From: Alphaproteobacteria bacterium
GTDB taxonomy: Bacteria; Pseudomonadota; Alphaproteobacteria; UBA828
Reading direction: 5' to 3'
NCBI GenBank assembly: GCA_963667785.2
Contig: CAXXMU010000002.1
Location: 896,001-960,000, forward strand
Length of the DNA: 64,000 nt
Below the pieces are notes generated by a model. It had not been told where the DNA came from and did no database searches. It saw nothing but the letters and a program-made list of their open reading frames with translations. The position numbers were made by a program, and so were the translations under genes. Shown here in pieces: positions 1 through 64,000 of this stretch. Numbering within the stretch: the first letter of the stretch is position 1; every line of letters starts with the position of its first letter.

Positions 1-2080
1 GGATGGTGATCACGGGCTCGACCTCGCGCAGCTCCTCGAGCGGGATGTGGCAGGCGATGACGTGGCGCTCGGCGTTGGTCCTGACCGGCGGCGGCTCCTC
101 CTCGCAGATGGCGCCGAGCTTGCGCGGACAGCGGGTCGAGAACGGGCACCCCTTGGGCGGATCGAGCGGGCTCGGCAGCGTGCCTTCCAGGACGATGCGG
201 CGCTTCTCCACCTCGGGGTCCGCGATGGGGACGGCGGAGAGCAACGCCTCGGTATAGGGATGGTAGGGCGGCGCGAAGACCTCCTCCGTCGAGCCGCGCT
301 CCATGATCTGCCCGAGATACATCACCACCACCCGGTCGGCGAGATAGCGCACCGCCGAGAGATCGTGGCTGATGAAGAGCAGCGTGGTGCGGTGCTCGCG
401 CTGAATGTCCATCAGCAGCTCCGTCACCGCAGCGGCGACCGAGACGTCGAGCGCCGAGATCGGCTCGTCGGCGATCACCGTCTTGGGATTGCCGGCGAAG
501 GCGCGGGCGATGCCCACCCGCTGCTTCTGCCCGCCGGAGAGCTGCCGGGGCTTGCGCGAGACGAAGGCGCGCGGCAGCTTCACCGTGTCCAGCAGCTCGT
601 TGACGCGCTCCTTCCGCTTGGCGGAATCGCGCTCGATGCCGAAACGCTTGATGACCCGGCCGATCTGGTAGCCGACCGAGTGCGACGGGTTGAGGGTGTC
701 GTTCGGGTTCTGGAACACCATCTGCAGCGAGGCGAGCTGCGCCGCCGAGCGCTTGTTGACCGGGACGCCGCCGAGATCGGTCCCGTCGAGCACGACCTCG
801 CCGTCAGTCGCGGTCTCCAGCCCCATCAGCACCTTGGCGAAGGTGGACTTGCCGCAGCCGGATTCGCCCACGATGGCGACCGTCTCGCTCTCACCTGCGC
901 GGAAGCTGATGCTCTCGTTCGCCTTGACCTGGCGCACCGCACCGCCGGAGACCAGCGCCGCCAGCGAGCGGTCGCGCACCTTGTAGTACTTGCGCATGTT
1001 CGCGACCTGGAGGACGGTCTCGCCGACCTCGATGGGCTCGCGGCTTTCCTCGACCCGCACCGCCTCGGTGACGTCGATCCCCTCCCAGCGCAGGCAGCGG
1101 ACCCGATGCGCCGGATCGTCGTCGGTATGCACGCCTTCCATCGGGATCAGGCCCTTGTCGCACCTCCCCTCCTCGAAGAACACGCAGCGCGGCCCGAAGT
1201 TGCAGCCCTCGGGCCGCTCGTGGGGAAGCGGAAGCTGGCCCTTGATCGAGACCAGCGGGCGCGCGTTCTTGTCGGCATGGGGCAGCGGGATGCAGCCGAA
1301 GAGCCCCTGCGTGTAGGGATGCTTGGGCCAGGAGAAGATCGAATCGATCGTCCCCTCCTCCACCACCTCGCCCGAGTACATCACGCAGATGCGGTCGCAG
1401 ACCTCCAGCATCAGGCCGAGATTGTGAGAGATGTAGAGCAGCGACGAGCCGGTCTTGCGGCTGAGCTCGGCGATCAGCTCGACGATGCCGGCCTCCACCG
1501 TCACGTCGAGCGCCGTCGTCGGCTCGTCGAGCAGCAGGAGCGCCGGCTGCGAGAGCAGCGCCATGGCGATCACCACCCGCTGCTGCTGGCCGCCGGAGAC
1601 CTGGTGCGGATAGGAGATCATCAGGCGCTTCGGGTCCGGGATGTGGACAGCCGACAGCATGTCGTGGGCGCGCTCGAAGGCTTCGGCCCGGCTCACGCCC
1701 TCATGGATGATCGGCACCTCCATGAGCTGCTGGCCGATGGTCAGGCTCGGATTGAGCGAGGCCATCGGCTCCTGGTAGATCATGGCGATGTCCTTGCCGC
1801 GCACGCGGCGAATCTCCTCCTCGGACATCTCGGCCATGTCGCGGCCCTTGAAGCGGATGGTGCCGCCGACGATGTCGCCGTTGTGCCCCATGTAGCGCAT
1901 GATGCCGTTGGCCACGGTGGACTTGCCGCAGCCGGATTCACCCACGAGGCCGACCGATTCGCCCTTCGCCACGGTGAGGTCGAAGTCGTAGACCGCCGGC
2001 ACCTCGCCGGCGCGGGTGTAGTAGCTGAGGCAGAGCCCCGTGATCTCGAGGACCGGCGGCTCAGCGCTGTGATCGTTCAT
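1..2080 (-). CDS. Dipeptide/oligopeptide ABC transporter ATP-binding protein with two fused ATPase domains (3' end runs off the window)
   Basis: Not in the ORF track because it has no stop inside the window. Read manually from ATG at 2080 ([13 protein letters not shown]): two Walker A motifs GESGCGKST, signatures VSGGQQQR and [16 protein letters not shown] Walker B, two HPYT...C-x-F-x-x-RC oligopeptide C-terminal domains. RBS GGAGG upstream. Confidence 0.93.
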
Positions 2081-2090
2081 TCCGCGCCTC

Positions 2091-2996
2091 CTAGTCCTTG
2101 AGCGATACTTCGCGCAGCCCGTCGGCCAGCAGGTTGAAGCCGAGCACCAGCAGCGAGACCGCGCAGGCGGGCAGGATCGCCATGTGGGGGAAGCCGCCGG
2201 AGACGAAGGCGCGGGTCTCGGTGATCATCCCGCCCCAGTCCGGGTCGGGCGGCGGCAGGCCGAGGCCGAGGAAGCCGAGCGCGCCGATGGTGATCGTCGT
2301 GTAGCCCATGCGCAGGCAGAAATCGACGATCAGCGGCCCGCGCGCGTTGGGCAGGATCTCCATCAGCATGATGTACCAGGGCCCCTCGCCCCTGGTCTGG
2401 GCGGCGGCGATGTAGTCGCGGGTCGCGATGTCCATCGTCACGCCGCGCACGATGCGCATGATGCCGGGCGAGGAGGCGAAGACGACCGCGAAGATGATGT
2501 TGATCCCGGACGCGCCGACCTTCGCGATGATCAGCACGTAGAGCACCATGATCGGGAAGGAGAGAATCACGTTGGCGACGAAGGAGAGGATCTCGTCCAG
2601 GTAGCCCCGGAAGTAGCCGGCTGCCAGGCCCATGAGGATGCCCACAACGTAGGCGCAGGCCGTCGCCGCGGTGGCGTAGAAGAGCACCCGCTGGCCGCCG
2701 AAGATGATCCGGGACAGGATGTCGCGGCCGAGATGGTCGGTGCCGAGCAGGAACACGCCGCCGTCCGGCGCGTCTGCGCCGGGGAAGGCGAAGGGCACCA
2801 TCGTCGCGTTGGGGTCGAAGGGCGCGATGAACTCGGCGAAGATCGCGAGGATCACGAAGCCGAGGACGATGCCGGCGCCCACCATGCCGACCGGGCTCTC
2901 CCTCAGCAACGCGACCGGCTTGAGGGACGCGGCGAAGCTCGCGCCGAGCCTGGCGAGCGGCGTGCTGGGGGCTCCCATGCGCGGCACGTCGCTCAT
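2091..2996 (-). CDS. Dipeptide/oligopeptide ABC permease (DppC/OppC type)
   Basis: LGTDHLGRDILSR motif, EAA-like loop (YIAAAQTRG), GLGLPPPDPDWG. Start re-assigned to MSDVPRM at 2996, overlapping the upstream gene stop (ATGA). Confidence 0.92.
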   Translation of the reverse strand: MSDVPRMGAPSTPLARLGASFAASLKPVALLRESPVGMVGAGIVLGFVILAIFAEFIAPFDPNATMVPFAFPGADAPDGGVFLLGTDHLGRDILSRIIFGGQRVLFYATAATACAYVVGILMGLAAGYFRGYLDEILSFVANVILSFPIMVLYVLIIAKVGASGINIIFAVVFASSPGIMRIVRGVTMDIATRDYIAAAQTRGEGPWYIMLMEILPNARGPLIVDFCLRMGYTTITIGALGFLGLGLPPPDPDWGGMITETRAFVSGGFPHMAILPACAVSLLVLGFNLLADGLREVSLKD

Positions 2997-3925
2997 TTGA
3001 ACCTGATCCTCGGGTTCAGATAGGTGTAGCCGAGGTCGCCGACTGTCTGCGTGAAGACCGCGACGAAGACCGCCGCCGTGCCGCAGGCCTCGATGACGAA
3101 GATGTCGCGCCGGAGCGCCGCCTCCAGCAGCAGCGCGCCGAAGCCCTTGTAGCCGAACGCGAACTCGGTCACGACCACGCCCGACAGCAGCCAATTGATC
3201 TGCAGCATGATCACGGTGAACGGCGCGATCAGCGCGTTGCGGAGCGCGTGCTTCAGGATGATGCGCCGGTAGGGCAGGCCCTTGAGCACGGCCGTGCGTA
3301 TGTAGGGCGTGGTCATCACCTCGGCCATCGAGGCGCGCGTCATGCGCGCGATGTAGCCGAAGCCGTAGAGCACCAGCACCAGCACCGGCAGGATCATCTG
3401 GACCGGGTCGAAGCCCGAGGTCATCGACGAGGTGCCCGGCAGGATGCCCAGCCAGAAGACGAAGATGCCGACCAGGAACACCGCGCTGGCGTATTCCGGG
3501 ATCGAGGTGGTGATGATCGAGAAGACCGAGATCGACCGGTCCTGCAGCGATCCCTCCTTCATGCCCGCCAGCACGCCGAGGGTGAGCGCGATCACGACCA
3601 TGATGACGAAGGTGACGCCGGCGAGGATGCCGGTGTTGCCGAGGCGGTCCCAGAAGATCTCGTTAACGGGCCGCTTGTAGATGACCGAGTAGCCGAGGTC
3701 GCCGGCGAATATTCGGCCTATCCATTCGAAGTAGCGAACGATGACCGAGCGGTCGTAGCCGTTCTCGATCACCCAGGCGTTGAGCTGCTCGGGCTGCGCG
3801 TAGGGCCCGAGAACGCTGCGGGCGACCAGCGTCGGGTCGCCCTCGTTGATGAGGAAGAGCAGCAGCGCGACGACCAGCAGGATGAGGATCATCATGCCGA
3901 TGCGCCGGATGATCAGCTGGACCAT
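2993..3925 (-). CDS. Dipeptide/oligopeptide ABC permease (DppB/OppB type)
   Basis: GDP near N-terminus, GDLGYS, RMTRASMAEVM...YIRTAVLKGL...HALRNA, ends LNPRIRFK. Confidence 0.93.
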   Translation of the reverse strand: MVQLIIRRIGMMILILLVVALLLFLINEGDPTLVARSVLGPYAQPEQLNAWVIENGYDRSVIVRYFEWIGRIFAGDLGYSVIYKRPVNEIFWDRLGNTGILAGVTFVIMVVIALTLGVLAGMKEGSLQDRSISVFSIITTSIPEYASAVFLVGIFVFWLGILPGTSSMTSGFDPVQMILPVLVLVLYGFGYIARMTRASMAEVMTTPYIRTAVLKGLPYRRIILKHALRNALIAPFTVIMLQINWLLSGVVVTEFAFGYKGFGALLLEAALRRDIFVIEACGTAAVFVAVFTQTVGDLGYTYLNPRIRFK

Positions 3926-3952
3926 GTCAGGCTCCAGCCGTCAAGCGAAGAC

Positions 3953-4023
3953 GCGCGGGACAGGCTCGTCCCGCGCCGGCGATAAGGGGGAACGTGGCGC
4001 GGGAGCCCGGAGACCCCCGCGCC
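3953..4023. terminator. Two GC-rich stem-loops between the binding-protein gene and the permease (partial terminator or mRNA-stabilising hairpins)
   Basis: GCGCGGGAC-6nt-GTCCCGCGC (3953-3976) and GGCGCGGG...CCCGCGCC (3996-4023). No U-tract. Confidence 0.45.
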
Positions 4024-4032
4024 GCTCGTCGC

Positions 4033-5754
4033 TCAAGCGTCGTCCAGCCACACTTCGTGGAACTGGTGATACAAGGTCGGGTGGACCTTCAGGCCCTTCA
4101 CCTTCTTGTTCGCCGCCTTGTACACCGAGCGCCAGAAGGGCTGCGGGATGATCGCGTCGTCCTGCAGGATCTTCTGGCAGACCGCCATCTTCTTCTTGCG
4201 CTCGTTGACGTCGAACGTGCCGTCGGCATCGTCGAGCGCCGCATCGAAGGCCGGGTTGTCGTAGGCGCACTCGTTCCACGGCACGCCGGCCCGGTAGGCG
4301 AGGCCGAGCACCATGGTGCCGAGCGGGCGGTGCGTCCACGCCGTGTAGCCCCACGGCGCCTTGTCCCAGACCTCCCAGTACTGGTTGGCCGGCATCTTGT
4401 TGATGTCGATGTTGATGCCGGCAGGCGCCGCCTGGTTCTTGAAGATCGCGCAGGCGTCGGTCATCCACGGGCCCTCGGTGTCGCCGTTGGCGATCTCGAT
4501 GGTGATCCCGTCGGGATAGCCGGCCTCGGCGAGCAGCGCCTTCGCCTTCTCGATGTCCCGCTTGAGCGGCGGCAGTTCCGCGTACTCGGGATGGATCGGG
4601 CAGACGTGGTGGTTCTCGGCGACCTGGCCGCGCCCCTGGAAGGATTTTTCCAGCAGCTCCGCGTGGTCCATGCAGGCCGCCACCGCCTGGCGCAGCTTGA
4701 GATTGTCGAACGGCGCCTCGGTGACCCGGAAGCGCATGACTGCGGTCTGCGCCGTCGTCACCGAGTGGATGTCCACGAAGGGCAGCGCCGCCACCGCCTC
4801 GTGGGCGTCGCTGGGCAGGCGGTAGATCATGTCCACCTGCTGCGAGGCGAGCGCCGCGACCCAGGCGTTGGTGTCCTCGCCGTGGTCGTAGTAGTGGATC
4901 TCGTCCAGGTAGAAGGGGCCGGCCCACCAGTCCCGCGCCTTCTTGAGGATGGCGGCCTCGCCCACGTCGTTCCGGACCAGCTCGAACGGGCCGGTGCCGA
5001 TCGGGTTCGAGGCGAGATCGGCCTCGTAGTCCACGCCGAAGCCCCGGTGCACGATGGCGGTCGGATAGTTGTAGAACTTCTCCGGCATCGCCAGGTCGGG
5101 CTGCTTCAGGTTGAACTGGATGGTGTGATCGTCGATCACCTCGATGGCGTTGGGAATGCCCCGCTTCACGCCGTCCGCATCGGCCTCGACCATGGCCCCG
5201 AAGAGCCCGAGGTTCGACGAGCCGACGGCCGGGTCGAGCCAGCGGCTCACCGTGTGGGCGACGTCGGCCGCGGTGAAGGCGTCGCCGTTCGACCAGGTGA
5301 CGCCCTGGCGCAGATGGAAGACCCAGGTCGACAAGTCGTCGGACGCCTCCCACTTCTCGGCGAGGTAGGGGACCGTGATGTTGTCCGACCGGGTCCTGGA
5401 CAGGTGCTCCACCATGAAGCGCGCGACGTTCGACCTCTCGACCCAGTCGAAGATGGCCGGGTCGTCCATCGCCTGCACCCGCTGGGAGACCTTGAGCACG
5501 CCGCCCATCTTGGGCTCACCGGCGCTGGCGGAACGGATCACGTCACCGCCGGGCATGCCGGCCATGGCATAGGCCGTGCCGGCGGCCACGCCGAGCAGCG
5601 TCGCCTGGCGCAGGAAGTCGCGCCGGCTGATCTTGCCCGTCTGCAACTGGTCGCAGAGCTCCGGCATGTAGGAATGTGTCTCCGCGCCCAACGCGCGTTC
5701 CGACGGCAGCGTGTAGCGCCGCGGATCACGGCTCAGCACTTTCTTGTCACTCAT
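4033..5754 (-). CDS. Family-5 (Dpp/Opp-like) ABC substrate-binding protein with Tat signal
   Basis: ISRRDFL twin-arginine motif; PYLAEKW...FHLRQGVTWSNGDAFTAADV; IGTGPF; PFDNLKLRQA. Start MSDKKV at 5754 preceded by AAGGAGG. Confidence 0.93.
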   Translation of the reverse strand: MSDKKVLSRDPRRYTLPSERALGAETHSYMPELCDQLQTGKISRRDFLRQATLLGVAAGTAYAMAGMPGGDVIRSASAGEPKMGGVLKVSQRVQAMDDPAIFDWVERSNVARFMVEHLSRTRSDNITVPYLAEKWEASDDLSTWVFHLRQGVTWSNGDAFTAADVAHTVSRWLDPAVGSSNLGLFGAMVEADADGVKRGIPNAIEVIDDHTIQFNLKQPDLAMPEKFYNYPTAIVHRGFGVDYEADLASNPIGTGPFELVRNDVGEAAILKKARDWWAGPFYLDEIHYYDHGEDTNAWVAALASQQVDMIYRLPSDAHEAVAALPFVDIHSVTTAQTAVMRFRVTEAPFDNLKLRQAVAACMDHAELLEKSFQGRGQVAENHHVCPIHPEYAELPPLKRDIEKAKALLAEAGYPDGITIEIANGDTEGPWMTDACAIFKNQAAPAGINIDINKMPANQYWEVWDKAPWGYTAWTHRPLGTMVLGLAYRAGVPWNECAYDNPAFDAALDDADGTFDVNERKKKMAVCQKILQDDAIIPQPFWRSVYKAANKKVKGLKVHPTLYHQFHEVWLDDA

Positions 5755-6005
5755 AGACGTAACCCTCCTTCGTGTGATTCGCGTCGACGGTGCCGAGGCT
5801 AGACGGCGCCGGCGAGCCGGCATTGGAAGACGTGCCTTGGTCCCGTTCCGCCTGCCTGTCACCAGTCCGGTTGGAACCAAGCCTAGCCCAAAGCGGAGCC
5901 TCTGTCGCCCCGCCAAACATCTCGGAAAACGCAAAAAACCTCCCCGCAGTTCGATCTGTCAGCGAACCGGACGCGGCATCGTCATGTTTTCGCATGCCAA
6001 TGACC

Positions 6006-8504
6006 TCAGTCGCGCATGCGGCCGCCATTGGGATCGTAGAGCGGCGTGGTCTCGACCCGTGCCGGGAACATCTCGCCCAGGATCTCGATATCGAAGCGCT
6101 CGTCGGTCGCCGCGATCGCCGTCGGCACGTAGCCCAGCGCCATCGACTGCCCCACGTGGTGCGCGTATCCGCCGGAGCAGACATAGCCCACCGCCGCGCC
6201 GTCTCTCAGGATCGCCTCGTCGTTGGAGACGTCGATGGGCGCGCCGTCGATCTCCGGCGCATCGATGACCAGCGGCACCAGGCGCTTCGCAGGCCCCGAC
6301 CGGCGCTCTGCGTCCGCCGCCGCCTTGCCGACGAACTCCTTGTCCCACTGGATGAAGGCGTCGAGCCCGCTTTCCGCCGCCGTGAAGTCCGGCCGGTAGT
6401 CGAGCGTCCAGACGCCCCAGGCCTTCTCCAGCCGGAGCGACATCAGCGCCCGCGCACCGTACCAGCAGAGGCCGAGATCGGCGCCGGCGGCCTCGATCGC
6501 CTCCGCGAGCGCGATCTGGAACTGGGGTGCGACGTAGATCTCGTAGCCGAGCTCGCCCGAGAAGCTGAGCCGCGAGACGATGGCCGGGACGCCGCCGACG
6601 AAGCACCGCCGGATGTCGCGGAAGCGGAATGCGTCCGCCGACACGTCGTCGCGGGTGATGCGTGCGAGCAGCGCGCGCGAGCGCGGGCCGGAGAGGGCGA
6701 TGCCGTGCAGCGCGTCGGAGAGGTTGCGGTAGTCGACGCCCGTGCCGAGGCGCTGCACGAACCAGCGCCGGTGCGCCTCCTGCATCGCGCCCGAACCCAC
6801 CACCAGGAAGTCGTCCTCGGCGAGGCAGGCGACGGTCAGGTCGCCGTAGAGCTTGCCCTTCTCCGTCAGCATCGGCGCGAGCGCGAGACGGCCGGGCCCC
6901 GGTACGCGGCCGGCCAGCACGCGATCCAGGAAGGTGCGGGCGCCGGGGCCGGTGAACCCGTGCTTGGAGTAGTTGGCGATCTCGATGCAGCCCACGGCCT
7001 CGCGCACCGCCTTCACCTCGCGCGCGACATAGTCGTGCGCCCGGGAGCGGCGGAAGGACGGGTCCTCGTGGGCGTCCTCGGGCCCGTCGGCGAACCAGAG
7101 CGCGTGCTCCAGCCCGAAGCCCTGGTCCATCACCGCGCCCTTCGCCACCAGCCGGTCGTGGAGCGCGGTGGTCTTCTGGCGCCGGCCCTTCGGCAGGGTC
7201 TCGTTGGGGAAGGTCATCACGAAGCGGCGCTCGTAGTTCTCAGACGACTTGACCGTGCCCCAGTCGGGCGTCGCGAACTCGCCGAAGCGGGCGATGTCCA
7301 TGGCCCACACGTCGATCGAGGGCTCGCCGTCGATCATCCACTCGGCGATGCTGCGCCCCACGCCGCCGCCCTGGCAGAAGCCCGCCATCACGCCCACCGC
7401 CACCCAGTAGTTCCTGACCCCCGGCACCGGGCCGATCATGGGGTTGCCGTCGGGGCCGAAGGTGAAGGGGCCGTTGATGACGTCCTTGATCCCGGCGTCG
7501 GCGATGGCGGGGATCCGCTCGAAGGACATCTCCAGCCGGTCGGCGATGCGGTCGAGATCGGGCTGCAGCAGCTCCTGGCCGAAGTCGAGCGGCGTGCCGG
7601 CGACGTTCCAGGGCGTTGACTTCGGCTCGTAGGTTCCGAGCAGAACTCCTTGACGCTCCTGGCGAAAATAGATGTTGGCCTCGTAGTCGATGCCGCCCGG
7701 CAGGCGGCCGGCGCCGCCCTCGCCCATCCGCTCGACGATGACGGGGATCGGCTCGGTGATGAGGTAGTGGTGCTCCATCGGCTGGACCGGGAGCTCGATG
7801 CCCGCCAGCCGCCCGACCTCGCGCGCCCAGAGCCCGCCGCAGTTCACGACCTGCTCGGCGTTCACCGTGCCGCGCGGCGTCACCACGTCCCACGTGCCGT
7901 CGGAGCGCTGACTGGTCTCGACCACCGGCGTCTGCGTGAAGTACTGCGCGCCGTGAACGCGGGCCGACTTGGCGAAGGCGTAGGTCGCGCCGGAGGGGTC
8001 GAGGTCGCCGTCGAGCTCGTCCCAGAGCGCCGCGTAGTAGTGCTTCGGGTCGATGAGCGGATGGCGCTCGGCGACCTCGGCAGGCGAGATGAACTCCTGG
8101 TCGAGCCCCATGTAGCGGGCCTTGGAGCGCTCGCGCTTCAGGTAGTCGTACCAGTCCCGCGTCGACGCGAGATAGAAGCCGCCGGTCCTGTTCAGCCCGA
8201 CCGATTGCCCGGAGGTCTCCTCGATCTCCTCGTAGAGGTTGATCGTGTAGCCCTGCAGGCGGGAGATGTTGGGGTCCGACGAGAGCGTGTGGATCATCCC
8301 GGCCGCGTGCCATGACGAGCCGGCGGTGAGCTGGTCCCGCTCCAGCAGGATCACGTCCTTCCAGCCGAACTTCGCGAGGTGGAACAGGATCGAGCAGCCG
8401 ACCACGCCGCCGCCGATGACGACCACCCTGGCATGGCGGGGAAGCGGCTTGCCGGCGTCTCCGGCGCTCTCGTCTCGCCGAATCTCAGGCATCGCGGCAC
8501 TCAC
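6006..8504 (-). CDS. GcvT-family FAD-dependent dehydrogenase (dimethylglycine/sarcosine dehydrogenase-like)
   Basis: VVIGGGVVG FAD fold, GSSWHAAG, INGPFTFGPDG, C-terminal aminomethyltransferase domain (SFSGELGYEI, SLRLEK). Confidence 0.92.
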   Translation of the reverse strand: MSAAMPEIRRDESAGDAGKPLPRHARVVVIGGGVVGCSILFHLAKFGWKDVILLERDQLTAGSSWHAAGMIHTLSSDPNISRLQGYTINLYEEIEETSGQSVGLNRTGGFYLASTRDWYDYLKRERSKARYMGLDQEFISPAEVAERHPLIDPKHYYAALWDELDGDLDPSGATYAFAKSARVHGAQYFTQTPVVETSQRSDGTWDVVTPRGTVNAEQVVNCGGLWAREVGRLAGIELPVQPMEHHYLITEPIPVIVERMGEGGAGRLPGGIDYEANIYFRQERQGVLLGTYEPKSTPWNVAGTPLDFGQELLQPDLDRIADRLEMSFERIPAIADAGIKDVINGPFTFGPDGNPMIGPVPGVRNYWVAVGVMAGFCQGGGVGRSIAEWMIDGEPSIDVWAMDIARFGEFATPDWGTVKSSENYERRFVMTFPNETLPKGRRQKTTALHDRLVAKGAVMDQGFGLEHALWFADGPEDAHEDPSFRRSRAHDYVAREVKAVREAVGCIEIANYSKHGFTGPGARTFLDRVLAGRVPGPGRLALAPMLTEKGKLYGDLTVACLAEDDFLVVGSGAMQEAHRRWFVQRLGTGVDYRNLSDALHGIALSGPRSRALLARITRDDVSADAFRFRDIRRCFVGGVPAIVSRLSFSGELGYEIYVAPQFQIALAEAIEAAGADLGLCWYGARALMSLRLEKAWGVWTLDYRPDFTAAESGLDAFIQWDKEFVGKAAADAERRSGPAKRLVPLVIDAPEIDGAPIDVSNDEAILRDGAAVGYVCSGGYAHHVGQSMALGYVPTAIAATDERFDIEILGEMFPARVETTPLYDPNGGRMRD

Positions 8505-8612
8505 TCGGTTTCAGAGCCGGCGGGACGGTCCACCTCCCTCCGTCCTCATAGCACCCGAGCGCGCGCGGTCATTGGCCTCTATGAGACGTGTCCTGCTCCG
8601 ATAGCGGCAGAA

Positions 8613-10226
8613 TCACCCATTCGGCCCGCCGCCGCCGGCGCGCCAATAGGGGGTGGCCGCGGCGAAGGCGTGCCAGTCCTCCGCGATCCTGGCGCGGACC
8701 TCCTCGCGGGCGCGGGCATGCCAGCCCATCACCTGGCCGGCGCCGATCCCGAGCGCGACGCGATCCTCGCTGTCGCGATGGGCGTGGAGCAGCTCCCGCA
8801 GGCGGCGCTCCGCCACCACCGCGTCGTTGAGGTGGCCGAGCCCGTCCTGCAGCCGCCGCGCCGCCCTGATGAAGGGGCGGGGCTTGCTCTCTGGGAACTG
8901 CGCGGCGAAGAACTCGCCCGCGTAGCGCAGTTTCTTGAGCGTGATCCTGAGCCGGTGGAGGCGGTCGTCGGAGAGTCGCTCGAAGTTGCGCCCGCGCTTG
9001 AGCACCCGCGCGTGCCGCTTGTCGAGCAGGCGTCCGGCGAGGCCCGCGAGCGGCCGGTCGAGCGCGGCCTCGTCCGCGCCGATCCGCCAGCCGGCGGTCT
9101 CGATCCAGCGGCTGAAGCTGAGCAGGAACGACGTGTATGCGGGCGCACGCAGCGCCTCCGCCTGCTCGTAGGCCCGGGCGCGCTCCGTCTCGGCAGCGGC
9201 GGCGAGCCGGTCGAGAGCGTCGTCACCGGGCCGGGCCGCGCGGACGGCCGGCAGCGTCTCGATGATGAACACGTCCCAGTCGCGGGCCGGGCCGAGCAGG
9301 TCGATGAGGCGGCTCGCCTCGCGCTCGATCCAGGCGGTATCGCCCGGCGGCAGCACGGTCTTGAACGCCGAGATGGCCGAGCGCAGCCGGCGCAGGGCGA
9401 CGCGGAACTGGTGCACGCCCTCGGGATCGCTGTGGTCCAGCACCGCGTCGTGGTTCGCGGCGCAGTGGCTCGCGCAGGCGCGGAAGATCGCGGCGAGCGC
9501 GTCCTCCACGGATATCCCCGGCGCCAGTGCGAGCGCCGGCGCCTTGCAGCCGGCATAGCCCTCGCCGCCCGCCAGCACGTAGCCGCGCTTCGCCTTGCTC
9601 GCGGTCTGAATGCGAAGCGGCGCGGAGGCGTGCAGCGTCATGGCGAGCTCGTAGAGCGCGCTCGCCGGGCCCTCGATCAGCTCGAGCTCCAGCTCGGAGA
9701 TGGTGTCGTGCCGGTTCCGCGCCCTGATCTCGCCGCTGTCGAGCGCGAGCTCGACCAGCGCGGTGCCGCGACCCGGCGCGGCGACCTCGACCATGGCGGT
9801 GCGCCGCATCACGTCCGTGGAAAAGGCCGGCGTGAGCTCGGTCGACCGGAGCGGCCCCACCGCGGCGCGCACCGCCGGATCCTGCACGACGGGCAGGCGC
9901 GGTGTCGTCCCCTCGACGGGGCACGACCATTCGTTGCGCCTGAGCACGGCGCCGGCGTCCGACGGCCCCTCCGACTTGAGCGTCTGCACCAGCCGCTCCC
10001 CGTCCTCGCGGATGCGCAGCGTGAAGCCGCGCCGGCGCAGGCGGAAGTCGCCGGTATCGTAGTAGGTGCTGCGCAGCCGCTGCGCGCGCTCGTGCCCGCC
10101 CGCGGGAACCGCGGCGCGCCAGCCGCGGTCGAGGGCGGCGGGATCGCCGCCCAGCGTCAGCTCGACCTCGAGCGCGTGTCCGCTCTCTGCGGCGGCGGTC
10201 TCGGCCCCGCCGTCTTTCTCTCCCAT
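8613..10226 (-). CDS. CYTH + CHAD domain protein (polyphosphate/triphosphate-related)
   Basis: STYYDT...LRIR...QTLK and ELELELIEG (CYTH); HQFRVALRRLRS, LGPARDWDV, HRLRITLKKLRY, LQDGLGHLND (CHAD). Confidence 0.9.
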   Translation of the reverse strand: MGEKDGGAETAAAESGHALEVELTLGGDPAALDRGWRAAVPAGGHERAQRLRSTYYDTGDFRLRRRGFTLRIREDGERLVQTLKSEGPSDAGAVLRRNEWSCPVEGTTPRLPVVQDPAVRAAVGPLRSTELTPAFSTDVMRRTAMVEVAAPGRGTALVELALDSGEIRARNRHDTISELELELIEGPASALYELAMTLHASAPLRIQTASKAKRGYVLAGGEGYAGCKAPALALAPGISVEDALAAIFRACASHCAANHDAVLDHSDPEGVHQFRVALRRLRSAISAFKTVLPPGDTAWIEREASRLIDLLGPARDWDVFIIETLPAVRAARPGDDALDRLAAAAETERARAYEQAEALRAPAYTSFLLSFSRWIETAGWRIGADEAALDRPLAGLAGRLLDKRHARVLKRGRNFERLSDDRLHRLRITLKKLRYAGEFFAAQFPESKPRPFIRAARRLQDGLGHLNDAVVAERRLRELLHAHRDSEDRVALGIGAGQVMGWHARAREEVRARIAEDWHAFAAATPYWRAGGGGPNG

Positions 10227-10400
10227 GGTCCGCCGTTCCCGCTGCCGGATGCAGGAGTCTCGTTCGCCCGCGCCTCAGCGGGAGATAGTCACGAAACTAT
10301 CCTCGCATCGTCAAGGACAGTGAAGCGAAACCGTGACGACAGCACCCGTTGGCCCCGCTGCCGCCGCCGTTTTGAGTTGATGGAGGGGCGGCCTTCCCCT

Positions 10401-10532
10401 ATTCAGGGACGCAAGGCGCGTCGCCTCACGAAAGCACGTCAGAGCACACGTCACGAGCAGGAACGAATTCAGTGACACAAGGCACGTCGCCGCACGAAGG
10501 CACTTCGGAACACGCGTCACGAGGAGGAACGA
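10401..10532 (+). repeat. Imperfect tandem duplication (2 x 66 bp) in the 5' leader of the sugar-binding protein gene
   Basis: 10401-10466 vs 10467-10532 align without gaps, 56/66 identical by manual count. Copy 2 carries GAGGAGG 8 nt before the ATG at 10537; copy 1 has GAGCAGG. Confidence 0.9.
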
Positions 10533-10536
10533 ACCC

Positions 10537-11871
10537 ATGGCCGACAAGGGCATGAGCTGGCCAAGAGCACCGCTCTCGCGGCGGTCTTTCCTGAAAGGCA
10601 CGGCGGCAGGCGCCGCCGCTCTCGCCGCCGGCACCGGCGCCGGCGCGTTCGCCGGTCGCGCGCAGGCGTCGGACTGGTCCGGCGAGACCCTGCGCTTCAT
10701 GATCATCAATCCGCACGCGGGCTCCATCAAGCCGCTGTCGGAAGGCTTCACCGAGCTGACGGGTGCTGCGGTCGAAGGGGTAAAGGTCCCCTACGACCAG
10801 ATCACGGCGCAGTCGACTCTGGACGTGATGTCCGGCACCAACGAGATCGACGTCTTCCAGTACTGGTACGTCGACAAGGAAGCGCTGGTGCGTGACGGCG
10901 TGCTCGCCGACATCACCGATCGCATCGCGGCGGAGGAGGCCGACATCGACCCCGCCGACTTCCTGGGCTCGCTCTACGACGCCTACACCCTGGTGGACGG
11001 GCGCCGCTACGGCCTGCCCTATGACGGCGACACGCACGTCCTCTTCTACAACAAGGAGATCCTGGACCGGAACGGGCTGCAGCCGCCGGCGACGTGGGAC
11101 GAGTACAACGCCGTCGCCAAGGCGGTGACGGATGCGGAAGCGGCCAACGGCGTCTACGGCGCGCTGCTGATGTGCAAGCAGTTCCCCATCATCCTCTGCT
11201 CGACCTACGCGAACCGGCTGGGCGGCTACGGCGGCGACTTCCTCGACGCCAACGGCGCCCCGGCGTTGACGAGCGATGCCGCCATCGGCGCGGCGCAGAC
11301 GATGCTGGAGGCCGGACCCTCTGCGGTGCCGACGCCGCTCGAGACCGAGTTCGGCAACTCGATCCCCGTGTTCCTGAGCGGCGGCGCCGCCATGATCGAG
11401 TTCTGGACCGATCTCGGCACCTGGGCGCAGGACGCGAACCAGAGCCAGATCGTCGACAAGTGGGGCGTCGTGCCCATGCCGGTCGCCGGCAGCAACACGG
11501 TCAACCGCCCGGCGATGAACGCGGGCTGGTCCTTCGGCGTCTCGTCGGGCTCGCACAATCCCGAGATGGCGTGGGAGTTCGTGCGCATGTCGTCGAGCAA
11601 GGACTTCCACGTGCGCGTGCTCACCGACAACACCACCGGCGTCGACCCGACCCGGCGCTCGGCGATGCCCGCCTATCGCGACTTCGCCCCGCTGCAGGCG
11701 GACGCCGTGGAGCAGGCCATCGACGACGCCTTCCCCTGGCCGACCAAGCCGGAATCGCCCAAGCTCATGCAGACGCTCACCGACGAGCTCGGCCTGATGA
11801 TGGCCGGCGACAAGACCGTCGAGCAGGCCATGGGCGATGCCCAGGCCGCCTGGGAGGATATTCTCGGTTAG
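10537..11871 (+). CDS. Carbohydrate (CUT1) ABC substrate-binding protein with Tat signal
   Basis: LSRRSFLK Tat motif; YGLPYDG, LFYNKEIL, PPATWDE, FLSGGAAM. Confidence 0.92.
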   Translation: MADKGMSWPRAPLSRRSFLKGTAAGAAALAAGTGAGAFAGRAQASDWSGETLRFMIINPHAGSIKPLSEGFTELTGAAVEGVKVPYDQITAQSTLDVMSGTNEIDVFQYWYVDKEALVRDGVLADITDRIAAEEADIDPADFLGSLYDAYTLVDGRRYGLPYDGDTHVLFYNKEILDRNGLQPPATWDEYNAVAKAVTDAEAANGVYGALLMCKQFPIILCSTYANRLGGYGGDFLDANGAPALTSDAAIGAAQTMLEAGPSAVPTPLETEFGNSIPVFLSGGAAMIEFWTDLGTWAQDANQSQIVDKWGVVPMPVAGSNTVNRPAMNAGWSFGVSSGSHNPEMAWEFVRMSSSKDFHVRVLTDNTTGVDPTRRSAMPAYRDFAPLQADAVEQAIDDAFPWPTKPESPKLMQTLTDELGLMMAGDKTVEQAMGDAQAAWEDILG

Positions 11872-11939
11872 CCTGACCGTGGACCGGGCGGCCGCACGCG
11901 CAGGGAACACCCCCGCCGCGGCCGCCCCGTCTTCCCGTC

Positions 11940-12896
11940 ATGGCTGAGCCGGACTCCGCGCCGGCGCGCGCGCGGGCGGCAGTGGACGCGGGCGGTCGCA
12001 GGGCCGGCTTGCTCGCGCTCGACCGGCGGCGGCTGATCGGCTGGGCGGTGGTCATGCCGCTCGTCGGCGGCCTCGTCGTCTTCGCCGTCTATCCCTTCAT
12101 CTACCTGATCTTCCTCTCCTTCTCCGATTCCAACCTGGGCACGCTGTTCCGCGGCTGGGTCGGCGTCGAGCACTACACGGACTCCATCGGCCAGGCGAAG
12201 TTCACGAGCTCCCTGGTCCGCTCCATCGTCTTCGCGCTGATGACGACGCTGGTATCGGTCGTGCTCGGCGTTTGCGTGGCCCTTCTCCTCGACCGCGCGG
12301 TGAAGGGCCGGCAGATCCTGCGCACGCTCATCCTGCTGCCGCTGATGACTCCGCCGATCACCGTGGCCGTCATGTGGCAGCTTCTGCTAATGCCGAAGGG
12401 GGGGTGGCTCAACAGCTTCCTCATGGACATGGCGCTCTTCAGCCAGCCGGTGAGCTTTCTGGGCTCGCCCACCATGGCCTTCCCCTTCGTCTGCCTCGCG
12501 GACGTGTGGCAGTGGACGCCCTTCATCGCGCTGATGACCTACGCGGCGCTGCAGACCCTGCCCGAGGACATCTACGAGGCGGCCAGGCTCGACGGCGCGT
12601 CGGGGCCCGCGATGTTCTGGTCCATCACGCTGCCGATGCTGGCGCCGGCGCTGCTCGCCATCGCCGTGCTCAAGCTCGTCATCGCCTTCAAGGTCTTCGA
12701 CCTGGTCTTCGTGCTGACCGGCGGCGGGCCGGGGCAGGCGACCACGGTCTCGAGCTTCTACATCTACAGGGTCGCGATCCAGCAGTTCGACATCGGCGCG
12801 GCGGCGGCGCAGACGCTGATGTTCGCGGTGGTGGTGGGGCTCGTCACCATCCCCTTCACCACCGCCCACGACGTCGCCGAGAAGAGGCTCTCGTGA
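11940..12896 (+). CDS. Carbohydrate ABC permease (MalF/UgpA type)
   Basis: DVWQWTPF, IYEAARLDGA, FKVFDLVFVLTGGGPG. Confidence 0.93.
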   Translation: MAEPDSAPARARAAVDAGGRRAGLLALDRRRLIGWAVVMPLVGGLVVFAVYPFIYLIFLSFSDSNLGTLFRGWVGVEHYTDSIGQAKFTSSLVRSIVFALMTTLVSVVLGVCVALLLDRAVKGRQILRTLILLPLMTPPITVAVMWQLLLMPKGGWLNSFLMDMALFSQPVSFLGSPTMAFPFVCLADVWQWTPFIALMTYAALQTLPEDIYEAARLDGASGPAMFWSITLPMLAPALLAIAVLKLVIAFKVFDLVFVLTGGGPGQATTVSSFYIYRVAIQQFDIGAAAAQTLMFAVVVGLVTIPFTTAHDVAEKRLS

Positions 12897-13759
12897 GGAG
12901 CGCCCGCGCCAGCGCGGCCGACGGCGGCCGCTGGCTCTCGGAGGCGCCGGTCGACCTCTGGACGCTCGCGCGCTGGGCCGGCACCGCAGCCGTGGTGCTC
13001 TTCTTCATCTTCCCCATGATCTTCATGTTCATGGTCTCGCTGAAGACGCAGCCCGACATCGCGAGCGGCGGCTTCCTGCCCGAGGAGTGGTTCTGGCAGA
13101 ACTACCCCGACGCGTGGAACTCCGTCGCCGTCGGCACCTACCTGCGCAACTCCATCGTCGCGGCCGCGCTCGGCGCGCTGGTGACGCTGGTCATCGCCGT
13201 GCCGGCTACGCACGCCATCGTGCGCTACCGCATCGGCGGCAAGTTCCTGCCGGCCTTCATCCTCGCCACCTACGTGGCGCCGCCGATCGTGGCGCTCTTC
13301 CCCCTCTTCTTCCTGCTGCGCTCGATCGGGCTGGTGAACACGCTCTTCGGCATGGCGCTGGTCTACGGCGTGATGAACCTGCCGGTCGCCTTCTGGCTGC
13401 TGTCGAGCTTCGTACGCCGCCTGCCGGAGGAGCTCGAGGATGCCGCCCGCATCGACGGCGCGGGCTACGGCTCCGTGCTGCTGCGCGTCACCGTGCCGCT
13501 GCTCATGCCGGGCATCATCAGCACCGGGATCATCTGCCTGATCCTCGCCTACAACGAGTTCCTGCTGGCCTCGTTCCTGACGCGGAGCGAGAGCACGCAG
13601 ACCCTGCCGGTGGGCCTCTCGCTCTACCAGGGGGACCGGCAGCTCAGGTACGGCCAGATGTCGGTGGCCTCGCTCATCGGCATCGTGCCGGTCTACCTGC
13701 TGGCGATGTTCTTCCAGCGCTGGCTCATCCGCGGGCTCACCGCGGGAGGCACGAAGTAG
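12893..13759 (+). CDS. Carbohydrate ABC permease (MalG/UgpE type)
   Basis: ELEDAARIDGA, YNEFLLA, QTLPVG, ends RGLTAGGTK. GTG at 12893 overlaps the upstream stop (GTGA). Confidence 0.9.
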   Translation: MRSARASAADGGRWLSEAPVDLWTLARWAGTAAVVLFFIFPMIFMFMVSLKTQPDIASGGFLPEEWFWQNYPDAWNSVAVGTYLRNSIVAAALGALVTLVIAVPATHAIVRYRIGGKFLPAFILATYVAPPIVALFPLFFLLRSIGLVNTLFGMALVYGVMNLPVAFWLLSSFVRRLPEELEDAARIDGAGYGSVLLRVTVPLLMPGIISTGIICLILAYNEFLLASFLTRSESTQTLPVGLSLYQGDRQLRYGQMSVASLIGIVPVYLLAMFFQRWLIRGLTAGGTK

Positions 13760-13761
13760 CG

Positions 13762-14349
13762 ATGACCGCACCCGTCGAGATCGCGACCATGCTGCGCGGG
13801 CTGGTCGACGTGCTGCTGCCGGGCGACGGGCGCTTTCCCGCCGCCAGCGCCGCCGGCACCCATGGCGCGGTGGCGGAGCGGCTGCTGGCGCAGGTGGGCG
13901 ACAGCGCGCTCGACGACCTCGCGGCCGCTCTCGTCGACTGCGGCGGGCCGCTCGCGCCTCTCGACAAGGCGGGGCGTGAGGCGGTGGTGCGCCGCTTCGA
14001 GGAGACCCGCCCCGAGCAGTTCGAGACGCTCCGCATGGTGAGCGTCCTCGCCTACTACGAGAGCCCCGCCGTGGTGCGCGCCGTGCGCGCCCTCGGCCAT
14101 GACTACAACGACGCGCCGCAGCCCGCGGGCTACGCCATGGCGCCCTTCGACGAGCACGACCCGCAGCAGGCGCCCGCGCACCGGCGCGGGAGCTACGTCA
14201 GGACCGAGGACGTGACCCGTCTCGACCTCGCGCCGCTGCCGGCCGATCCGCTCGCGCCGGAGACCGTCACCGGCGACGACGCGGTGGCGAGCGGCCGCGG
14301 CGCCATCGCCAGGGGCGCGGGCAGCCGGCCGGCAAGCGAGCGGACATAG
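13762..14349 (+). CDS. Gluconate 2-dehydrogenase subunit-3-like small subunit of a GMC dehydrogenase
   Basis: LVDVLLPGDGRFPAASAAG, FETLRMVSVLAYYESP, PQPAGY; lies in the operon with a GMC gene. Start ATG 13762 just after the permease stop. Confidence 0.75.
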   Translation: MTAPVEIATMLRGLVDVLLPGDGRFPAASAAGTHGAVAERLLAQVGDSALDDLAAALVDCGGPLAPLDKAGREAVVRRFEETRPEQFETLRMVSVLAYYESPAVVRAVRALGHDYNDAPQPAGYAMAPFDEHDPQQAPAHRRGSYVRTEDVTRLDLAPLPADPLAPETVTGDDAVASGRGAIARGAGSRPASERT

Positions 14350-14370
14350 GGCCGGGAGCAGGGACGAACC

Positions 14371-15450
14371 ATGGCCAGCGTCGAGATCAGGAACGTCTAC
14401 AAGTCCTTCGGGCCCGTCGAGGTGATCCACGGCATCGACGTCGACATCGCCGACAAGGAGCTGGTCGTGCTGGTGGGGCCGTCGGGCTGCGGCAAGTCGA
14501 CGCTGCTCAGGATGATCGCCGGCCTCGAGGACATCACCGCCGGCGAGATCGCCATCGGCGAGAGGGTCGTCAACCGGGTCCCGGCCAAGGATCGGAACAT
14601 CGCCATGGTGTTCCAGTCCTACGCGCTCTATCCGCACATGACCGTCTACCGCAACATGTCCTTCGGCCTGCGCATGCGGAAGATCCCGAAGGACGAGCAG
14701 GATCGCCGCATCGCCTGGGCGGCGGAGATCCTGGAACTCACGGACTACCTCAAGCGCTATCCCCGCCAGCTCTCGGGCGGGCAGAGGCAGCGCGTCGCCA
14801 TGGGGCGCGCCCTGGTGCGCGAGCCCATCGCCTTCCTCTTCGACGAGCCGCTCTCGAACCTCGACGCCCAGCTCCGCGTGCAGATGCGGACCGAGATCCG
14901 CGAGCTGCACCAGCGGCTGCAGACCACCATGATCTACGTCACCCACGATCAGGTGGAGGCCATGACGCTCGCCGACCGCATCGTCGTCATGCGCGACGGC
15001 TACATCGAGCAGATCGGCGCGCCCGCGCACGTCTACGACCGGCCGGCCAACACCTTCGTCGCGGGCTTCATCGGCTCGCCGCAGATGAACCTGCTGCCCG
15101 GCACGCTCGGCGCGGACGGCGGCATCGCGCTGGAGGGCGGCGTCACCGTGCGCCCGGATGGCGGCCTGCCGGCGGAGCCCGGCCGGGCCGTCCTCTACGG
15201 CATCCGGCCGGAGGACCTCCGCCTCGTCGGCGAGGGCGAGGGCTTCGCGCTCACGCTCGACGTGGTCGAGACCACCGGCCGCGAGATCGAGCTGTTCGGC
15301 ACCCTCGGCGCGCGGCGACTCTGCGTGCTGCTGCAGGCGCGCGCCTCCGTCCGCCCCGGCGAGACCGTGTGGATCAGCCCCGACCCGGCGCGCGCCCACA
15401 TCTTCGACGCGGAAACCGGCGTTCGCCTGGACGCCGCCGGTACGGCCTGA
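14371..15450 (+). CDS. Carbohydrate ABC ATP-binding protein (MalK/UgpC type)
   Basis: [43 protein letters not shown]-terminal TOBE-like region. Confidence 0.95.
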
Positions 15451-15460
15451 GGCCCGCGCC

Positions 15461-17116
15461 GTGGCGACACGGACGAAGAACGAGCACGCCGACGTCGTCG
15501 TCGTCGGCTCCGGCCCCGGCGGCGTGATCCCGGCCCTGGTGCTGGCGCGGAAAGGGCTCCGCGTGGTCTGCCTCGAGCAGGGCTCGTGGTTCCCGCCGTC
15601 CGCGCGTCCCCATCACGGCCGCGACTGGGAGTGGCGGCGCGCCACCGACTGGGCGATCGCCGTCAACGTGCGCGCGCACCCGCACGACTATCCGGTGGAC
15701 ACCGAGGACGAGACGACGCTGATGTGGAACGGCGTCGGCGGCTCCACCGGCATCTACACCGCCACCTGGCCGCGCTACCGGCCGTCAGACTTCCGCAAGG
15801 GCACCGAGCACGGCCTCGCGCCGGACTGGCCGATCGCCTACGAGGACCTGGCGCCCTACTTCGAGATGGCGGACGAGGCCTGCGGCGTCTCCGGCTGGGC
15901 GGGCGATCCCGCCATGCCGCCGCGCGGCCCCTTCCAGACCCGCCCCGGCCCGCGCGGGGCCATGGGCGCGGTCGTCGCGCGCGGCTTCGATGCGCTCGGC
16001 TGGCACTGGTGGCCCATGCCGTGCGCCATCCTGGCGGAGGGCTACGACGGCCGCCTCGCCTGCAACAACTGCGGCGCCTGCCAGAGCGGGTGCCCGCGCG
16101 GCTCGCTCAACGACATGGCGGTGACCCACTGGCCGAGGGCGCTTGCCGCAGGCGTCGAGCTCAGGACCGACAGCCGGGTCGAGCGGATCGAGACCGATGC
16201 CGCGGGCCGCGCCACCGGGGTCGTCTACGTCGAGCGCAACACCGGCGTCCGCCACCACCAGACGGCTGACGTGGTGATCCTCGCCGCCAACGGAGTCGGC
16301 ACGCCGCGCCTGCTGCTGCTCTCGGAGAGCGCGGCGCACCCGAAGGGCCTCGCCAACCGCTCCGACCAAGTGGGCCGCAACCTGATGCACCACACCCTCG
16401 GCATGGTGGAGTGCTGGGTCGACGCGCCGACGGAAGCGCACAAGGGGCTGATCTCTGCCATCGCGATCTGCGAGGAGTTCGCGGAGAGCGACACGTCGCG
16501 CGGCTTCGTCAACGGCTTCACGCTGCACATCGTCCGCCAGAACGGCGCCGGCTATCAGGCGCTGGGCTCGCACTCCGGCAACGCCGCGCCTTGGGGGGCG
16601 GCGCACCATGCCTGGTTCGCCCGGCACTTCGGGCACGGCATCGGCATCCTGATCGTGGGCGACGACCTGCCGCGGCCCGGAAACCGCGTCACCCTTTCCG
16701 ACGACGTGGTCGATTCCTCGGGCCTGCCGGCGCCCCGCATCGCCTACGGCATGTGCGAGAACGACGGCAGGCTCGCGCGCTTCGGCATCGACCGCGCGGT
16801 GGAGCTGGCAGGCGCCATGGACGCCTGGGACATCAAGGTCAATCCCTTCCGCGATGCGAGCGGCGTCTACGCCCCGCCCGCCTGGCACCTGCTCGGCACC
16901 GCGCGCATGGGCGCCGACCCGGAGACCTCCGTCGTCACCAAGTGGCACCAGAGCTGGGACTGCCCCAACCTCTACATCACCGACGGGTCCGTCATGGCCA
17001 CCGGCGCCGCGATCAATCCGACCAGCACGATCTCGGCGCTGGCCTACCGCGCCGCCCACCGCCTCGCCGACAATTTCGCCGACGCCCGCCGGGCGCAGGG
17101 CCCGCTGCTGGAGTAG
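15461..17116 (+). CDS. GMC family FAD oxidoreductase with Cys-rich Fe-S motif
   Basis: VVVGSGPGG, VGGST, WPIAYEDLAPYF, CNNCGACQSGCP, VGRNLMHH, HLLGTARMG, NPTSTI. GTG start at 15461. Confidence 0.92.
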   Translation: MATRTKNEHADVVVVGSGPGGVIPALVLARKGLRVVCLEQGSWFPPSARPHHGRDWEWRRATDWAIAVNVRAHPHDYPVDTEDETTLMWNGVGGSTGIYTATWPRYRPSDFRKGTEHGLAPDWPIAYEDLAPYFEMADEACGVSGWAGDPAMPPRGPFQTRPGPRGAMGAVVARGFDALGWHWWPMPCAILAEGYDGRLACNNCGACQSGCPRGSLNDMAVTHWPRALAAGVELRTDSRVERIETDAAGRATGVVYVERNTGVRHHQTADVVILAANGVGTPRLLLLSESAAHPKGLANRSDQVGRNLMHHTLGMVECWVDAPTEAHKGLISAIAICEEFAESDTSRGFVNGFTLHIVRQNGAGYQALGSHSGNAAPWGAAHHAWFARHFGHGIGILIVGDDLPRPGNRVTLSDDVVDSSGLPAPRIAYGMCENDGRLARFGIDRAVELAGAMDAWDIKVNPFRDASGVYAPPAWHLLGTARMGADPETSVVTKWHQSWDCPNLYITDGSVMATGAAINPTSTISALAYRAAHRLADNFADARRAQGPLLE

Positions 17117-17133
17117 GCCTCCGCCCGGCCCTC

Positions 17134-17928
17134 CTACTGCGCGGTCCAGCCGCCGTCGATCAGGAGGCTCGTGCCGGTGATCAGGCTGGCCGCGTCGCTC
17201 GCGAGGAAGACCACCGCCCCCATCACGTCGGGCAGCTCGCCGAGGCGGCCGAGGGCGATGCGGCTCATCGTGTCCTCCCGGAAGACCGGGTCGTCGAGGA
17301 AGGGCCGCGTCATCGGCGTCGATATGAAGGTGGGCGCGATGGCGTTGACCCGGATGCGGTGGGGCGCGAGGTCCATCGCCATCGCCTTGGTCATGCCCTC
17401 GACGGCGTGCTTGGTGGCGCAGTAGACCGTGCGCCTCGGCCCGCCGACATGGCCCATCTGCGAGGACATGTTGATGATGACGCCGCCCCGCCCCGCCGCC
17501 ACCATCTCGCGGGCGGCGGCCTGGGCGCAGAAGTAGGCGCCGCGCACGTTGATGTCCATGACGGCGTCGAAGTCGGCCACCGTCACGTCGAGGAGGGGCG
17601 CCGGGCGGTTGCCGCCGGCGTTGTTGACGAGAGTATCGACCGGCCCGAGCGCAGCCAGCGCCGCCGCCGTCCGCTCCACATCGGCGATGTCGAGCGGCAG
17701 CGTCTCCGCAGAGCCGCCCGCCGACGCGATCTCGTCCGCCACCCGCTCGAGCGCATCCCGGCCCCGCGCCGCGAGCACCACGTGGGCGCCGGCCTCGGCG
17801 AGCGCCGCGGCGCAGGCGCGGCCGAGGCCGCGGCTCGCGCCGGTGACCAGCGCCCGCCTGCCGTCGAGCCGGAACGACGGCGTTCGCGGCAGGGCGTCGT
17901 CGGCCGTACCGGCGCCGGAATCAGGCAA
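17134..17928 (-). CDS. Short-chain dehydrogenase/reductase (SDR)
   Basis: [31 protein letters not shown]; overlaps the stop of the HisD-like gene. Confidence 0.92.
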
Positions 17929-19210
17929 GGTTCCTGCCGCCGTAACGGCGCACGCGGATGTCCGCCTGCTCCTTGTGCCCGGCGAATCCCTCCAGCGCGC
18001 AGAGGCGGGAGCAGTACTCGCCCACCATGGCGGAGGCCTCGTCGGTCAGCACCCGCTGGTAGGTGCAGGTCTTGAGGAACATGCCGACCCAGAGGCCGCC
18101 GGTGTAGCGCGCGGCCCGGCGCGTCGGCAGGGTGTGGTTGGTGCCGATCACCTTGTCGCCGTAGGAGACGTTGGTGCGGGGCCCGAGAAAGAGCGCGCCG
18201 TAGTTGGTCATGCGCGCGAGGAACCAGTCCGGGTCCCCGGTCATCACCTGCACGTGCTCGGCGGCGATCTCGTCCGCCACCGCCACCATCTCGTCGAGCG
18301 ACTCGCAGACGATCACCTGGCCGTAGTCGCGCCAGGCCTGGCCCGCGATCCCGGCCGTCGGCAGGACGGTGAGCTGGCGCTCGACCTCGGCCATGGTCTC
18401 GCGCGCGAGCCTCTCGGAGTTCGTCAGCAGCGTCGCCGGCGAGGTGGGGCCGTGCTCGGCCTGGCCGAGAAGGTCGGCGGCGCAGAGCTCGCCGTCCACG
18501 CTCTCGTCGGCGATCACCAGGGTCTCGGTGGGGCCCGCCAGCAGGTCGATGCCGACGCGGCCGAAGAGCTGGCGCTTGGCCTCAGCCACGAAGGCGTTGC
18601 CGGGGCCCACCAGCATGTCGACCGGCGCGATGCTGCCGGTCCCCAGCGCCATCGCGCCCACCGCCTGGATGCCGCCGATGACGTAGATCTCGTCGGCGCC
18701 CGCGAGGTGCTGGGCGGCGACGATGGCCGGCGCGGGCCCGCCCTCGAAGGGCGGCGCGCAGGTGGCGATGCGCTCGACGCCCGCCACCTTCGCCGTCACC
18801 ACCGACATGTGGGCGGACGCCAGCAGCGGATACTTGCCGCCGGGCACGTAGCAGCCGACAGCGTTCACGGGGATGTTCCTGTGGCCGAGCACCACGCCGG
18901 GCAGGGTCTCGACCTCGACGTCCTGCAGCGCGTCCCTCTGGACCTGCGCGAAGTTCCGGATCTGCTCCTGCGCGAACAGGATGTCGTCCCTGTCCTGCCC
19001 CGTGAGCCGGGCGAGGCAGGCCTCGATCTCGCCCGCGCTCAGCCGGAAGTCCTCGCGCTCCCAGTTGTCGAACTTGAGCGACATCTCGCGCACCGCCGCA
19101 TCGCCCCGGCTCGCGATGTCGTTCAACGCGTCCTCCACGACGCGGCGGACCTTCTCGTCCGCCGCCGCCGCCTCGGCATCGCTGATGCCGGTCTTCAGGT
19201 ATCGAGGCAT
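17921..19210 (-). CDS. Histidinol dehydrogenase paralog (HpsN/sulfopropanediol 3-dehydrogenase-like)
   Basis: [46 protein letters not shown] (HisD typically reads GDYxxGxNHVLPT); no his-operon context. Start MPRYLK at 19210. Confidence 0.85.
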
Positions 19211-19244
19211 CGGGATTTCCGCTCCCTGTTGCGCCGCGGGGCCT

Positions 19245-19529
19245 TCAGGTCTCGACCGTGACCCCGCGCCAGAAGGCGACATGGTCGCGGATGTTCGCGG
19301 CGGCCGGTTTGGGGTCGGGGTAGTACCAGGCGGCGTCGGCGTTGCGCTCGCCCGCGATCTCGATGGTCCAGTAGTGCGCCGTGCCCTTCCAGCCGCAGAC
19401 GGTCGTCGTCTCGCTGGGGCTGAGGAACGCCTGCCTCACCGAGCCCGGCGGGAAGTAGAGGTTGCCCTCGACGGTCTCGCAGTCGTCGCTCTCGGCGATG
19501 ATCTGCCCTCGCCAGATCGCGCGCGCCAT
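19245..19529 (-). CDS. DUF427 family protein
   Basis: [36 protein letters not shown]. Confidence 0.9.
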
Positions 19530-19542
19530 GGTGCGCCCGCGA

Positions 19543-19860
19543 TCAGGCCGCGGTGGAGATCGCGCCCATGTCGTTGTCGACGATCACCGGCGATTCGAAG
19601 TACTCGATCTCGGGCTCGACGCCCAGGCGCTCGCGTATACCGGCCCGCCAGGCCGCGTCATAGAGGCGCTCGGCATCCTCTCGCGACTCGAAGAGATAGA
19701 CGCCGCCGCCGGTCCGGCCGTCCTCGGACAGGAGATAGTATTTCCGGATCAGGCCCTGGACGCCCTGGTAGAGCGGCGCGGACGCCTCGAACGCGGCCCT
19801 GGCCGCCTCGCGCGTCTTGTCCTCGGGCAGCGCGAAACGGACGATTGCGGTTACCGCCAT
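19543..19860 (-). CDS. YdhR-family putative monooxygenase (ferredoxin-like fold)
   Basis: GLIRKYYL...GGGVYLFESREDAE, YFESPVIVDN. Confidence 0.78.
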   Translation of the reverse strand: MAVTAIVRFALPEDKTREAARAAFEASAPLYQGVQGLIRKYYLLSEDGRTGGGVYLFESREDAERLYDAAWRAGIRERLGVEPEIEYFESPVIVDNDMGAISTAA

Positions 19861-19957
19861 GGTTCAGCCTCCTCGGTTCGCCATTCCGTCCCCAGAATAC
19901 CGCCCGCACCCCACGGGGTCATCAGACGCGGTGGGCGACCGCCCCCGCCCCATGCCG

Positions 19958-20251
19958 TCATTCGACGCCCTCGGTCACCCGGAAGTCGCGCTCGACCGCG
20001 CCTTCGAGCTTCGCGGCCGCGGCCTGGTAGGCGGAACCCTTGTAGGTGGCGAGCGCCTGTTCGAAGCTCGGGAACTCGACGACGACGGTGCGCTCGACAA
20101 TGCCGGCACCGAAGGCCTGGACCCGGCCGCCGCGCGCCAGGAACGTGCCGCCACCGGCCAGGATCGCGGGCCTTGCGAGCTTGGCGTACTCCGCGAGCGC
20201 GTCGGGATCCTTGATCTCCCGATAACAGCTTACCCAGTAACCCTTCGCCAT
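19958..20251 (-). CDS. DUF1330 family protein
   Basis: MAKGYWV, GGTFLARGG, RTVVVEFPS, YQAA, RVTEG. RBS AGGAGG. Confidence 0.88.
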   Translation of the reverse strand: MAKGYWVSCYREIKDPDALAEYAKLARPAILAGGGTFLARGGRVQAFGAGIVERTVVVEFPSFEQALATYKGSAYQAAAAKLEGAVERDFRVTEGVE

Positions 20252-20382
20252 TCCGTCCTCCTTCTGGTCGTGCGACCGACGCCCTCCGGGTCGTCGGCGC
20301 ATCGACAGCCTAATGTCCCGTTTCCAAAGTTCATACGGCCTAGCTAGTAGGTGATCTCACCGATCCCGCCCCTCCCACAAGT

Positions 20383-20477
20383 CGTCATGCCCGGGCTTGT
20401 TCCGGGCATCTTTCTCGGCAAGGCCCACCCGTCGCCGGGCAAGGGCGTGGATGCCCGGAACAAGCCCGGGCATGACG
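20383..20477. repeat. Palindromic intergenic repeat (REP/RIME-like), copy 1
   Basis: CGTCATGCCCGGGCTTGTTCCGGGCATC ... GATGCCCGGAACAAGCCCGGGCATGACG: 28-bp terminal inverted arms with a unique centre. Confidence 0.88.
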
Positions 20478-20561
20478 GCAGGGGGGGAGAGCACGGACGA
20501 CTCCATGCGCGCGACCGGCCGTACTAAGATGCACGCACGCCTCGGCCGGGCGGAGGGGAGC

Positions 20562-21845
20562 ATGACCGGCTACACGAGCGAGCAGTTGCAGGCGATGGTG
20601 CAGCCCGACCGGGTGCACCGCGCCATCTACACCGACCCGGCGATCTTCGAGATCGAGATGGAGAAGATCTTCCGCCGGGTGTGGCTCTATGTCGGCCACG
20701 AGAGCCTGGTGCCGAACCCGGGCGACTACTACTGCACCCACCTCGCCCGCCAGCCGGTGGTGCTGAGCCGGCACGCGGACGAGGGCATCTGCGTGCTGTT
20801 CAACCGCTGCGGCCACAGGGGCGCCAAGGTGCTCAACGCCGAGCGCGGCAACGCCAAGGTCTTCACCTGCATGTATCACGGCTGGAGCTTCCGGCCGAAC
20901 GGCGCGCTCGCCGGCGTGCCCATGCGGAAGGACTTTCCCGAAGAGGCGCTCGGGGACCCGCAGTCCGGCATGACGCGGCTGCCCAGGGTGGAGAGCTATC
21001 GCGGCTTCGTCTTCGCCTCCTTCAACCCGGACGCCGAGCCCCTGCTGGACTATCTGGCCGAGGCCCGGCGCGGCATCGACGAGCTGGTGGACCGCTCGCC
21101 GGACGGCCAGGTGGCGCTCTCGGCCGGCTGCCACCGCTACCACTATCGCGGCAACTGGAAGCTCCAGCTCGAGAACCTGGCGGACATGTACCACCCTGCC
21201 GCCTGCCATGCGTCGACCGTCGGCCCCGACGGCCGGCAGTTCAAGCGCCGCGCCGGCACGCAAGGCGGGGACGCCGCGTTCTTCGCGCCCAACGGCGAGG
21301 CCATCGTCGCCCAGACCGGCGTGCGCGGCCTCAACAACCGACACAGCTCCGAGGCCTCGCTCTTCGACCGCGAGCAGTCGGGCGGGCACTGGGACGACTA
21401 TCGCGCCATCATGGTGCAGCGCTACGGCGAGGAGCGCACCGCCGACATCCTCAAGAACCGCCGCCACAGCATGACCTTCTTCCCCAGCTCCGACATCCTG
21501 CTGGCGCAGACCTCGGTGCGCGTGATCCGGCCGGTGGCGGTGGACTTCACCGAGGTCGAGGTCTGGCCGGTCCGCCTCGAGGGCGCGCCGGAGAGCATCT
21601 CGGACGACCTCGTGCGCTTCGTGAACATCACCCATGCCGCCGCCTCGTTCATCCAGTCCGACGACATGGAGGCCTTCGAGCGCTGCCAGGAGGGGCTCAC
21701 GACGCAGGGCTCGGACTGGGTGCTGGTGGCGCGCGGCCTCGGCGCCGAGATCGACGAGGGCTCGGGCGTGCTCTTCGGCCCGCGCTCCAGCGAAGTCGGC
21801 CAGCGCGCCCAGCACGAGGCCTGGCGCGACCTGATGGGCGCATGA
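20562..21845 (+). CDS. Rieske aromatic ring-hydroxylating oxygenase, alpha subunit
   Basis: Rieske motif NRCGHRG...CMYHGW; mononuclear-iron ligands ENLADMYHPAACH and SDDMEAFE. Start MTGYTSEQ after GGAGGGGAG. Confidence 0.93.
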   Translation: MTGYTSEQLQAMVQPDRVHRAIYTDPAIFEIEMEKIFRRVWLYVGHESLVPNPGDYYCTHLARQPVVLSRHADEGICVLFNRCGHRGAKVLNAERGNAKVFTCMYHGWSFRPNGALAGVPMRKDFPEEALGDPQSGMTRLPRVESYRGFVFASFNPDAEPLLDYLAEARRGIDELVDRSPDGQVALSAGCHRYHYRGNWKLQLENLADMYHPAACHASTVGPDGRQFKRRAGTQGGDAAFFAPNGEAIVAQTGVRGLNNRHSSEASLFDREQSGGHWDDYRAIMVQRYGEERTADILKNRRHSMTFFPSSDILLAQTSVRVIRPVAVDFTEVEVWPVRLEGAPESISDDLVRFVNITHAAASFIQSDDMEAFERCQEGLTTQGSDWVLVARGLGAEIDEGSGVLFGPRSSEVGQRAQHEAWRDLMGA

Positions 21846-22363
21846 GCAGCGTCACCGCACAAGCCCGCGCCGCCGCCGGCTCCAACGTCGTCGGCCTCGA
21901 CGAGCTGCGCCGCTTCATCGAGCACGAGGCCGACCTGCTGGACGAGCGGCGCTTCGACGAGTGGTGCGACCTCTACACCGAGGACGCCGCCTACTGGGTG
22001 CCCGCGGCGCCCGAGCAGGAAAGCTGGCTCGACCACGTCTCGCTCTTCTACGACGACAAGGCGACGATGCGGACCCGCGTCCAGCGCCTCAACCACCCGA
22101 GGATCCACTGCCAGAGCCCGCCCAGCCGCTGCGTCCGCGTCATCTCAGGCGCCGTGCTCGACGGGGTGTCGACGGACGGCGCCTGGCTGGTCCGCTCCAA
22201 GTTCGTGATGGTGGAGGACCGCCCCGGCAGCCCGCAGCGGGTCTTCGGCGGCCGCTACGCCCACACCATCGTGCACGACGGCGAGCGGCTCCGCATCCGG
22301 CTCAAGCGGGTCGATCTCACCAACTGCGACCAGAGCTTCCCCATGCTCACCCAGCCGTTCTGA
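21842..22363 (+). CDS. Aromatic ring-hydroxylating oxygenase, beta subunit
   Basis: EADLLDERRFDEWCDLY...YWVP, SPPSR, IRLKRVDLTNCD; ATGA coupling with the alpha subunit. Confidence 0.92.
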   Translation: MSSVTAQARAAAGSNVVGLDELRRFIEHEADLLDERRFDEWCDLYTEDAAYWVPAAPEQESWLDHVSLFYDDKATMRTRVQRLNHPRIHCQSPPSRCVRVISGAVLDGVSTDGAWLVRSKFVMVEDRPGSPQRVFGGRYAHTIVHDGERLRIRLKRVDLTNCDQSFPMLTQPF

Positions 22364-22432
22364 GCGGCGCCCGGCCCGCGCCCCTCCGCCCGCCACCCTG
22401 CCCTGCAATTCGATTGACGACGCAACCGAGGC

Positions 22433-23434
22433 ATGTCCATGAGTTTGGCTCCAGACGCGCAGACCGACGCAACCCGACGCGGCGCGCTCACCTACATGGC
22501 GACGTCCGCCGAGGCCTCGCTCTATCGCAACGGCAAGGTGCTCACGCGTCGGGACAGCCAGGGCAACGACGGCGGCAGGGCCGGCCTCGATCTGGAAGAG
22601 CGGCAGATGCCGGTTCACGACGCGCGGCGTCTGGCGAGGCCCGAGCGGCGCACGCTTCACGCCAACGGCTTCGAGCTGCTCGAGCGCCCCCTGCCCGCCC
22701 CCGACATCGATTTTCTCAACCACGACCGGGTCGTGCGCGACTACTACCCGCACTGCGCCGACATCGTCCGGGAGGCGAGCGGCGCCAGCCACGTCGCGGC
22801 GTTCGACCACAACGTGCGCTCGGCGTCGGGCAAGGAGAGCGGGCGCCGCATCGAGGGCGGCCAGCACGTGCAGCCTCCCGCCCACCTGGTGCACGGCGAC
22901 TACACGCTGACCAGCGGACCGCAGCGGTTGCGCGATCTGGCGAAGCCGCCCTCCACCAACGACACCTACCGCACGCTGCTGGCGGACGGCGCGACGCTCC
23001 TCGACGAGACGCGCGTGGCGCGCGCGCTCGATGGGGGCCGCTTCGCGATCATCAATCTCTGGCGCAGCATCGCGCCGGAGCCGGTCGCCACCCACCCGCT
23101 CGCGCTCTGCGACGCGACCAGCGTGCGCCCCGACGACCTGGTGGTCTTCGAGATCCACTACACCGACCGGATCGGCGAGAACTACTTCGCGAAGCACGCC
23201 GACCACCATCGCTGGTACTTCTATCCGGCCATGACAGGCGACGAGGCGCTGCTCATCAAGCAGTGGGATTCGGCGGGCGGGCTGGCGCGCTCCGAGGGCG
23301 CGAAGGCGGATGCGATGTGCCCGGACTCGCCCTGCACCTTCAGCTTCCACAGCGCCTTCGAGGATCCGACCACGGCACCGGACGCGCCGGATCGCTGGAG
23401 CATCGAGGTCCGCTGCGTCGCGCTCTACGACTGA
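22433..23434 (+). CDS. CmcJ/NvfI-family oxidoreductase (putative non-heme Fe/2-oxoglutarate enzyme)
   Basis: FDHNVR, VHGDYT (HxD), INLWR, PLALCDA, RWYFYPAM, LLIKQWDS, HSAFEDP, RWSIEVRC. Confidence 0.85.
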   Translation: MSMSLAPDAQTDATRRGALTYMATSAEASLYRNGKVLTRRDSQGNDGGRAGLDLEERQMPVHDARRLARPERRTLHANGFELLERPLPAPDIDFLNHDRVVRDYYPHCADIVREASGASHVAAFDHNVRSASGKESGRRIEGGQHVQPPAHLVHGDYTLTSGPQRLRDLAKPPSTNDTYRTLLADGATLLDETRVARALDGGRFAIINLWRSIAPEPVATHPLALCDATSVRPDDLVVFEIHYTDRIGENYFAKHADHHRWYFYPAMTGDEALLIKQWDSAGGLARSEGAKADAMCPDSPCTFSFHSAFEDPTTAPDAPDRWSIEVRCVALYD

Positions 23435-23534
23435 GTCCCCGTTCCGTCGATTCGTTTCGCCCGGGCTGCTCCGCCTGCGGTCGCGCCGGGACAAGCGGCT
23501 GTTTCCGGGCGATGCCCAGGCGGTAGGGTGAGGT

Positions 23535-24479
23535 ATGGGAAAGGAGTCGCCGCAGGCAGCGCCAAAGCCGGGCGGGCCCGCACGCACGGGCCAGGCGCAC
23601 GCGCATGTGCTCGCCTTCCTCATCATCGTCATCATCTCCACGTCGTTTCCCCTGGGCGAGCACATCACCCACGGGCTCGACCCGGCGGTGATGATGTGCA
23701 TCCGCTTCGTCCTGGCTGCGCTCCTCATGGCGCCCATCGTGGCCTGGCGCGAAGGGCTGGCGCTGCCGACGGCCCGCTCGTGCCTGCGCTATCTCGCGCT
23801 CGGCGCGCCGCTCGCCTTCTTCTTCTGGTGCATGTTCGAGGCGCTGCGCTACACCAGCGGCCTCAACGAGAGCGCGATCTTCACCATCGTGCCGGGCCTC
23901 TCCGCCCTCTTCGGCGCGGTGCTGGTGGGCGAGCGCCTCGGCCTCCATCGTCTGGCCGCCCTCGGCCTCGGCATGATCGGCGCGCTCTGGGTGATCTTCC
24001 GCGGCGATCCTGCGCGCCTCTTCGATCTCGACGTCAACATCGGCGACGGGATCTTCCTCGCCGGCTGCTTCGGCTACGCCATCTACAGCTCGCTCATCAA
24101 GCTCCTGCACCGGGGCGAGCCGATCGTGGTGCAGTCGTTCTGGACGATGGCGGCGGCCGGGCTCTGGTTGCTGGCGGCGAGCAACGTCAAGCTCTGGCGC
24201 ACCGACTGGGCCGAGGTCGAGGCGGTGGTGCTCGGCGGCATCGTCTACCTCGCGGTGCTGCCGACCCTCGTCACCTTCTTCCTTACCCAGTACACGACGC
24301 TGCGCCTCGGCCCGACGCGGGTGCAGGCCTACGGCTACGCGCTGCCGGCGATCGTGCTCCTGCTCGACCTCGCGATCGGCAAGCCCGCGCCGCCGCTGAT
24401 GACGGTGCCGGGCCTCGCCATCGTGCTGCTGGCGAGCTTCGTGGTGCAGCGCGGCGCGATCCGCGAGTTCCGCCCCTGA
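23535..24479 (+). CDS. DMT/EamA family transporter
   Basis: About ten hydrophobic helices in two repeats; IRFVLA, LVGERLG, RLGPTR. Confidence 0.87.
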   Translation: MGKESPQAAPKPGGPARTGQAHAHVLAFLIIVIISTSFPLGEHITHGLDPAVMMCIRFVLAALLMAPIVAWREGLALPTARSCLRYLALGAPLAFFFWCMFEALRYTSGLNESAIFTIVPGLSALFGAVLVGERLGLHRLAALGLGMIGALWVIFRGDPARLFDLDVNIGDGIFLAGCFGYAIYSSLIKLLHRGEPIVVQSFWTMAAAGLWLLAASNVKLWRTDWAEVEAVVLGGIVYLAVLPTLVTFFLTQYTTLRLGPTRVQAYGYALPAIVLLLDLAIGKPAPPLMTVPGLAIVLLASFVVQRGAIREFRP

Positions 24480-24504
24480 GGCCGCAGCCAAGCGAGACGG
24501 TGCC

Positions 24505-25089
24505 GTGCCCGACGTCGAAGCCTCGTTCCACATCGACCAGCCCGCCGGCCGCGTCTGGGACTTCTTCCAGGACGTGCCCGAGGTCGTGACCTGCATGCCG
24601 GGCACGGAGCTCCTCTCCCAGACCGGCGAGGCGAGCTATGCGGGCAGGGTCACCGTCAAGCTCGGGCCGGTGACGGCCGCCTTCGAGGGCGAGGCCACCA
24701 TCGTCGAGACGGACCGCTCCGCCCGTACCGCCACGATCGAGGCGACGGGCGTGGACCGCCGGGGCAACAACCGCGCGACGGCGCACATGGCCTACGAGAT
24801 CCAGGAGCATGACGGCGGCGCCCGCGTCAGGCTTCACGGCACCGTCAAGCTGAGCGGCGCGCTCGCGCAGATGGGCCGCGGCGGCATCGTGCAGGACGTG
24901 GCCAGCCACCTCACCGCGCAGTTCTCCGAGCGCCTGCACCAAAAACTCGCCCGGCGCGGGCAGGACGGCGATCTCGACAGGGACGCTCAGGCGCCGCCCG
25001 GTGCGATCGCGGGCACCCGCGTGGCGCGCATCGTCGCCCTGGCCTGGATAAGACGGGTGCTGGCATCGCTGTTCGGGCGGAGGGGCTAA
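24505..25089 (+). CDS. CoxG/SRPBCC family protein
   Basis: VWDFFQD...CMPG, VKLGPV...FEG, LSGALAQMGRG; amphipathic C-terminal tail. Confidence 0.85.
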   Translation: MPDVEASFHIDQPAGRVWDFFQDVPEVVTCMPGTELLSQTGEASYAGRVTVKLGPVTAAFEGEATIVETDRSARTATIEATGVDRRGNNRATAHMAYEIQEHDGGARVRLHGTVKLSGALAQMGRGGIVQDVASHLTAQFSERLHQKLARRGQDGDLDRDAQAPPGAIAGTRVARIVALAWIRRVLASLFGRRG

Positions 25090-27482
25090 CTCTTCCGCGC
25101 CCGGTTCAGCATCCTGTGGATCGCGTCGGGCGTGAGCGGCGCCTCCCGGATCGGCGCGATGCCGAAAGGCTGCAGGGCATCCTCGACTGCCGACGCGTAG
25201 ACCTGCGCCACCGGGATGGTGCCCGCCTCGCCCACGCCCTTGACGCCGAGAGGGTTGAGCGGCGTGGGCGTTTCCGAGTGCAGGATCTCCACGTCCGGCA
25301 CCTCGGTCGCGTAGGGCATCAGGAAGTCCATGAAGTTGGCGTTGAGCGGCGTGCCGTCCTCGTCGAACTCGCAGCGCTCGTAGAAGGCGCCGCCTACGCC
25401 CTGGGCTATTCCGCCCATCACCTGGCCTTCGACGATGGTCGGGTTGATCATCCGCCCGCAGTCGTGAATGCAGACGTAGCGCCTGACCTCGATCGTGCAG
25501 AGCTCGGGGTCCACCTCGATCACCGCGGCATGGGCGCCGAAGGCCCAGGTCGCATGCGGCGGGCTGTAGTAGTCGGTCGCCTCGATCCCCGGAGTCCGGC
25601 CTTCGGCGAGCTGCGGCCCGTCGTGGCGGCTCGCCGGCGCGAACTGGGTGGCGCTGGCCGACGGCTTGTTGAAGGCGTAGCGCAGCGGGTTGGTCGCGGT
25701 CGCGATCTCCGCCAGCGTCGCCGAGCGGTCGGTCCCCATCACCCAGGCCGCGCCGTCGCGCAGCTCGATGTCCTCCTGGCTGCACTCCATCATGTTGGCG
25801 GCGGCCTCGACGATCTGGGCGCGCGCCTTCACCGCGGCCATGTGGATCGCGTTGCCGCTGCACACCGCCGCGCGGCTCGCGAAGGTGGCGACTCCCCACT
25901 CGAACGCGCCGGTGTCGCCCTCGACAACGATCACGTCGTCCACGCGCGCTCCCGTCTGCTCGGCGGCGATCTGGGCGAAGACGGTCTCGTGGCCCTGGCC
26001 CTGATCGGTGAGCCCGGTGTTGACGTAGACCTTGCCGGTGATCGGGTGGATCTTGACGTGGCCGCCCTCGTAGGGGCCGAGCCCGGTTCCCTCGACGTAG
26101 AAGCCGAGGCCGAGGCCGAGGTAGCGCCCTTCCTCGCGGGCGGCCGCCTGGGCCGCGCGAAAGCCGTCCACGTCGATGGTCCGGCAGAGCGTCTCCAGCG
26201 CCTCCTCGTAGGCGCCGCTGTCGTGGCTGACGTGCAGGCCGTCGGCGAAGATCAGCCCCTCGCGCAGATAGGGGAACTCGTCCTTGCCGATGAAATTCCG
26301 CCGCCGGACCTCGAAGCGGTCGAGACCGAGCTCGCCGGCGAGCTGATCCATGGCGCGCTCGATCGCGTAGCAGGCGTGCGGCCGGCCGCAGCCGCGATAG
26401 GGCGTCACCTGCACCGCCGGCAGGTAGACGGGGCGGAAGGTGACCCGGAAGTTCGGGATGCGGTAGGGACCGGCGATCGACGTCGCGCTCACCAGGGCGA
26501 CCGCGACCCCGTAGGGAATGAAGGCGCCGGTGTCGTGCAGGAAATCGTCCCTGAGCCCGATCACCCGGCCGTCCTTCATGGCCGCGATCTCGAGGGTGTG
26601 AATCTGCGCGCGCTCCTGCGAGGCGCCGATGAAGTTCTCGACCCTGTCCTCGATGTACTTGACCGGGCGGCCCAACTCCATCGCGGCCAGCGGCACCAGC
26701 ATTTCGTCGGGGTGGAACATCATGATCTTCTGGCCGAAGCCGCCGCCCACGTTGGGTGCGATCACCCGCACCTTGTCCTCGTCGATCCGGAAGAGCGAGG
26801 CCAGCCCGCCACGCACCGAGAGAGTCGACTGCGTGCTGTCCCACACCGTGAGCTCGCCGGTCACGGCCTCCCAGCGGGCCGCGATGGCGCGGCATTCCAG
26901 CGGCGCAGCGGTGCTGCGCTCGAGCCGGACCTCGATGCGCGTGACGTGCTCGGCCCCGGCGAACGCCGCGTCGGTATCCCCGGTCTCGACGCAGAAGCGC
27001 CCGGCTACGTTGTTGGGCACGTCCGGGTGAACGCGCGGGGCGTCGTCGCCCACCGCCTTCTCGAGGTCCATCTCGACCGGCAGGGGGTCGTAATCGATCT
27101 CGATCAGACGCACCGCGTCCTCTGCGACGTAGCGGTCGACCGCCACCACCATCGCGATGCACTGGCCGACATAGAACACGTCGTCGCGCGCGAGCGGCCG
27201 CTGCGTCTTCGGATGGGTAAGGTCGGGCGCGGGGATCAGCAGAGGCAGCGGGGCGTCGAGCGCGCCGATGTTCTCGCAGGTGTAGACCCTGACCACGCCG
27301 TCGAGGGCTTCCGCCGCGCTGACGTCGACGGAGCGGAGCTTCGCCCTCGCGACCGTGCTGCGGGCGAACGCCGCGTGCAGCGCGCCGGGCAGGTCGATAT
27401 CGTCGATGAAGCTCCCCTCGCCGCGCAGGAGAGCGGCATCGGCATTGCGCTCGATGCGTTCGCCGAACTGCCGGGTCGACAC
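25086..27482 (-). CDS. Molybdopterin-binding large subunit, CoxL/xanthine-oxidase-family hydroxylase
   Basis: VGGGFGQK, PYRGCGR loop, QGQGHET, FASR, DCGRMINP..VEGQ..GG..QG, KGVGEAG. Confidence 0.92.
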   Translation of the reverse strand: MSTRQFGERIERNADAALLRGEGSFIDDIDLPGALHAAFARSTVARAKLRSVDVSAAEALDGVVRVYTCENIGALDAPLPLLIPAPDLTHPKTQRPLARDDVFYVGQCIAMVVAVDRYVAEDAVRLIEIDYDPLPVEMDLEKAVGDDAPRVHPDVPNNVAGRFCVETGDTDAAFAGAEHVTRIEVRLERSTAAPLECRAIAARWEAVTGELTVWDSTQSTLSVRGGLASLFRIDEDKVRVIAPNVGGGFGQKIMMFHPDEMLVPLAAMELGRPVKYIEDRVENFIGASQERAQIHTLEIAAMKDGRVIGLRDDFLHDTGAFIPYGVAVALVSATSIAGPYRIPNFRVTFRPVYLPAVQVTPYRGCGRPHACYAIERAMDQLAGELGLDRFEVRRRNFIGKDEFPYLREGLIFADGLHVSHDSGAYEEALETLCRTIDVDGFRAAQAAAREEGRYLGLGLGFYVEGTGLGPYEGGHVKIHPITGKVYVNTGLTDQGQGHETVFAQIAAEQTGARVDDVIVVEGDTGAFEWGVATFASRAAVCSGNAIHMAAVKARAQIVEAAANMMECSQEDIELRDGAAWVMGTDRSATLAEIATATNPLRYAFNKPSASATQFAPASRHDGPQLAEGRTPGIEATDYYSPPHATWAFGAHAAVIEVDPELCTIEVRRYVCIHDCGRMINPTIVEGQVMGGIAQGVGGAFYERCEFDEDGTPLNANFMDFLMPYATEVPDVEILHSETPTPLNPLGVKGVGEAGTIPVAQVYASAVEDALQPFGIAPIREAPLTPDAIHRMLNRARKS

Positions 27483-27502
27483 GGTCGCTGCCCTCCCCCG
27501 CC

Positions 27503-28036
27503 TCAGCCCGCGCCGCGCATCAGCGCAGCGCTGCGCCGGAAGGCGGCCACGATGTCCTTGTAGCCCGTGCAGCGGCAGAGGTTGCCCGAGAGAACCGCGC
27601 GAATCGCGTCATCCGAAAGGTCGGGATCCTCGTTGCCCTCCAGGTAATCCACGATCGCCATGACGAAGCCCGGGGTGCAGTAGCCGCACTGCAGGCCGTG
27701 GCACTCGCGAAAGGCGCGCTGGACGGGATGAAGCGAGCCGTCCGGCGCAGCCACGCTCTCGATCGTGCGGATCTCGGCGCCGTCGGCCTGCACGGCGAAG
27801 GCGAGGCAGGACCGCCCTGCGTGTCCGTCGATGATCACCGTGCAGCACCCGCAGACGCCGTGCTCGCAGCCGACATGGGTGCCCGTGAGCCGCAGCTCGT
27901 GGCGGATGAAGTCGCTCAGCAGCATGCGCGGGCTGACCTCGCGCTCGATGCGCTCGCCGTTCACGGTCATCGACACCGCGACGCGCGGATCGGGAGACGG
28001 GCGGGTCGAGGTCCCCTGTACGATCCGTCCCGCCAT
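27503..28036 (-). CDS. (2Fe-2S) small subunit (CoxS type)
   Basis: GCEHGVCGCCTV, SCL, QCGYCTPG, NLCRCTGY. Confidence 0.94.
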   Translation of the reverse strand: MAGRIVQGTSTRPSPDPRVAVSMTVNGERIEREVSPRMLLSDFIRHELRLTGTHVGCEHGVCGCCTVIIDGHAGRSCLAFAVQADGAEIRTIESVAAPDGSLHPVQRAFRECHGLQCGYCTPGFVMAIVDYLEGNEDPDLSDDAIRAVLSGNLCRCTGYKDIVAAFRRSAALMRGAG

Positions 28037-28905
28037 CACGCCCGCCCCTGCGCCCGCCCGGCGGCCTTCGCGACGGTGCGCCGGACCAGGGCCGCCACGA
28101 GGTCCTTGCGGTAGTCGAGGCCGGCCTGGCGGTCATCGCCCGCCGTGACGCAATCGCGCGCGGCCTCGGCGGCGGCCGCCAGCGCCTCTCCCTCCGGCGG
28201 GGCGCCCAGCAGCGCGGTCTCGGCCGCGGCGAGGCGCGTCGGCTTCGAGGCGATGCCGCAGGCCGCGAGCCGCACGGCGCTGCAGGCGCCGTCCCTCAGC
28301 GTCACCAGGGCGCAGACGCCGGCGAGCGCGTAGTCGCCGTGGCGGCGCGCGACCTCCTGGAAGGCGTAGCCGGTACGGGGAGGAAGGGTCGGTATGCGCA
28401 CCTCCGTCAGCAGCTCGCCCGCCTCGAGCGCCGTCGTCATGTGAAACAGGAAGAGCTCTTCGGCGGCAATCGTCCGCTCGCCCCCAGTGCTGCGCGCCAC
28501 CGCCGAGCCGCCGGTCGCCACCAGCATGCAGGGCAGCTCAGCCGCGGCGTCGGCATGGGCGATGCTGCCGCCGACCGTGCCGCGATTGCGGATGACGATG
28601 TGCGCGACGTTGCCGAGCACCTCCGCAATCAGGGGATTCGCGCGCCGAACCGCCTCGTCGCGCTCGAGGTCCCGCTGGCGCGTCATCGCGCCCACCCTGA
28701 TGACGTCGCCCTCGACCGCATACCCGTTGAGCGCGCCGATCCTGCGCAGGTCCACCAGCGTGGACGGCGCGGCGATGCGGAAGTTCATGGTGGGAACGAG
28801 GCTCTGCCCGCCGGCCAGCGGCCGCGCCATCTCGTCGCCCGCGAGGGCCTCCAGCGCCTCCTCGACGCTGCGCGGCGCCACGTACTCGAACAGTGCAGGC
28901 TTCAC
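28036..28905 (-). CDS. FAD-binding medium subunit (CoxM type)
   Basis: MKPALFEY, AGGQSL, IRNRGTVGGS, RRHGDYA. Confidence 0.94.
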   Translation of the reverse strand: MKPALFEYVAPRSVEEALEALAGDEMARPLAGGQSLVPTMNFRIAAPSTLVDLRRIGALNGYAVEGDVIRVGAMTRQRDLERDEAVRRANPLIAEVLGNVAHIVIRNRGTVGGSIAHADAAAELPCMLVATGGSAVARSTGGERTIAAEELFLFHMTTALEAGELLTEVRIPTLPPRTGYAFQEVARRHGDYALAGVCALVTLRDGACSAVRLAACGIASKPTRLAAAETALLGAPPEGEALAAAAEAARDCVTAGDDRQAGLDYRKDLVAALVRRTVAKAAGRAQGRA

Positions 28906-29090
28906 TCCGCAGCCTCCTGGGCCGTGTCGGCGACGAGCCCCCCGGTCACCGGGGCGGTCATGGCCGCCACGACCGGACTAGAGGGCTCCACCCGGACTGA
29001 TCGAGAGACGTGGTGCAGCCCCGCCGGCCCGCGCCCGTGCTGCCGTCGGCAGCCTCGGGGCCAAGCCGGCGGGGCGATGAGTGACGATCC

Positions 29091-30395
29091 TCACGCGGCG
29101 AGGAAGCGGTTCCACTCCTTGATGAAGAGCGTGATGTTGCGCGGCCAGATCATCCAGTAGGCGATGTTCGACTGGCGCCGGAGCTTCGGCCCGGTGTCGC
29201 GCCCGCGGCCCTCGTACCACTTCAGCCACGAATCCTCGGACATGTAGTTGCGCGCGGTGTCGGGGCAAGGCGAGTAGTAGCCCTGCTCGGCGTCCGCCGC
29301 GCCGCGCCAGCCTTCGAGGCACCAGTCCATGTAGGCCATGGCGACCTCCGGCTGTTCCGCCTCGCTGGAGAGGCACATGCCGTAGTACCAGGCGCCAGTG
29401 CCCTCCCACACGTCGACGTACCAGCACGGGATGCCGCGCTTCCTCACGTCCTCGATGACCGGGTTCCAGCAGTCGATGCCCCACACCTCCTCGGAGGCGA
29501 GCAGGTTCACCGCCTCGCCGTAGTTGGTCCAGAGCGCGCGGAAGACGCCGTCCTGCTTGGCGCCGATCAGGAAGTCGATGACGTTCTTGAGCTCGTCCGG
29601 CTCGAGATCGCCATAGCCCACCGTCACCGGGTCCATCTTGCGGTTCTTCACGAGGTAGCTCGCGCAGCGAGGCGGCCCGATCAGGTCCTCGTTCTGGATC
29701 GAGACCTTGCCGCGCACGTCCACGTCGCGCCACTGGCCCTCGTAGAGCACGCCGAGGGTGTCCGGCGTGTTCCGGTCCGCCTGCGTGTCGGCGAACTTGT
29801 GGGGCAGGATGCCCAGCGCATCCATGTTGTAAATCTGCGGCAGCATCCCGAACGAGGTGCGGCTGTCATCCCAGTAGACCATCGCCACCGGCCAGCCGCT
29901 GGTGTGGTCGGCGCCGACATGGGCCGGGTCGGTGAAGAGCGTGTCGGCGAACTCCCAGTTGGTGATCTTCTCGGCCGGGATTGGCGCGATCGTCCCCGCC
30001 TCGCGCAGCGCAGGCACGCGGAAGGCGTTGGTCTCGATCATCGAGAAGGTCTCGTAGCCGCCGGTGATCCACTTCTGGACCGAATCGGCGAGGCTCGCGA
30101 CCTGGCCCGTGACCTGCAGGCCGCCGCTCATCTCCTCGAACTGCTTGAAGAAGCGCTCCTGCGCGGAGACGCCGGTGCCGATGAGCTGCATCGGCTCGTC
30201 CTGGGTGATGCCGGCGACCCGGTCGGAGAACGCGGCCTCGGCCTGGCTCGCACCCAGGCCGGCCGCCGCAACCGCGGCCGTAGCCCCCGCCGCCGCCATG
30301 AACTCGCGCCGGTCGAGCCATGCCGCCGTACGCGAGCGTTCCTCGGCCTTGTCGCAGAACTGCTCGTGTCTCTTGTCTAGGTGTCCGTCGTCCAT
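29091..30395 (-). CDS. PotD/PotF-like ABC substrate-binding protein with Tat signal (orphan paralog 1)
   Basis: LDRREFM Tat motif; NLLASEEVW, AMAYMDWCL, QGYYSP; clear paralog of 39732-41090. RBS GGGAGG. Confidence 0.85.
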   Translation of the reverse strand: MDDGHLDKRHEQFCDKAEERSRTAAWLDRREFMAAAGATAAVAAAGLGASQAEAAFSDRVAGITQDEPMQLIGTGVSAQERFFKQFEEMSGGLQVTGQVASLADSVQKWITGGYETFSMIETNAFRVPALREAGTIAPIPAEKITNWEFADTLFTDPAHVGADHTSGWPVAMVYWDDSRTSFGMLPQIYNMDALGILPHKFADTQADRNTPDTLGVLYEGQWRDVDVRGKVSIQNEDLIGPPRCASYLVKNRKMDPVTVGYGDLEPDELKNVIDFLIGAKQDGVFRALWTNYGEAVNLLASEEVWGIDCWNPVIEDVRKRGIPCWYVDVWEGTGAWYYGMCLSSEAEQPEVAMAYMDWCLEGWRGAADAEQGYYSPCPDTARNYMSEDSWLKWYEGRGRDTGPKLRRQSNIAYWMIWPRNITLFIKEWNRFLAA

Positions 30396-30458
30396 CTCTG
30401 CCTCCCTGAGCCTGTCGAATGCTTCGGCGGCGCCCGACCTGCGCCGGGCGTCCCGTGA

Positions 30459-31217
30459 CTATTCGGCGGCAGCCCTGCCGGCCGGAGCCTCCGTGCCGAA
30501 CTGCTGCAACATCCCGGTAAAGGCCTTCTGCTCCGGGAACCTGTAGGTCTTCCACTTGCTTGTCTTGCGGCCGATCTCGACGATGCTCTCGGCCATCTTG
30601 GTGGCGCACACCACCCCGTCGAGCACCGGAATGCCGAGCTCGGCCTCCAGCCCGTCGGCGAACTCGGCGAAGCCGGCGCAGCCGAGGCAGATCGCCTCGG
30701 CATCGTCCTCGTCGCGGGCGCGGTAGCATTCCTGACGCAGCTTCTCGAGCGAGCCCTCGTAGTCCCGCTCCACGTCGAGCACATAGACCGGCGAGGTGCG
30801 CACGCTCACCCTGTGGCTGAGCCCGTAGCCGGCCACCATGTCCACCACCGGCACCCGGAAGCGCGGGATGATGGTGACGATCGCCACGCGGGCGGCGAGC
30901 TGGCACGCCATGTAGAGCGACGCTTCCGCGATCCCGATCACCGGCTTGTCGGTCATCTCGCGCGCGGCGTGCAGGCCGGGGTCGCCGTAGCAGGCGATGA
31001 TGTAGGCGTCGAAGCCCTGCTGGTCGCCCTTGCGGATCTCGTTCAGGATGCCGGGCACGCACAGGTACTCGTCGTAGAAGGATTCGATCGAGGCCGGCGC
31101 GTAGTCGGGCGTCACCGCCGCGACCTCGGTTCCCTCCCGCGCGACCGAGCGCCCCGCCACCGCGTCGGCGTCCGTCATGTCCTGCGACGAGTTGGGGTTG
31201 ATGATCATGATCTTCAT
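30459..31217 (-). CDS. Asp/Glu/hydantoin racemase (HyuE/allantoin racemase-like)
   Basis: IINPNSS, IACYGDPG and ICLGCAG (two catalytic Cys), PVLDGV. Start MKIMII at 31217 after GGGAGG. Confidence 0.92.
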   Translation of the reverse strand: MKIMIINPNSSQDMTDADAVAGRSVAREGTEVAAVTPDYAPASIESFYDEYLCVPGILNEIRKGDQQGFDAYIIACYGDPGLHAAREMTDKPVIGIAEASLYMACQLAARVAIVTIIPRFRVPVVDMVAGYGLSHRVSVRTSPVYVLDVERDYEGSLEKLRQECYRARDEDDAEAICLGCAGFAEFADGLEAELGIPVLDGVVCATKMAESIVEIGRKTSKWKTYRFPEQKAFTGMLQQFGTEAPAGRAAAE

Positions 31218-31365
31218 GGTGACCGCCTCCCTGTCGCAGCCGGGACCGCACGCGTCCCATGCTGCCTGATCCCTGAGCGAAGCGTACAACCGCGCGCGCG
31301 CCCGAGTCCACAATCGCGCCGCCCGAGACTCGCGCCGTCCGCGCCGCGGGTCCGCGCGCTCCCGC

Positions 31366-32511
31366 TCAGTAGCCGCACCAGCGGCGGGCGAGGATTTCGT
31401 AGACCTCCGCCGCCTGCTCGATGTGAGCCACCGGGCAGTACTCGTCCGTCTGGTGCGCCATGTGCATCTCGCCGGGGCCCAGGATGACGGTCGGCGGCCG
31501 CCCGTAGGCGGGGCTCAGCGCGGACGCATCGGTGAAGTAGGGAGCGCCGCGCGGCTCGATCGGCTCGCCGAGGATCGGCTCCATCACCGCGTAGATCTCC
31601 TGAATCCACGGGTGGGTGTGCGGCGTGTGCACGCCGCCGCAGTCGACGATGCGGGCAATCCTGTTCTCGTCGCCCAGATACCCCTCCAGCCCGGAGAGGA
31701 TCTTCGCGTGGTCCTGCTCGGGCAGAGTCCTGATGTCGACGGTGAACTCGGCGTGGTCCGGCACCGAGTTGAGGTTGAGGCCACCCTGCATGGTGCCGAC
31801 GTTGAGGGTCGAGCGGCCGAGCAGCTCGTGGGGCATCACGTTGAAATCGAACTCCTCGAGCCTGGTCACCGAGCGCGCCGCCTTGTAGAGCGCGTTGTCG
31901 CCGTGCTCCGGCATCGAGCCGTGGGAGGTGATGCCCTCGGTCTCCACCTTGAGCCAGAGCGCCCCCTTGTGGCCGAGAATCGGGTAGTTGGAGGTGGGCT
32001 CGGCGATGACGATGGCGCCGGCCTCGCCGAGCGCACCGATCTCGCCCAGATGGAAGGAGCCTTCGCAGCCCGTCTCCTCGCCGGCGCAGATCGCCAGCAC
32101 GATGTCAGCCGTCCCGCGCTTCCGTTCCTGCGCGAGCTTCAGGGCGACGTGGACGAAGGACGAGATTCCGGCCTTCATGTCGGTGGTGCCGCGGCCGAAG
32201 AGCTTGCCGTCCACGATCTCGGCGCCGAAGGGGTCGACCGACCATTCCTTGGCGCCGAGCGGCACCACGTCGATATGCCCGCCGAAGCAGAGCGGCTTCT
32301 TGCCGTCGCTGCCGTTGCCGCCCTCGCCGCGCAGCACCGCCACGAGGCTCGTCCGCTCCGGCGCGAACTCGTAGTAGGAGACCTCGAGCCCCGCCGCGCT
32401 CAGCATGTCGCCGAGATAGTGGGCGCACTCGACTTCGCGGCCGGGGGGATTGCGGGTGTCCATGCGGACGATGTCCCTGGTGATCTCCAGCGCGGACGGT
32501 ATGGGCGGCAT
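31366..32511 (-). CDS. M20 family metallopeptidase/deacylase (ArgE/DapE-like)
   Basis: GHIDVVP, GRGTTDMKAG, GEETG, IAEPT, HGSMPE, AHQTDE. Start MPPIPS at 32511. Confidence 0.92.
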   Translation of the reverse strand: MPPIPSALEITRDIVRMDTRNPPGREVECAHYLGDMLSAAGLEVSYYEFAPERTSLVAVLRGEGGNGSDGKKPLCFGGHIDVVPLGAKEWSVDPFGAEIVDGKLFGRGTTDMKAGISSFVHVALKLAQERKRGTADIVLAICAGEETGCEGSFHLGEIGALGEAGAIVIAEPTSNYPILGHKGALWLKVETEGITSHGSMPEHGDNALYKAARSVTRLEEFDFNVMPHELLGRSTLNVGTMQGGLNLNSVPDHAEFTVDIRTLPEQDHAKILSGLEGYLGDENRIARIVDCGGVHTPHTHPWIQEIYAVMEPILGEPIEPRGAPYFTDASALSPAYGRPPTVILGPGEMHMAHQTDEYCPVAHIEQAAEVYEILARRWCGY

Positions 32512-32705
32512 GGACTGGGTTCCTTCTCCCCGGCGGCACGCCGCCAGTATGGCCAGAGCGCCGCCGAGGGTCCAGATCGAGCGGGGCGCGCCCTGTGCCC
32601 GGAACCGACGCCGCACCTGAACCGCGGCGCCGCGTCTGTGCTAGGTTGCGCCCGGTTCAACCGGGGCCCGGCGCCGTCGCGGGCCGAAGGGGCGAGGAGC
32701 GGACC

Positions 32706-33701
32706 ATGGCGCGAATCGTGCGATTCCATGAGACCGGCGGGCCCGAGGTGCTGCGCCTCGACGAGGTGCCGGAGATGGACCCGGGACCCGGCGAGGTCCG
32801 GATCCGGATCGAGGCGATCGGGCTGAACCGGGCGGAGGTCATGCTCCGCGAGGGTATCTACCACGAGCGCCCGGTCTTTCCCTCGCGCATCGGCTACGAG
32901 GCCGCCGGCGTGGTGGAAGCCGTCGGCGACGGGGTGACCAACGTGAGCGAAGGCGAGCGCATCGCCACGGTCCCCTCCTTCGCGCTCTCGCAGACCCGGC
33001 AGGGGGTCTACGGCGAGAGCGCCACCGTGCCGGCGGAGATCGCGGCGCCCTACCCGGCGGCGCTGACGCCGGCCCAGGGGGCCGCGCTCTGGATGGCCTA
33101 TCTCACGGCCTACGGCGCGCTCGTCCGCTACGGCGCCCTCGGCCCCGGCGACGCCGCGATCGTCACCGCCGCGAGCAGCAGCGTCGGCATCGCCGCGATC
33201 CAGATCGCGAGGGAGCGCGGCGCCACCGTGATCGCGACCACACGGACCGCGGCGAAGAAGGATGCGCTCCTCGGCTTCGGCGCCGATCACGTCGTGGCGA
33301 CTGAGGAGGAGGACCTGCCGGCGCGGGTCATGGAGATCACCGGCGGCGCCGGCGCCCGCGTGGTCTTCGATCCGATCGCGGGGCCGCTGCTGACGACGCT
33401 CTGCGGCGCCTGCGCGCCTTACGGGACGATCTACGAGTACGGCGCGCTGCATCCCGGCGAGACCGTCTATCCCCTCATGCCGATGCTGGCGAAGTCGCTC
33501 ACCATCACGGGCTATCAGGTGCTCGACTTCGTGCGCGACGAGGCGCGCTTCGAGGCGGGGCGGGACTACATCTTCGCGGGCCTCGCGAGCGGCGCGCTCT
33601 CGCCCGTGATCGACGGGGAGTTTCCACTGGAGCAGATCGTGGACGCGCACCGCCACATGGAATCCAACACCCAGTGCGGCAAGATCGTGGTCACGGTGTG
33701 A
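32706..33701 (+). CDS. MDR-superfamily NAD(P)H quinone oxidoreductase-like protein
   Basis: GGPEVL, IGLNRAE, GYEAAG, TAASSSVG, GKIVV; no Zn-binding Cys. Start MARIVRF at 32706. Confidence 0.9.
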   Translation: MARIVRFHETGGPEVLRLDEVPEMDPGPGEVRIRIEAIGLNRAEVMLREGIYHERPVFPSRIGYEAAGVVEAVGDGVTNVSEGERIATVPSFALSQTRQGVYGESATVPAEIAAPYPAALTPAQGAALWMAYLTAYGALVRYGALGPGDAAIVTAASSSVGIAAIQIARERGATVIATTRTAAKKDALLGFGADHVVATEEEDLPARVMEITGGAGARVVFDPIAGPLLTTLCGACAPYGTIYEYGALHPGETVYPLMPMLAKSLTITGYQVLDFVRDEARFEAGRDYIFAGLASGALSPVIDGEFPLEQIVDAHRHMESNTQCGKIVVTV

Positions 33702-33792
33702 CGACGGGCGCATACCGCGTTGACCGCGGTTCCATGGCGGTGAGACACTAGTAGGGCCTGCGCGACGCCAGGCTCCCGCGGAGGACGATGCG

Positions 33793-35553
33793 ATGGCAAG
33801 CGGCACGAACGGACGCGAAGGCAGCGGATTCGAGACCGACGTGGTGACCCGCGAGATCGTGCGCGGCAAGCTGCTGGCGGTGGCCGACGAGATGGGCGTG
33901 GTGCTCGCGCGGAGCAGCATGAGCCCGGTCATCTACGAGGTGCTCGATTTCGCCTGCGGCTTCTGCGATGCGGACGGCGAGCTGGTCTCCCAGACCAACG
34001 GCATCACCGTCTTCACCGGGACCTTCTCGCTCCAGATCAACATCATCAAGGAGAAGTTCGGCGATCGCATCCGGCCCGGCGACATCTACATGCTCAACGA
34101 CCCCTACCACGGCGGCACCCACTACAACGACGTGGGCGTGATCAAGCCGGTGTTCGTGGACGGCGAGCTGTTCGCCTTCGCCATCTCGATCTCGCACTGG
34201 ACCGACATCGGCGGCAAGGCGCCGGGGTCGCTGCCGGCGGACGCCACCGAGGTGTTCCAGGAGGGCATCTGCTTCCCCGGCATCCACGTCTACAGGGAAG
34301 GCGAGCGCCAGGACGCCATCTTCGAGATGATCGCCGCCAACGTGCGCCTGCCGAAGATGGCGCTGGGCGATCTCAACGCGGCGCTGGCTTCCGTTCGCAT
34401 CGCCGAGAATCGCTGTCTCGAGCTCTGCGGGAAGTACGGCAAGCGCGCGGTCTCGGAGACCTTCCGCCACATCCTCGAGACCAGCGAGCGGGTGAGCCGC
34501 GAGGCTGTCGCCGCGCTGCCGGACGGCACCTACGAGGCCGAGGACTGGATCGACGGCGACGGCATCACCGAGGAGCGCTTCCGCACGAAGGTGGCGGTGA
34601 CCATCGACGGCGACAACATCACCGTCGACTATTCGGGCTCCTGCGAGCAGCTCCAGGGGCCGGTCAACTGCTCGCGCTCGGCGCTCGTCTCGGCGGTGAA
34701 GACCGTCTTCAAGGCGATCGTCGATCCCCAGTCGCCGTCCAACGAGGGCTGGTTCCGGCCGCTCAACGTGGCGGCGCCCGACGGCACGGTCTTCACGGCG
34801 ACCAAGCCCGCGCCGGTCGGCTGGTACTACGAGGGCACCGGGCAGGCCTCGGAGCTGGCGTGGAAGGCGCTGGCCCCGATCGCGCCCAAGCGGGTCAGCA
34901 TGGGCAGCGCCAACAGCCTGTGCGTGACCGTGCTCGGCGGCCATGACCGCGCCAAGGGCGAGCCCTGGGTGATGATCGAGCCGAGCATGGTCGGCTGGGG
35001 CGCCACGGACGAGCGCGATGGCAACTGCGTCACCAGCGCCATCACCAACGGCGACACCTTCAACTACTCCATCGAGCTGCTGGAGGCGAAGTTCCCGGTG
35101 CGGGTCAATCAGTATGCGCTCAACACGCCGGGCGGCGTCGGCGCCGGCCGCCATCGGGGCGGCTACGGCTCGATCCGCGAATACGAGATCCTGACCGACG
35201 ACGCGGTGCTTTCCGCCAGCTACGGCCGCTCGATCGAGAGGCCCTGGGCGCGCGAGGGCGGCGACGAGGGCTCGGTCAACTACTTCGAGCTGCACGTCGG
35301 CAACGACGCCCGCCGCGCCGCGCGGGCGCCGACCACGATCATGAAGCGGGGCGACATCATCCGCATGTTCACCGGCGGCGGCGGCGGCTACGGCGATCCC
35401 TTCGAGCGGCCCGCCGAGGAGGTTCTCGCCGAGGTGCGCGCGGACTACATCTCCGCCGAGCGCGCGCGCGAGGAGTACGGCGTCGTCATCGCGGCGGACG
35501 GGCGCGCGGTGGACGAAGAGGCGACCGCCACGCTCCGCGCCCGGGCCGCCTGA
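33793..35553 (+). CDS. Hydantoinase B/oxoprolinase family (ATP-dependent lactam hydrolase, B subunit)
   Basis: SPVIYEVLDF, NDPYHGGTH, HWTDIGG..PGS, GAGRHRGG, GGGGGYGDP.ER. Confidence 0.93.
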   Translation: MASGTNGREGSGFETDVVTREIVRGKLLAVADEMGVVLARSSMSPVIYEVLDFACGFCDADGELVSQTNGITVFTGTFSLQINIIKEKFGDRIRPGDIYMLNDPYHGGTHYNDVGVIKPVFVDGELFAFAISISHWTDIGGKAPGSLPADATEVFQEGICFPGIHVYREGERQDAIFEMIAANVRLPKMALGDLNAALASVRIAENRCLELCGKYGKRAVSETFRHILETSERVSREAVAALPDGTYEAEDWIDGDGITEERFRTKVAVTIDGDNITVDYSGSCEQLQGPVNCSRSALVSAVKTVFKAIVDPQSPSNEGWFRPLNVAAPDGTVFTATKPAPVGWYYEGTGQASELAWKALAPIAPKRVSMGSANSLCVTVLGGHDRAKGEPWVMIEPSMVGWGATDERDGNCVTSAITNGDTFNYSIELLEAKFPVRVNQYALNTPGGVGAGRHRGGYGSIREYEILTDDAVLSASYGRSIERPWAREGGDEGSVNYFELHVGNDARRAARAPTTIMKRGDIIRMFTGGGGGYGDPFERPAEEVLAEVRADYISAERAREEYGVVIAADGRAVDEEATATLRARAA

Positions 35554-35567
35554 CGCGCAGGGCGACG

Positions 35568-37613
35568 ATGGGCCGTCTCGCGTCCGATATCGGTGGCACC
35601 TTCACCGATCTCGTCTACTTCGACGACGCGCAGCAGAGCCTGCGCACCGCGAAGTCCCTCACCACGCCCGGCGACCTGACCCAAGGCGTCATCGACACCG
35701 TCGAGCTCTCGGGCCTCGCGCCGGCGGAGGTGGACTTCTTCGTCCACGGCGGGACCACGGTGATCAACGCCATCACCGAGCGCAAGGGGGCCAGGACCGC
35801 GCTCGTCACCACCGCGGGTTTCCGCGACGTGCTCGAGATCCAGCGCGGCAACCGGCCGGACCTCTACAACCTGCGCTTCGAGAAGGAGCGCCCCTTCGTG
35901 CCCCGCCTGCTCCGCTTCGAGGTGCGCGAGCGGGTGGATGCCACGGGCGCGGTTCTGAGGCCGCTGGAGAAGGCGGACCTCGACCACGTCGTAGAGCGCT
36001 GCCGGGAGGAAGGGGTCGAGGCGATCGCGATCCAGTTCCTCCACAGCTACGTCGCACCCCGCCACGAGGCCGAGACCGCGGCCTATCTCAGGGAGCGGCT
36101 CGACGGCGTCTCGATCACCGCCTCGCACGAGATCACCCGCGAGTGGCGCGAGTACGAGCGCGCCAACACCGCCGTGCTCAACGCCTACGTGCAGCCCATC
36201 GTGCAGAGCTACTTCGGGCGGCTGGAGGAGACGCTGGGCGGCGCCGACATCCGCTGCGCCTACGCCGCCATGCAGTCCAACGGCGGCACGACCAGCTTCT
36301 CCTGGGCCAAGGAGCACCCCATCACGCTCATGGAATCGGGGCCGGCGGCGGGCTGCAACGGCGCCGCCATCGTCGGCGACCTGTGCGAGGAGCCGCGGGT
36401 GATCTATCTCGACATCGGCGGCACCACGGCCAAGTGCACCACCATCGAGGACGGCGCGCCCAAGGTCACGACCGAGTACCGGCTGGAGTACAGCCGCACC
36501 CGGTTCGGCTATCCGCTGCGCGTGCCGGTGGTGGACATCGTCGAGATCGGAGCCGGCGGCGGCTCCATCGCCTGGCTCGACAAGGCGGGGCTGCTCAAGG
36601 TCGGGCCGGTCTCCGCCGGCGCCGATCCGGGGCCCGCGTGCTACGGCCGGGGCGGCACGGAGCCCACGGTGACGGACGCGAAGCTCATCACCGGCGTCAT
36701 CAATCCCACCAACTTCGCCGGCGGGCAGTTCGACCTCGACGAGGGCAAGGCGCGTGCCGCGATGGAGAAGATTGCGAAGGGACTCGGCACGGACGCCGTG
36801 GAGGCGGCGGTCGCCGTCATCCGCACGGTGGAAGCCAACATGATCAACGCGCTGAAGCTGGTCTCCATCCAGCGCGGCCACGACCCACGCGACTTCGCGC
36901 TGGTGGTGGGCGGCGGCGGCGGCCCCATGCACGGCGCCCCGCTCGGCCGCGAGCTCGGCGTGAAGGAGATCATCGTGCCGCTCTATCCCGGCCTCTTCTC
37001 CGCCTGGGGGATGCTGGCCACCGAGCCCCGCCGCGACTTCATGCAGACCGTGTTGCGCCGCGACGAGGAGGTGGAGGCCGGCGACGTGCGCGGGGTCTTC
37101 GCCGGCCTCAAGGAGGAGGCGGAGCGCTACTTCCGCACCGACGCCCACATGGGGCAGGCGGAGATCGCCTACGAAGGCCGCATCGACCTGCGCTACCTTG
37201 GGCAGGAGCACTCTGTGACCGTGCTCGTGGACATCGAGGCCGCCGAGGTCTCGTCCATCCTCGCGGCCTTCCACGATGCGCACGAGAAGACCTACACCTT
37301 CCGCCTCGACGACACGCCGGTCGAGTTCGTGACCTACCGGCTGACCGCGTCAGCCAAAGTCCCGCGGCCGGAGATGACGAGGCTGGCCTCCGACGGCCGC
37401 TCGCTCGAGGCCGCGGCGAGGCCCGCGCGCCTCGCCGACTTCGCCGAAGACGGCCGCCACGAGGCCGCCGTCTACGAGCGCGACCGGCTGCCGCCCGGCG
37501 CCCGGCTCGAAGGGCCGCTGATCGTGGAGGAGGCGACCGCCACCACGCTCGTCCATCCGGGCCAGACTCTCCGGGTCGACGACTACGGCTTCCTGAGAAT
37601 CACCGGCGCCTGA
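35568..37613 (+). CDS. Hydantoinase A/oxoprolinase family (ATP-binding A subunit)
   Basis: DIGGTFTD, HGGTTVINA, EYERANT, SGPAAG, DIGGTT, GAGGGSIA, SAGADPGPACY, RYLGQ. Confidence 0.94.
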   Translation: MGRLASDIGGTFTDLVYFDDAQQSLRTAKSLTTPGDLTQGVIDTVELSGLAPAEVDFFVHGGTTVINAITERKGARTALVTTAGFRDVLEIQRGNRPDLYNLRFEKERPFVPRLLRFEVRERVDATGAVLRPLEKADLDHVVERCREEGVEAIAIQFLHSYVAPRHEAETAAYLRERLDGVSITASHEITREWREYERANTAVLNAYVQPIVQSYFGRLEETLGGADIRCAYAAMQSNGGTTSFSWAKEHPITLMESGPAAGCNGAAIVGDLCEEPRVIYLDIGGTTAKCTTIEDGAPKVTTEYRLEYSRTRFGYPLRVPVVDIVEIGAGGGSIAWLDKAGLLKVGPVSAGADPGPACYGRGGTEPTVTDAKLITGVINPTNFAGGQFDLDEGKARAAMEKIAKGLGTDAVEAAVAVIRTVEANMINALKLVSIQRGHDPRDFALVVGGGGGPMHGAPLGRELGVKEIIVPLYPGLFSAWGMLATEPRRDFMQTVLRRDEEVEAGDVRGVFAGLKEEAERYFRTDAHMGQAEIAYEGRIDLRYLGQEHSVTVLVDIEAAEVSSILAAFHDAHEKTYTFRLDDTPVEFVTYRLTASAKVPRPEMTRLASDGRSLEAAARPARLADFAEDGRHEAAVYERDRLPPGARLEGPLIVEEATATTLVHPGQTLRVDDYGFLRITGA

Positions 37614-37690
37614 GCGCCCGCGCCGGCGGGACGGGCGGCGCTCGTGTCCCGATCGAGACGTTCGACCGCAGTGACGAGGTGCTCCCTGCA

Positions 37691-37785
37691 CGTCATGGCC
37701 GGGCTTGTCCCGGCCATCCACGTGTTTGCGTGGCTTTCGACAGGTCTGGCTGAGCGAGATGCCCGGAACAAGTCCGGGCATGACG
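37691..37785. repeat. Palindromic intergenic repeat (REP/RIME-like), copy 2
   Basis: CGTCATGGCCGGGCTTGTCCCGGCCATCCACG ... GATGCCCGGAACAAGTCCGGGCATGACG. Confidence 0.88.
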
Positions 37786-37816
37786 ATGAAGTTGGATGGT
37801 TCGTGCAGGGCCGAGA

Positions 37817-37990
37817 CTCCCCCTCCTCACCCCGGCCCTCTCCTCCCCCTTCCATGTTCCCTCAGTCGCCGGGCGCTCGCTCCGCGAGCTTGGCTACCGC
37901 GCCTTGCGGCGCGAGGGGGAGGAGAGGGAGAACGAGTCGCCGCCTGCGTTCCCCCTCCGCCTTTGGGGGAGGGGGACAGGGGGAGGTGGG
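37817..37990. repeat. CCCTCTCC...GGAGAGGG-type composite palindromic element
   Basis: Perfect 15-bp inverted repeat 37836-37850/37914-37928 enclosing two small hairpins, followed by a second hairpin TCCCCCTCC...GGAGGGGGA (37950-37976). Confidence 0.75.
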
Positions 37991-38032
37991 AGTCGTTCGA
38001 GCCGCTGTGACCCCGTAAGGTCGGATGGTGAC

Positions 38033-39628
38033 CTACACCGCGTCGGGACGGCGGGCGAGCGCGACGACGCAGCCCGTGGAGAGGAGCTGACCCGCGGTGA
38101 CGGCCGCGTTGGTGAGCGCCGTCGCCGTCACGCGTGTCGCATCGACCACGCCTGCCTCCCGCCAGGGACGGAAGCCGCCCGTGCGCGCGTCGAAGCCGAT
38201 CTCCGTGCCCGCGCCCTTCAGCGCTTCGAGGGCGAGCGAGGGCTCGCAGCCCGCTGCGTCGGTGATGCGGCGGAACGGCATGCCGAGCGCGCGGGCGAAT
38301 GCGCGGCGCTCGGGCTCTCCCGCCCCGTCCGCACCATCCTCGAGGGCGAAGGCGGCGCGCGCGAGCGCCACGCCGCCGCCCGGCACCACACCGTCGGCCG
38401 CCGCGGCGCGCGCGGTGTTCAGCGCGTTCTCGCAAGCCTTGTAGCGCGCCTTCCAGGCGCTCTCGGTGACACCGCCGACGCGGATGTTGGCAACGCCCGA
38501 GACCAGCCGCGCGAGGCGGGCCTCGTACTTGCCCCGGTCGTAGCTCTTCCGTTCGTGCTCGATGGCGTCACGAATCTGCTCGGCACGCCTTTCAACCGCG
38601 TGCCGTTCGCCGCTGCCGCCGAAGATCGTGGTGGAGACCCCGTCCACGACCGCCCGCCTGGCGGAGCCGAGCGCGACGGCGTCGATCTTCTCCGGGATGA
38701 GGCCCGTGTCCTCGCCGACCATGCGCCCGCCCGTGAGCACCGCCACGTCGTCGGTGGCGGCGTGGCGATAGATGCCCGATTCCGGCCCCTTCGCCGCTGC
38801 GCAGCGGACCGTGCCCTCGCGATGGTTGGTGAGCAGCGCCGCCAGCGCCTGGCCGGAGACGTCCTGGGCCAGCACCAGCAGGCTGCGTCCGCCCGCCCGC
38901 GCCGCCTCCAGCGCCGGCACCACCTGGGCCGTCTCGGTCAGCTCGCCCTGGCACATGAGGAGGTGCGGCTTGTCCAGCGCCACCTCGGTCTCGCCGGCCT
39001 TGAGCAGGAAGTTGCGCGAGAGCAGGCCGTGATCGAAGGCCATGCCGCTCATGTAGTCGATCGTCGTGTCCACGCCCTGATGGTAGGAGACGCTGATCAC
39101 GCCCTCGGGCCCGAGACGCTCCACCCCCTCGGCCACGAGGCCCGCGATCTCGTCGTCGCCGTCGGCGGCAATGCCGGCGAGCTGCGCGAGCATCGCGCGG
39201 TCCGCGACCGGGGCGCTCTGCCGCGTGAGCGCGGCCAGCGCCTCCTGCGTGAGCCCCTCGAAGCGACGCCGCACCGTGGGGGGATCGATCCCCGCCGCCA
39301 CCAGCCGCAGCCCGGCCTCGGCGAAGGCGCCGGCCAGCAGCGCCGTGGTGGTCGAGCCGTCGCCGACGGCATCGCGGGTCTTCTTGATGCAGGCCTTGAT
39401 CAGCTCGGTGCCGAGGGTCGCGAAGCGGTCGTCGTCCTCCAGGTCCCTGATCGCGGTGAAGCCGTCCCGGGTCATCTCGGGAAAGTCGTCCGCGCGCTCC
39501 AGCACCACGCGACCGCCGTGCGGGCCGAGGGTGAGGCCCGCAAGCCATGCGGTGCGGGCGAACCCCGCCATCAACGCCTCGCGGGCGTCGGCTCCGGTCT
39601 TGATGGACTTGGGCCGCTCAAGCGCCAT
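38033..39628 (-). CDS. Divergent GroEL/Cpn60-family chaperonin, no adjacent groES
   Basis: TLGPHG, TRDG, VGDGSTTT, GMAFDHG, LTGG, RLARL.SGVA.IRVGG.TE, GVVPGGG, AGVVD; full length (531 aa) but lacking the GGM tail. Confidence 0.92.
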   Translation of the reverse strand: MALERPKSIKTGADAREALMAGFARTAWLAGLTLGPHGGRVVLERADDFPEMTRDGFTAIRDLEDDDRFATLGTELIKACIKKTRDAVGDGSTTTALLAGAFAEAGLRLVAAGIDPPTVRRRFEGLTQEALAALTRQSAPVADRAMLAQLAGIAADGDDEIAGLVAEGVERLGPEGVISVSYHQGVDTTIDYMSGMAFDHGLLSRNFLLKAGETEVALDKPHLLMCQGELTETAQVVPALEAARAGGRSLLVLAQDVSGQALAALLTNHREGTVRCAAAKGPESGIYRHAATDDVAVLTGGRMVGEDTGLIPEKIDAVALGSARRAVVDGVSTTIFGGSGERHAVERRAEQIRDAIEHERKSYDRGKYEARLARLVSGVANIRVGGVTESAWKARYKACENALNTARAAAADGVVPGGGVALARAAFALEDGADGAGEPERRAFARALGMPFRRITDAAGCEPSLALEALKGAGTEIGFDARTGGFRPWREAGVVDATRVTATALTNAAVTAGQLLSTGCVVALARRPDAV

Positions 39629-39634
39629 GGGACG

Positions 39635-39662
39635 ATCATCCGCGCCAGCGAGCGGCGGTCAA
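39635..39662 (-). promoter_or_regulatory. Putative sigma70-type promoter giving a leaderless mRNA for the GroEL-like gene
   Basis: Minus strand TTGACC-N16-GATGAT-N6-ATG(39628); no Shine-Dalgarno upstream of the ATG. Confidence 0.5.
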
Positions 39663-39731
39663 CGGCGACGGCGGCGGCGGCGGCGCGACCGATGGTCCCG
39701 GCCGCGCCGCGCCTTGTCGAACGGAAGCGGA

Positions 39732-41090
39732 TCAGGCCGCGCTGAAGCGGTTCCACTCCTTGATGTAGCTGGTCACGTGCGTGGGCCACACCATCCAGAA
39801 CGCGATGTTGGACTGGCGCCTGGTCTTCGGGCCGGTATCGCGGTCCTTGCCCATGTACCAGCGGCGGTAGTCCTCCACAGTCAGGAAGTTGAGCACCGGG
39901 TCGGGGCAGGGCGAGTAGTAGCCCTGCGGCGCGACCGCCGAGCCCCACCAGCCGTCGAGGCACCAGTCCATGTAGGCCATGGCGACCTCGGGCTCGGGCG
40001 CCTCGCTCGAGAGACACATGGTGTGGACCCAGGCGGCGGTGCCTTCGAAGACGTCGACGTACCAGCACGGGATGCCGCGCTTCTTCACGTCCTCGACCAC
40101 CGGGTTCCAGCAGTCCATGCCCCAGACCTCCTCGGAGGCGAGCAGGTTCACGGCCTCGCCGTAGTTGTTCCAGATGAGGCGGAACACGCCGTCGTTCTTG
40201 GCGGCGATCAGGTAGTCCACCACACCCTTCACCTCGTCGGGCTCCATGTCGGAGTTGCCGACCTTGGGCGGGTCCATGATCCCGTTCTTCCAGAGGAAGC
40301 TGTAGGCACGCGGCGGCCCCATCAGCTCGTCGTTCTGGATCGAGGTCTTGCCGGTCGCGTCCACGTCGCGCCACTTGCCGGTGTAGAGCAGCCCGAGCGA
40401 ATCGGGGATCGCGAAGTCCGGCTGGGTGGGCGCGAACTTGTGCGGCAGCACGCCGAGCGCGTCCATGTTGTAGAACTGCGGCACGCCGTAGAAGGAGTCC
40501 TTGTTCTCGTCCCAGTAGACGATGTTGGAGGGCCACCCGGTCACATCGTCGGCGCCGATATGGCCCGGCTGGGTGTAGAGCGAATCGGCGAACTCCCAGT
40601 TGGTGATCTTCTCGGCCGGGATCGGCACGATCACCTCGGCCTCGCGCAGCGCCGGCTGGCGGTAGGCGTTGGTCTCGATCATCGAGTAGGTGCTGTTGCC
40701 GCCGGTGATGAACTTGGTGATCATCTCGCTCAGACCGGCCACCGTCCCGGTCACGTCGAGGCCGGTATCCTCCTTGAACCGGTTGAAGAAGCGCTCCTGC
40801 ACCGAGACGCCGAGACCGATGGTCTGCATCGGGTCGTCCTGGGTGATGCCGGCCACGCGCTCCGCAAGGCCGGCGCGCGCTGCGCCGGTGCCGAGCATGG
40901 TGCCGGCGGCGGCGGCCGTCACGCCGGCCGCGGCGAGGAAGGTGCGACGGTCGATTCCTCCGCCCTCCTGCTCCTCCGCCTCGGCGTCGCGGAAGCGCTT
41001 GATCGCCTTCTCCTCGGCGGCCATGGCGGTGTGAAGGTCCATCCTGTCGGACAGATGCTCGTACTTCTTCTCGAGATGTTTGCTGTCCAT
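39732..41090 (-). CDS. PotD/PotF-like ABC substrate-binding protein with Tat signal (paralog 2, in the ABC operon)
   Basis: IDRRTFL Tat motif; NLLASEEVW, QGYYSPCPD; RBS GGGGAGGAG; directly downstream of PotC/PotB/PotA-like genes. Confidence 0.88.
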   Translation of the reverse strand: MDSKHLEKKYEHLSDRMDLHTAMAAEEKAIKRFRDAEAEEQEGGGIDRRTFLAAAGVTAAAAGTMLGTGAARAGLAERVAGITQDDPMQTIGLGVSVQERFFNRFKEDTGLDVTGTVAGLSEMITKFITGGNSTYSMIETNAYRQPALREAEVIVPIPAEKITNWEFADSLYTQPGHIGADDVTGWPSNIVYWDENKDSFYGVPQFYNMDALGVLPHKFAPTQPDFAIPDSLGLLYTGKWRDVDATGKTSIQNDELMGPPRAYSFLWKNGIMDPPKVGNSDMEPDEVKGVVDYLIAAKNDGVFRLIWNNYGEAVNLLASEEVWGMDCWNPVVEDVKKRGIPCWYVDVFEGTAAWVHTMCLSSEAPEPEVAMAYMDWCLDGWWGSAVAPQGYYSPCPDPVLNFLTVEDYRRWYMGKDRDTGPKTRRQSNIAFWMVWPTHVTSYIKEWNRFSAA

Positions 41091-41154
41091 GGTCTCCTCC
41101 CTCTGAAGTCTCCGTTGCCTGTTCGGGCCGTCCGGGCGGTGCCCGGCCGGCGGT

Positions 41155-42036
41155 CTAAACCTGATGCTCCTCCTGGCCGGTGAAACGCGGCCGGTAACGG
41201 CTCGCGGTCATCAGGTAGCCGAAGATTCCGATCACCGCGAACGAGATGAGCGTGATGATGACGCCGACGGCGAAGATGCGCGGCGTGATGCGGATCGTGG
41301 TCGCGCCCAGCACGTCCAGGGGCAGCGTGTTCTGCGATCCGGCCACGAGCACCGTGCGGGCGAACTCGTCGAAGGACAGCGTGAAGCCGAAGAGCGCGGA
41401 CGCCATGATCCCCGGCTTCATGATCGGCAGCGTGATGTGCCAGAAGGTGCGCCAGCTATTGGCGCCGAGGCACATCGCCGCCTCCTCCGTCGAGCGGTCG
41501 AAGCGGTTGAACACCGTCAGCATCACGATGAAGCAGAACGGGAAGGTCCAGAGGATGTGGACCGGCAGCGTGGTGCCCAGCCAGTGCTTGTCGATGCCGA
41601 TGCCCTGCCAGAACAGCGCGTGGCCCAGGCCCACCGTGACGCCGGGGATCATGATGCCGACCAGGTAGAGGTAGAAGATCGGCCCCGCGCCCAGGAAGCG
41701 CGCGCGCATCGCCTGCGCCGCCATGGTGGCGAGCACCGTCGAGATGCACATGACGAGAAGCGCCAGCACCAGCGAGCGCAGGCCGGCATTGCCGAAGTCG
41801 CCGACGTACTCGCCGATGTCCCGCGCCGTGCCGGACGGGTTGAAGAGCCGCTCGTACCAGAAAATGCTCGTCCCCTGCATGGGGAAGGTCGGCCCGCCGT
41901 CCTCGCCCTGGAAGGAGAGGATCACCATGACGATGAAGGGCCCGTAGAGCATCAGTACGAAGAGCACCACGTAGACCGCGAGCACGATCTTGACCCAGCC
42001 GAACTTGGCGACGTGATAGCTCGTCGGCTCCGGCAT
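41155..42036 (-). CDS. Polyamine-type ABC permease (PotC-like)
   Basis: EEAAMCLGA, FTLSFDEF, NTLP. Confidence 0.92.
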   Translation of the reverse strand: MPEPTSYHVAKFGWVKIVLAVYVVLFVLMLYGPFIVMVILSFQGEDGGPTFPMQGTSIFWYERLFNPSGTARDIGEYVGDFGNAGLRSLVLALLVMCISTVLATMAAQAMRARFLGAGPIFYLYLVGIMIPGVTVGLGHALFWQGIGIDKHWLGTTLPVHILWTFPFCFIVMLTVFNRFDRSTEEAAMCLGANSWRTFWHITLPIMKPGIMASALFGFTLSFDEFARTVLVAGSQNTLPLDVLGATTIRITPRIFAVGVIITLISFAVIGIFGYLMTASRYRPRFTGQEEHQV

Positions 42037-42039
42037 GGC

Positions 42040-42945
42040 TCAGAGCTCCCGCCGCAGATTGACGAACTGGAAGATCAGCACGATCACCGGGATCGAGACC
42101 AGCACCATGACCACCGCCACGGCCGATGCCGCGGGCCACTGCAGGAGGCCCTGCTGCTGGATCAGCACGTTGGCCAGCATGGTCGTCTTGCCGCCGCCGA
42201 TGAACTTCTGGATCGCGAACTCGCCCATCATCACGACGAACACGAAGAGGATGCCGGTGGCGAGCCCCGGCTTGGTCAGCGGCACGATGATCTTCCAGAA
42301 GGTGGTCCAGGCCGAGGCGCCGAGGTCGCGCGCCGCCTCGATCACCTGGCGGTCGATCTTGGCCATGGAGAAGTAGATCGGGCCGATCATGAAGACCGAC
42401 CAGATGATCGCCATGGAGAACACCATGCTGGGCTCGCTGTAGAGCAGGATCTCAGCGGGCTCGTCGATGATGCCGATCCCCATCAGGATCTGGTTGATCA
42501 GCCCCTTGCGCCCGAGCAGCGGCAGCCACGCCACCATGCGGATCAGCGCGCTGGTCCAGAACGGCACGATGCAGAGAAGCAGGATGTAGAGCTTGAGCCG
42601 CTCGCTCTTCACGAAGAAGCAGACGTAGTAGGCCACCGGATAGCAGAGCAGCACCATCAGCGGCAGCACGATGATGGCGATGAGGAAGGTGAAGCCGAGG
42701 GTCTGCAGGTAGGTCGCGGTGGTGAAGAACTCGATGTAGTTGTCGAGCACGAAGCCCGGCTTCATGCCGTAGGCCCAGGGCTTGTAGAAGCTGAAGACCA
42801 CCACCGAGACCAGCGGGATGCCGCAGAAGAGCGCCATCAGGACGGTCGGCGCGGCGACCAGCAGGAGCGCCTGGCGCGCGCGCTTCCGGGTGAGCGTCAT
42901 CCCGGACGAAAGGGCCGGGACCGGCGTTTGCGCGATGTCCGTCAC
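42040..42945 (-). CDS. Polyamine-type ABC permease (PotB-like)
   Basis: CYPVAY, PFWTS.LIR..AW, IEAARDLGA, WPAASA. GTG start, exact position uncertain. Confidence 0.92.
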   Translation of the reverse strand: MTDIAQTPVPALSSGMTLTRKRARQALLLVAAPTVLMALFCGIPLVSVVVFSFYKPWAYGMKPGFVLDNYIEFFTTATYLQTLGFTFLIAIIVLPLMVLLCYPVAYYVCFFVKSERLKLYILLLCIVPFWTSALIRMVAWLPLLGRKGLINQILMGIGIIDEPAEILLYSEPSMVFSMAIIWSVFMIGPIYFSMAKIDRQVIEAARDLGASAWTTFWKIIVPLTKPGLATGILFVFVVMMGEFAIQKFIGGGKTTMLANVLIQQQGLLQWPAASAVAVVMVLVSIPVIVLIFQFVNLRREL

Positions 42946-43005
42946 CTGGCCGTCGCCCCGCCGGTCATGGCTGCCTGCGCCCCAATGGCGGTGGGGTCCG
43001 CGCCC

Positions 43006-44091
<1,086 letters not shown>

Positions 44092-44184
44092 CGTGCCTCC
44101 CATCGCCGCATTCCGTCCTCCTGCCGCGCACCGCCTCCCGCTGGCCGGGCTCCCGATCCCGGCAACCCCGCTCGTGCGGCCGAT

Positions 44185-44232
44185 CTCTATCGCGACATAG
44201 AGTATTACAATCACTCGGCACGTCCTTTGCAA
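44185..44232 (-). promoter_or_regulatory. Putative promoter of the PotA-like operon with an overlapping palindromic operator
   Basis: Minus strand TTGCAA-N17-TGTAAT (44232-44204); inverted repeat CTCTAT-N6-ATAGAG (44185-44202) at the predicted start site. Confidence 0.55.
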
Positions 44233-44297
44233 CAGCCCGCCTCCTCGGATCGACGAATCGGATCGCGCCCCACTCCGTCGCGCCTGCTTACTAGAAG

Positions 44298-44310
44298 ATA
44301 TATGATATAT
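44298..44310. promoter_or_regulatory. AT-rich palindrome, candidate GntR operator
   Basis: ATATAT-G-ATATAT in the divergent intergenic region of an otherwise very GC-rich sequence. Confidence 0.4.
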
Positions 44311-44612
44311 TTTATGCAGAGCCTCGGCAAGCGCGGATTTGCGCATGTCGCCCCGGGCTGTAGAAAGAGCCTGAAGGCGACCGGCACGGCCTGGGCGACG
44401 CCGCCTGGCACGGCCTCGATGTCATGGCGATGCGCCCGGCCGAGCGGCGCGACGTCCAATCCCTTCGCAGGCGGCGGCCTCAGGGTGGGCGGAGACGTCG
44501 TACACGCTGTTTAAGTGAGGCGATTACCGCTTGTTCCATCAAGGGGAAAAAGTCGAAGCCGTAGCGACGGGGCTGGCCGGGGTGGGAGATAGCGGTTTCA
44601 GGAGCACTCCAT

Positions 44613-45281
44613 ATGGAAGAAAGAATCGAACACACCACGCTCGCTGAAAAGGCTTACGAAAAGGTCCGGTCCGGACTGATCTCCGCCCGCTTCGAGCCGG
44701 GAGAGATACTGCGGATCAGGAGCCTGGCGGCCGAATACGGCATTTCGGCGACGCCGGTTCGCGAGGCACTGCAACGTCTCGTGGCCGAGAACGCTCTGGA
44801 GCTTCAGCCGAACAAGTCGTTCAAGGTTCCGGTCCTGTCGACGGCACGCTTCGAAGAGGTTCGTCGAATTCGCTGCGCTCTGGAGCCCATGGCTGCTGAA
44901 CTCGCCTGCCCCAATATTACAAAGCAGGAAATGCAGATCCTGGCGTCATTGGTCGAACAAATGGATCGGTCCATCGATAATTTGAACAGTGCGGACTACA
45001 CGATACAGAATGAGCAATTTCATTTTTTCATTTACGAAAGGGCCAATTCACCGTTGTTACTGGACATGATCCGAGACCTTTGGGTGCAGGTCGCGCCCTT
45101 CTTCAACAGACTGTTCCAGGGGTCTGACTATCTTCGCAACAGCAATTACTGGCACAAGCATATCGTCGATGCCTTGAGAAACGGGGATGTGAACGAGGTG
45201 AGCCGCGGCATCTTCAGCGACATCGAAACTGCCGGAAACGAGCTTCGACTCATATTGGAAGACTCGGAAAAAACGGACTGA
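44613..45281 (+). CDS. GntR-family (FCD) transcriptional regulator
   Basis: LAAEYGISATPVREALQRL wHTH; IRCALE, NEQFHF, H..IVDAL in the FCD domain; divergent from the ABC operon; lower GC than neighbours. Confidence 0.93.
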   Translation: MEERIEHTTLAEKAYEKVRSGLISARFEPGEILRIRSLAAEYGISATPVREALQRLVAENALELQPNKSFKVPVLSTARFEEVRRIRCALEPMAAELACPNITKQEMQILASLVEQMDRSIDNLNSADYTIQNEQFHFFIYERANSPLLLDMIRDLWVQVAPFFNRLFQGSDYLRNSNYWHKHIVDALRNGDVNEVSRGIFSDIETAGNELRLILEDSEKTD

Positions 45282-45478
45282 TCGCGACGCTATCTCCCGT
45301 CACACCGTTTCGACTCTTGCTCGATCCAACAATCCGCCACGAGACTCCTCCGAATTGCGCGACGAGCCTCCACGGGCGAGGAGAGAGCCGGGGAGGTGGG
45401 GGCAATCCGGCCCGCGCTGCTTGCGAGACGGTAACCCGGCGCTAACCGGGCAACGACCGCGTCCGCTTGGACAATGCC

Positions 45479-45943
45479 CTAACCCGCGCGCAGGCGGTCG
45501 AGCGCGCCCTGCAGGATGTAGGCGGCCGCCACCTGATCCACGACCCGCGCGCGCTTGCGGCGCGAGAGATCGGCGGCGAGCAGGGAGCGCTCGGCGGCGA
45601 CCGTCGACCAGCGCTCGTCCCAGAGCGCGACGGGCGGCGCCAGCGCGTCCGCCAGCCGTCCGGCCACGTCGCGGGCGGACTGCGCGCGCGGCCCCTCGCT
45701 CCCGTCCATGTTGACCGGGAGCCCCACCACGATGCCGCCGATGCCCTCCTCCGCGATCAGCGCGCGCAGCATCTCGATGTCGCGCGAGAGCCTGGTCCGT
45801 CTCAGCGTGGTGCGTGCGGTCGCGATGGTGCGGGTCGCGTCGGAGACGGCGATGCCGATGGTCTTCGCGCCGAGATCGAGTCCCATCAGGCGCGCTCCCG
45901 GCGCCAGCAGGCCGCTCATCTCGGTGAGATCGCAGATCGCCAT
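45479..45943 (-). CDS. ruvX: Holliday junction resolvase-like/pre-16S rRNA nuclease RuvX (YqgF)
   Basis: GLDLGAKTIGIAVSD, VVGLP.NMDGSEG, WDERWST, VDQVAAAYILQG. Start MAICDL at 45943. Confidence 0.93.
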   Translation of the reverse strand: MAICDLTEMSGLLAPGARLMGLDLGAKTIGIAVSDATRTIATARTTLRRTRLSRDIEMLRALIAEEGIGGIVVGLPVNMDGSEGPRAQSARDVAGRLADALAPPVALWDERWSTVAAERSLLAADLSRRKRARVVDQVAAAYILQGALDRLRAG

Positions 45944-46059
45944 GGGTCGCTGCGCTCCCTTTAGCATATCCCTCAGGCGCCGGGCGCTCGCTCCGCTCAC
46001 TTGGCTTTCGCGCCATTCGGCGCGCGGCGCATTCGCGCCGTCCGGGCCTGCCGGCCCGG

Positions 46060-47526
46060 CTACTCTGCCGCAAGCGCCTCGGCCGTCTCGACGATGCGGA
46101 TCCAGGCCGCCTCGACATGCGCGCAGCGGGTCGCGGGCGCGCCGACCGCGAGGCGCAGGACGAGCCGGTCGTTGAGCCGCGTGTGGGTGAGGTAGAGCGC
46201 GCCTGACTCGTTGAGCCGGTTCATCAGCGCCTCGGTGAGCGCATCGCCCGCCCGGTGGCGGAAGCACACCAGCCCGACAGAGACCGGCGCGGCCAGCTCG
46301 AATCCCGCGCTCTCCTCCACGCGCGCCGCGAACCATTCGGCGAGCGCGACGCAGTGCCTGACGTGGGCGCGCAGGCCCTCGGCCCCGTAGTGGCGGATCA
46401 CGAACCAGAGCTTCAGCGCCCGGAAGCGGCGGCCGAGCGGCACCTGCCAGTCGCGGTAGTCGATGACCGCGCCCGAGTCCGTCGCCCGGTTGCGCAGATA
46501 TTCCGGAAGCACGCTCAGGGCGTCGATCAGCGCGGCCCGGTCGGCGACCCAGAAGCAGCTGCAGTCGAAGTTGGTGAGCAGCCACTTGTGCGGGTTGAAG
46601 GTGTAGCTGTCCGCCAGCTCGACCCCGTCGATGAGGCCGCGGTGCTCGGGGCAGATGGTGGCGCTGCCCGCGTGGGCTGCGTCGACGTGGAGCCAGACGC
46701 CCGCGCGGCGGCAGATCTCGCCGATGGGCCGCAGCGGATCGACGGCGCCGGAGGAGGTGGTGCCCACGGTCGCGCACACCATCGCGGGCACGGCGCCGGC
46801 GGCGCGATCGGCCGCGATGGCCGCCTCGAGCGCGGCCGGGTCCATGGCGTGGCTGCCGTCGACCTCGACGAGCCGCAGGTTGTCGCGCCCCAGGCCCGCG
46901 ATCTTCACGCCCTTCTCGACCGAGGAATGGGCGTGCCGGGAGATGTAGACGGTGAGCCGCCGCGCCGCCGCATCCCCCGGCCCCGAGCCCCGCCCGACGC
47001 CATGGCGGTTGGCGGCACCACCGCTCGCGCGCTCGCGGGCCGCGATGAGGGCGGTGAGCGTACTGCTCGATGCGCTGTCCTGAATCACGCCACCGCCGGC
47101 CGCGCCGGAGCGGAACCCCGGCGGCAGCCCGAGCAGGTCGACCAGCCAGTCGAGCACATGGGTCTCGAGCTCGGTGCAGGCGGGACTCGTCGCCCAGATC
47201 ATGCCCTGGACGCCGAGGCCGGCGGCGAGCAGATCGCCCAGGATCGAGGGGCCGGAGGCGTTCGCCGGGAAGTAGGCGAAGAAGTTCGGCGACTGCCAGT
47301 GCGTGAGGCCGGGCAGGATGACCTCGTCGATGTCGCGCAGCACGTCCGCGAAGGGCTCGCCCCGCTCGGGCGCGGCATCCGGCAGGCGCGCGCGGACCGA
47401 GCCGGGCTCGGCGCGCGAGAGCACCGGGTAGCGCTCGACTTCCTCCATGTAGCGGGCGATCCGCTCGACGAGTTGCGCGCCCCGGTGGCGGAACTCGTCC
47501 GGCGTCATGTGACCGGCGTCGTCCAT
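46060..47526 (-). CDS. Aromatic-L-amino-acid decarboxylase (group II PLP decarboxylase, DDC-like)
   Basis: THWQSPNFFAYFP, SPACTELE, HSSVEK, HVDAA, FNPHKW (PLP Lys), DYRDWQVPLGRRFRALKLW. Confidence 0.92.
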   Translation of the reverse strand: MDDAGHMTPDEFRHRGAQLVERIARYMEEVERYPVLSRAEPGSVRARLPDAAPERGEPFADVLRDIDEVILPGLTHWQSPNFFAYFPANASGPSILGDLLAAGLGVQGMIWATSPACTELETHVLDWLVDLLGLPPGFRSGAAGGGVIQDSASSSTLTALIAARERASGGAANRHGVGRGSGPGDAAARRLTVYISRHAHSSVEKGVKIAGLGRDNLRLVEVDGSHAMDPAALEAAIAADRAAGAVPAMVCATVGTTSSGAVDPLRPIGEICRRAGVWLHVDAAHAGSATICPEHRGLIDGVELADSYTFNPHKWLLTNFDCSCFWVADRAALIDALSVLPEYLRNRATDSGAVIDYRDWQVPLGRRFRALKLWFVIRHYGAEGLRAHVRHCVALAEWFAARVEESAGFELAAPVSVGLVCFRHRAGDALTEALMNRLNESGALYLTHTRLNDRLVLRLAVGAPATRCAHVEAAWIRIVETAEALAAE

Positions 47527-47612
47527 GGGCAGGTCCTTATGCGTCGTTCGCTGCCGGCCGTGACGGCCGGGCCCGCCATGTTATCGTGCCGGGGGCGGAA
47601 GGGAGACAGCGC

Positions 47613-48368
47613 ATGAGGCTGGACGGCAAGGTGGCGATCGTCACCGGCGGCTCGCGCGGGATCGGCGCCAGCATCGCGCGACGCCTCGGCGCGGACGGTG
47701 CTGCCATCGCGGTGGTGGCGCACAGGGCACGCGAGAAGGCGGAGGCTGTGGCGGGCGAGATCGTCGCCGCCGGCGGCCGCGCGGCGCCGTTCCAGGCGGA
47801 CGTCTCGCGCGTCGCGGACTGCGAGCGGCTGGCGGCCGAGGTGGTGGCCGCCTTCGGCACCGTCGACATCCTCGTCAACAATGCCGGCGTCTACCACCCG
47901 CTTCCCATGGAGGAGACCACCGAGGCGCTCTGGGACGCGCAGATCGACATCAACCTCAAGGGCAGCTTCTTCATGGCCAAGGCGGTGGCGCCGGTGATGA
48001 AGGCCAGGGGCTCCGGCAAGATCGTCAACATCACGTCCACGCTCGGCGTCGTCGGCTCGAGCGCCGGCGCCGCCTATTGCGCGTCGAAGGGCGGCCAGAT
48101 GCTGCTCACCAAGGCGCTCGGCCTGGAGCTCGGGCCGCACGGGATCAACGTCAACGCGGTGGGGCCCGGTGCCACGAGAACCGACATGAACGCGGCGATC
48201 CGCGCCCAGCCCGGCAGGGAGGAGCGGATGGAGGCCATCGCGCCGCTGGGCCGTTACTGGATGGAGGCCGACGATGTCTCCGGCGCCGTTGCCTACCTCG
48301 TGTCGTCTGAAGCGGACGCCGTGCACGGCGCGCACCTCATGATCGACCTCGGCTGGACGGCCTGGTAG
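47613..48368 (+). CDS. Short-chain dehydrogenase/reductase (FabG-like SDR)
   Basis: TGGSRGIG, NNAG, YCASK, VGPG. Start MRLDGK at 47613. Confidence 0.92.
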   Translation: MRLDGKVAIVTGGSRGIGASIARRLGADGAAIAVVAHRAREKAEAVAGEIVAAGGRAAPFQADVSRVADCERLAAEVVAAFGTVDILVNNAGVYHPLPMEETTEALWDAQIDINLKGSFFMAKAVAPVMKARGSGKIVNITSTLGVVGSSAGAAYCASKGGQMLLTKALGLELGPHGINVNAVGPGATRTDMNAAIRAQPGREERMEAIAPLGRYWMEADDVSGAVAYLVSSEADAVHGAHLMIDLGWTAW

Positions 48369-48495
48369 CGCGCCCCGGTGGGGCCTGCGCGACTTTCACG
48401 ACCGAAGCTGACGCGACCGCGCACCCCGCGAGCACGCTGGTCAACAGGCCGGCGAACGACGACGAGAGGTGTGTGGAGCCGTTCGCGGGCAAAAG

Positions 48496-50133
48496 CTACG
48501 CCCCAAAAATGTCACTCCTGAGCCTTTGATATACTCCAGTGTCGGAGGTCACTAACGGTGTAAGGATATCCCGCATAAAGGCTTCTTTGGTTGACCCCGA
48601 TCTATCGAGACTAAGATATTTTCTTGCAGCTTGATGCACCGCCTGTGCAGCAGGCTTAAGATCATCACTTGCTCTTCCTTCCCGTCTATTGGCAAGAAGT
48701 GCATCATCCCTTGCGCTCTTCAACATACCCGACGCTTCTGGCGCACTCGCACTCGTGCAAAGTTTTTCCAGAACTGAATCTGACAATAGCAACGATTCTA
48801 GGTTTCTAAATCCCGACAATACTCGTATACCCTTTTCTCTAGCCTCGTTCACTTGGACTTCCGTTAGATCATCCCTATCTCGAAACGTTATGATCTCCGT
48901 ACCTTGTACAATTTGTCTAAGCAACGGCACGAGCCGTACCATTCGACTCTCCAAATCCTCTGCCGAACCGGCGGATATGAAGCGAGTACGAGGAAACTCT
49001 TTCGCAAATATCCGATTATAGCAAGATTCATCAAAGGCTTCTCCGTAACTTGTCGAATGCCCCTCACACAGCACTATTCGTTCCGGTGCAATCAAGTTAC
49101 CGAGATCTGCAAGCGCCACATCATAGTGTTTTGACCAAAATGATTGATCTGGTGATGATGGCTCTATCACCTCCGTGCGGTCGTAATTCCGCTCCACACC
49201 ATCATCACGGTATCCGAAGTCCAAGAAGACAACCTCGTCGGGATTCGCTGTTCTCAACTCCTCAGCCTTCCGTACCATTCCGATTGAGTGTGTCGCTATC
49301 CATAGCTGCGACCCGCACGGTACTAACCTGATGAGCTCCTCCAACATCTGTCCCTGCAATCGGGTGTTGAGGTGCACCTCGGGTTCATCTATGCAGTATA
49401 ATGAGTCATTATAAAATACGCGATTCGCTACAACGTCAAGCAGAAGATCGAATGCAGCTTTCTCTCCACCCGACAAGTTTTCATATAGAAAATGAGAAAT
49501 CTCTCCTTTGGAAAAGGTAAATGACCCTCTTTCCTCGGGCGTGACGAGGGCATCCAACACCAAGTCGCCAAACACACGAATCATAGTGTCCTTCAAATCA
49601 CCGATTGTTCTTTCCATAATTTGATCGGTGGTCAGACCCGGAGTCGTGACCTGTTGCAGAAGACGCCATATCAAGCGGCGGTAATTGGATTCAACGGTTT
49701 TGTCATCATCAATCAGGCGTTTAACGCGAAGTTCTTCTAATACATTTCCGGTGGACGAAATTGTTACGTTGCGAAAGGATGGGTCGTGACGATATGCTGT
49801 ACGCAAATATATACTTTTCTTATAGTCCTCTGGCGACTCTGGTCCAGACTCATGAAATACTAATCTAACTCGTTTTTGCATTTCTGAATTGAAATTTTGT
49901 ATTTTTTCTCTGTTTGGAAGCGATGATAGTCTGTCGAAGTAATCCCATAGATCAGAATCAAGTCCATAAAAGCGAGCCATCTTGAGATGACTATATAGTG
50001 CGTCAAAGAAGGACGATTTCCCGCATCCGTTCGGGCCTAGAAGAACCAGTAGGCGCGCAGTAGGGGGAATATTGCGGATGTGGAGATCCGCGAAACGTTT
50101 GAAATTGCTGATTTCGGCTGACTGGAGTTTCAT
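48496..50133 (-). CDS. ABC/AAA-type ATPase fused to a TOPRIM-like domain (OLD-family or fused-PARIS-like nuclease), low GC
   Basis: ISNFKRF, GPNGCGKS, LSGGE, IDEPEVHL, IATHS; C-terminal IVLCEG, FRDRDD (DxD), NLESLL. Confidence 0.8.
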   Translation of the reverse strand: MKLQSAEISNFKRFADLHIRNIPPTARLLVLLGPNGCGKSSFFDALYSHLKMARFYGLDSDLWDYFDRLSSLPNREKIQNFNSEMQKRVRLVFHESGPESPEDYKKSIYLRTAYRHDPSFRNVTISSTGNVLEELRVKRLIDDDKTVESNYRRLIWRLLQQVTTPGLTTDQIMERTIGDLKDTMIRVFGDLVLDALVTPEERGSFTFSKGEISHFLYENLSGGEKAAFDLLLDVVANRVFYNDSLYCIDEPEVHLNTRLQGQMLEELIRLVPCGSQLWIATHSIGMVRKAEELRTANPDEVVFLDFGYRDDGVERNYDRTEVIEPSSPDQSFWSKHYDVALADLGNLIAPERIVLCEGHSTSYGEAFDESCYNRIFAKEFPRTRFISAGSAEDLESRMVRLVPLLRQIVQGTEIITFRDRDDLTEVQVNEAREKGIRVLSGFRNLESLLLSDSVLEKLCTSASAPEASGMLKSARDDALLANRREGRASDDLKPAAQAVHQAARKYLSLDRSGSTKEAFMRDILTPLVTSDTGVYQRLRSDIFGA

Positions 50134-50390
50134 GAGTAAGTCGCCATTGCGCTGGGGAACGGTGTCGGTGCTTCAAACCCGCCAAGGGTTCAAGGCTTGC
50201 GTCGCCCTGATGGAGCGCGCCAAGCCCGTAACTGGAGTCAGCTCGCCTGGTTCGCCCAGAAATAGGTACCTCCTCGCTTGAAATCTCGGCGGCGCGGAAT
50301 TCTGGCCATTTCTCGCCGTGAAGTGCCCTCGCGCCCGAAACGCGAGAAGATGCGCACCTAGGCGCTTCGTGCGTCCGCATATTGGTAGAA

Positions 50391-50408
50391 CGCGCCGCCG
50401 AAGGCGCG
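50391..50408 (-). terminator. Hairpin just downstream of the HU gene
   Basis: CGCGCC-GCCGAA-GGCGCG followed by TTCT on the minus strand. Confidence 0.4.
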
Positions 50409-50414
50409 GGGGTA

Positions 50415-50702
50415 TTACTTCGTGCCGGCGGCCCTGCGCAGCGCGGCCGAGGGGCGGAACTTCAGCACCTTCGACGCCCTGATCCTGATCGCCTCGCCGG
50501 TCTGCGGATTGCGGCCCTTGCGCCCCTTGCGCTTGACGACGGTGAAGGTGCCGAAGTTGCCGATAGCGTAGCGGCCTTCCTTCTTCGACCGCTTCAGCCC
50601 GGCCTCCATCTCGCCCAGCACCAAGTCCACCGTGCGCTTGGCCTCGGCCTTGCTCATCTTGCCCTTCTTGGCAACGTTCTCGATGAATGCGGCTCTGCTC
50701 AT
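50415..50702 (-). CDS. HU-family DNA-binding protein (divergent, highly basic)
   Basis: SKAEA, FGTF, RKGRNPQTGE.I.I.A, KFRPS. Start MSRAAF at 50702 after GAGGAG. Confidence 0.92.
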   Translation of the reverse strand: MSRAAFIENVAKKGKMSKAEAKRTVDLVLGEMEAGLKRSKKEGRYAIGNFGTFTVVKRKGRKGRNPQTGEAIRIRASKVLKFRPSAALRRAAGTK

Positions 50703-50748
50703 GTCCCGCAGCTCCTCTTCGTTCGCGGTTGCGACTCGACCGTCAACT

Positions 50749-50770
50749 AAACCGCTACATATAGCGGTTT
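50749..50770. promoter_or_regulatory. Perfect palindrome upstream of HU with an NrdR-box-like core
   Basis: AAACCGCTA-CATA-TAGCGGTTT; core CTACATATAG; overlaps a CTATAT -10-like element on the minus strand. Confidence 0.5.
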
Positions 50771-50864
50771 TCGCGCACGTGGCTACCAGAAATGCCAAGC
50801 AGGCCGGGCCTCTTCGCGCCCCTCCGGTGCCGGTCGCGCGCGCCCGGCGGCGCGGCCCCGGCCC

Positions 50865-51467
50865 TCAGTCGACGCGGCAGGTGATGCGCCAGTCGATCGC
50901 GCCGGCCTTGTCGCGGCGCGCGTAGCTCACGCGGGACTTCTTGAGCTCCGCGCGGGCGATCTCGACCAGCCCCTCCTTGAGCTCGGGCGGAAGCGCGTCG
51001 AGGTCGAGGGTGACGGTGATGGGGTCGCGGCGCTTGCGCGGCTTCGAGCGCCGGCCGGCCGCGCGCGGGCGCGGCGCCTCCGCGCCGTCCGCCGCCTCGT
51101 CGCCGTTCTTCCCGTTCCCCCAGATGGCGTCCCAGCCACTGCGGTAGGCGGGCGAGCGCACGCTCGAGAAGTAGCCGTAGTGAACGTCGGCCTTGCCGCC
51201 GATGGACTCGCGAGCGGACTTGCCGCCCTCCGTGCCGCTCTCGCTGCCGCCCTCGCTGCCGCCGGCCGCGCCGCTCTCCTTGCCGCCGTCCCCGCCGCTG
51301 TCCTTGCCAGTGTCTGGGGCCTTGGCCTCGGCGGACGTGGCGGCGGCGCCTGCCGTGTCGTCCTTGGCCTTGGTCTTGGCGCCGGCGCTCTCGCTCTTCT
51401 TCTTGGGCGCCGATTCGGTCTTGGGGGTCTTGGGCTTCGATGCCTTGCTGCTCTTGGCTTCGCTCAT
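50865..51467 (-). CDS. Hypothetical protein with a low-complexity K/S/E/G-rich N-terminus
   Basis: Host-like codon usage (AAG, GAG, GCC); islands VHYGYFSSVRSPAYRSGWDAIWG and a C-terminal alpha/beta segment. Start MSEAKS at 51467. Confidence 0.7.
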   Translation of the reverse strand: MSEAKSSKASKPKTPKTESAPKKKSESAGAKTKAKDDTAGAAATSAEAKAPDTGKDSGGDGGKESGAAGGSEGGSESGTEGGKSARESIGGKADVHYGYFSSVRSPAYRSGWDAIWGNGKNGDEAADGAEAPRPRAAGRRSKPRKRRDPITVTLDLDALPPELKEGLVEIARAELKKSRVSYARRDKAGAIDWRITCRVD

Positions 51468-51601
51468 CTCACTCGCTCGACGACGTCTGCATGTTCCGGC
51501 CCGCAGCGGGCTCGTCGGCCGAGGCCGCGCGCCGGGATATACGAGCAAGACCGGCCCGCATCAAGACCGAGCGTGCCGGGCGGGAAAGGCCGGAGCGCGC
51601 C

Positions 51602-52876
51602 CTACTCGGCCGCGGCCTGCCGGCGCAGGCGGGCGTGGGGCTCCTTGTGGAGCGCGCCGTCCTTCATGATCATCGCGATCCGGTCGTTGTCCTGCAGCAG
51701 GCGGACATCGGCGAGCGGGTCGCCGTCGACCATGATGAGATCGGCGAGATAGCCCTCCTTCACCAGGCCGAGCGCGGCGCCGAAGCATTCGCCGCCGTAG
51801 CGGGTCGCCATGGTCAGCAGCTCGATCGGCGAGAAGCCCATGAGCTCCTGCCAGAGCTCGAGGTCGCGGGCGTCGCGGCCGACCGGGTTCCACTGGAAGC
51901 CGTAGTCGCCGAAGGGCAGTACGCGCACGCCGCGCCGGTGCAGCTCCTTCGTCACCGCGATGGCGCCGTCGAGCTCGCGCTTGAAGCCCCACTCCTCGGC
52001 CTTCTCCTGCGGCATGCCGTAATCGGCCATCTCGTAGAGGGTGGTGTAGGTGAGGCCGATGGCGGGGTTCACGAAGAAGCGGTCCTTGTTCGCTTCCAGC
52101 AGGTCCAGCCCCTCCTCGTCGCAGAAGTTGGCGTGGTAGATCAGGTCGATCCCGTGCTTGACGCACTGCTTGACCGCCTCGGCGGTGCGCGCGTGCGCGA
52201 TGACCCGGCGCTTGTGGATGTGGGCGATGCTGGTGCAGGCGACGATCTCGTCCTCCTGCATCACGGTCATGTCGCCGGTGGCGGTGTCGTGGACGAAAAA
52301 ATCGCCGGAGATCATCAGCTTCAGGTTGTCCACGCCCTCGCGGATCATCAGGCGGGCGAACTTGCGGATCTCCTCGGGCCCGTCGCAGACCACCGCGAAG
52401 CCCTCGTGATACATGTGGTACTGCCTGAGGTCGCCGAGGCCGCCGGTCACGGTGATCTCCGGCGTGGCCGCGCGCATCCTGGGGCCGGGGATGCCGCCGG
52501 CGTCGATCTCGTTGCGGGTCGCGATGTCAAGCCGGGCCTTCGCAGACGAGCCGTTGACCGAGGCGGTGAAGCCCGCGTCCAGCATCGCCTTGACGTTGTG
52601 CATGGTGCGGAAGACGTGCTCCTCCACCGGGAGCTCGCCGGGGTCGTAGAAGTCCGCGCCCATGTTCGGATAGGTCGGGTGGCCGTGGCAGTTCACGAGG
52701 CCCGGCATGAGCGTCGCCCCGCCGCCCTCGACGATGCGGTCGGCCGCCGTGCCGTGAGGGAAGCCGCCCTCGGCCACCCCGGCGATCCGGTTGCCCTGTA
52801 CCAGGACCTCCCCGGCGAAGGGCTCGCGGCCCGAGCCGTCGAAGACGGTCACGTCGGTGATGAGAGTCTGCGCCAT
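51602..52876 (-). CDS. Amidohydrolase-superfamily protein (Xaa-Pro dipeptidase-like metal-dependent hydrolase)
   Basis: PGLVNCHGH, NLKL, IAHA, IYHA, FGDYG, GYLADLIMVDGDPL. Confidence 0.9.
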   Translation of the reverse strand: MAQTLITDVTVFDGSGREPFAGEVLVQGNRIAGVAEGGFPHGTAADRIVEGGGATLMPGLVNCHGHPTYPNMGADFYDPGELPVEEHVFRTMHNVKAMLDAGFTASVNGSSAKARLDIATRNEIDAGGIPGPRMRAATPEITVTGGLGDLRQYHMYHEGFAVVCDGPEEIRKFARLMIREGVDNLKLMISGDFFVHDTATGDMTVMQEDEIVACTSIAHIHKRRVIAHARTAEAVKQCVKHGIDLIYHANFCDEEGLDLLEANKDRFFVNPAIGLTYTTLYEMADYGMPQEKAEEWGFKRELDGAIAVTKELHRRGVRVLPFGDYGFQWNPVGRDARDLELWQELMGFSPIELLTMATRYGGECFGAALGLVKEGYLADLIMVDGDPLADVRLLQDNDRIAMIMKDGALHKEPHARLRRQAAAE

Positions 52877-53131
52877 CGTGCTCTCCCTCGCCGCTCAGGC
52901 GTGCGGCGGTTGCGGGCGCCTCACGGCTGCTTCTTCTTGTTCTCGCGGCGCCGGATGATCGCTGCGCCATCTTAGCCCGCATTTCCCGCCAGGGTCATGG
53001 TCTGCGCCGCCCCGCCTGCGCTTTGCCCGGCGCCCACTCTTTGGCATGATGCGCGCGCCCGATTCCGGTGTGCCGGCAGGGAACGGGCCGTTGGCGGCCG
53101 CGCCGGCACCGCGTCGAGGGGTTCAGGAACC

Positions 53132-53695
53132 GTGCAGGCATCGCTGGATAGCTGCCCCGCCCTGGTGCTGAACGCCGACTATCGGCCGCTCAGCTACTTC
53201 CCCCTTTCAGTCTGGGGCTGGCAGGATGCGGTCAAGGCGGCGTTCCTCGACCGCGTCACGATCCTGTCTGAGTACGACCGGGCGATCCGCTCGCCGAGCA
53301 CGAGCATCCGCCTGCCGAGCGTGGTCGCGCTCAAGCGCTACCGGCCGCTGGCGCGGCGGCCTGCGTTCACCCGCTTCAACGTCTTCCTGCGCGATTCCTT
53401 CACCTGCCAGTACTGCGTCGCGCCGTTCCCGGTGGAGGACCTCACCTTCGACCACCTGGTGCCGCGCTCGCGCGGCGGGCGGACCACCTGGAACAACGTT
53501 GTCACCGCCTGCAGCGCCTGCAACCTCGCGAAGGGCAACCGGCTGCCCCGGGAGTGCGGGATGCGGCCCGCGCGCAAGCCACGGCCGCCGAGCGCGCACG
53601 ACCTGCACGAGACGGGCCGGCGCTTCCCGCCCCGCTACCTACACGAGAGCTGGGGCGACTACCTCTACTGGGATTCCGAACTGGAGCCGGACTAG
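53132..53695 (+). CDS. HNH endonuclease (McrA-like, chromosomal type)
   Basis: PALVLNADYRPL, LPSVV, RDSFTCQYC, TFDHLVPRSRGG..TW.N...AC..CN..KG. GTG start at 53132, approximate. Confidence 0.9.
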   Translation: MQASLDSCPALVLNADYRPLSYFPLSVWGWQDAVKAAFLDRVTILSEYDRAIRSPSTSIRLPSVVALKRYRPLARRPAFTRFNVFLRDSFTCQYCVAPFPVEDLTFDHLVPRSRGGRTTWNNVVTACSACNLAKGNRLPRECGMRPARKPRPPSAHDLHETGRRFPPRYLHESWGDYLYWDSELEPD

Positions 53696-53719
53696 CGCCG
53701 CCCGCGCAGGAGATCGCCC

Positions 53720-54511
53720 ATGCTCGTCGAGCAGATCTGGACCGCCAACGACTACCGCAACTTCAACTACCTCATCGCCTGCCCGGAGACCGGCGAGGCG
53801 CTGGCGGTCGATCCGCTGGACCACAGGCGCTGCCTCGCGGCGGCAAAGGACAGGGGCTGGCAGATCACCCAGGTGCTCAACACCCACGAGCACGGCGACC
53901 ACACCGGCGGCAACAAGGCGGTGATCAAGGCGACCGGCGCCTCCCTGCTCGCCCACGCCAACGCGCGCGGCAAGATCCCCGGCATCGACCGCGGGCTCGG
54001 CGCGGGCGACGTGGTCAAGGTCGGCGCCACCGTGGAGCTGGAGGCGCTGGATACCCCCGGCCACACCATGAGCCATGTCTGCCTGCTCTCGCGCACCGAC
54101 GTGCCGGCGCTCTTCTGCGGCGATACGCTGTTCAACGCCGGCGCCGGCAACTGCCATTCGGGCGGCCACCCGTCCGAGCTCTACGAGACTTTCGCCGGCC
54201 AACTCGCGACGCTGCCGGACGAGACCCTGATCTACCCCGGCCACGACTACATCGAGAACAACCTGCAGTTCACGCTCGACCGGGAGCCCGACAACGCGCG
54301 CGCGGCCTCGCTGCTCGACGAGATCGGGCCGCAGGATCCCGACGACGCCATGGTCTCGACGCTCGCGCTGGAGAAGGAGATCAACACCTTCTTCCGCCTG
54401 CACAGCCCGAGCGTGATCGCGCGCCTGCGCGAGGCCTTCCCGGACCTCTCGGACGATCCGGGCCCGCGCGAGGTCTTCCTGAAGCTGCGCGAGCTCCGGA
54501 ATAGCTGGTAA
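53720..54511 (+). CDS. gloB: Hydroxyacylglutathione hydrolase (glyoxalase II)
   Basis: THEHGDHTGG, TPGHT, GDTLF, YPGHDY, STLALEKEINTFFR, LRELRN. Confidence 0.88.
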   Translation: MLVEQIWTANDYRNFNYLIACPETGEALAVDPLDHRRCLAAAKDRGWQITQVLNTHEHGDHTGGNKAVIKATGASLLAHANARGKIPGIDRGLGAGDVVKVGATVELEALDTPGHTMSHVCLLSRTDVPALFCGDTLFNAGAGNCHSGGHPSELYETFAGQLATLPDETLIYPGHDYIENNLQFTLDREPDNARAASLLDEIGPQDPDDAMVSTLALEKEINTFFRLHSPSVIARLREAFPDLSDDPGPREVFLKLRELRNSW

Positions 54512-54598
54512 CGGCGAGCGAAGGGCAGATATGACCGCGTAGGGAATTGACGACGGCTCACTGGAGACGGCTCGCGCCAGTGCGCCGCTCCTTCTTCA

Positions 54599-54685
54599 CG
54601 TCATGGCCGGGCTTGTCCCGGCCATCCACGTTTCCGACACCACGCCTGACGTACATGGATGCCCGGAACAAGTCCGGGCATGACG
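54599..54685. repeat. Palindromic intergenic repeat (REP/RIME-like), copy 3
   Basis: CGTCATGGCCGGGCTTGTCCCGGCCATCCACG ... GATGCCCGGAACAAGTCCGGGCATGACG; arms match copy 2. Confidence 0.88.
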
Positions 54686-54788
54686 ACGGGAGGGCGGATA
54701 TCACGAGGAGAGTTGCCAAGTCGGGAAAATTGCTTAGCCAGCCCGAAAACAAGCGAAATTCAAAAACAGGACACTGACACTTTGTCGC

Positions 54789-56114
54789 TCAGCGCCCGCC
54801 GGCGACCCTCGTGCCCCTGACGTAGACCGCCCGCACGGCGCGGTCGTCGCCCAGCATCATCAGCGCGAACAGCACGTCCTCCAGGCTCTCCGAGAGCTCC
54901 TGGCGCGCGGCCAGCACCGGCGTCGCGCATGGATCGAGGACGACGACATCGGCCCAGCCTCCGGCGTCGAGCGTGCCGATCTCTGCATCGAGGCGGAGGC
55001 CGCGCGCGTTGCCGAGCGTGGCGAGGTAGAACCCGTCGAAGGCGCTGAAGCTGCGGCCCCTGAGCCTCGCGGTCTTGTAGGCCTCGGCGAGCGTCTGGAG
55101 CAGGGAGTAGCTGGTGCCGCCGGCGATATCGGTGGCGATGCCCACTCTGACCGGACGCCGTGCCGCGCCCACATGCTCGATGTCGAACAGGCCCGATCCC
55201 AGGAAGGCGTTCGAGGTCGGGCAGTGGACGACCGTCGAGCCCGCGTCGTGCAGGGCCTGGCACTCGCGCTCGGAGAGGTGGATGCCGTGGGCGAAGACGG
55301 CGTTCTCGCCCAGGAGGCCGAAGCGCTCGTAGACGTCCGTGTAGTCCTTGGACCAGGGAAACAGCCGCTTGACCAGCTCGATCTCCGCCGCGCTCTCCGA
55401 GAGGTGCGTGTGGAGCAGGCAGCCGGGATGGTCCGCCAGCAGCTCGCCGGCAAGCCGCAACTGCTCTTCGCTGGACGTGACGGCGAAACGCACCGTGAGC
55501 GCGTAGCGCAGGCGCTCGACCCCGTGCCAGGACGCGATGAGCGCGGCGCTCTCCCGCGCGCTCGCTTCCGCGTCCTGCGTCACGGCGTCGGGCGCGTTGC
55601 GGTCCATCATGGTCGCGCCCGTGACCAGGCAGAGGCCGCGCCGCCGCGCCGCCCGAAAGAGGCAGTCGGCCGCCTGCCCGTGCACCGAGGAGAAGACGAG
55701 GGCGCTGGTGGTGCCGTGGCTCACGAGCTTGTCCAGAAAACTCTCGGCGGCTGCCGCGGCATGGTCCGCGCTCGCATACCGCGCCTCCTCGGGGAAGGCG
55801 AAGCGATCGAGCCATTCGAGCAGGTCGTGCGCGGGCGCCGCCAGCATGCGGTGCTGCGGGAAGTGAACGTGCGCGTCGATCAGTCCGGGCAGGATGAGCG
55901 CGTCGTCATGGCGCTCGCACGGCGCCTCGGCGTGCGCGCGCGGCAGGTCGGCGAAGGCGCCGTGCCAGAGGATGCGGCCCTGCCGGCCCATGACCACCGC
56001 GCCGTCCTCGTGGCTTCGTATCGCCTCGTCGGGACCGACGACGCGGGGGTCGTCCCCAAAGCTCAGCGTGTGGCCGCGCAGGACCAGCGCCGCGGTATCT
56101 TCACCCGCCGTCAT
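54789..56114 (-). CDS. guaD: Guanine deaminase
   Basis: PGLIDAHVHFPQ, LLEWL...FPEE, RFA, HTHLSE, AHGIHL, HCPTSN, TDIAGG, LGDDRAV; purine cluster context. Confidence 0.93.
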   Translation of the reverse strand: MTAGEDTAALVLRGHTLSFGDDPRVVGPDEAIRSHEDGAVVMGRQGRILWHGAFADLPRAHAEAPCERHDDALILPGLIDAHVHFPQHRMLAAPAHDLLEWLDRFAFPEEARYASADHAAAAAESFLDKLVSHGTTSALVFSSVHGQAADCLFRAARRRGLCLVTGATMMDRNAPDAVTQDAEASARESAALIASWHGVERLRYALTVRFAVTSSEEQLRLAGELLADHPGCLLHTHLSESAAEIELVKRLFPWSKDYTDVYERFGLLGENAVFAHGIHLSERECQALHDAGSTVVHCPTSNAFLGSGLFDIEHVGAARRPVRVGIATDIAGGTSYSLLQTLAEAYKTARLRGRSFSAFDGFYLATLGNARGLRLDAEIGTLDAGGWADVVVLDPCATPVLAARQELSESLEDVLFALMMLGDDRAVRAVYVRGTRVAGGR

Positions 56115-56659
56115 CCTGCGACCCGGTCCTCGATGCGGAAGCGCATGATGCGGCAGACGTTCTCGATCGCGTTTCCGAGCTCGACCTCGCGCCCGTTGGC
56201 GCTGCGCTCCTCGAAGGCGGCGAGGATCATGTCCTTGGTGGCTCCCTTGACCGCGAAGATGAAGGGGATCCCGAAGCGTTCCCTGTAGGCGGCGTTGAGC
56301 GCGGTGAAGCGCTCGAATTCCGCAGGCGTCAGCCGGTCGAGCCCGGCGCCCGCCTGCTCCCTGCGGGAGTCGTCGGTCAACGTCCCGGCCACCGCCGCCC
56401 GGCCGGCGAGATCCGGATGCGCGCGCAGCACGGCGAGCTGCTCGTCCCGTGTCGCGTCGCGCAGGGCAGCGGCGAAGGCTTGGGCGACTCCGTCCCGGTC
56501 GGCGAAGGGACGGGCGCCGGCGGCACGCTCGGCGACCCAGGGCGAATGCTCCGCCACGTCGCCGAAGCGCGCGGTGAACTCGGCGACGGCCATCCGGTTG
56601 AGATCGTCGAGGGAGAGGAGCGCACCCGTCGCTCCGCCGCTCGTGTTCCTGCCCTCCAT
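56111..56659 (-). CDS. uraD: OHCU decarboxylase
   Basis: EHSPWVA, AHPDLAG, SRREQAGAGL, N.AYRERFGIPFI.AVKG. Confidence 0.93.
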   Translation of the reverse strand: MEGRNTSGGATGALLSLDDLNRMAVAEFTARFGDVAEHSPWVAERAAGARPFADRDGVAQAFAAALRDATRDEQLAVLRAHPDLAGRAAVAGTLTDDSRREQAGAGLDRLTPAEFERFTALNAAYRERFGIPFIFAVKGATKDMILAAFEERSANGREVELGNAIENVCRIMRFRIEDRVAG

Positions 56660-56663
56660 CGCC

Positions 56664-57842
56664 CTACCTGTCGTCGATCCAGGCGCCGAGCTGCGCGCGC
56701 TCCTCGTCCGTCATCTCGGTCTCGTTGCCGAGCGGCATGGTGCGGGTCTGGACGGTGAACTTGGCTACCAGCTCCGCGTGGCGCTCCAGGTCGTCGATGG
56801 TCTCCAGCACCATGTCCTTGGGCGGCGTGTCGAAGCTCTCGTGGCTCGGGCTCGCTGCGTGGCAGGAGACGCAGTGCTTCTCGACGATCGCCATGACCTC
56901 CACGTCCGAGACATCGAGGTCCAGCGCCTCCCGCTGCTGCGGCGAGGTCATCCACACGGCCGCGGCGAGGGCGACCAGCATGACGGGCAGGGTCCACGCA
57001 AATCCCCTGAACGGCGCGCCGGCCTCGTGGCGGATGAAGGCGTGGCGCACGCAGGCGCCGCCGACGAGGACGAAGGCGACGATCAGCCAGGCCTCCTGAT
57101 GCGCCGTCAGCATCGGGTAGTGCCCGCCCACCATGGTCACGAGCACCGGCAGCGTGAGATAGGTGTTGTGGACCGAGCGCTGCTTGCCGATGGCGCCCAG
57201 CCTCGCCTCCGGCTCGCGCCCCTCCAGCAGGGCCCGGGTGATCTTCTTCTGGTTGGGAATGATCACCGCGAACACGTTGGCCGCCATGAGGGTGCCGATG
57301 AAGGCGCCGACATGGATCAGCGCGGCGCGGCCGGAGAACACGTTGGTGTAGACGTAGGCCGCGAGGAGTATCCAGAGGAACGTCGCGATGGCGAGCAGGG
57401 TCGGCCGGCTGCCGACGGGCGAGCGGCAGAGGCCGTCGTAGACGAACCAGCCGACCGCGAGGCTCCCCACCGAGATGCCGACCGCGTGCAGGGGCTCGAG
57501 GGCCAGCACCGCCGGGTCGATCATCCAGGTGCCGGCGCTGAGGTAGAACTGCACGACCAGGAGCAGGAAGCCGGTGAACCAGGTGAGGTAGGCTTCCCAC
57601 TTGAACCAGATCAGGTCGCCGGGCAGCTCCTTCGGCGCGACCGTGAACTTCTCGACGTGGTAGAAGCCGCCGCCGTGCACCTGCCAGGCGGTCCCCAGCA
57701 CGCCTTCCTTCATCGTCTCGCGCTTCTTCAGCGCGACGTCGAGAGCGATGAAGTAGAAGGAGGTGCCGATCCAGCCGATGCCGGCGATCATGTGCGCCCA
57801 GCGGAGCAGGAGATTGAGCCAGTCGAGGGCGAAGGCGGCCAC
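56664..57842 (-). CDS. puuD: Membrane urate hydroxylase PuuD with C-terminal cytochrome c domain
   Basis: RWAH.IAGIGWIGTSFYF, VHGGGFY, WFKWEAY.TW, RSVHNTYLTLPV, CVSCH heme motif, MPLGN.T.MT..ER. Confidence 0.92.
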   Translation of the reverse strand: MAAFALDWLNLLLRWAHMIAGIGWIGTSFYFIALDVALKKRETMKEGVLGTAWQVHGGGFYHVEKFTVAPKELPGDLIWFKWEAYLTWFTGFLLLVVQFYLSAGTWMIDPAVLALEPLHAVGISVGSLAVGWFVYDGLCRSPVGSRPTLLAIATFLWILLAAYVYTNVFSGRAALIHVGAFIGTLMAANVFAVIIPNQKKITRALLEGREPEARLGAIGKQRSVHNTYLTLPVLVTMVGGHYPMLTAHQEAWLIVAFVLVGGACVRHAFIRHEAGAPFRGFAWTLPVMLVALAAAVWMTSPQQREALDLDVSDVEVMAIVEKHCVSCHAASPSHESFDTPPKDMVLETIDDLERHAELVAKFTVQTRTMPLGNETEMTDEERAQLGAWIDDR

Positions 57843-57933
57843 GCGCGTGTCTCCTCGCCTTCACATCACGGCAGCCGACGCACCGCGCCCGCCTCGCGGC
57901 AGGAACGGTGCGCCGGCCGGTATCGGTAGCGGC

Positions 57934-59004
57934 CTATTGCGGCAGGGTGTCGTCGACCCCCTGGACGTACCAGTTGATGCCCGCGAGCGTGCCGTCGTCC
58001 ATGACCTCGCCTTCGGGAACGGCCAGCGTGCCGTCCTGCTTGTAGACGGGGCCGGCGAAGGGATTGAGCTCGCCCGAGGCGATCGCGGCTGCCGTCTCCG
58101 CCGCCAGCGCGGCGACGTCATCGGGCATGTTGGTGTAGGGCGCCATCACCACGGTGCCCGCTGACATCCCGGTCCACGAGTTCGCCGTCTCCCAGGTCCC
58201 GTCGAGCACCGCCTGGGCGCGCTCCACGTAGTAGGGACCCCACTCGTCGATGATCGCCGTCAACTGCGCCTTGGGGGCGAAGTGGATCATGTCGGAGGCC
58301 TGACCGAAGCCGAGCACGCCTTGCTCCTCGGCGATCTGCAGCGGCGCCGTCGAATCGGTGTGCTGGGTGATGATGTCGGCACCCTGGCCGATCAGCACCT
58401 TCGCGGCGTCGGCTTCCTTGCCCGGATCGAACCAGGTGTTGACCCAGACCACCTTGAGCTTGAAGTCCGGGTTGATGGTCTGCGCGCCCCGGATGAACGC
58501 GTTGATGCCCATCACGACCTCGGGAATCGGGAAGGACGCGATGTAGCCGGCGATCCCCGACTCCGACATCTGCGCGGCGATCTGGCCGATGACGTACCGG
58601 CCTTCGTGGAAGCGCGCGTTGTAGGCCGCGACGTTCTCGGACGTCTTGTAGCCGGTCGCGTGCTCGAACTTCACGTCGGGAAAGCGCTTCGCGACCTTGA
58701 TCGTCGGATCCATGTAGCCGAAGGACGTGGTGAAGATCAGCCCGGCACCGTCCCGCGCCAGTCGCTCGATGGCGCGCTCGGCATCCGGCCCCTCCGGTAT
58801 GTTCTCGACGTAGACGGTCTCGACCTGGTCGCCCAGCGCCGCGTCGATCGCGAGGCGGCCCTGGTCGTGGGCGTAGGTCCAGCCGTGATCGCCGATGGGT
58901 CCGATGTAGATGAAGCCGACCTTGAGCTTGTCGGCGGCGGACGCGGCGCCCGCGGCGAACGTCATCGCCAGCGCGAGCGCGACCATTCCAATGAGCCTTT
59001 TCAT
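57934..59004 (-). CDS. BMP-family (nucleoside/purine) ABC substrate-binding protein
   Basis: GPIGDHGWT, TSFGY, HATG, PIPEV, WFDPGKE, QHTDS. Start MKRLIG at 59004 after AAAGGAGG. Confidence 0.93.
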   Translation of the reverse strand: MKRLIGMVALALAMTFAAGAASAADKLKVGFIYIGPIGDHGWTYAHDQGRLAIDAALGDQVETVYVENIPEGPDAERAIERLARDGAGLIFTTSFGYMDPTIKVAKRFPDVKFEHATGYKTSENVAAYNARFHEGRYVIGQIAAQMSESGIAGYIASFPIPEVVMGINAFIRGAQTINPDFKLKVVWVNTWFDPGKEADAAKVLIGQGADIITQHTDSTAPLQIAEEQGVLGFGQASDMIHFAPKAQLTAIIDEWGPYYVERAQAVLDGTWETANSWTGMSAGTVVMAPYTNMPDDVAALAAETAAAIASGELNPFAGPVYKQDGTLAVPEGEVMDDGTLAGINWYVQGVDDTLPQ

Positions 59005-59099
59005 GATGCCTCCTTTCACACGTCAGCAAGAGTTCATGCGGTGCAACCTGTCATGCCGCCACCGCTCACCGTAACGCGCCGGCGGTTTCACTCCCCCTT

Positions 59100-60020
59100 C
59101 TACCTCTCGGGCGCGAAGGGCTGCCCGATCATTGCGGGCGTGTTCACCCTGATCAAAGACCTGTTCCCCGAAATGATGACCAGCACCACTATCGTGACGA
59201 GGTAAGGCAGGGACGACAATAGCTGCGACGGGATTCCGACGCCCAGACCCTGGACGTAGAGGCCCATGATCCAGACCGTGCCGAAGAGATAGGCCCCGAT
59301 GAGGAGACGCCCGGGCAGCCAGGTGGAAAAGACGACCAGCGCGAGCGCGATCCAGCCGCGGCCTGCGCTCATGCTCTCGATCCACTGCGGCGTGTAGGCA
59401 AGCGCCAGATACGCGCCGGCGAGGCCCGAGCAGGCGCCGCCGAAGGCGATACAGGCGTAGCGCACCCTGACGACGCCGTAGCCCAGCGCATGCGCGGAAT
59501 GGTGGTTGTTGCCCACCGCGTTGATGACGAGGCCGATCCGGGTGCGGAACAGCACGTAGCTGACGGCCGCGATCAGCGCGAGCGAGGCGTAGACCAGGAT
59601 GTCCTGGCCGAAGAGGATCGGCCCGATGAAGGGGATGTCGGTGAGCAGCGGGATGTGGATCGATTCGAGCTTCACCCCCGGCAGCCCCGTGAACCCCTCG
59701 CCGATCAGGCCGGAGAGGCCTAGTCCCAGCAGGGTGAGCGAGAGCCCGGTCGCGACCTGCGAGGTCATCAGGGTCTGGGTCAGGAAGGCGAAGAGCAGCG
59801 ACGTGGCGACGCCTGCATAGAGCCCGACCAGGACGCCGAGCAGCGCCGAGCCGGTCGTGTAGGCGGTGGCGAAGCTGCACACCGCGCCCATGATCATCAT
59901 GCCCTCGACGCCCAGATTGAGGACGCCCGAGCGTTCCGTGACGAGTTCTCCGGTCGCCGCCAGCAGCAGTGGCGTGGACGCCGTGATGATCGTCAGAATG
60001 ACGGCTTCGAGGGCTTCCAT
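59100..60020 (-). CDS. Nucleoside/purine ABC permease
   Basis: TPLLLAATGE..TERSGVLNLGVEG, AGRGWIALALV, LPY. Confidence 0.93.
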   Translation of the reverse strand: MEALEAVILTIITASTPLLLAATGELVTERSGVLNLGVEGMMIMGAVCSFATAYTTGSALLGVLVGLYAGVATSLLFAFLTQTLMTSQVATGLSLTLLGLGLSGLIGEGFTGLPGVKLESIHIPLLTDIPFIGPILFGQDILVYASLALIAAVSYVLFRTRIGLVINAVGNNHHSAHALGYGVVRVRYACIAFGGACSGLAGAYLALAYTPQWIESMSAGRGWIALALVVFSTWLPGRLLIGAYLFGTVWIMGLYVQGLGVGIPSQLLSSLPYLVTIVVLVIISGNRSLIRVNTPAMIGQPFAPER

Positions 60021-60051
60021 CGACCGCTTCTCAGACCTCCCCGGTCATCGT

Positions 60052-61106
60052 CTAGGCGCGAACGAGCCTGATGCGGTAGCGGATCAGCGTGTCGCAGGCC
60101 AGGATGAGGAACAGCAGCATGCCCTGGAACACCTGGGTCGTCTTGTCGGAGATGCCGAGCTCCACCTGCACCCCCTCCCCGCCCATGTAGCTGATCGCGA
60201 GCAGGACGCCCGCGAAGAACACGCCGATCGGGTTCAGGCGGCCGACGAAGGCGACGATGATCGCGGTGAAGCCGTAGCCCGGCGAGACGTGCGGCTGCAG
60301 TTGACCGCTCGGGCCCGCGACTTCGCAGATGCCGGCGAGCCCGGCGAGCGCGCCCGACAGCATGAAGCAGAAGAGCACCACCCGCTTGCCCTTGAAGCCG
60401 GCGAACGCGCCCGCGCGCGGCGAGGTGCCGACGACGCGGATCTCGAATCCGCGCAGGGTCCGTCCCATCATGAAGGCGACGATGACCACCGCGGCGATGG
60501 CGAAGAGCGCGCCGATATGCACCCGTCCCTCGCCGAGCGGCGGGATGAGCTGCCAGCCCTCGAACAGTATGGACTGCGGGAAGTTGTAGCCGTCGGGGTC
60601 TCGCCAGGCTCCGCGAATCAGCCAGTCCAGCAGAAGCTGGGCGACGTAGACGAGCATCAGGCTCGTCAGGATCTCGTTGGCGGAGAAGCGGTTCTTCAGG
60701 AACGCCGGGATCGCGGCGAAGAGCGCCCCGCCGGCGATGCCGAGAACGAGCATGAGGATCAGGACCAGCGGCGACTGCCAGTCGGGGAAGTAGATCGGGA
60801 TGGAGGCGCCGACGAGGGCGCCCATGGTGAGCTGGCCCTCCGCGCCGATGTTCCAGACGTTGGCGGTGTAGCAGACGGCGAGGCCGACGCCGATGAGGAT
60901 GAGAGGCGCGGCCTTGACGATCACCTCCTCGATGGACCAGACGCTGGTCAGGGGCTCGATGAAGTAGATGTAGAGCGCTTCGCCGGGATCGAAGCCCAAG
61001 GCCACGAACATGACCGCACCCAGCGCGAGCGTGGCGGCGATCGCCAGCACGGGCGAGAGAAACGCCATCAGCGTCGAACGCTGGCTGCGCCTTTCCAGCC
61101 TGAGGA

Positions 61107-61110
<4 letters not shown>
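60052..61110 (-). CDS. Nucleoside/purine ABC permease
   Basis: WNIGAEGQ, NEILTSLML, GYGFTAIIVAFVGRLNP. Confidence 0.93.
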
Positions 61111-62696
<1,586 letters not shown>

Positions 62697-62720
62697 CCGT
62701 CCCGGACCCGCGACACGGGA

Positions 62721-63710
62721 CTAGGACGAGGCTTCCGCGCCGTGCGCCGCAGGCGCCATCGCGTCCCTGCGGCGCAGCAGGTCCGCGACCACCGACGCGG
62801 CGATGGCCGCCGGCTGCTTCGATGTGACACCGTCGATGCCGATCGGGCAGACCAGCGGCGCGATATCGTCGTCCCCCAGGCCCGCCTGACGCATGCGGCT
62901 GATGAAGCGGGCCTTCTTCGATGCCGAGCCGATCAGGCCGACATAGCCGAAGCGCCTCGCCTTGAGCGCGGCGAGGACGACGTCGAAGTCGAGCGCGTGG
63001 CTGTGCGACATCACCAGCACGAACGCGCCGTCGGGCAGGGCCGCCAGCTCGGCCGCCGGTTCCCCCGCCACCACGACGCGCACGTCGCCCGGCACGATGG
63101 AGGGAAACTCGTCCTTGCGCGGATCGATCCACACCACGCTGAAGTCGAGGGGAGCGAGCGCGAGGATCAAGGCGCGTCCCACATGGCCGGCGCCGACGAG
63201 CGCCAGGGCCTGCTTCCGCGTCCCGAAGCGCTCCAGCAGCCGTCCGTCGGCCGCCAGCAGGCTGCCGTCACCGCCCGGCAGATCGCCGTTCAGGATGCTC
63301 CGCTCCACGCGCTGCTCGCCGATCCGGCCCTCGGTGGCGAAGGGCCCCGCCCTCTCGGCATCGCAGAGCGCCTGCACCTCGGCGGCTTGTCCGGGCGTGA
63401 ACACTTCCAGGAGGATGCGCACAGAGCCGCCGCAGCACTGGCCGAGATCGGGGCCGAGCGCCATGCGGTCGAGGCCCACCGGAGGCGCGTCACCGTCCGC
63501 CCGGCCCGCCGCCAACGCCGTCCGGGCGCGCGCGATCGCCTGCCATTCCAGCTCGCCGCCGCCGATGGTGCCGGTGAACGAGCCGTCCTCCAGCACCACC
63601 ATGCGGGCGCCGGCCTCGCGCGGCGCGGACCCCTTCGCCTCGACGATGCTGACCATGGCGCAGCGCTGCTCGGCCTGCAGCGCCCGTCCGATGGTCGCCC
63701 AGGTGTTCAT
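62721..63710 (-). CDS. xdhC: Xanthine dehydrogenase accessory protein XdhC
   Basis: GSAPREAG, GTIGGGELE, LGPDLGQCCGG, GAGHVG, SHSHALD, GLIGS, CPIG. Confidence 0.93.
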   Translation of the reverse strand: MNTWATIGRALQAEQRCAMVSIVEAKGSAPREAGARMVVLEDGSFTGTIGGGELEWQAIARARTALAAGRADGDAPPVGLDRMALGPDLGQCCGGSVRILLEVFTPGQAAEVQALCDAERAGPFATEGRIGEQRVERSILNGDLPGGDGSLLAADGRLLERFGTRKQALALVGAGHVGRALILALAPLDFSVVWIDPRKDEFPSIVPGDVRVVVAGEPAAELAALPDGAFVLVMSHSHALDFDVVLAALKARRFGYVGLIGSASKKARFISRMRQAGLGDDDIAPLVCPIGIDGVTSKQPAAIAASVVADLLRRRDAMAPAAHGAEASS

Positions 63711-63719
63711 CTCATCGCC

Positions 63720-64000
63720 TCATGCGTCCTGCATGGAGCGGATCGCCCGGACGATCGCTTCCGGAGTCGCCGGGGCATCGAGCGCCGGCACACGGCCGGG
63801 ATTCAGGCCGGCGATGGCGTTCGAGATCGCCGAGAACACCGATATCGCCAGCATCAGGGGCGGCTCGCCGACCGCCTTCGAGCGGTAGATGGTTGCTTCC
63901 CTGTTGCCCTTGGAGTCCCACAGCGCAACCCTGAAGTCCTCCGGCACGTCGCTCGCCACCGGTATCTTATAGGTGGAGGGTGCGTGAGTCGTGAGCCGGC
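63720..64000 (-). CDS. xdhB: Xanthine dehydrogenase molybdopterin subunit, C-terminal fragment (5' end outside the window)
   Basis: THAPSTYKIP, IYRSKAVGEPPLML, LDAPATPE; directly upstream of xdhC. Confidence 0.92.
   Translation of the reverse strand, partial: RLTTHAPSTYKIPVASDVPEDFRVALWDSKGNREATIYRSKAVGEPPLMLAISVFSAISNAIAGLNPGRVPALDAPATPEAIVRAIRSMQDA

Follow-up and report, generated by a model that had tools for sequence, protein, structure and literature searches.

A divergent solo Cpn60 encoded beside a Tat-exported solute-binding protein: a candidate pathway-dedicated chaperonin

Within the 64,000-nucleotide stretch of alphaproteobacterial DNA analysed here (hereafter the window), we characterized a divergent Cpn60 gene on the minus strand, at positions 38033..39628, whose product we call GroELx. 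GroELx is a group I chaperonin paralogue with the three-domain Cpn60 fold, it is under purifying though relaxed selection, and its most constant neighbour is a solute-binding protein (SBP) rather than the hydantoinase-family pair HyuAB. Since this unusual and conserved protein is co-inherited with an exported binding protein, it is probably the private chaperone of one uptake and breakdown pathway. Our tentative reading of the sequences, which we hold to be somewhat short of probable, is that GroELx would be a slow-ATPase chaperonin dedicated to the SBP precursor.

Extra GroEL copies are, to our knowledge, common, but a client has hardly ever been assigned to one of them, and the chief example of a chaperonin private to a pathway is the MmoG type. 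The GroELx clade would offer a second, testable example, for which comparative genomics points to one candidate client, a binding protein of 50 kDa that is Tat-exported and carries an unusual conserved leader. If true, this would tie chaperonin specialisation to Tat quality control and reveal a cellular role of a naturally fixed D398N chaperonin. GroELx would then also serve as a co-expression partner when the binding proteins, and perhaps the enzymes of the pathway, are produced in heterologous hosts.

Fold, signature residues and selection

The assignment as a divergent solo Cpn60 draws on the ORF, Pfam/NCBIfam, the E. coli alignment, AF2/Foldseek, the tree and dN/dS. The ORF has an ATG start. 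PF00118 (Cpn60_TCP1) matched residues 32–523 with 154.8 bits (cut-off 34.3) and phmmer matched E. coli GroEL over residues 7–529 (E 9.6e-102). GroELx can be aligned to GroEL residues 4–528 with a single two-residue deletion (431–432), at 37–38% identity. The AF2 model had a mean pLDDT of 88.3 and its top Foldseek matches were all GroEL/Hsp60 chains (E 3e-50, TM 0.73–0.89). ORF, Pfam, phmmer and AF2/Foldseek thus confirm the intact 531-aa Cpn60 homologue reported in a first-pass annotation of the window. Among the NCBIfam models, GroELx remained below the cut-off of the GroEL equivalog TIGR02348 (426.2 bits, cut-off 582.1) and passed the subfamily-level models NF009487 (438 > 352) and NF000592 (420 > 397). 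Matches to the chlamydial GroEL2/3 models were weak (118–125 bits, cut-off 600). As also annotated at first pass, the C-terminus, ...CVVALARRPDAV (...ALARRPDAV), carries no Gly-Met tail; such a tail is present on both groESL-encoded GroELs of the genome.

In alignments with E. coli GroEL, D52 (TRDG) and D87 (GDGSTT) are retained and D398 corresponds to N401 of GroELx (ENALNTA). G415/G416 and D495 are retained as well, and nearly all clade members share GDGSTT, D52, D87, G415/G416 and D495. In the apical domain, GYLSPYF became GLLSRNF (Y199L, P202R, Y203N), TLVVN became ALLTN (V263L, V264T) and APGFG became GPESG (A278G, F281S), with further replacements R284Y, K286H, L289T and R197H. These alignments agree with the first description of the protein: GDGSTTT and TRDG kept, Asn at D398, apical segments rewritten. 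By proper alignment the residue at 398 is indeed Asn and not Asp, clade-wide: 35 of 37 database relatives of 44–96% identity carry N at this position, and all 37 carry S at position 281. Among 126 other divergent Cpn60 representatives, D398 was present in 114 and N398 in 7, so that D398N is not unique to the GroELx clade. D52 is itself replaced in five clade sequences, by N in L055 (a metagenome locus), P0037 and P0043, and by S in P0042 and P0126.

Eighteen sites are conserved within the clade and within canonical GroEL but differ between the two; 10 of them are apical, including those of the segment 278–289. Conservation of GroELx covers all domains, substrate-binding helices included. The canonical apical residues for polypeptide and GroES binding, Tyr199, Tyr203 and Val264, are replaced by L199, N203 and T264, and acidic cavity residues are fewer (E252Q, E255S, D359S, E363G). 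The apical groove is largely hydrophobic (L199, F204, V234, L237, L259, L266, with position 263 hydrophobic too, and with F204, L237 and L259 as in GroEL), which leaves room for ordinary GroES and substrate binding. Ring-contact residues R452/E461 are retained and K105 is R; GroEL E434 adjoins the 431–432 deletion, and one of two alignments has a gap there. According to the part of PMC3326522 available to us, GroEL D398A binds ATP normally, has 3% of wild-type ATPase activity and still encapsulates and folds substrate. For Asn instead of Ala at this position, the literature searched yielded no description of the effect.

A quick IQ-TREE tree, in which long branches were flagged, placed GroELx in a monophyletic clade (100% SH-aLRT, stem 0.83), apart from housekeeping GroEL and from monooxygenase-linked chaperonins. 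As judged from this tree, GroELx represents a new Cpn60 clade of small size. Intact copies of the gene occur in 17 of the 20 remaining genomes of the genus, and one genome of a second genus has an intact copy as well. When another 400 genomes of the class and 400 genomes of the phylum were searched, no GroELx lineage beyond the window's own family came to light. A metagenome scan returned no GroELx locus with P0033 as query and two loci with alignment A1 as query.

The dN/dS of GroELx is 0.19–0.38, over dS 0.40–0.71. Of the four Cpn60 copies in the genome, GroELx evolves fastest, its dN reaching 3–7 times that of the housekeeping copy in the same five genomes compared. This rate, together with the score under the GroEL equivalog cut-off (426 against 582), is what a decaying groEL duplicate might display. 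Decay is nevertheless hardly credible here, and we rejected it: the 20 full-length genomic copies contain no stop codons, dN/dS values lie well under 1, signature residues are fixed over 44–96% identity, and the fold is confidently predicted. The notion of a specialised chaperonin put forward at first pass therefore stands in so far as the gene is conserved, non-heat-shock and not decaying, with D398N and the apical changes found clade-wide.

Other chaperonins of the genome and known systems

No groES was found in the window and, genome-wide, only two Cpn10 genes exist, each immediately 5′ of another Cpn60 copy. With up to 3 mismatches allowed, CIRCE had 0 matches in the window, and the positive controls were detected just upstream of both genomic groES genes, with 0 and 1 mismatch. 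These genome-wide Cpn10 and CIRCE scans bear out the earlier statement that GroELx has neither a groES beside it nor a CIRCE. From its sequence context, GroELx is predicted to be outside the heat-shock regulon and expressed from the transporter/catabolic operon. Besides GroELx, the genome carries a second solo Cpn60 and two canonical CIRCE-groES-groEL operons, so that a separate canonical groESL is present twice, both times with CIRCE.

The second solo Cpn60 is likewise the 3′-terminal gene of a catabolic operon (TauD and an aminotransferase), and this copy and the second groESL are similarly relaxed (dN/dS 0.17–0.29). Such parallels would suit a GroELx that is an accessory general chaperonin, co-regulated for folding capacity and having no private client, its linkages being due to module co-transfer. 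The groove, still mostly hydrophobic, fits this as well, and multi-chaperonin bacteria keep one Gly-Met-tailed copy under stronger selection, as stated in the accessible part of PMC11978752. We nonetheless consider a general role rather doubtful: the clade-wide replacement of the catalytic Asp and of apical 278–289 points to an altered mechanism, not to dosage, and an orphan SBP-GroELx pair and strict co-occurrence with one rare SBP family (see below) would be unexpected.

Compared to housekeeping GroEL, GroELx has the same three-domain fold, GDG(S/T)TT loop, D52, D87 and R452/E461, but differs by the absence of a groES partner, CIRCE and Gly-Met tail, and by D398N. Chaperonins of the MmoG/PrmG/MimG type are, like GroELx, solo divergent Cpn60s without GGM tail whose genes are 3′-terminal in a catabolic operon, and are presumed to serve one pathway, as GroELx is. 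The first-pass annotation had pointed to MmoG/BmoG as specialised assembly factors. As monooxygenase-linked GroELs we compared the copy of Aminobacter aminovorans pAA02 and that of a Rhodococcus aetherivorans plasmid, which, from their gene neighbourhood, probably correspond to the experimentally studied MmoG/MimG. Both fall in a clade of their own (98% SH-aLRT) nested among ordinary GroELs, and both keep D398 and Y199, unlike GroELx; kinship with this type is therefore unsupported. MmoG-type genes moreover sit in di-iron monooxygenase clusters, whereas GroELx adjoins none. The earlier remark that there is no such enzyme holds for the window, but the genome has four PF02332 matches elsewhere (at C8:9.6k, C6:1076-1079k and C2:32.7k, GroELx being at C2:934k).

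Mycobacterial Cpn60.1, chlamydial GroEL2/GroEL3 and the rhizobial extra copies resemble GroELx in their non-GGM C-termini and weaker selection, and, in the portions of the sources at hand, narrow roles are suspected for them. No Cpn60 linked to an ABC-importer operon, a Tat-dependent binding protein or a hydantoinase cluster was found in the literature searched, which included few subscription journals.

The solute-binding protein as neighbour and candidate client

We confirmed that GroELx lies between an ABC binding-protein gene and a convergent hydantoinase A/B pair: 5′ of it, on the same strand, are the gene of an SBP whose Tat motif is DRRTFL and those of two permeases and an ATPase, and 3′ of it is hyuB-hyuA, convergent. 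The SBP gene, SBP2 (39732..41090, minus strand), encodes a 452-aa PotD-like protein (Pfam SBP_bac_8, 41.8 bits). It is preceded by ABC permease 2 (41155..42036, minus strand; Pfam BPD_transp_1), which was found in 10 related genomic loci at 91–99% identity and in L055 at 87%, and by ABC permease 1 (42040..42945, minus strand; BPD_transp_1 and synteny). The ATPase gene (43006..44346, minus strand; Pfam ABC_tran and TOBE_2) was called as a 446-aa ORF. Relatives, whose ORFs have 360 aa, align only from residues 70–88, and the true start is thus probably near 44090. A divergent GntR/FCD gene (44613..45281, plus strand; Pfam GntR and FCD) is a candidate regulator of the transporter-GroELx operon.

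The spacer between the SBP2 stop and the GroELx start (39629..39731, minus strand, 103 nt) contains a GC hairpin without U-tract. Its RNA fold is not more stable than that of shuffled sequences (z 0.54), and no terminator-like site was found in it. A promoter scan of this spacer gave a single promoter-like match, at 9/12 of the consensus. RNA-library contigs from four runs (at least 85% identity) cover parts of GroELx, and one, from a relative, covers 39321–40155 and bridges the SBP2-GroELx junction; all come from relatives, and DNA carry-over is possible.

SBP2 has a Tat signal with DRRTFL, an ARA-G cleavage motif and a 46-aa extension before the RR that starts with MDSKH. Among family members of at least 54% identity, all 14 listed have an MD-x-x-H start with 28–47 residues before the RR motif. 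In relatives of about 40% identity, RR is at residues 9–13 in four, and the fifth has no RR match. The family has four invariant Cys (alignment A2). A profile search of solved structures returned a single weak SBP match (E 2e-4), and AF2 from a 10-row alignment gave a pLDDT of 28.7.

The SBP gene is directly 5′ of GroELx, on the same strand, in four lineages: the core genus, G044/G037, G008 and, in the genome G047, a second, orphan pair of SBP (75%) and GroELx (57%) without permeases. Across 43 other genomes of the family, SBP-family members were found in 17 of 18 GroELx carriers and in none of 25 non-carriers, and pairwise identities of paired SBP and GroELx correlate with r = 0.96 (36 pairs, 9 lineages, the within-genome paralogous pair included); kin are not independent in this profile and correlation, and part of the signal comes from common descent or from a single module having been co-transferred. 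Three more divergent GroELx lineages (53, 48 and 44% identity), two of them labelled Gammaproteobacteria and Hyphomicrobiales, have an SBP-family member and GroELx on contigs of equal size (14835, 10564, 7394 and 7211 nt), a shared contig being read from the equal nt sizes only. In the L055 locus (GroELx 59% identical), the permease and GroELx have no SBP gene between them, and the rest of the 9.3-kb contig has none either. At the main locus of G047, SBP2 is internally deleted (207-aa ORF) and GroELx is intact. A complex prediction with full GroELx and SBP residues 1–100, run with alignments as input and without controls, gave a score of 0.00 and speaks neither for nor against a complex.

If GroELx serves the SBP, the following scheme can be proposed. 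The SBP precursor (~50 kDa) would have to fold in the cytoplasm ahead of Tat export; GroELx would bind it and then fold or hold it. With its ATP-binding residues kept, but Asn at the catalytic Asp398 and, in some members, at Asp52 too, GroELx should cycle slowly and might act as a long-dwell folding or holding cage more than as a fast GroES-driven foldase. In its logic such a system would be like the private Tat chaperones TorD, DmsD and NapD, built on a chaperonin instead. We infer that physical binding, a slow ATPase, ring assembly, GroES independence and a role of the N-terminal extension may all be part of this system.

The same features would also suit a protein that is no longer a chaperone but binds ATP and scaffolds or regulates the ABC importer or Tat targeting: the catalytic Asp is lost and the nucleotide-binding loop kept, with D52N in addition in the L055 lineage, and GroELx is always 3′-terminal in the transporter operon within the family. 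We judge this very unlikely, since the three-domain architecture is whole apart from the two-residue deletion and conservation extends across all domains, including the substrate-binding helices; GroEL D398A, moreover, can still fold substrates (PMC3326522, as far as its accessible text goes).

The slow dedicated chaperonin can be specified further, at a greater risk of error. REMPs such as TorD, DmsD and NapD are private chaperones of Tat substrates; their proposed role is to stay bound to the precursor, or to its signal region, up to the completion of folding. Their genes adjoin that of the Tat substrate, as GroELx adjoins the SBP with its DRRTFL signal; their fold and size are, however, wholly unlike those of GroELx, and their clients are cofactor-bearing redox enzymes, not solute-binding proteins. 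The likeness is a functional analogy only (abstracts on REMPs: PMC3316669 and PMC2821923). A chaperonin may then have been recruited as a substrate-specific Tat-export chaperone, where a hydrolysis-impaired GroELx ring would recognise the MD-x-x-H...RR extension of the SBPs, fold or proofread them in the cytoplasm and then hand them over to the Tat translocase. This version is speculative and, on balance, improbable. If true, it would be the first REMP-like function on a group I chaperonin scaffold, and GroELx would be the first known chaperone private to a binding protein of an ABC importer.

The hydantoinase-family genes and the catabolic island

The genes hyuB (33793–35553) and hyuA (35568–37613), both on the plus strand, encode by Pfam an ATP-dependent hydantoinase/oxoprolinase-family enzyme. 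NCBIfam matches were caprolactamase-like, below cut-off, and the closest solved relatives are N-methylhydantoinase and 6yra. The stop-to-stop spacer between hyuA and GroELx (37614..38032) is rich in repeats, with inverted repeats and G/C tracts, and is variable in relatives, where gaps range from 25 bp to 5.7 kb.

GroELx could be an assembly chaperonin for this large enzyme, as MmoG is for the methane monooxygenase hydroxylase. The pair is convergent with and adjacent to GroELx in the core genus and G047, and likewise beside it in L055, a separate 59%-GC lineage. In L056 the order is hyuB-hyuA-GroELx on the same strand, with a 12-bp gap, the HyuA there being merely 39% identical to that of the window and thus a different paralogue. 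We regard a HyuAB client as unlikely. Orthologous hyuBA-M20(-QOR-racemase) clusters exist in G007 and G022, both without GroELx and SBP, and the HyuA orthologue is more than 1 Mb from GroELx in G044, G037 and G008. These genomes contain 12–38 HyuA copies each, GroELx carriers or not, so that chance adjacency is not rare and the HyuA family overall needs no GroELx. The GroEL cage usually takes substrates of up to about 60 kDa, a limit that the SBP respects and that the HyuA (681 aa) and HyuB (586 aa) subunits exceed. HyuA copy number was ruled out as a correlate of GroELx, non-carrier genera holding 12–30 copies.

The SBP is upstream in four lineages; hyuBA is over 1 Mb away in three carriers. 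Of the three clients first suggested, the third being the CoxMSL enzyme, comparative genomics favours the Tat-exported binding protein and argues against an obligatory link to HyuAB.

The rest of the catabolic island beside hyuBA and GroELx spans 25086..33701. By Pfam/NCBIfam it comprises, on the minus strand, a coxL/S/M-type molybdenum hydroxylase (25086–28905), SBP1 (29091–30395), which has a Tat signal and is a paralogue of SBP2 at 65%, an Asp/Glu/hydantoin racemase (30459–31313) and an M20 deacylase (31366–32616), and, on the plus strand, a quinone oxidoreductase (32595–33701).

Fold, residues and relatives of GroELx

GroELx, the divergent solo chaperonin (38033–39628, minus strand; 531 residues, ATG start), is a full-length Cpn60 (Pfam PF00118, 154.8 bits, residues 32–523), matched by E. 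coli GroEL chains over residues 7–529 (phmmer, E about 1e-101). The sole length difference from GroEL in the alignment is a 2-residue deletion at GroEL 431–432. An AF2 model, computed from a 23-row clade alignment, reached a mean pLDDT of 88.3, and this predicted fold was matched by GroEL/Hsp60 chains (Foldseek E 3e-50, TM up to 0.89). GroELx scored 426 bits with the NCBIfam GroEL equivalog, under its cut-off of 582, and passed two subfamily models.

Residues were numbered after E. coli groL, using MAFFT alignments and the phmmer alignment. GroELx retains D52, D87 and the GDG(S)TT loop and has N401 at the D398 position; its apical domain carries Y199L, P202R, Y203N, V263L, V264T, A278G and F281S. 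The alignments thus bear out the first-pass annotation, which had read Asn at D398, rewritten apical residues and a conserved nucleotide loop. Its description of an intact 531-aa Cpn60 devoid of groES, CIRCE and GGM tail was likewise confirmed by ORF, genome Cpn10 and CIRCE scans; the C-terminus lacks the Gly-Met tail. Several acidic cavity residues of GroEL are missing in the alignment. Since hydrophobic residues occupy six of the eight classical groove positions, polypeptide binding is plausible and GroELx may still bind GroES.

The genome carries four Cpn60 genes: GroELx, a second solo copy and two canonical CIRCE-groES-groEL operons, which supply the separate groESL that the annotation wanted confirmed. 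No Cpn10 gene lies in the window; the two found genome-wide are each immediately 5′ of another Cpn60. No CIRCE was detected in the window with up to 3 mismatches allowed, and both genomic groES genes have one upstream (0 and 1 mismatch). The second solo Cpn60 (G000:C2:291022–292521, locus L003 1423–3090, minus strand; 555 aa, no GGM tail) is also divergent, retains D398 and carries Y203A. Genes for a TauD-family dioxygenase and a class-IV aminotransferase precede it in the same orientation, and four relatives have kept it. The genome also has four matches to PF02332, the soluble di-iron monooxygenase hydroxylase family (C8:9627–10316, C6:1076257–1079375, C2:32737–33396), all of them away from the four Cpn60 genes.

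In a word-indexed search, GroELx relatives formed a compact group at 44–96% identity, and the next proteins down were ordinary GroELs at 34–41%. When 1.84 billion cluster representatives were searched exhaustively with HMMER, only about five 50%-identity clusters fell in this group. In a 63-row Cpn60 tree (IQ-TREE quick search), the 17 rows of the GroELx clade were monophyletic (SH-aLRT 100%, stem 0.83) and the genome's own groESL copies grouped with an ordinary GroEL that the search had returned. We are unsure of the deep placement because long branches were flagged by the program. The annotation had compared GroELx with the MmoG/BmoG/PrmG type, GroEL-like chaperonins linked to soluble di-iron monooxygenases. 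This kinship is not upheld: two plasmid monooxygenase-linked GroELs form a separate clade (98%) and, unlike GroELx, retain D398 and Y199.

The substitutions are shared across the clade. Of 37 relatives, 35 have Asn at position 398; P0042 has Thr, and in P0029 the match to the query stops at residue 399. In all 37, position 281 is Ser, position 203 is non-aromatic (Asn, Ser, His, Gly, Leu or Asp) and position 199 is Leu, Met or Val. Eighteen positions, 10 of them apical, are at least 85% conserved within both the GroELx clade and canonical GroEL yet differ between the two. In a set of 126 further divergent full-length Cpn60 representatives, 114 have D398 and seven N398. The lineage of metagenome locus L055 additionally carries D52N.

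Gene neighbourhood and distribution

On the minus strand of the window the order is ATPase-permease-permease-SBP2-GroELx, convergent with the hydantoinase/oxoprolinase-family pair hyuB-hyuA; SBP2 encodes a PotD-like solute-binding protein. A GntR regulator lies upstream of this unit, and a racemase/M20/SBP1/coxMSL operon beyond hyuBA. All eight core-genus loci with flanks show this arrangement as far as the flank extends. In seven of them hyuBA lies at a distance of 25 bp to 5.7 kb; the eighth, L011, stops right after GroELx. The stop-codon spacer between hyuA and GroELx (37614–38032, 420 bp) contains dense G-/C-tract inverted repeats, and its length varies in relatives (25 bp, about 1 kb, 5.7 kb). 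In one RNA-library contig, 9 letters of other sequence connect the two gene ends.

Elsewhere the surroundings vary. The main locus of G047 keeps the window arrangement with an internally deleted SBP2 (locus L047 8397–9020, 207-aa ORF), which aligns only at residues 45–150 and 312–392; GroELx downstream is intact. In G044 and G037, ABC-SBP2-GroELx is followed by an acyl-CoA synthetase and the HyuA orthologue (86–87%) is more than 1 Mb away; in G008, which has the same unit, it (84%) is about 0.56 Mb away. The second G047 copy consists of SBP (75%) and GroELx (57%) alone, with no permeases (locus L048 6145–8868). The pair faces a convergent gene for a 615-aa N,N-dimethylformamidase beta-subunit-like protein, ahead of which lie two small ORFs with no Pfam matches. 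L055 (GC 59%) carries ATPase-permease-permease-GroELx convergent with hyuA-hyuB, with no SBP on the 9.3-kb contig; its neighbours are 78–87% identical to those of the window, GroELx only 59%. Metagenome locus L056 has hyuB-hyuA-GroELx on one strand with a 12-bp gap. Its HyuA is only 39% identical to that of the window, and hyuA (451–2512) is split into two overlapping ORFs (453 and 270 aa), owing to a frameshift or to misassembly.

Within the order (49 genomes), 17 of the 20 other genomes of the source genus carry GroELx, as does one genome (G008) of a second genus; G047 has two copies (74% and 57% identity). No copy turned up in about 397 genomes from the class but outside the family, or in a 400-genome sample of the phylum. 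Two divergent lineages come from sources labelled Gammaproteobacteria MAG and Hyphomicrobiales MAG. Across 43 other genomes of the family, the SBP family was found in 17 of 18 GroELx carriers and in none of the 25 genomes devoid of GroELx. The carrier in which it was not detected, G032, is 62% complete; in G033 the SBP1 type alone was found, GroELx being on contigs of at most 2.6 kb. In the three genus members that have no GroELx, the transporter is missing as well and HyuA is represented only by a 72% paralogue. From these presence/absence data, GroELx tracks the SBP/transporter module. HyuAB has no need of GroELx, since orthologous hyuBA clusters exist without GroELx and SBP in G007 (with M20 deacylase; HyuA 82%) and G022 (with quinone oxidoreductase, M20 and racemase; HyuA 81%). 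HyuA-family genes number 12–38 per genome across the family, GroELx carriers or not. This gene family is hugely expanded in the 4.1-Mb source genome, with 33–34 hydantoinase/oxoprolinase A matches (e.g. C2:58944–60980, C8:126519–128561); the sister family has 4–11 per genome.

The binding protein as candidate client

SBP2 matches SBP_bac_8 weakly (41.8 bits), and its family is as rare as the GroELx clade (36 matches, word-indexed search). It has a Tat motif (DRRTFL), a cleavage site (ARA-G) and, in the family alignment, four invariant cysteines and a conserved N-terminal extension. All 14 SBP-family members listed at 54% identity or more have an MD-x-x-H start and 28–47 residues ahead of the RR; five relatives with identities of about 40% all lack this start, and four of them have RR at residues 9–13, the fifth giving no RR match. 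The paralogue SBP1, without chaperonin neighbour, is about 20 residues short in this extension compared with SBP2. Four SBP-family proteins have longest-contig sizes identical to those of divergent GroELx proteins (14835 and 10564 nt for the P0040 cluster, 7394 for P0042, 7211 for P0043), and from this equal size we take them to be probably the same contigs. Paired SBP and GroELx pairwise identities correlate with r = 0.96 over 36 non-independent pairs from nine lineages, including the G047 paralogous pair and the P0042/P0043 sister pair.

The annotation had proposed a specialist chaperonin with Tat-exported binding proteins or HyuAB among possible clients. Conservation and genomic association speak for a specialist chaperonin. 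Between these clients, co-occurrence favours the Tat binding protein, and HyuAB is weakened by the hyuBA clusters that exist without GroELx. HyuA and HyuB are too large for the chaperonin cage. The SBP precursor (~50 kDa) would have to fold before Tat export, and its size would suit the cage. GroELx directly follows the gene of its putative client, SBP2, a placement that resembles that of private Tat chaperones. Together, the data support GroELx as a putative pathway-private Cpn60 paralogue, a kind already known, with the SBP as concrete candidate client. In the literature searched, we found no description of a Cpn60 tied to such an SBP/transporter/hydantoinase setting.

Selection, predicted turnover and expression

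Using NG86 (relatives against the window gene), GroELx gave dN/dS of 0.19–0.38 (dN 0.08–0.23, dS 0.40–0.71), compared with 0.10–0.15 for HyuA, 0.07–0.16 for HyuB, 0.05–0.17 for SBP2 and 0.015–0.21 for the permeases. In the same genomes, values were 0.08–0.15 for housekeeping groEL (dN 0.02–0.04), 0.17–0.22 for the second groESL copy and 0.20–0.29 for the other solo Cpn60 (three computable relatives). GroELx is the fastest-evolving of the four Cpn60 copies and is clearly under purifying selection. A decaying copy is contradicted by this dN/dS, by the absence of stop codons in 20 full-length genomic copies and by the clade-wide signature.

In published work, the GroEL mutant D398A showed normal ATP binding and an ATPase at 3% of the wild-type level, and substrate was still encapsulated and folded (PMC3326522). 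Given this behaviour, the clade-wide D398N (plus D52N in one lineage) is predicted to leave ATP bound and slowly turned over, the model residue being Ala and that of GroELx Asn.

Parts of the GroELx gene are covered, at 85% identity or more, by RNA-library contigs (four runs, four studies), one of which, of 827 nt, runs from the 3′ end of the SBP gene across the spacer into the 5′ end of GroELx. As these contigs come from relatives and may include DNA carry-over, they give only a weak hint of expression.

Elsewhere in the window, GC falls to 0.52 at 48001–50000 (about 0.69 otherwise), where an ORF (48496–50133, minus strand) encodes a 545-aa AAA_15/AAA_21/SMC_N-type ATPase, possibly a horizontally acquired defence-type gene. 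A purine/urate catabolism block occupies 54789–63710, with amidohydrolase, OHCU decarboxylase, membrane urate oxidase, Bmp-type ABC importer and XdhC.
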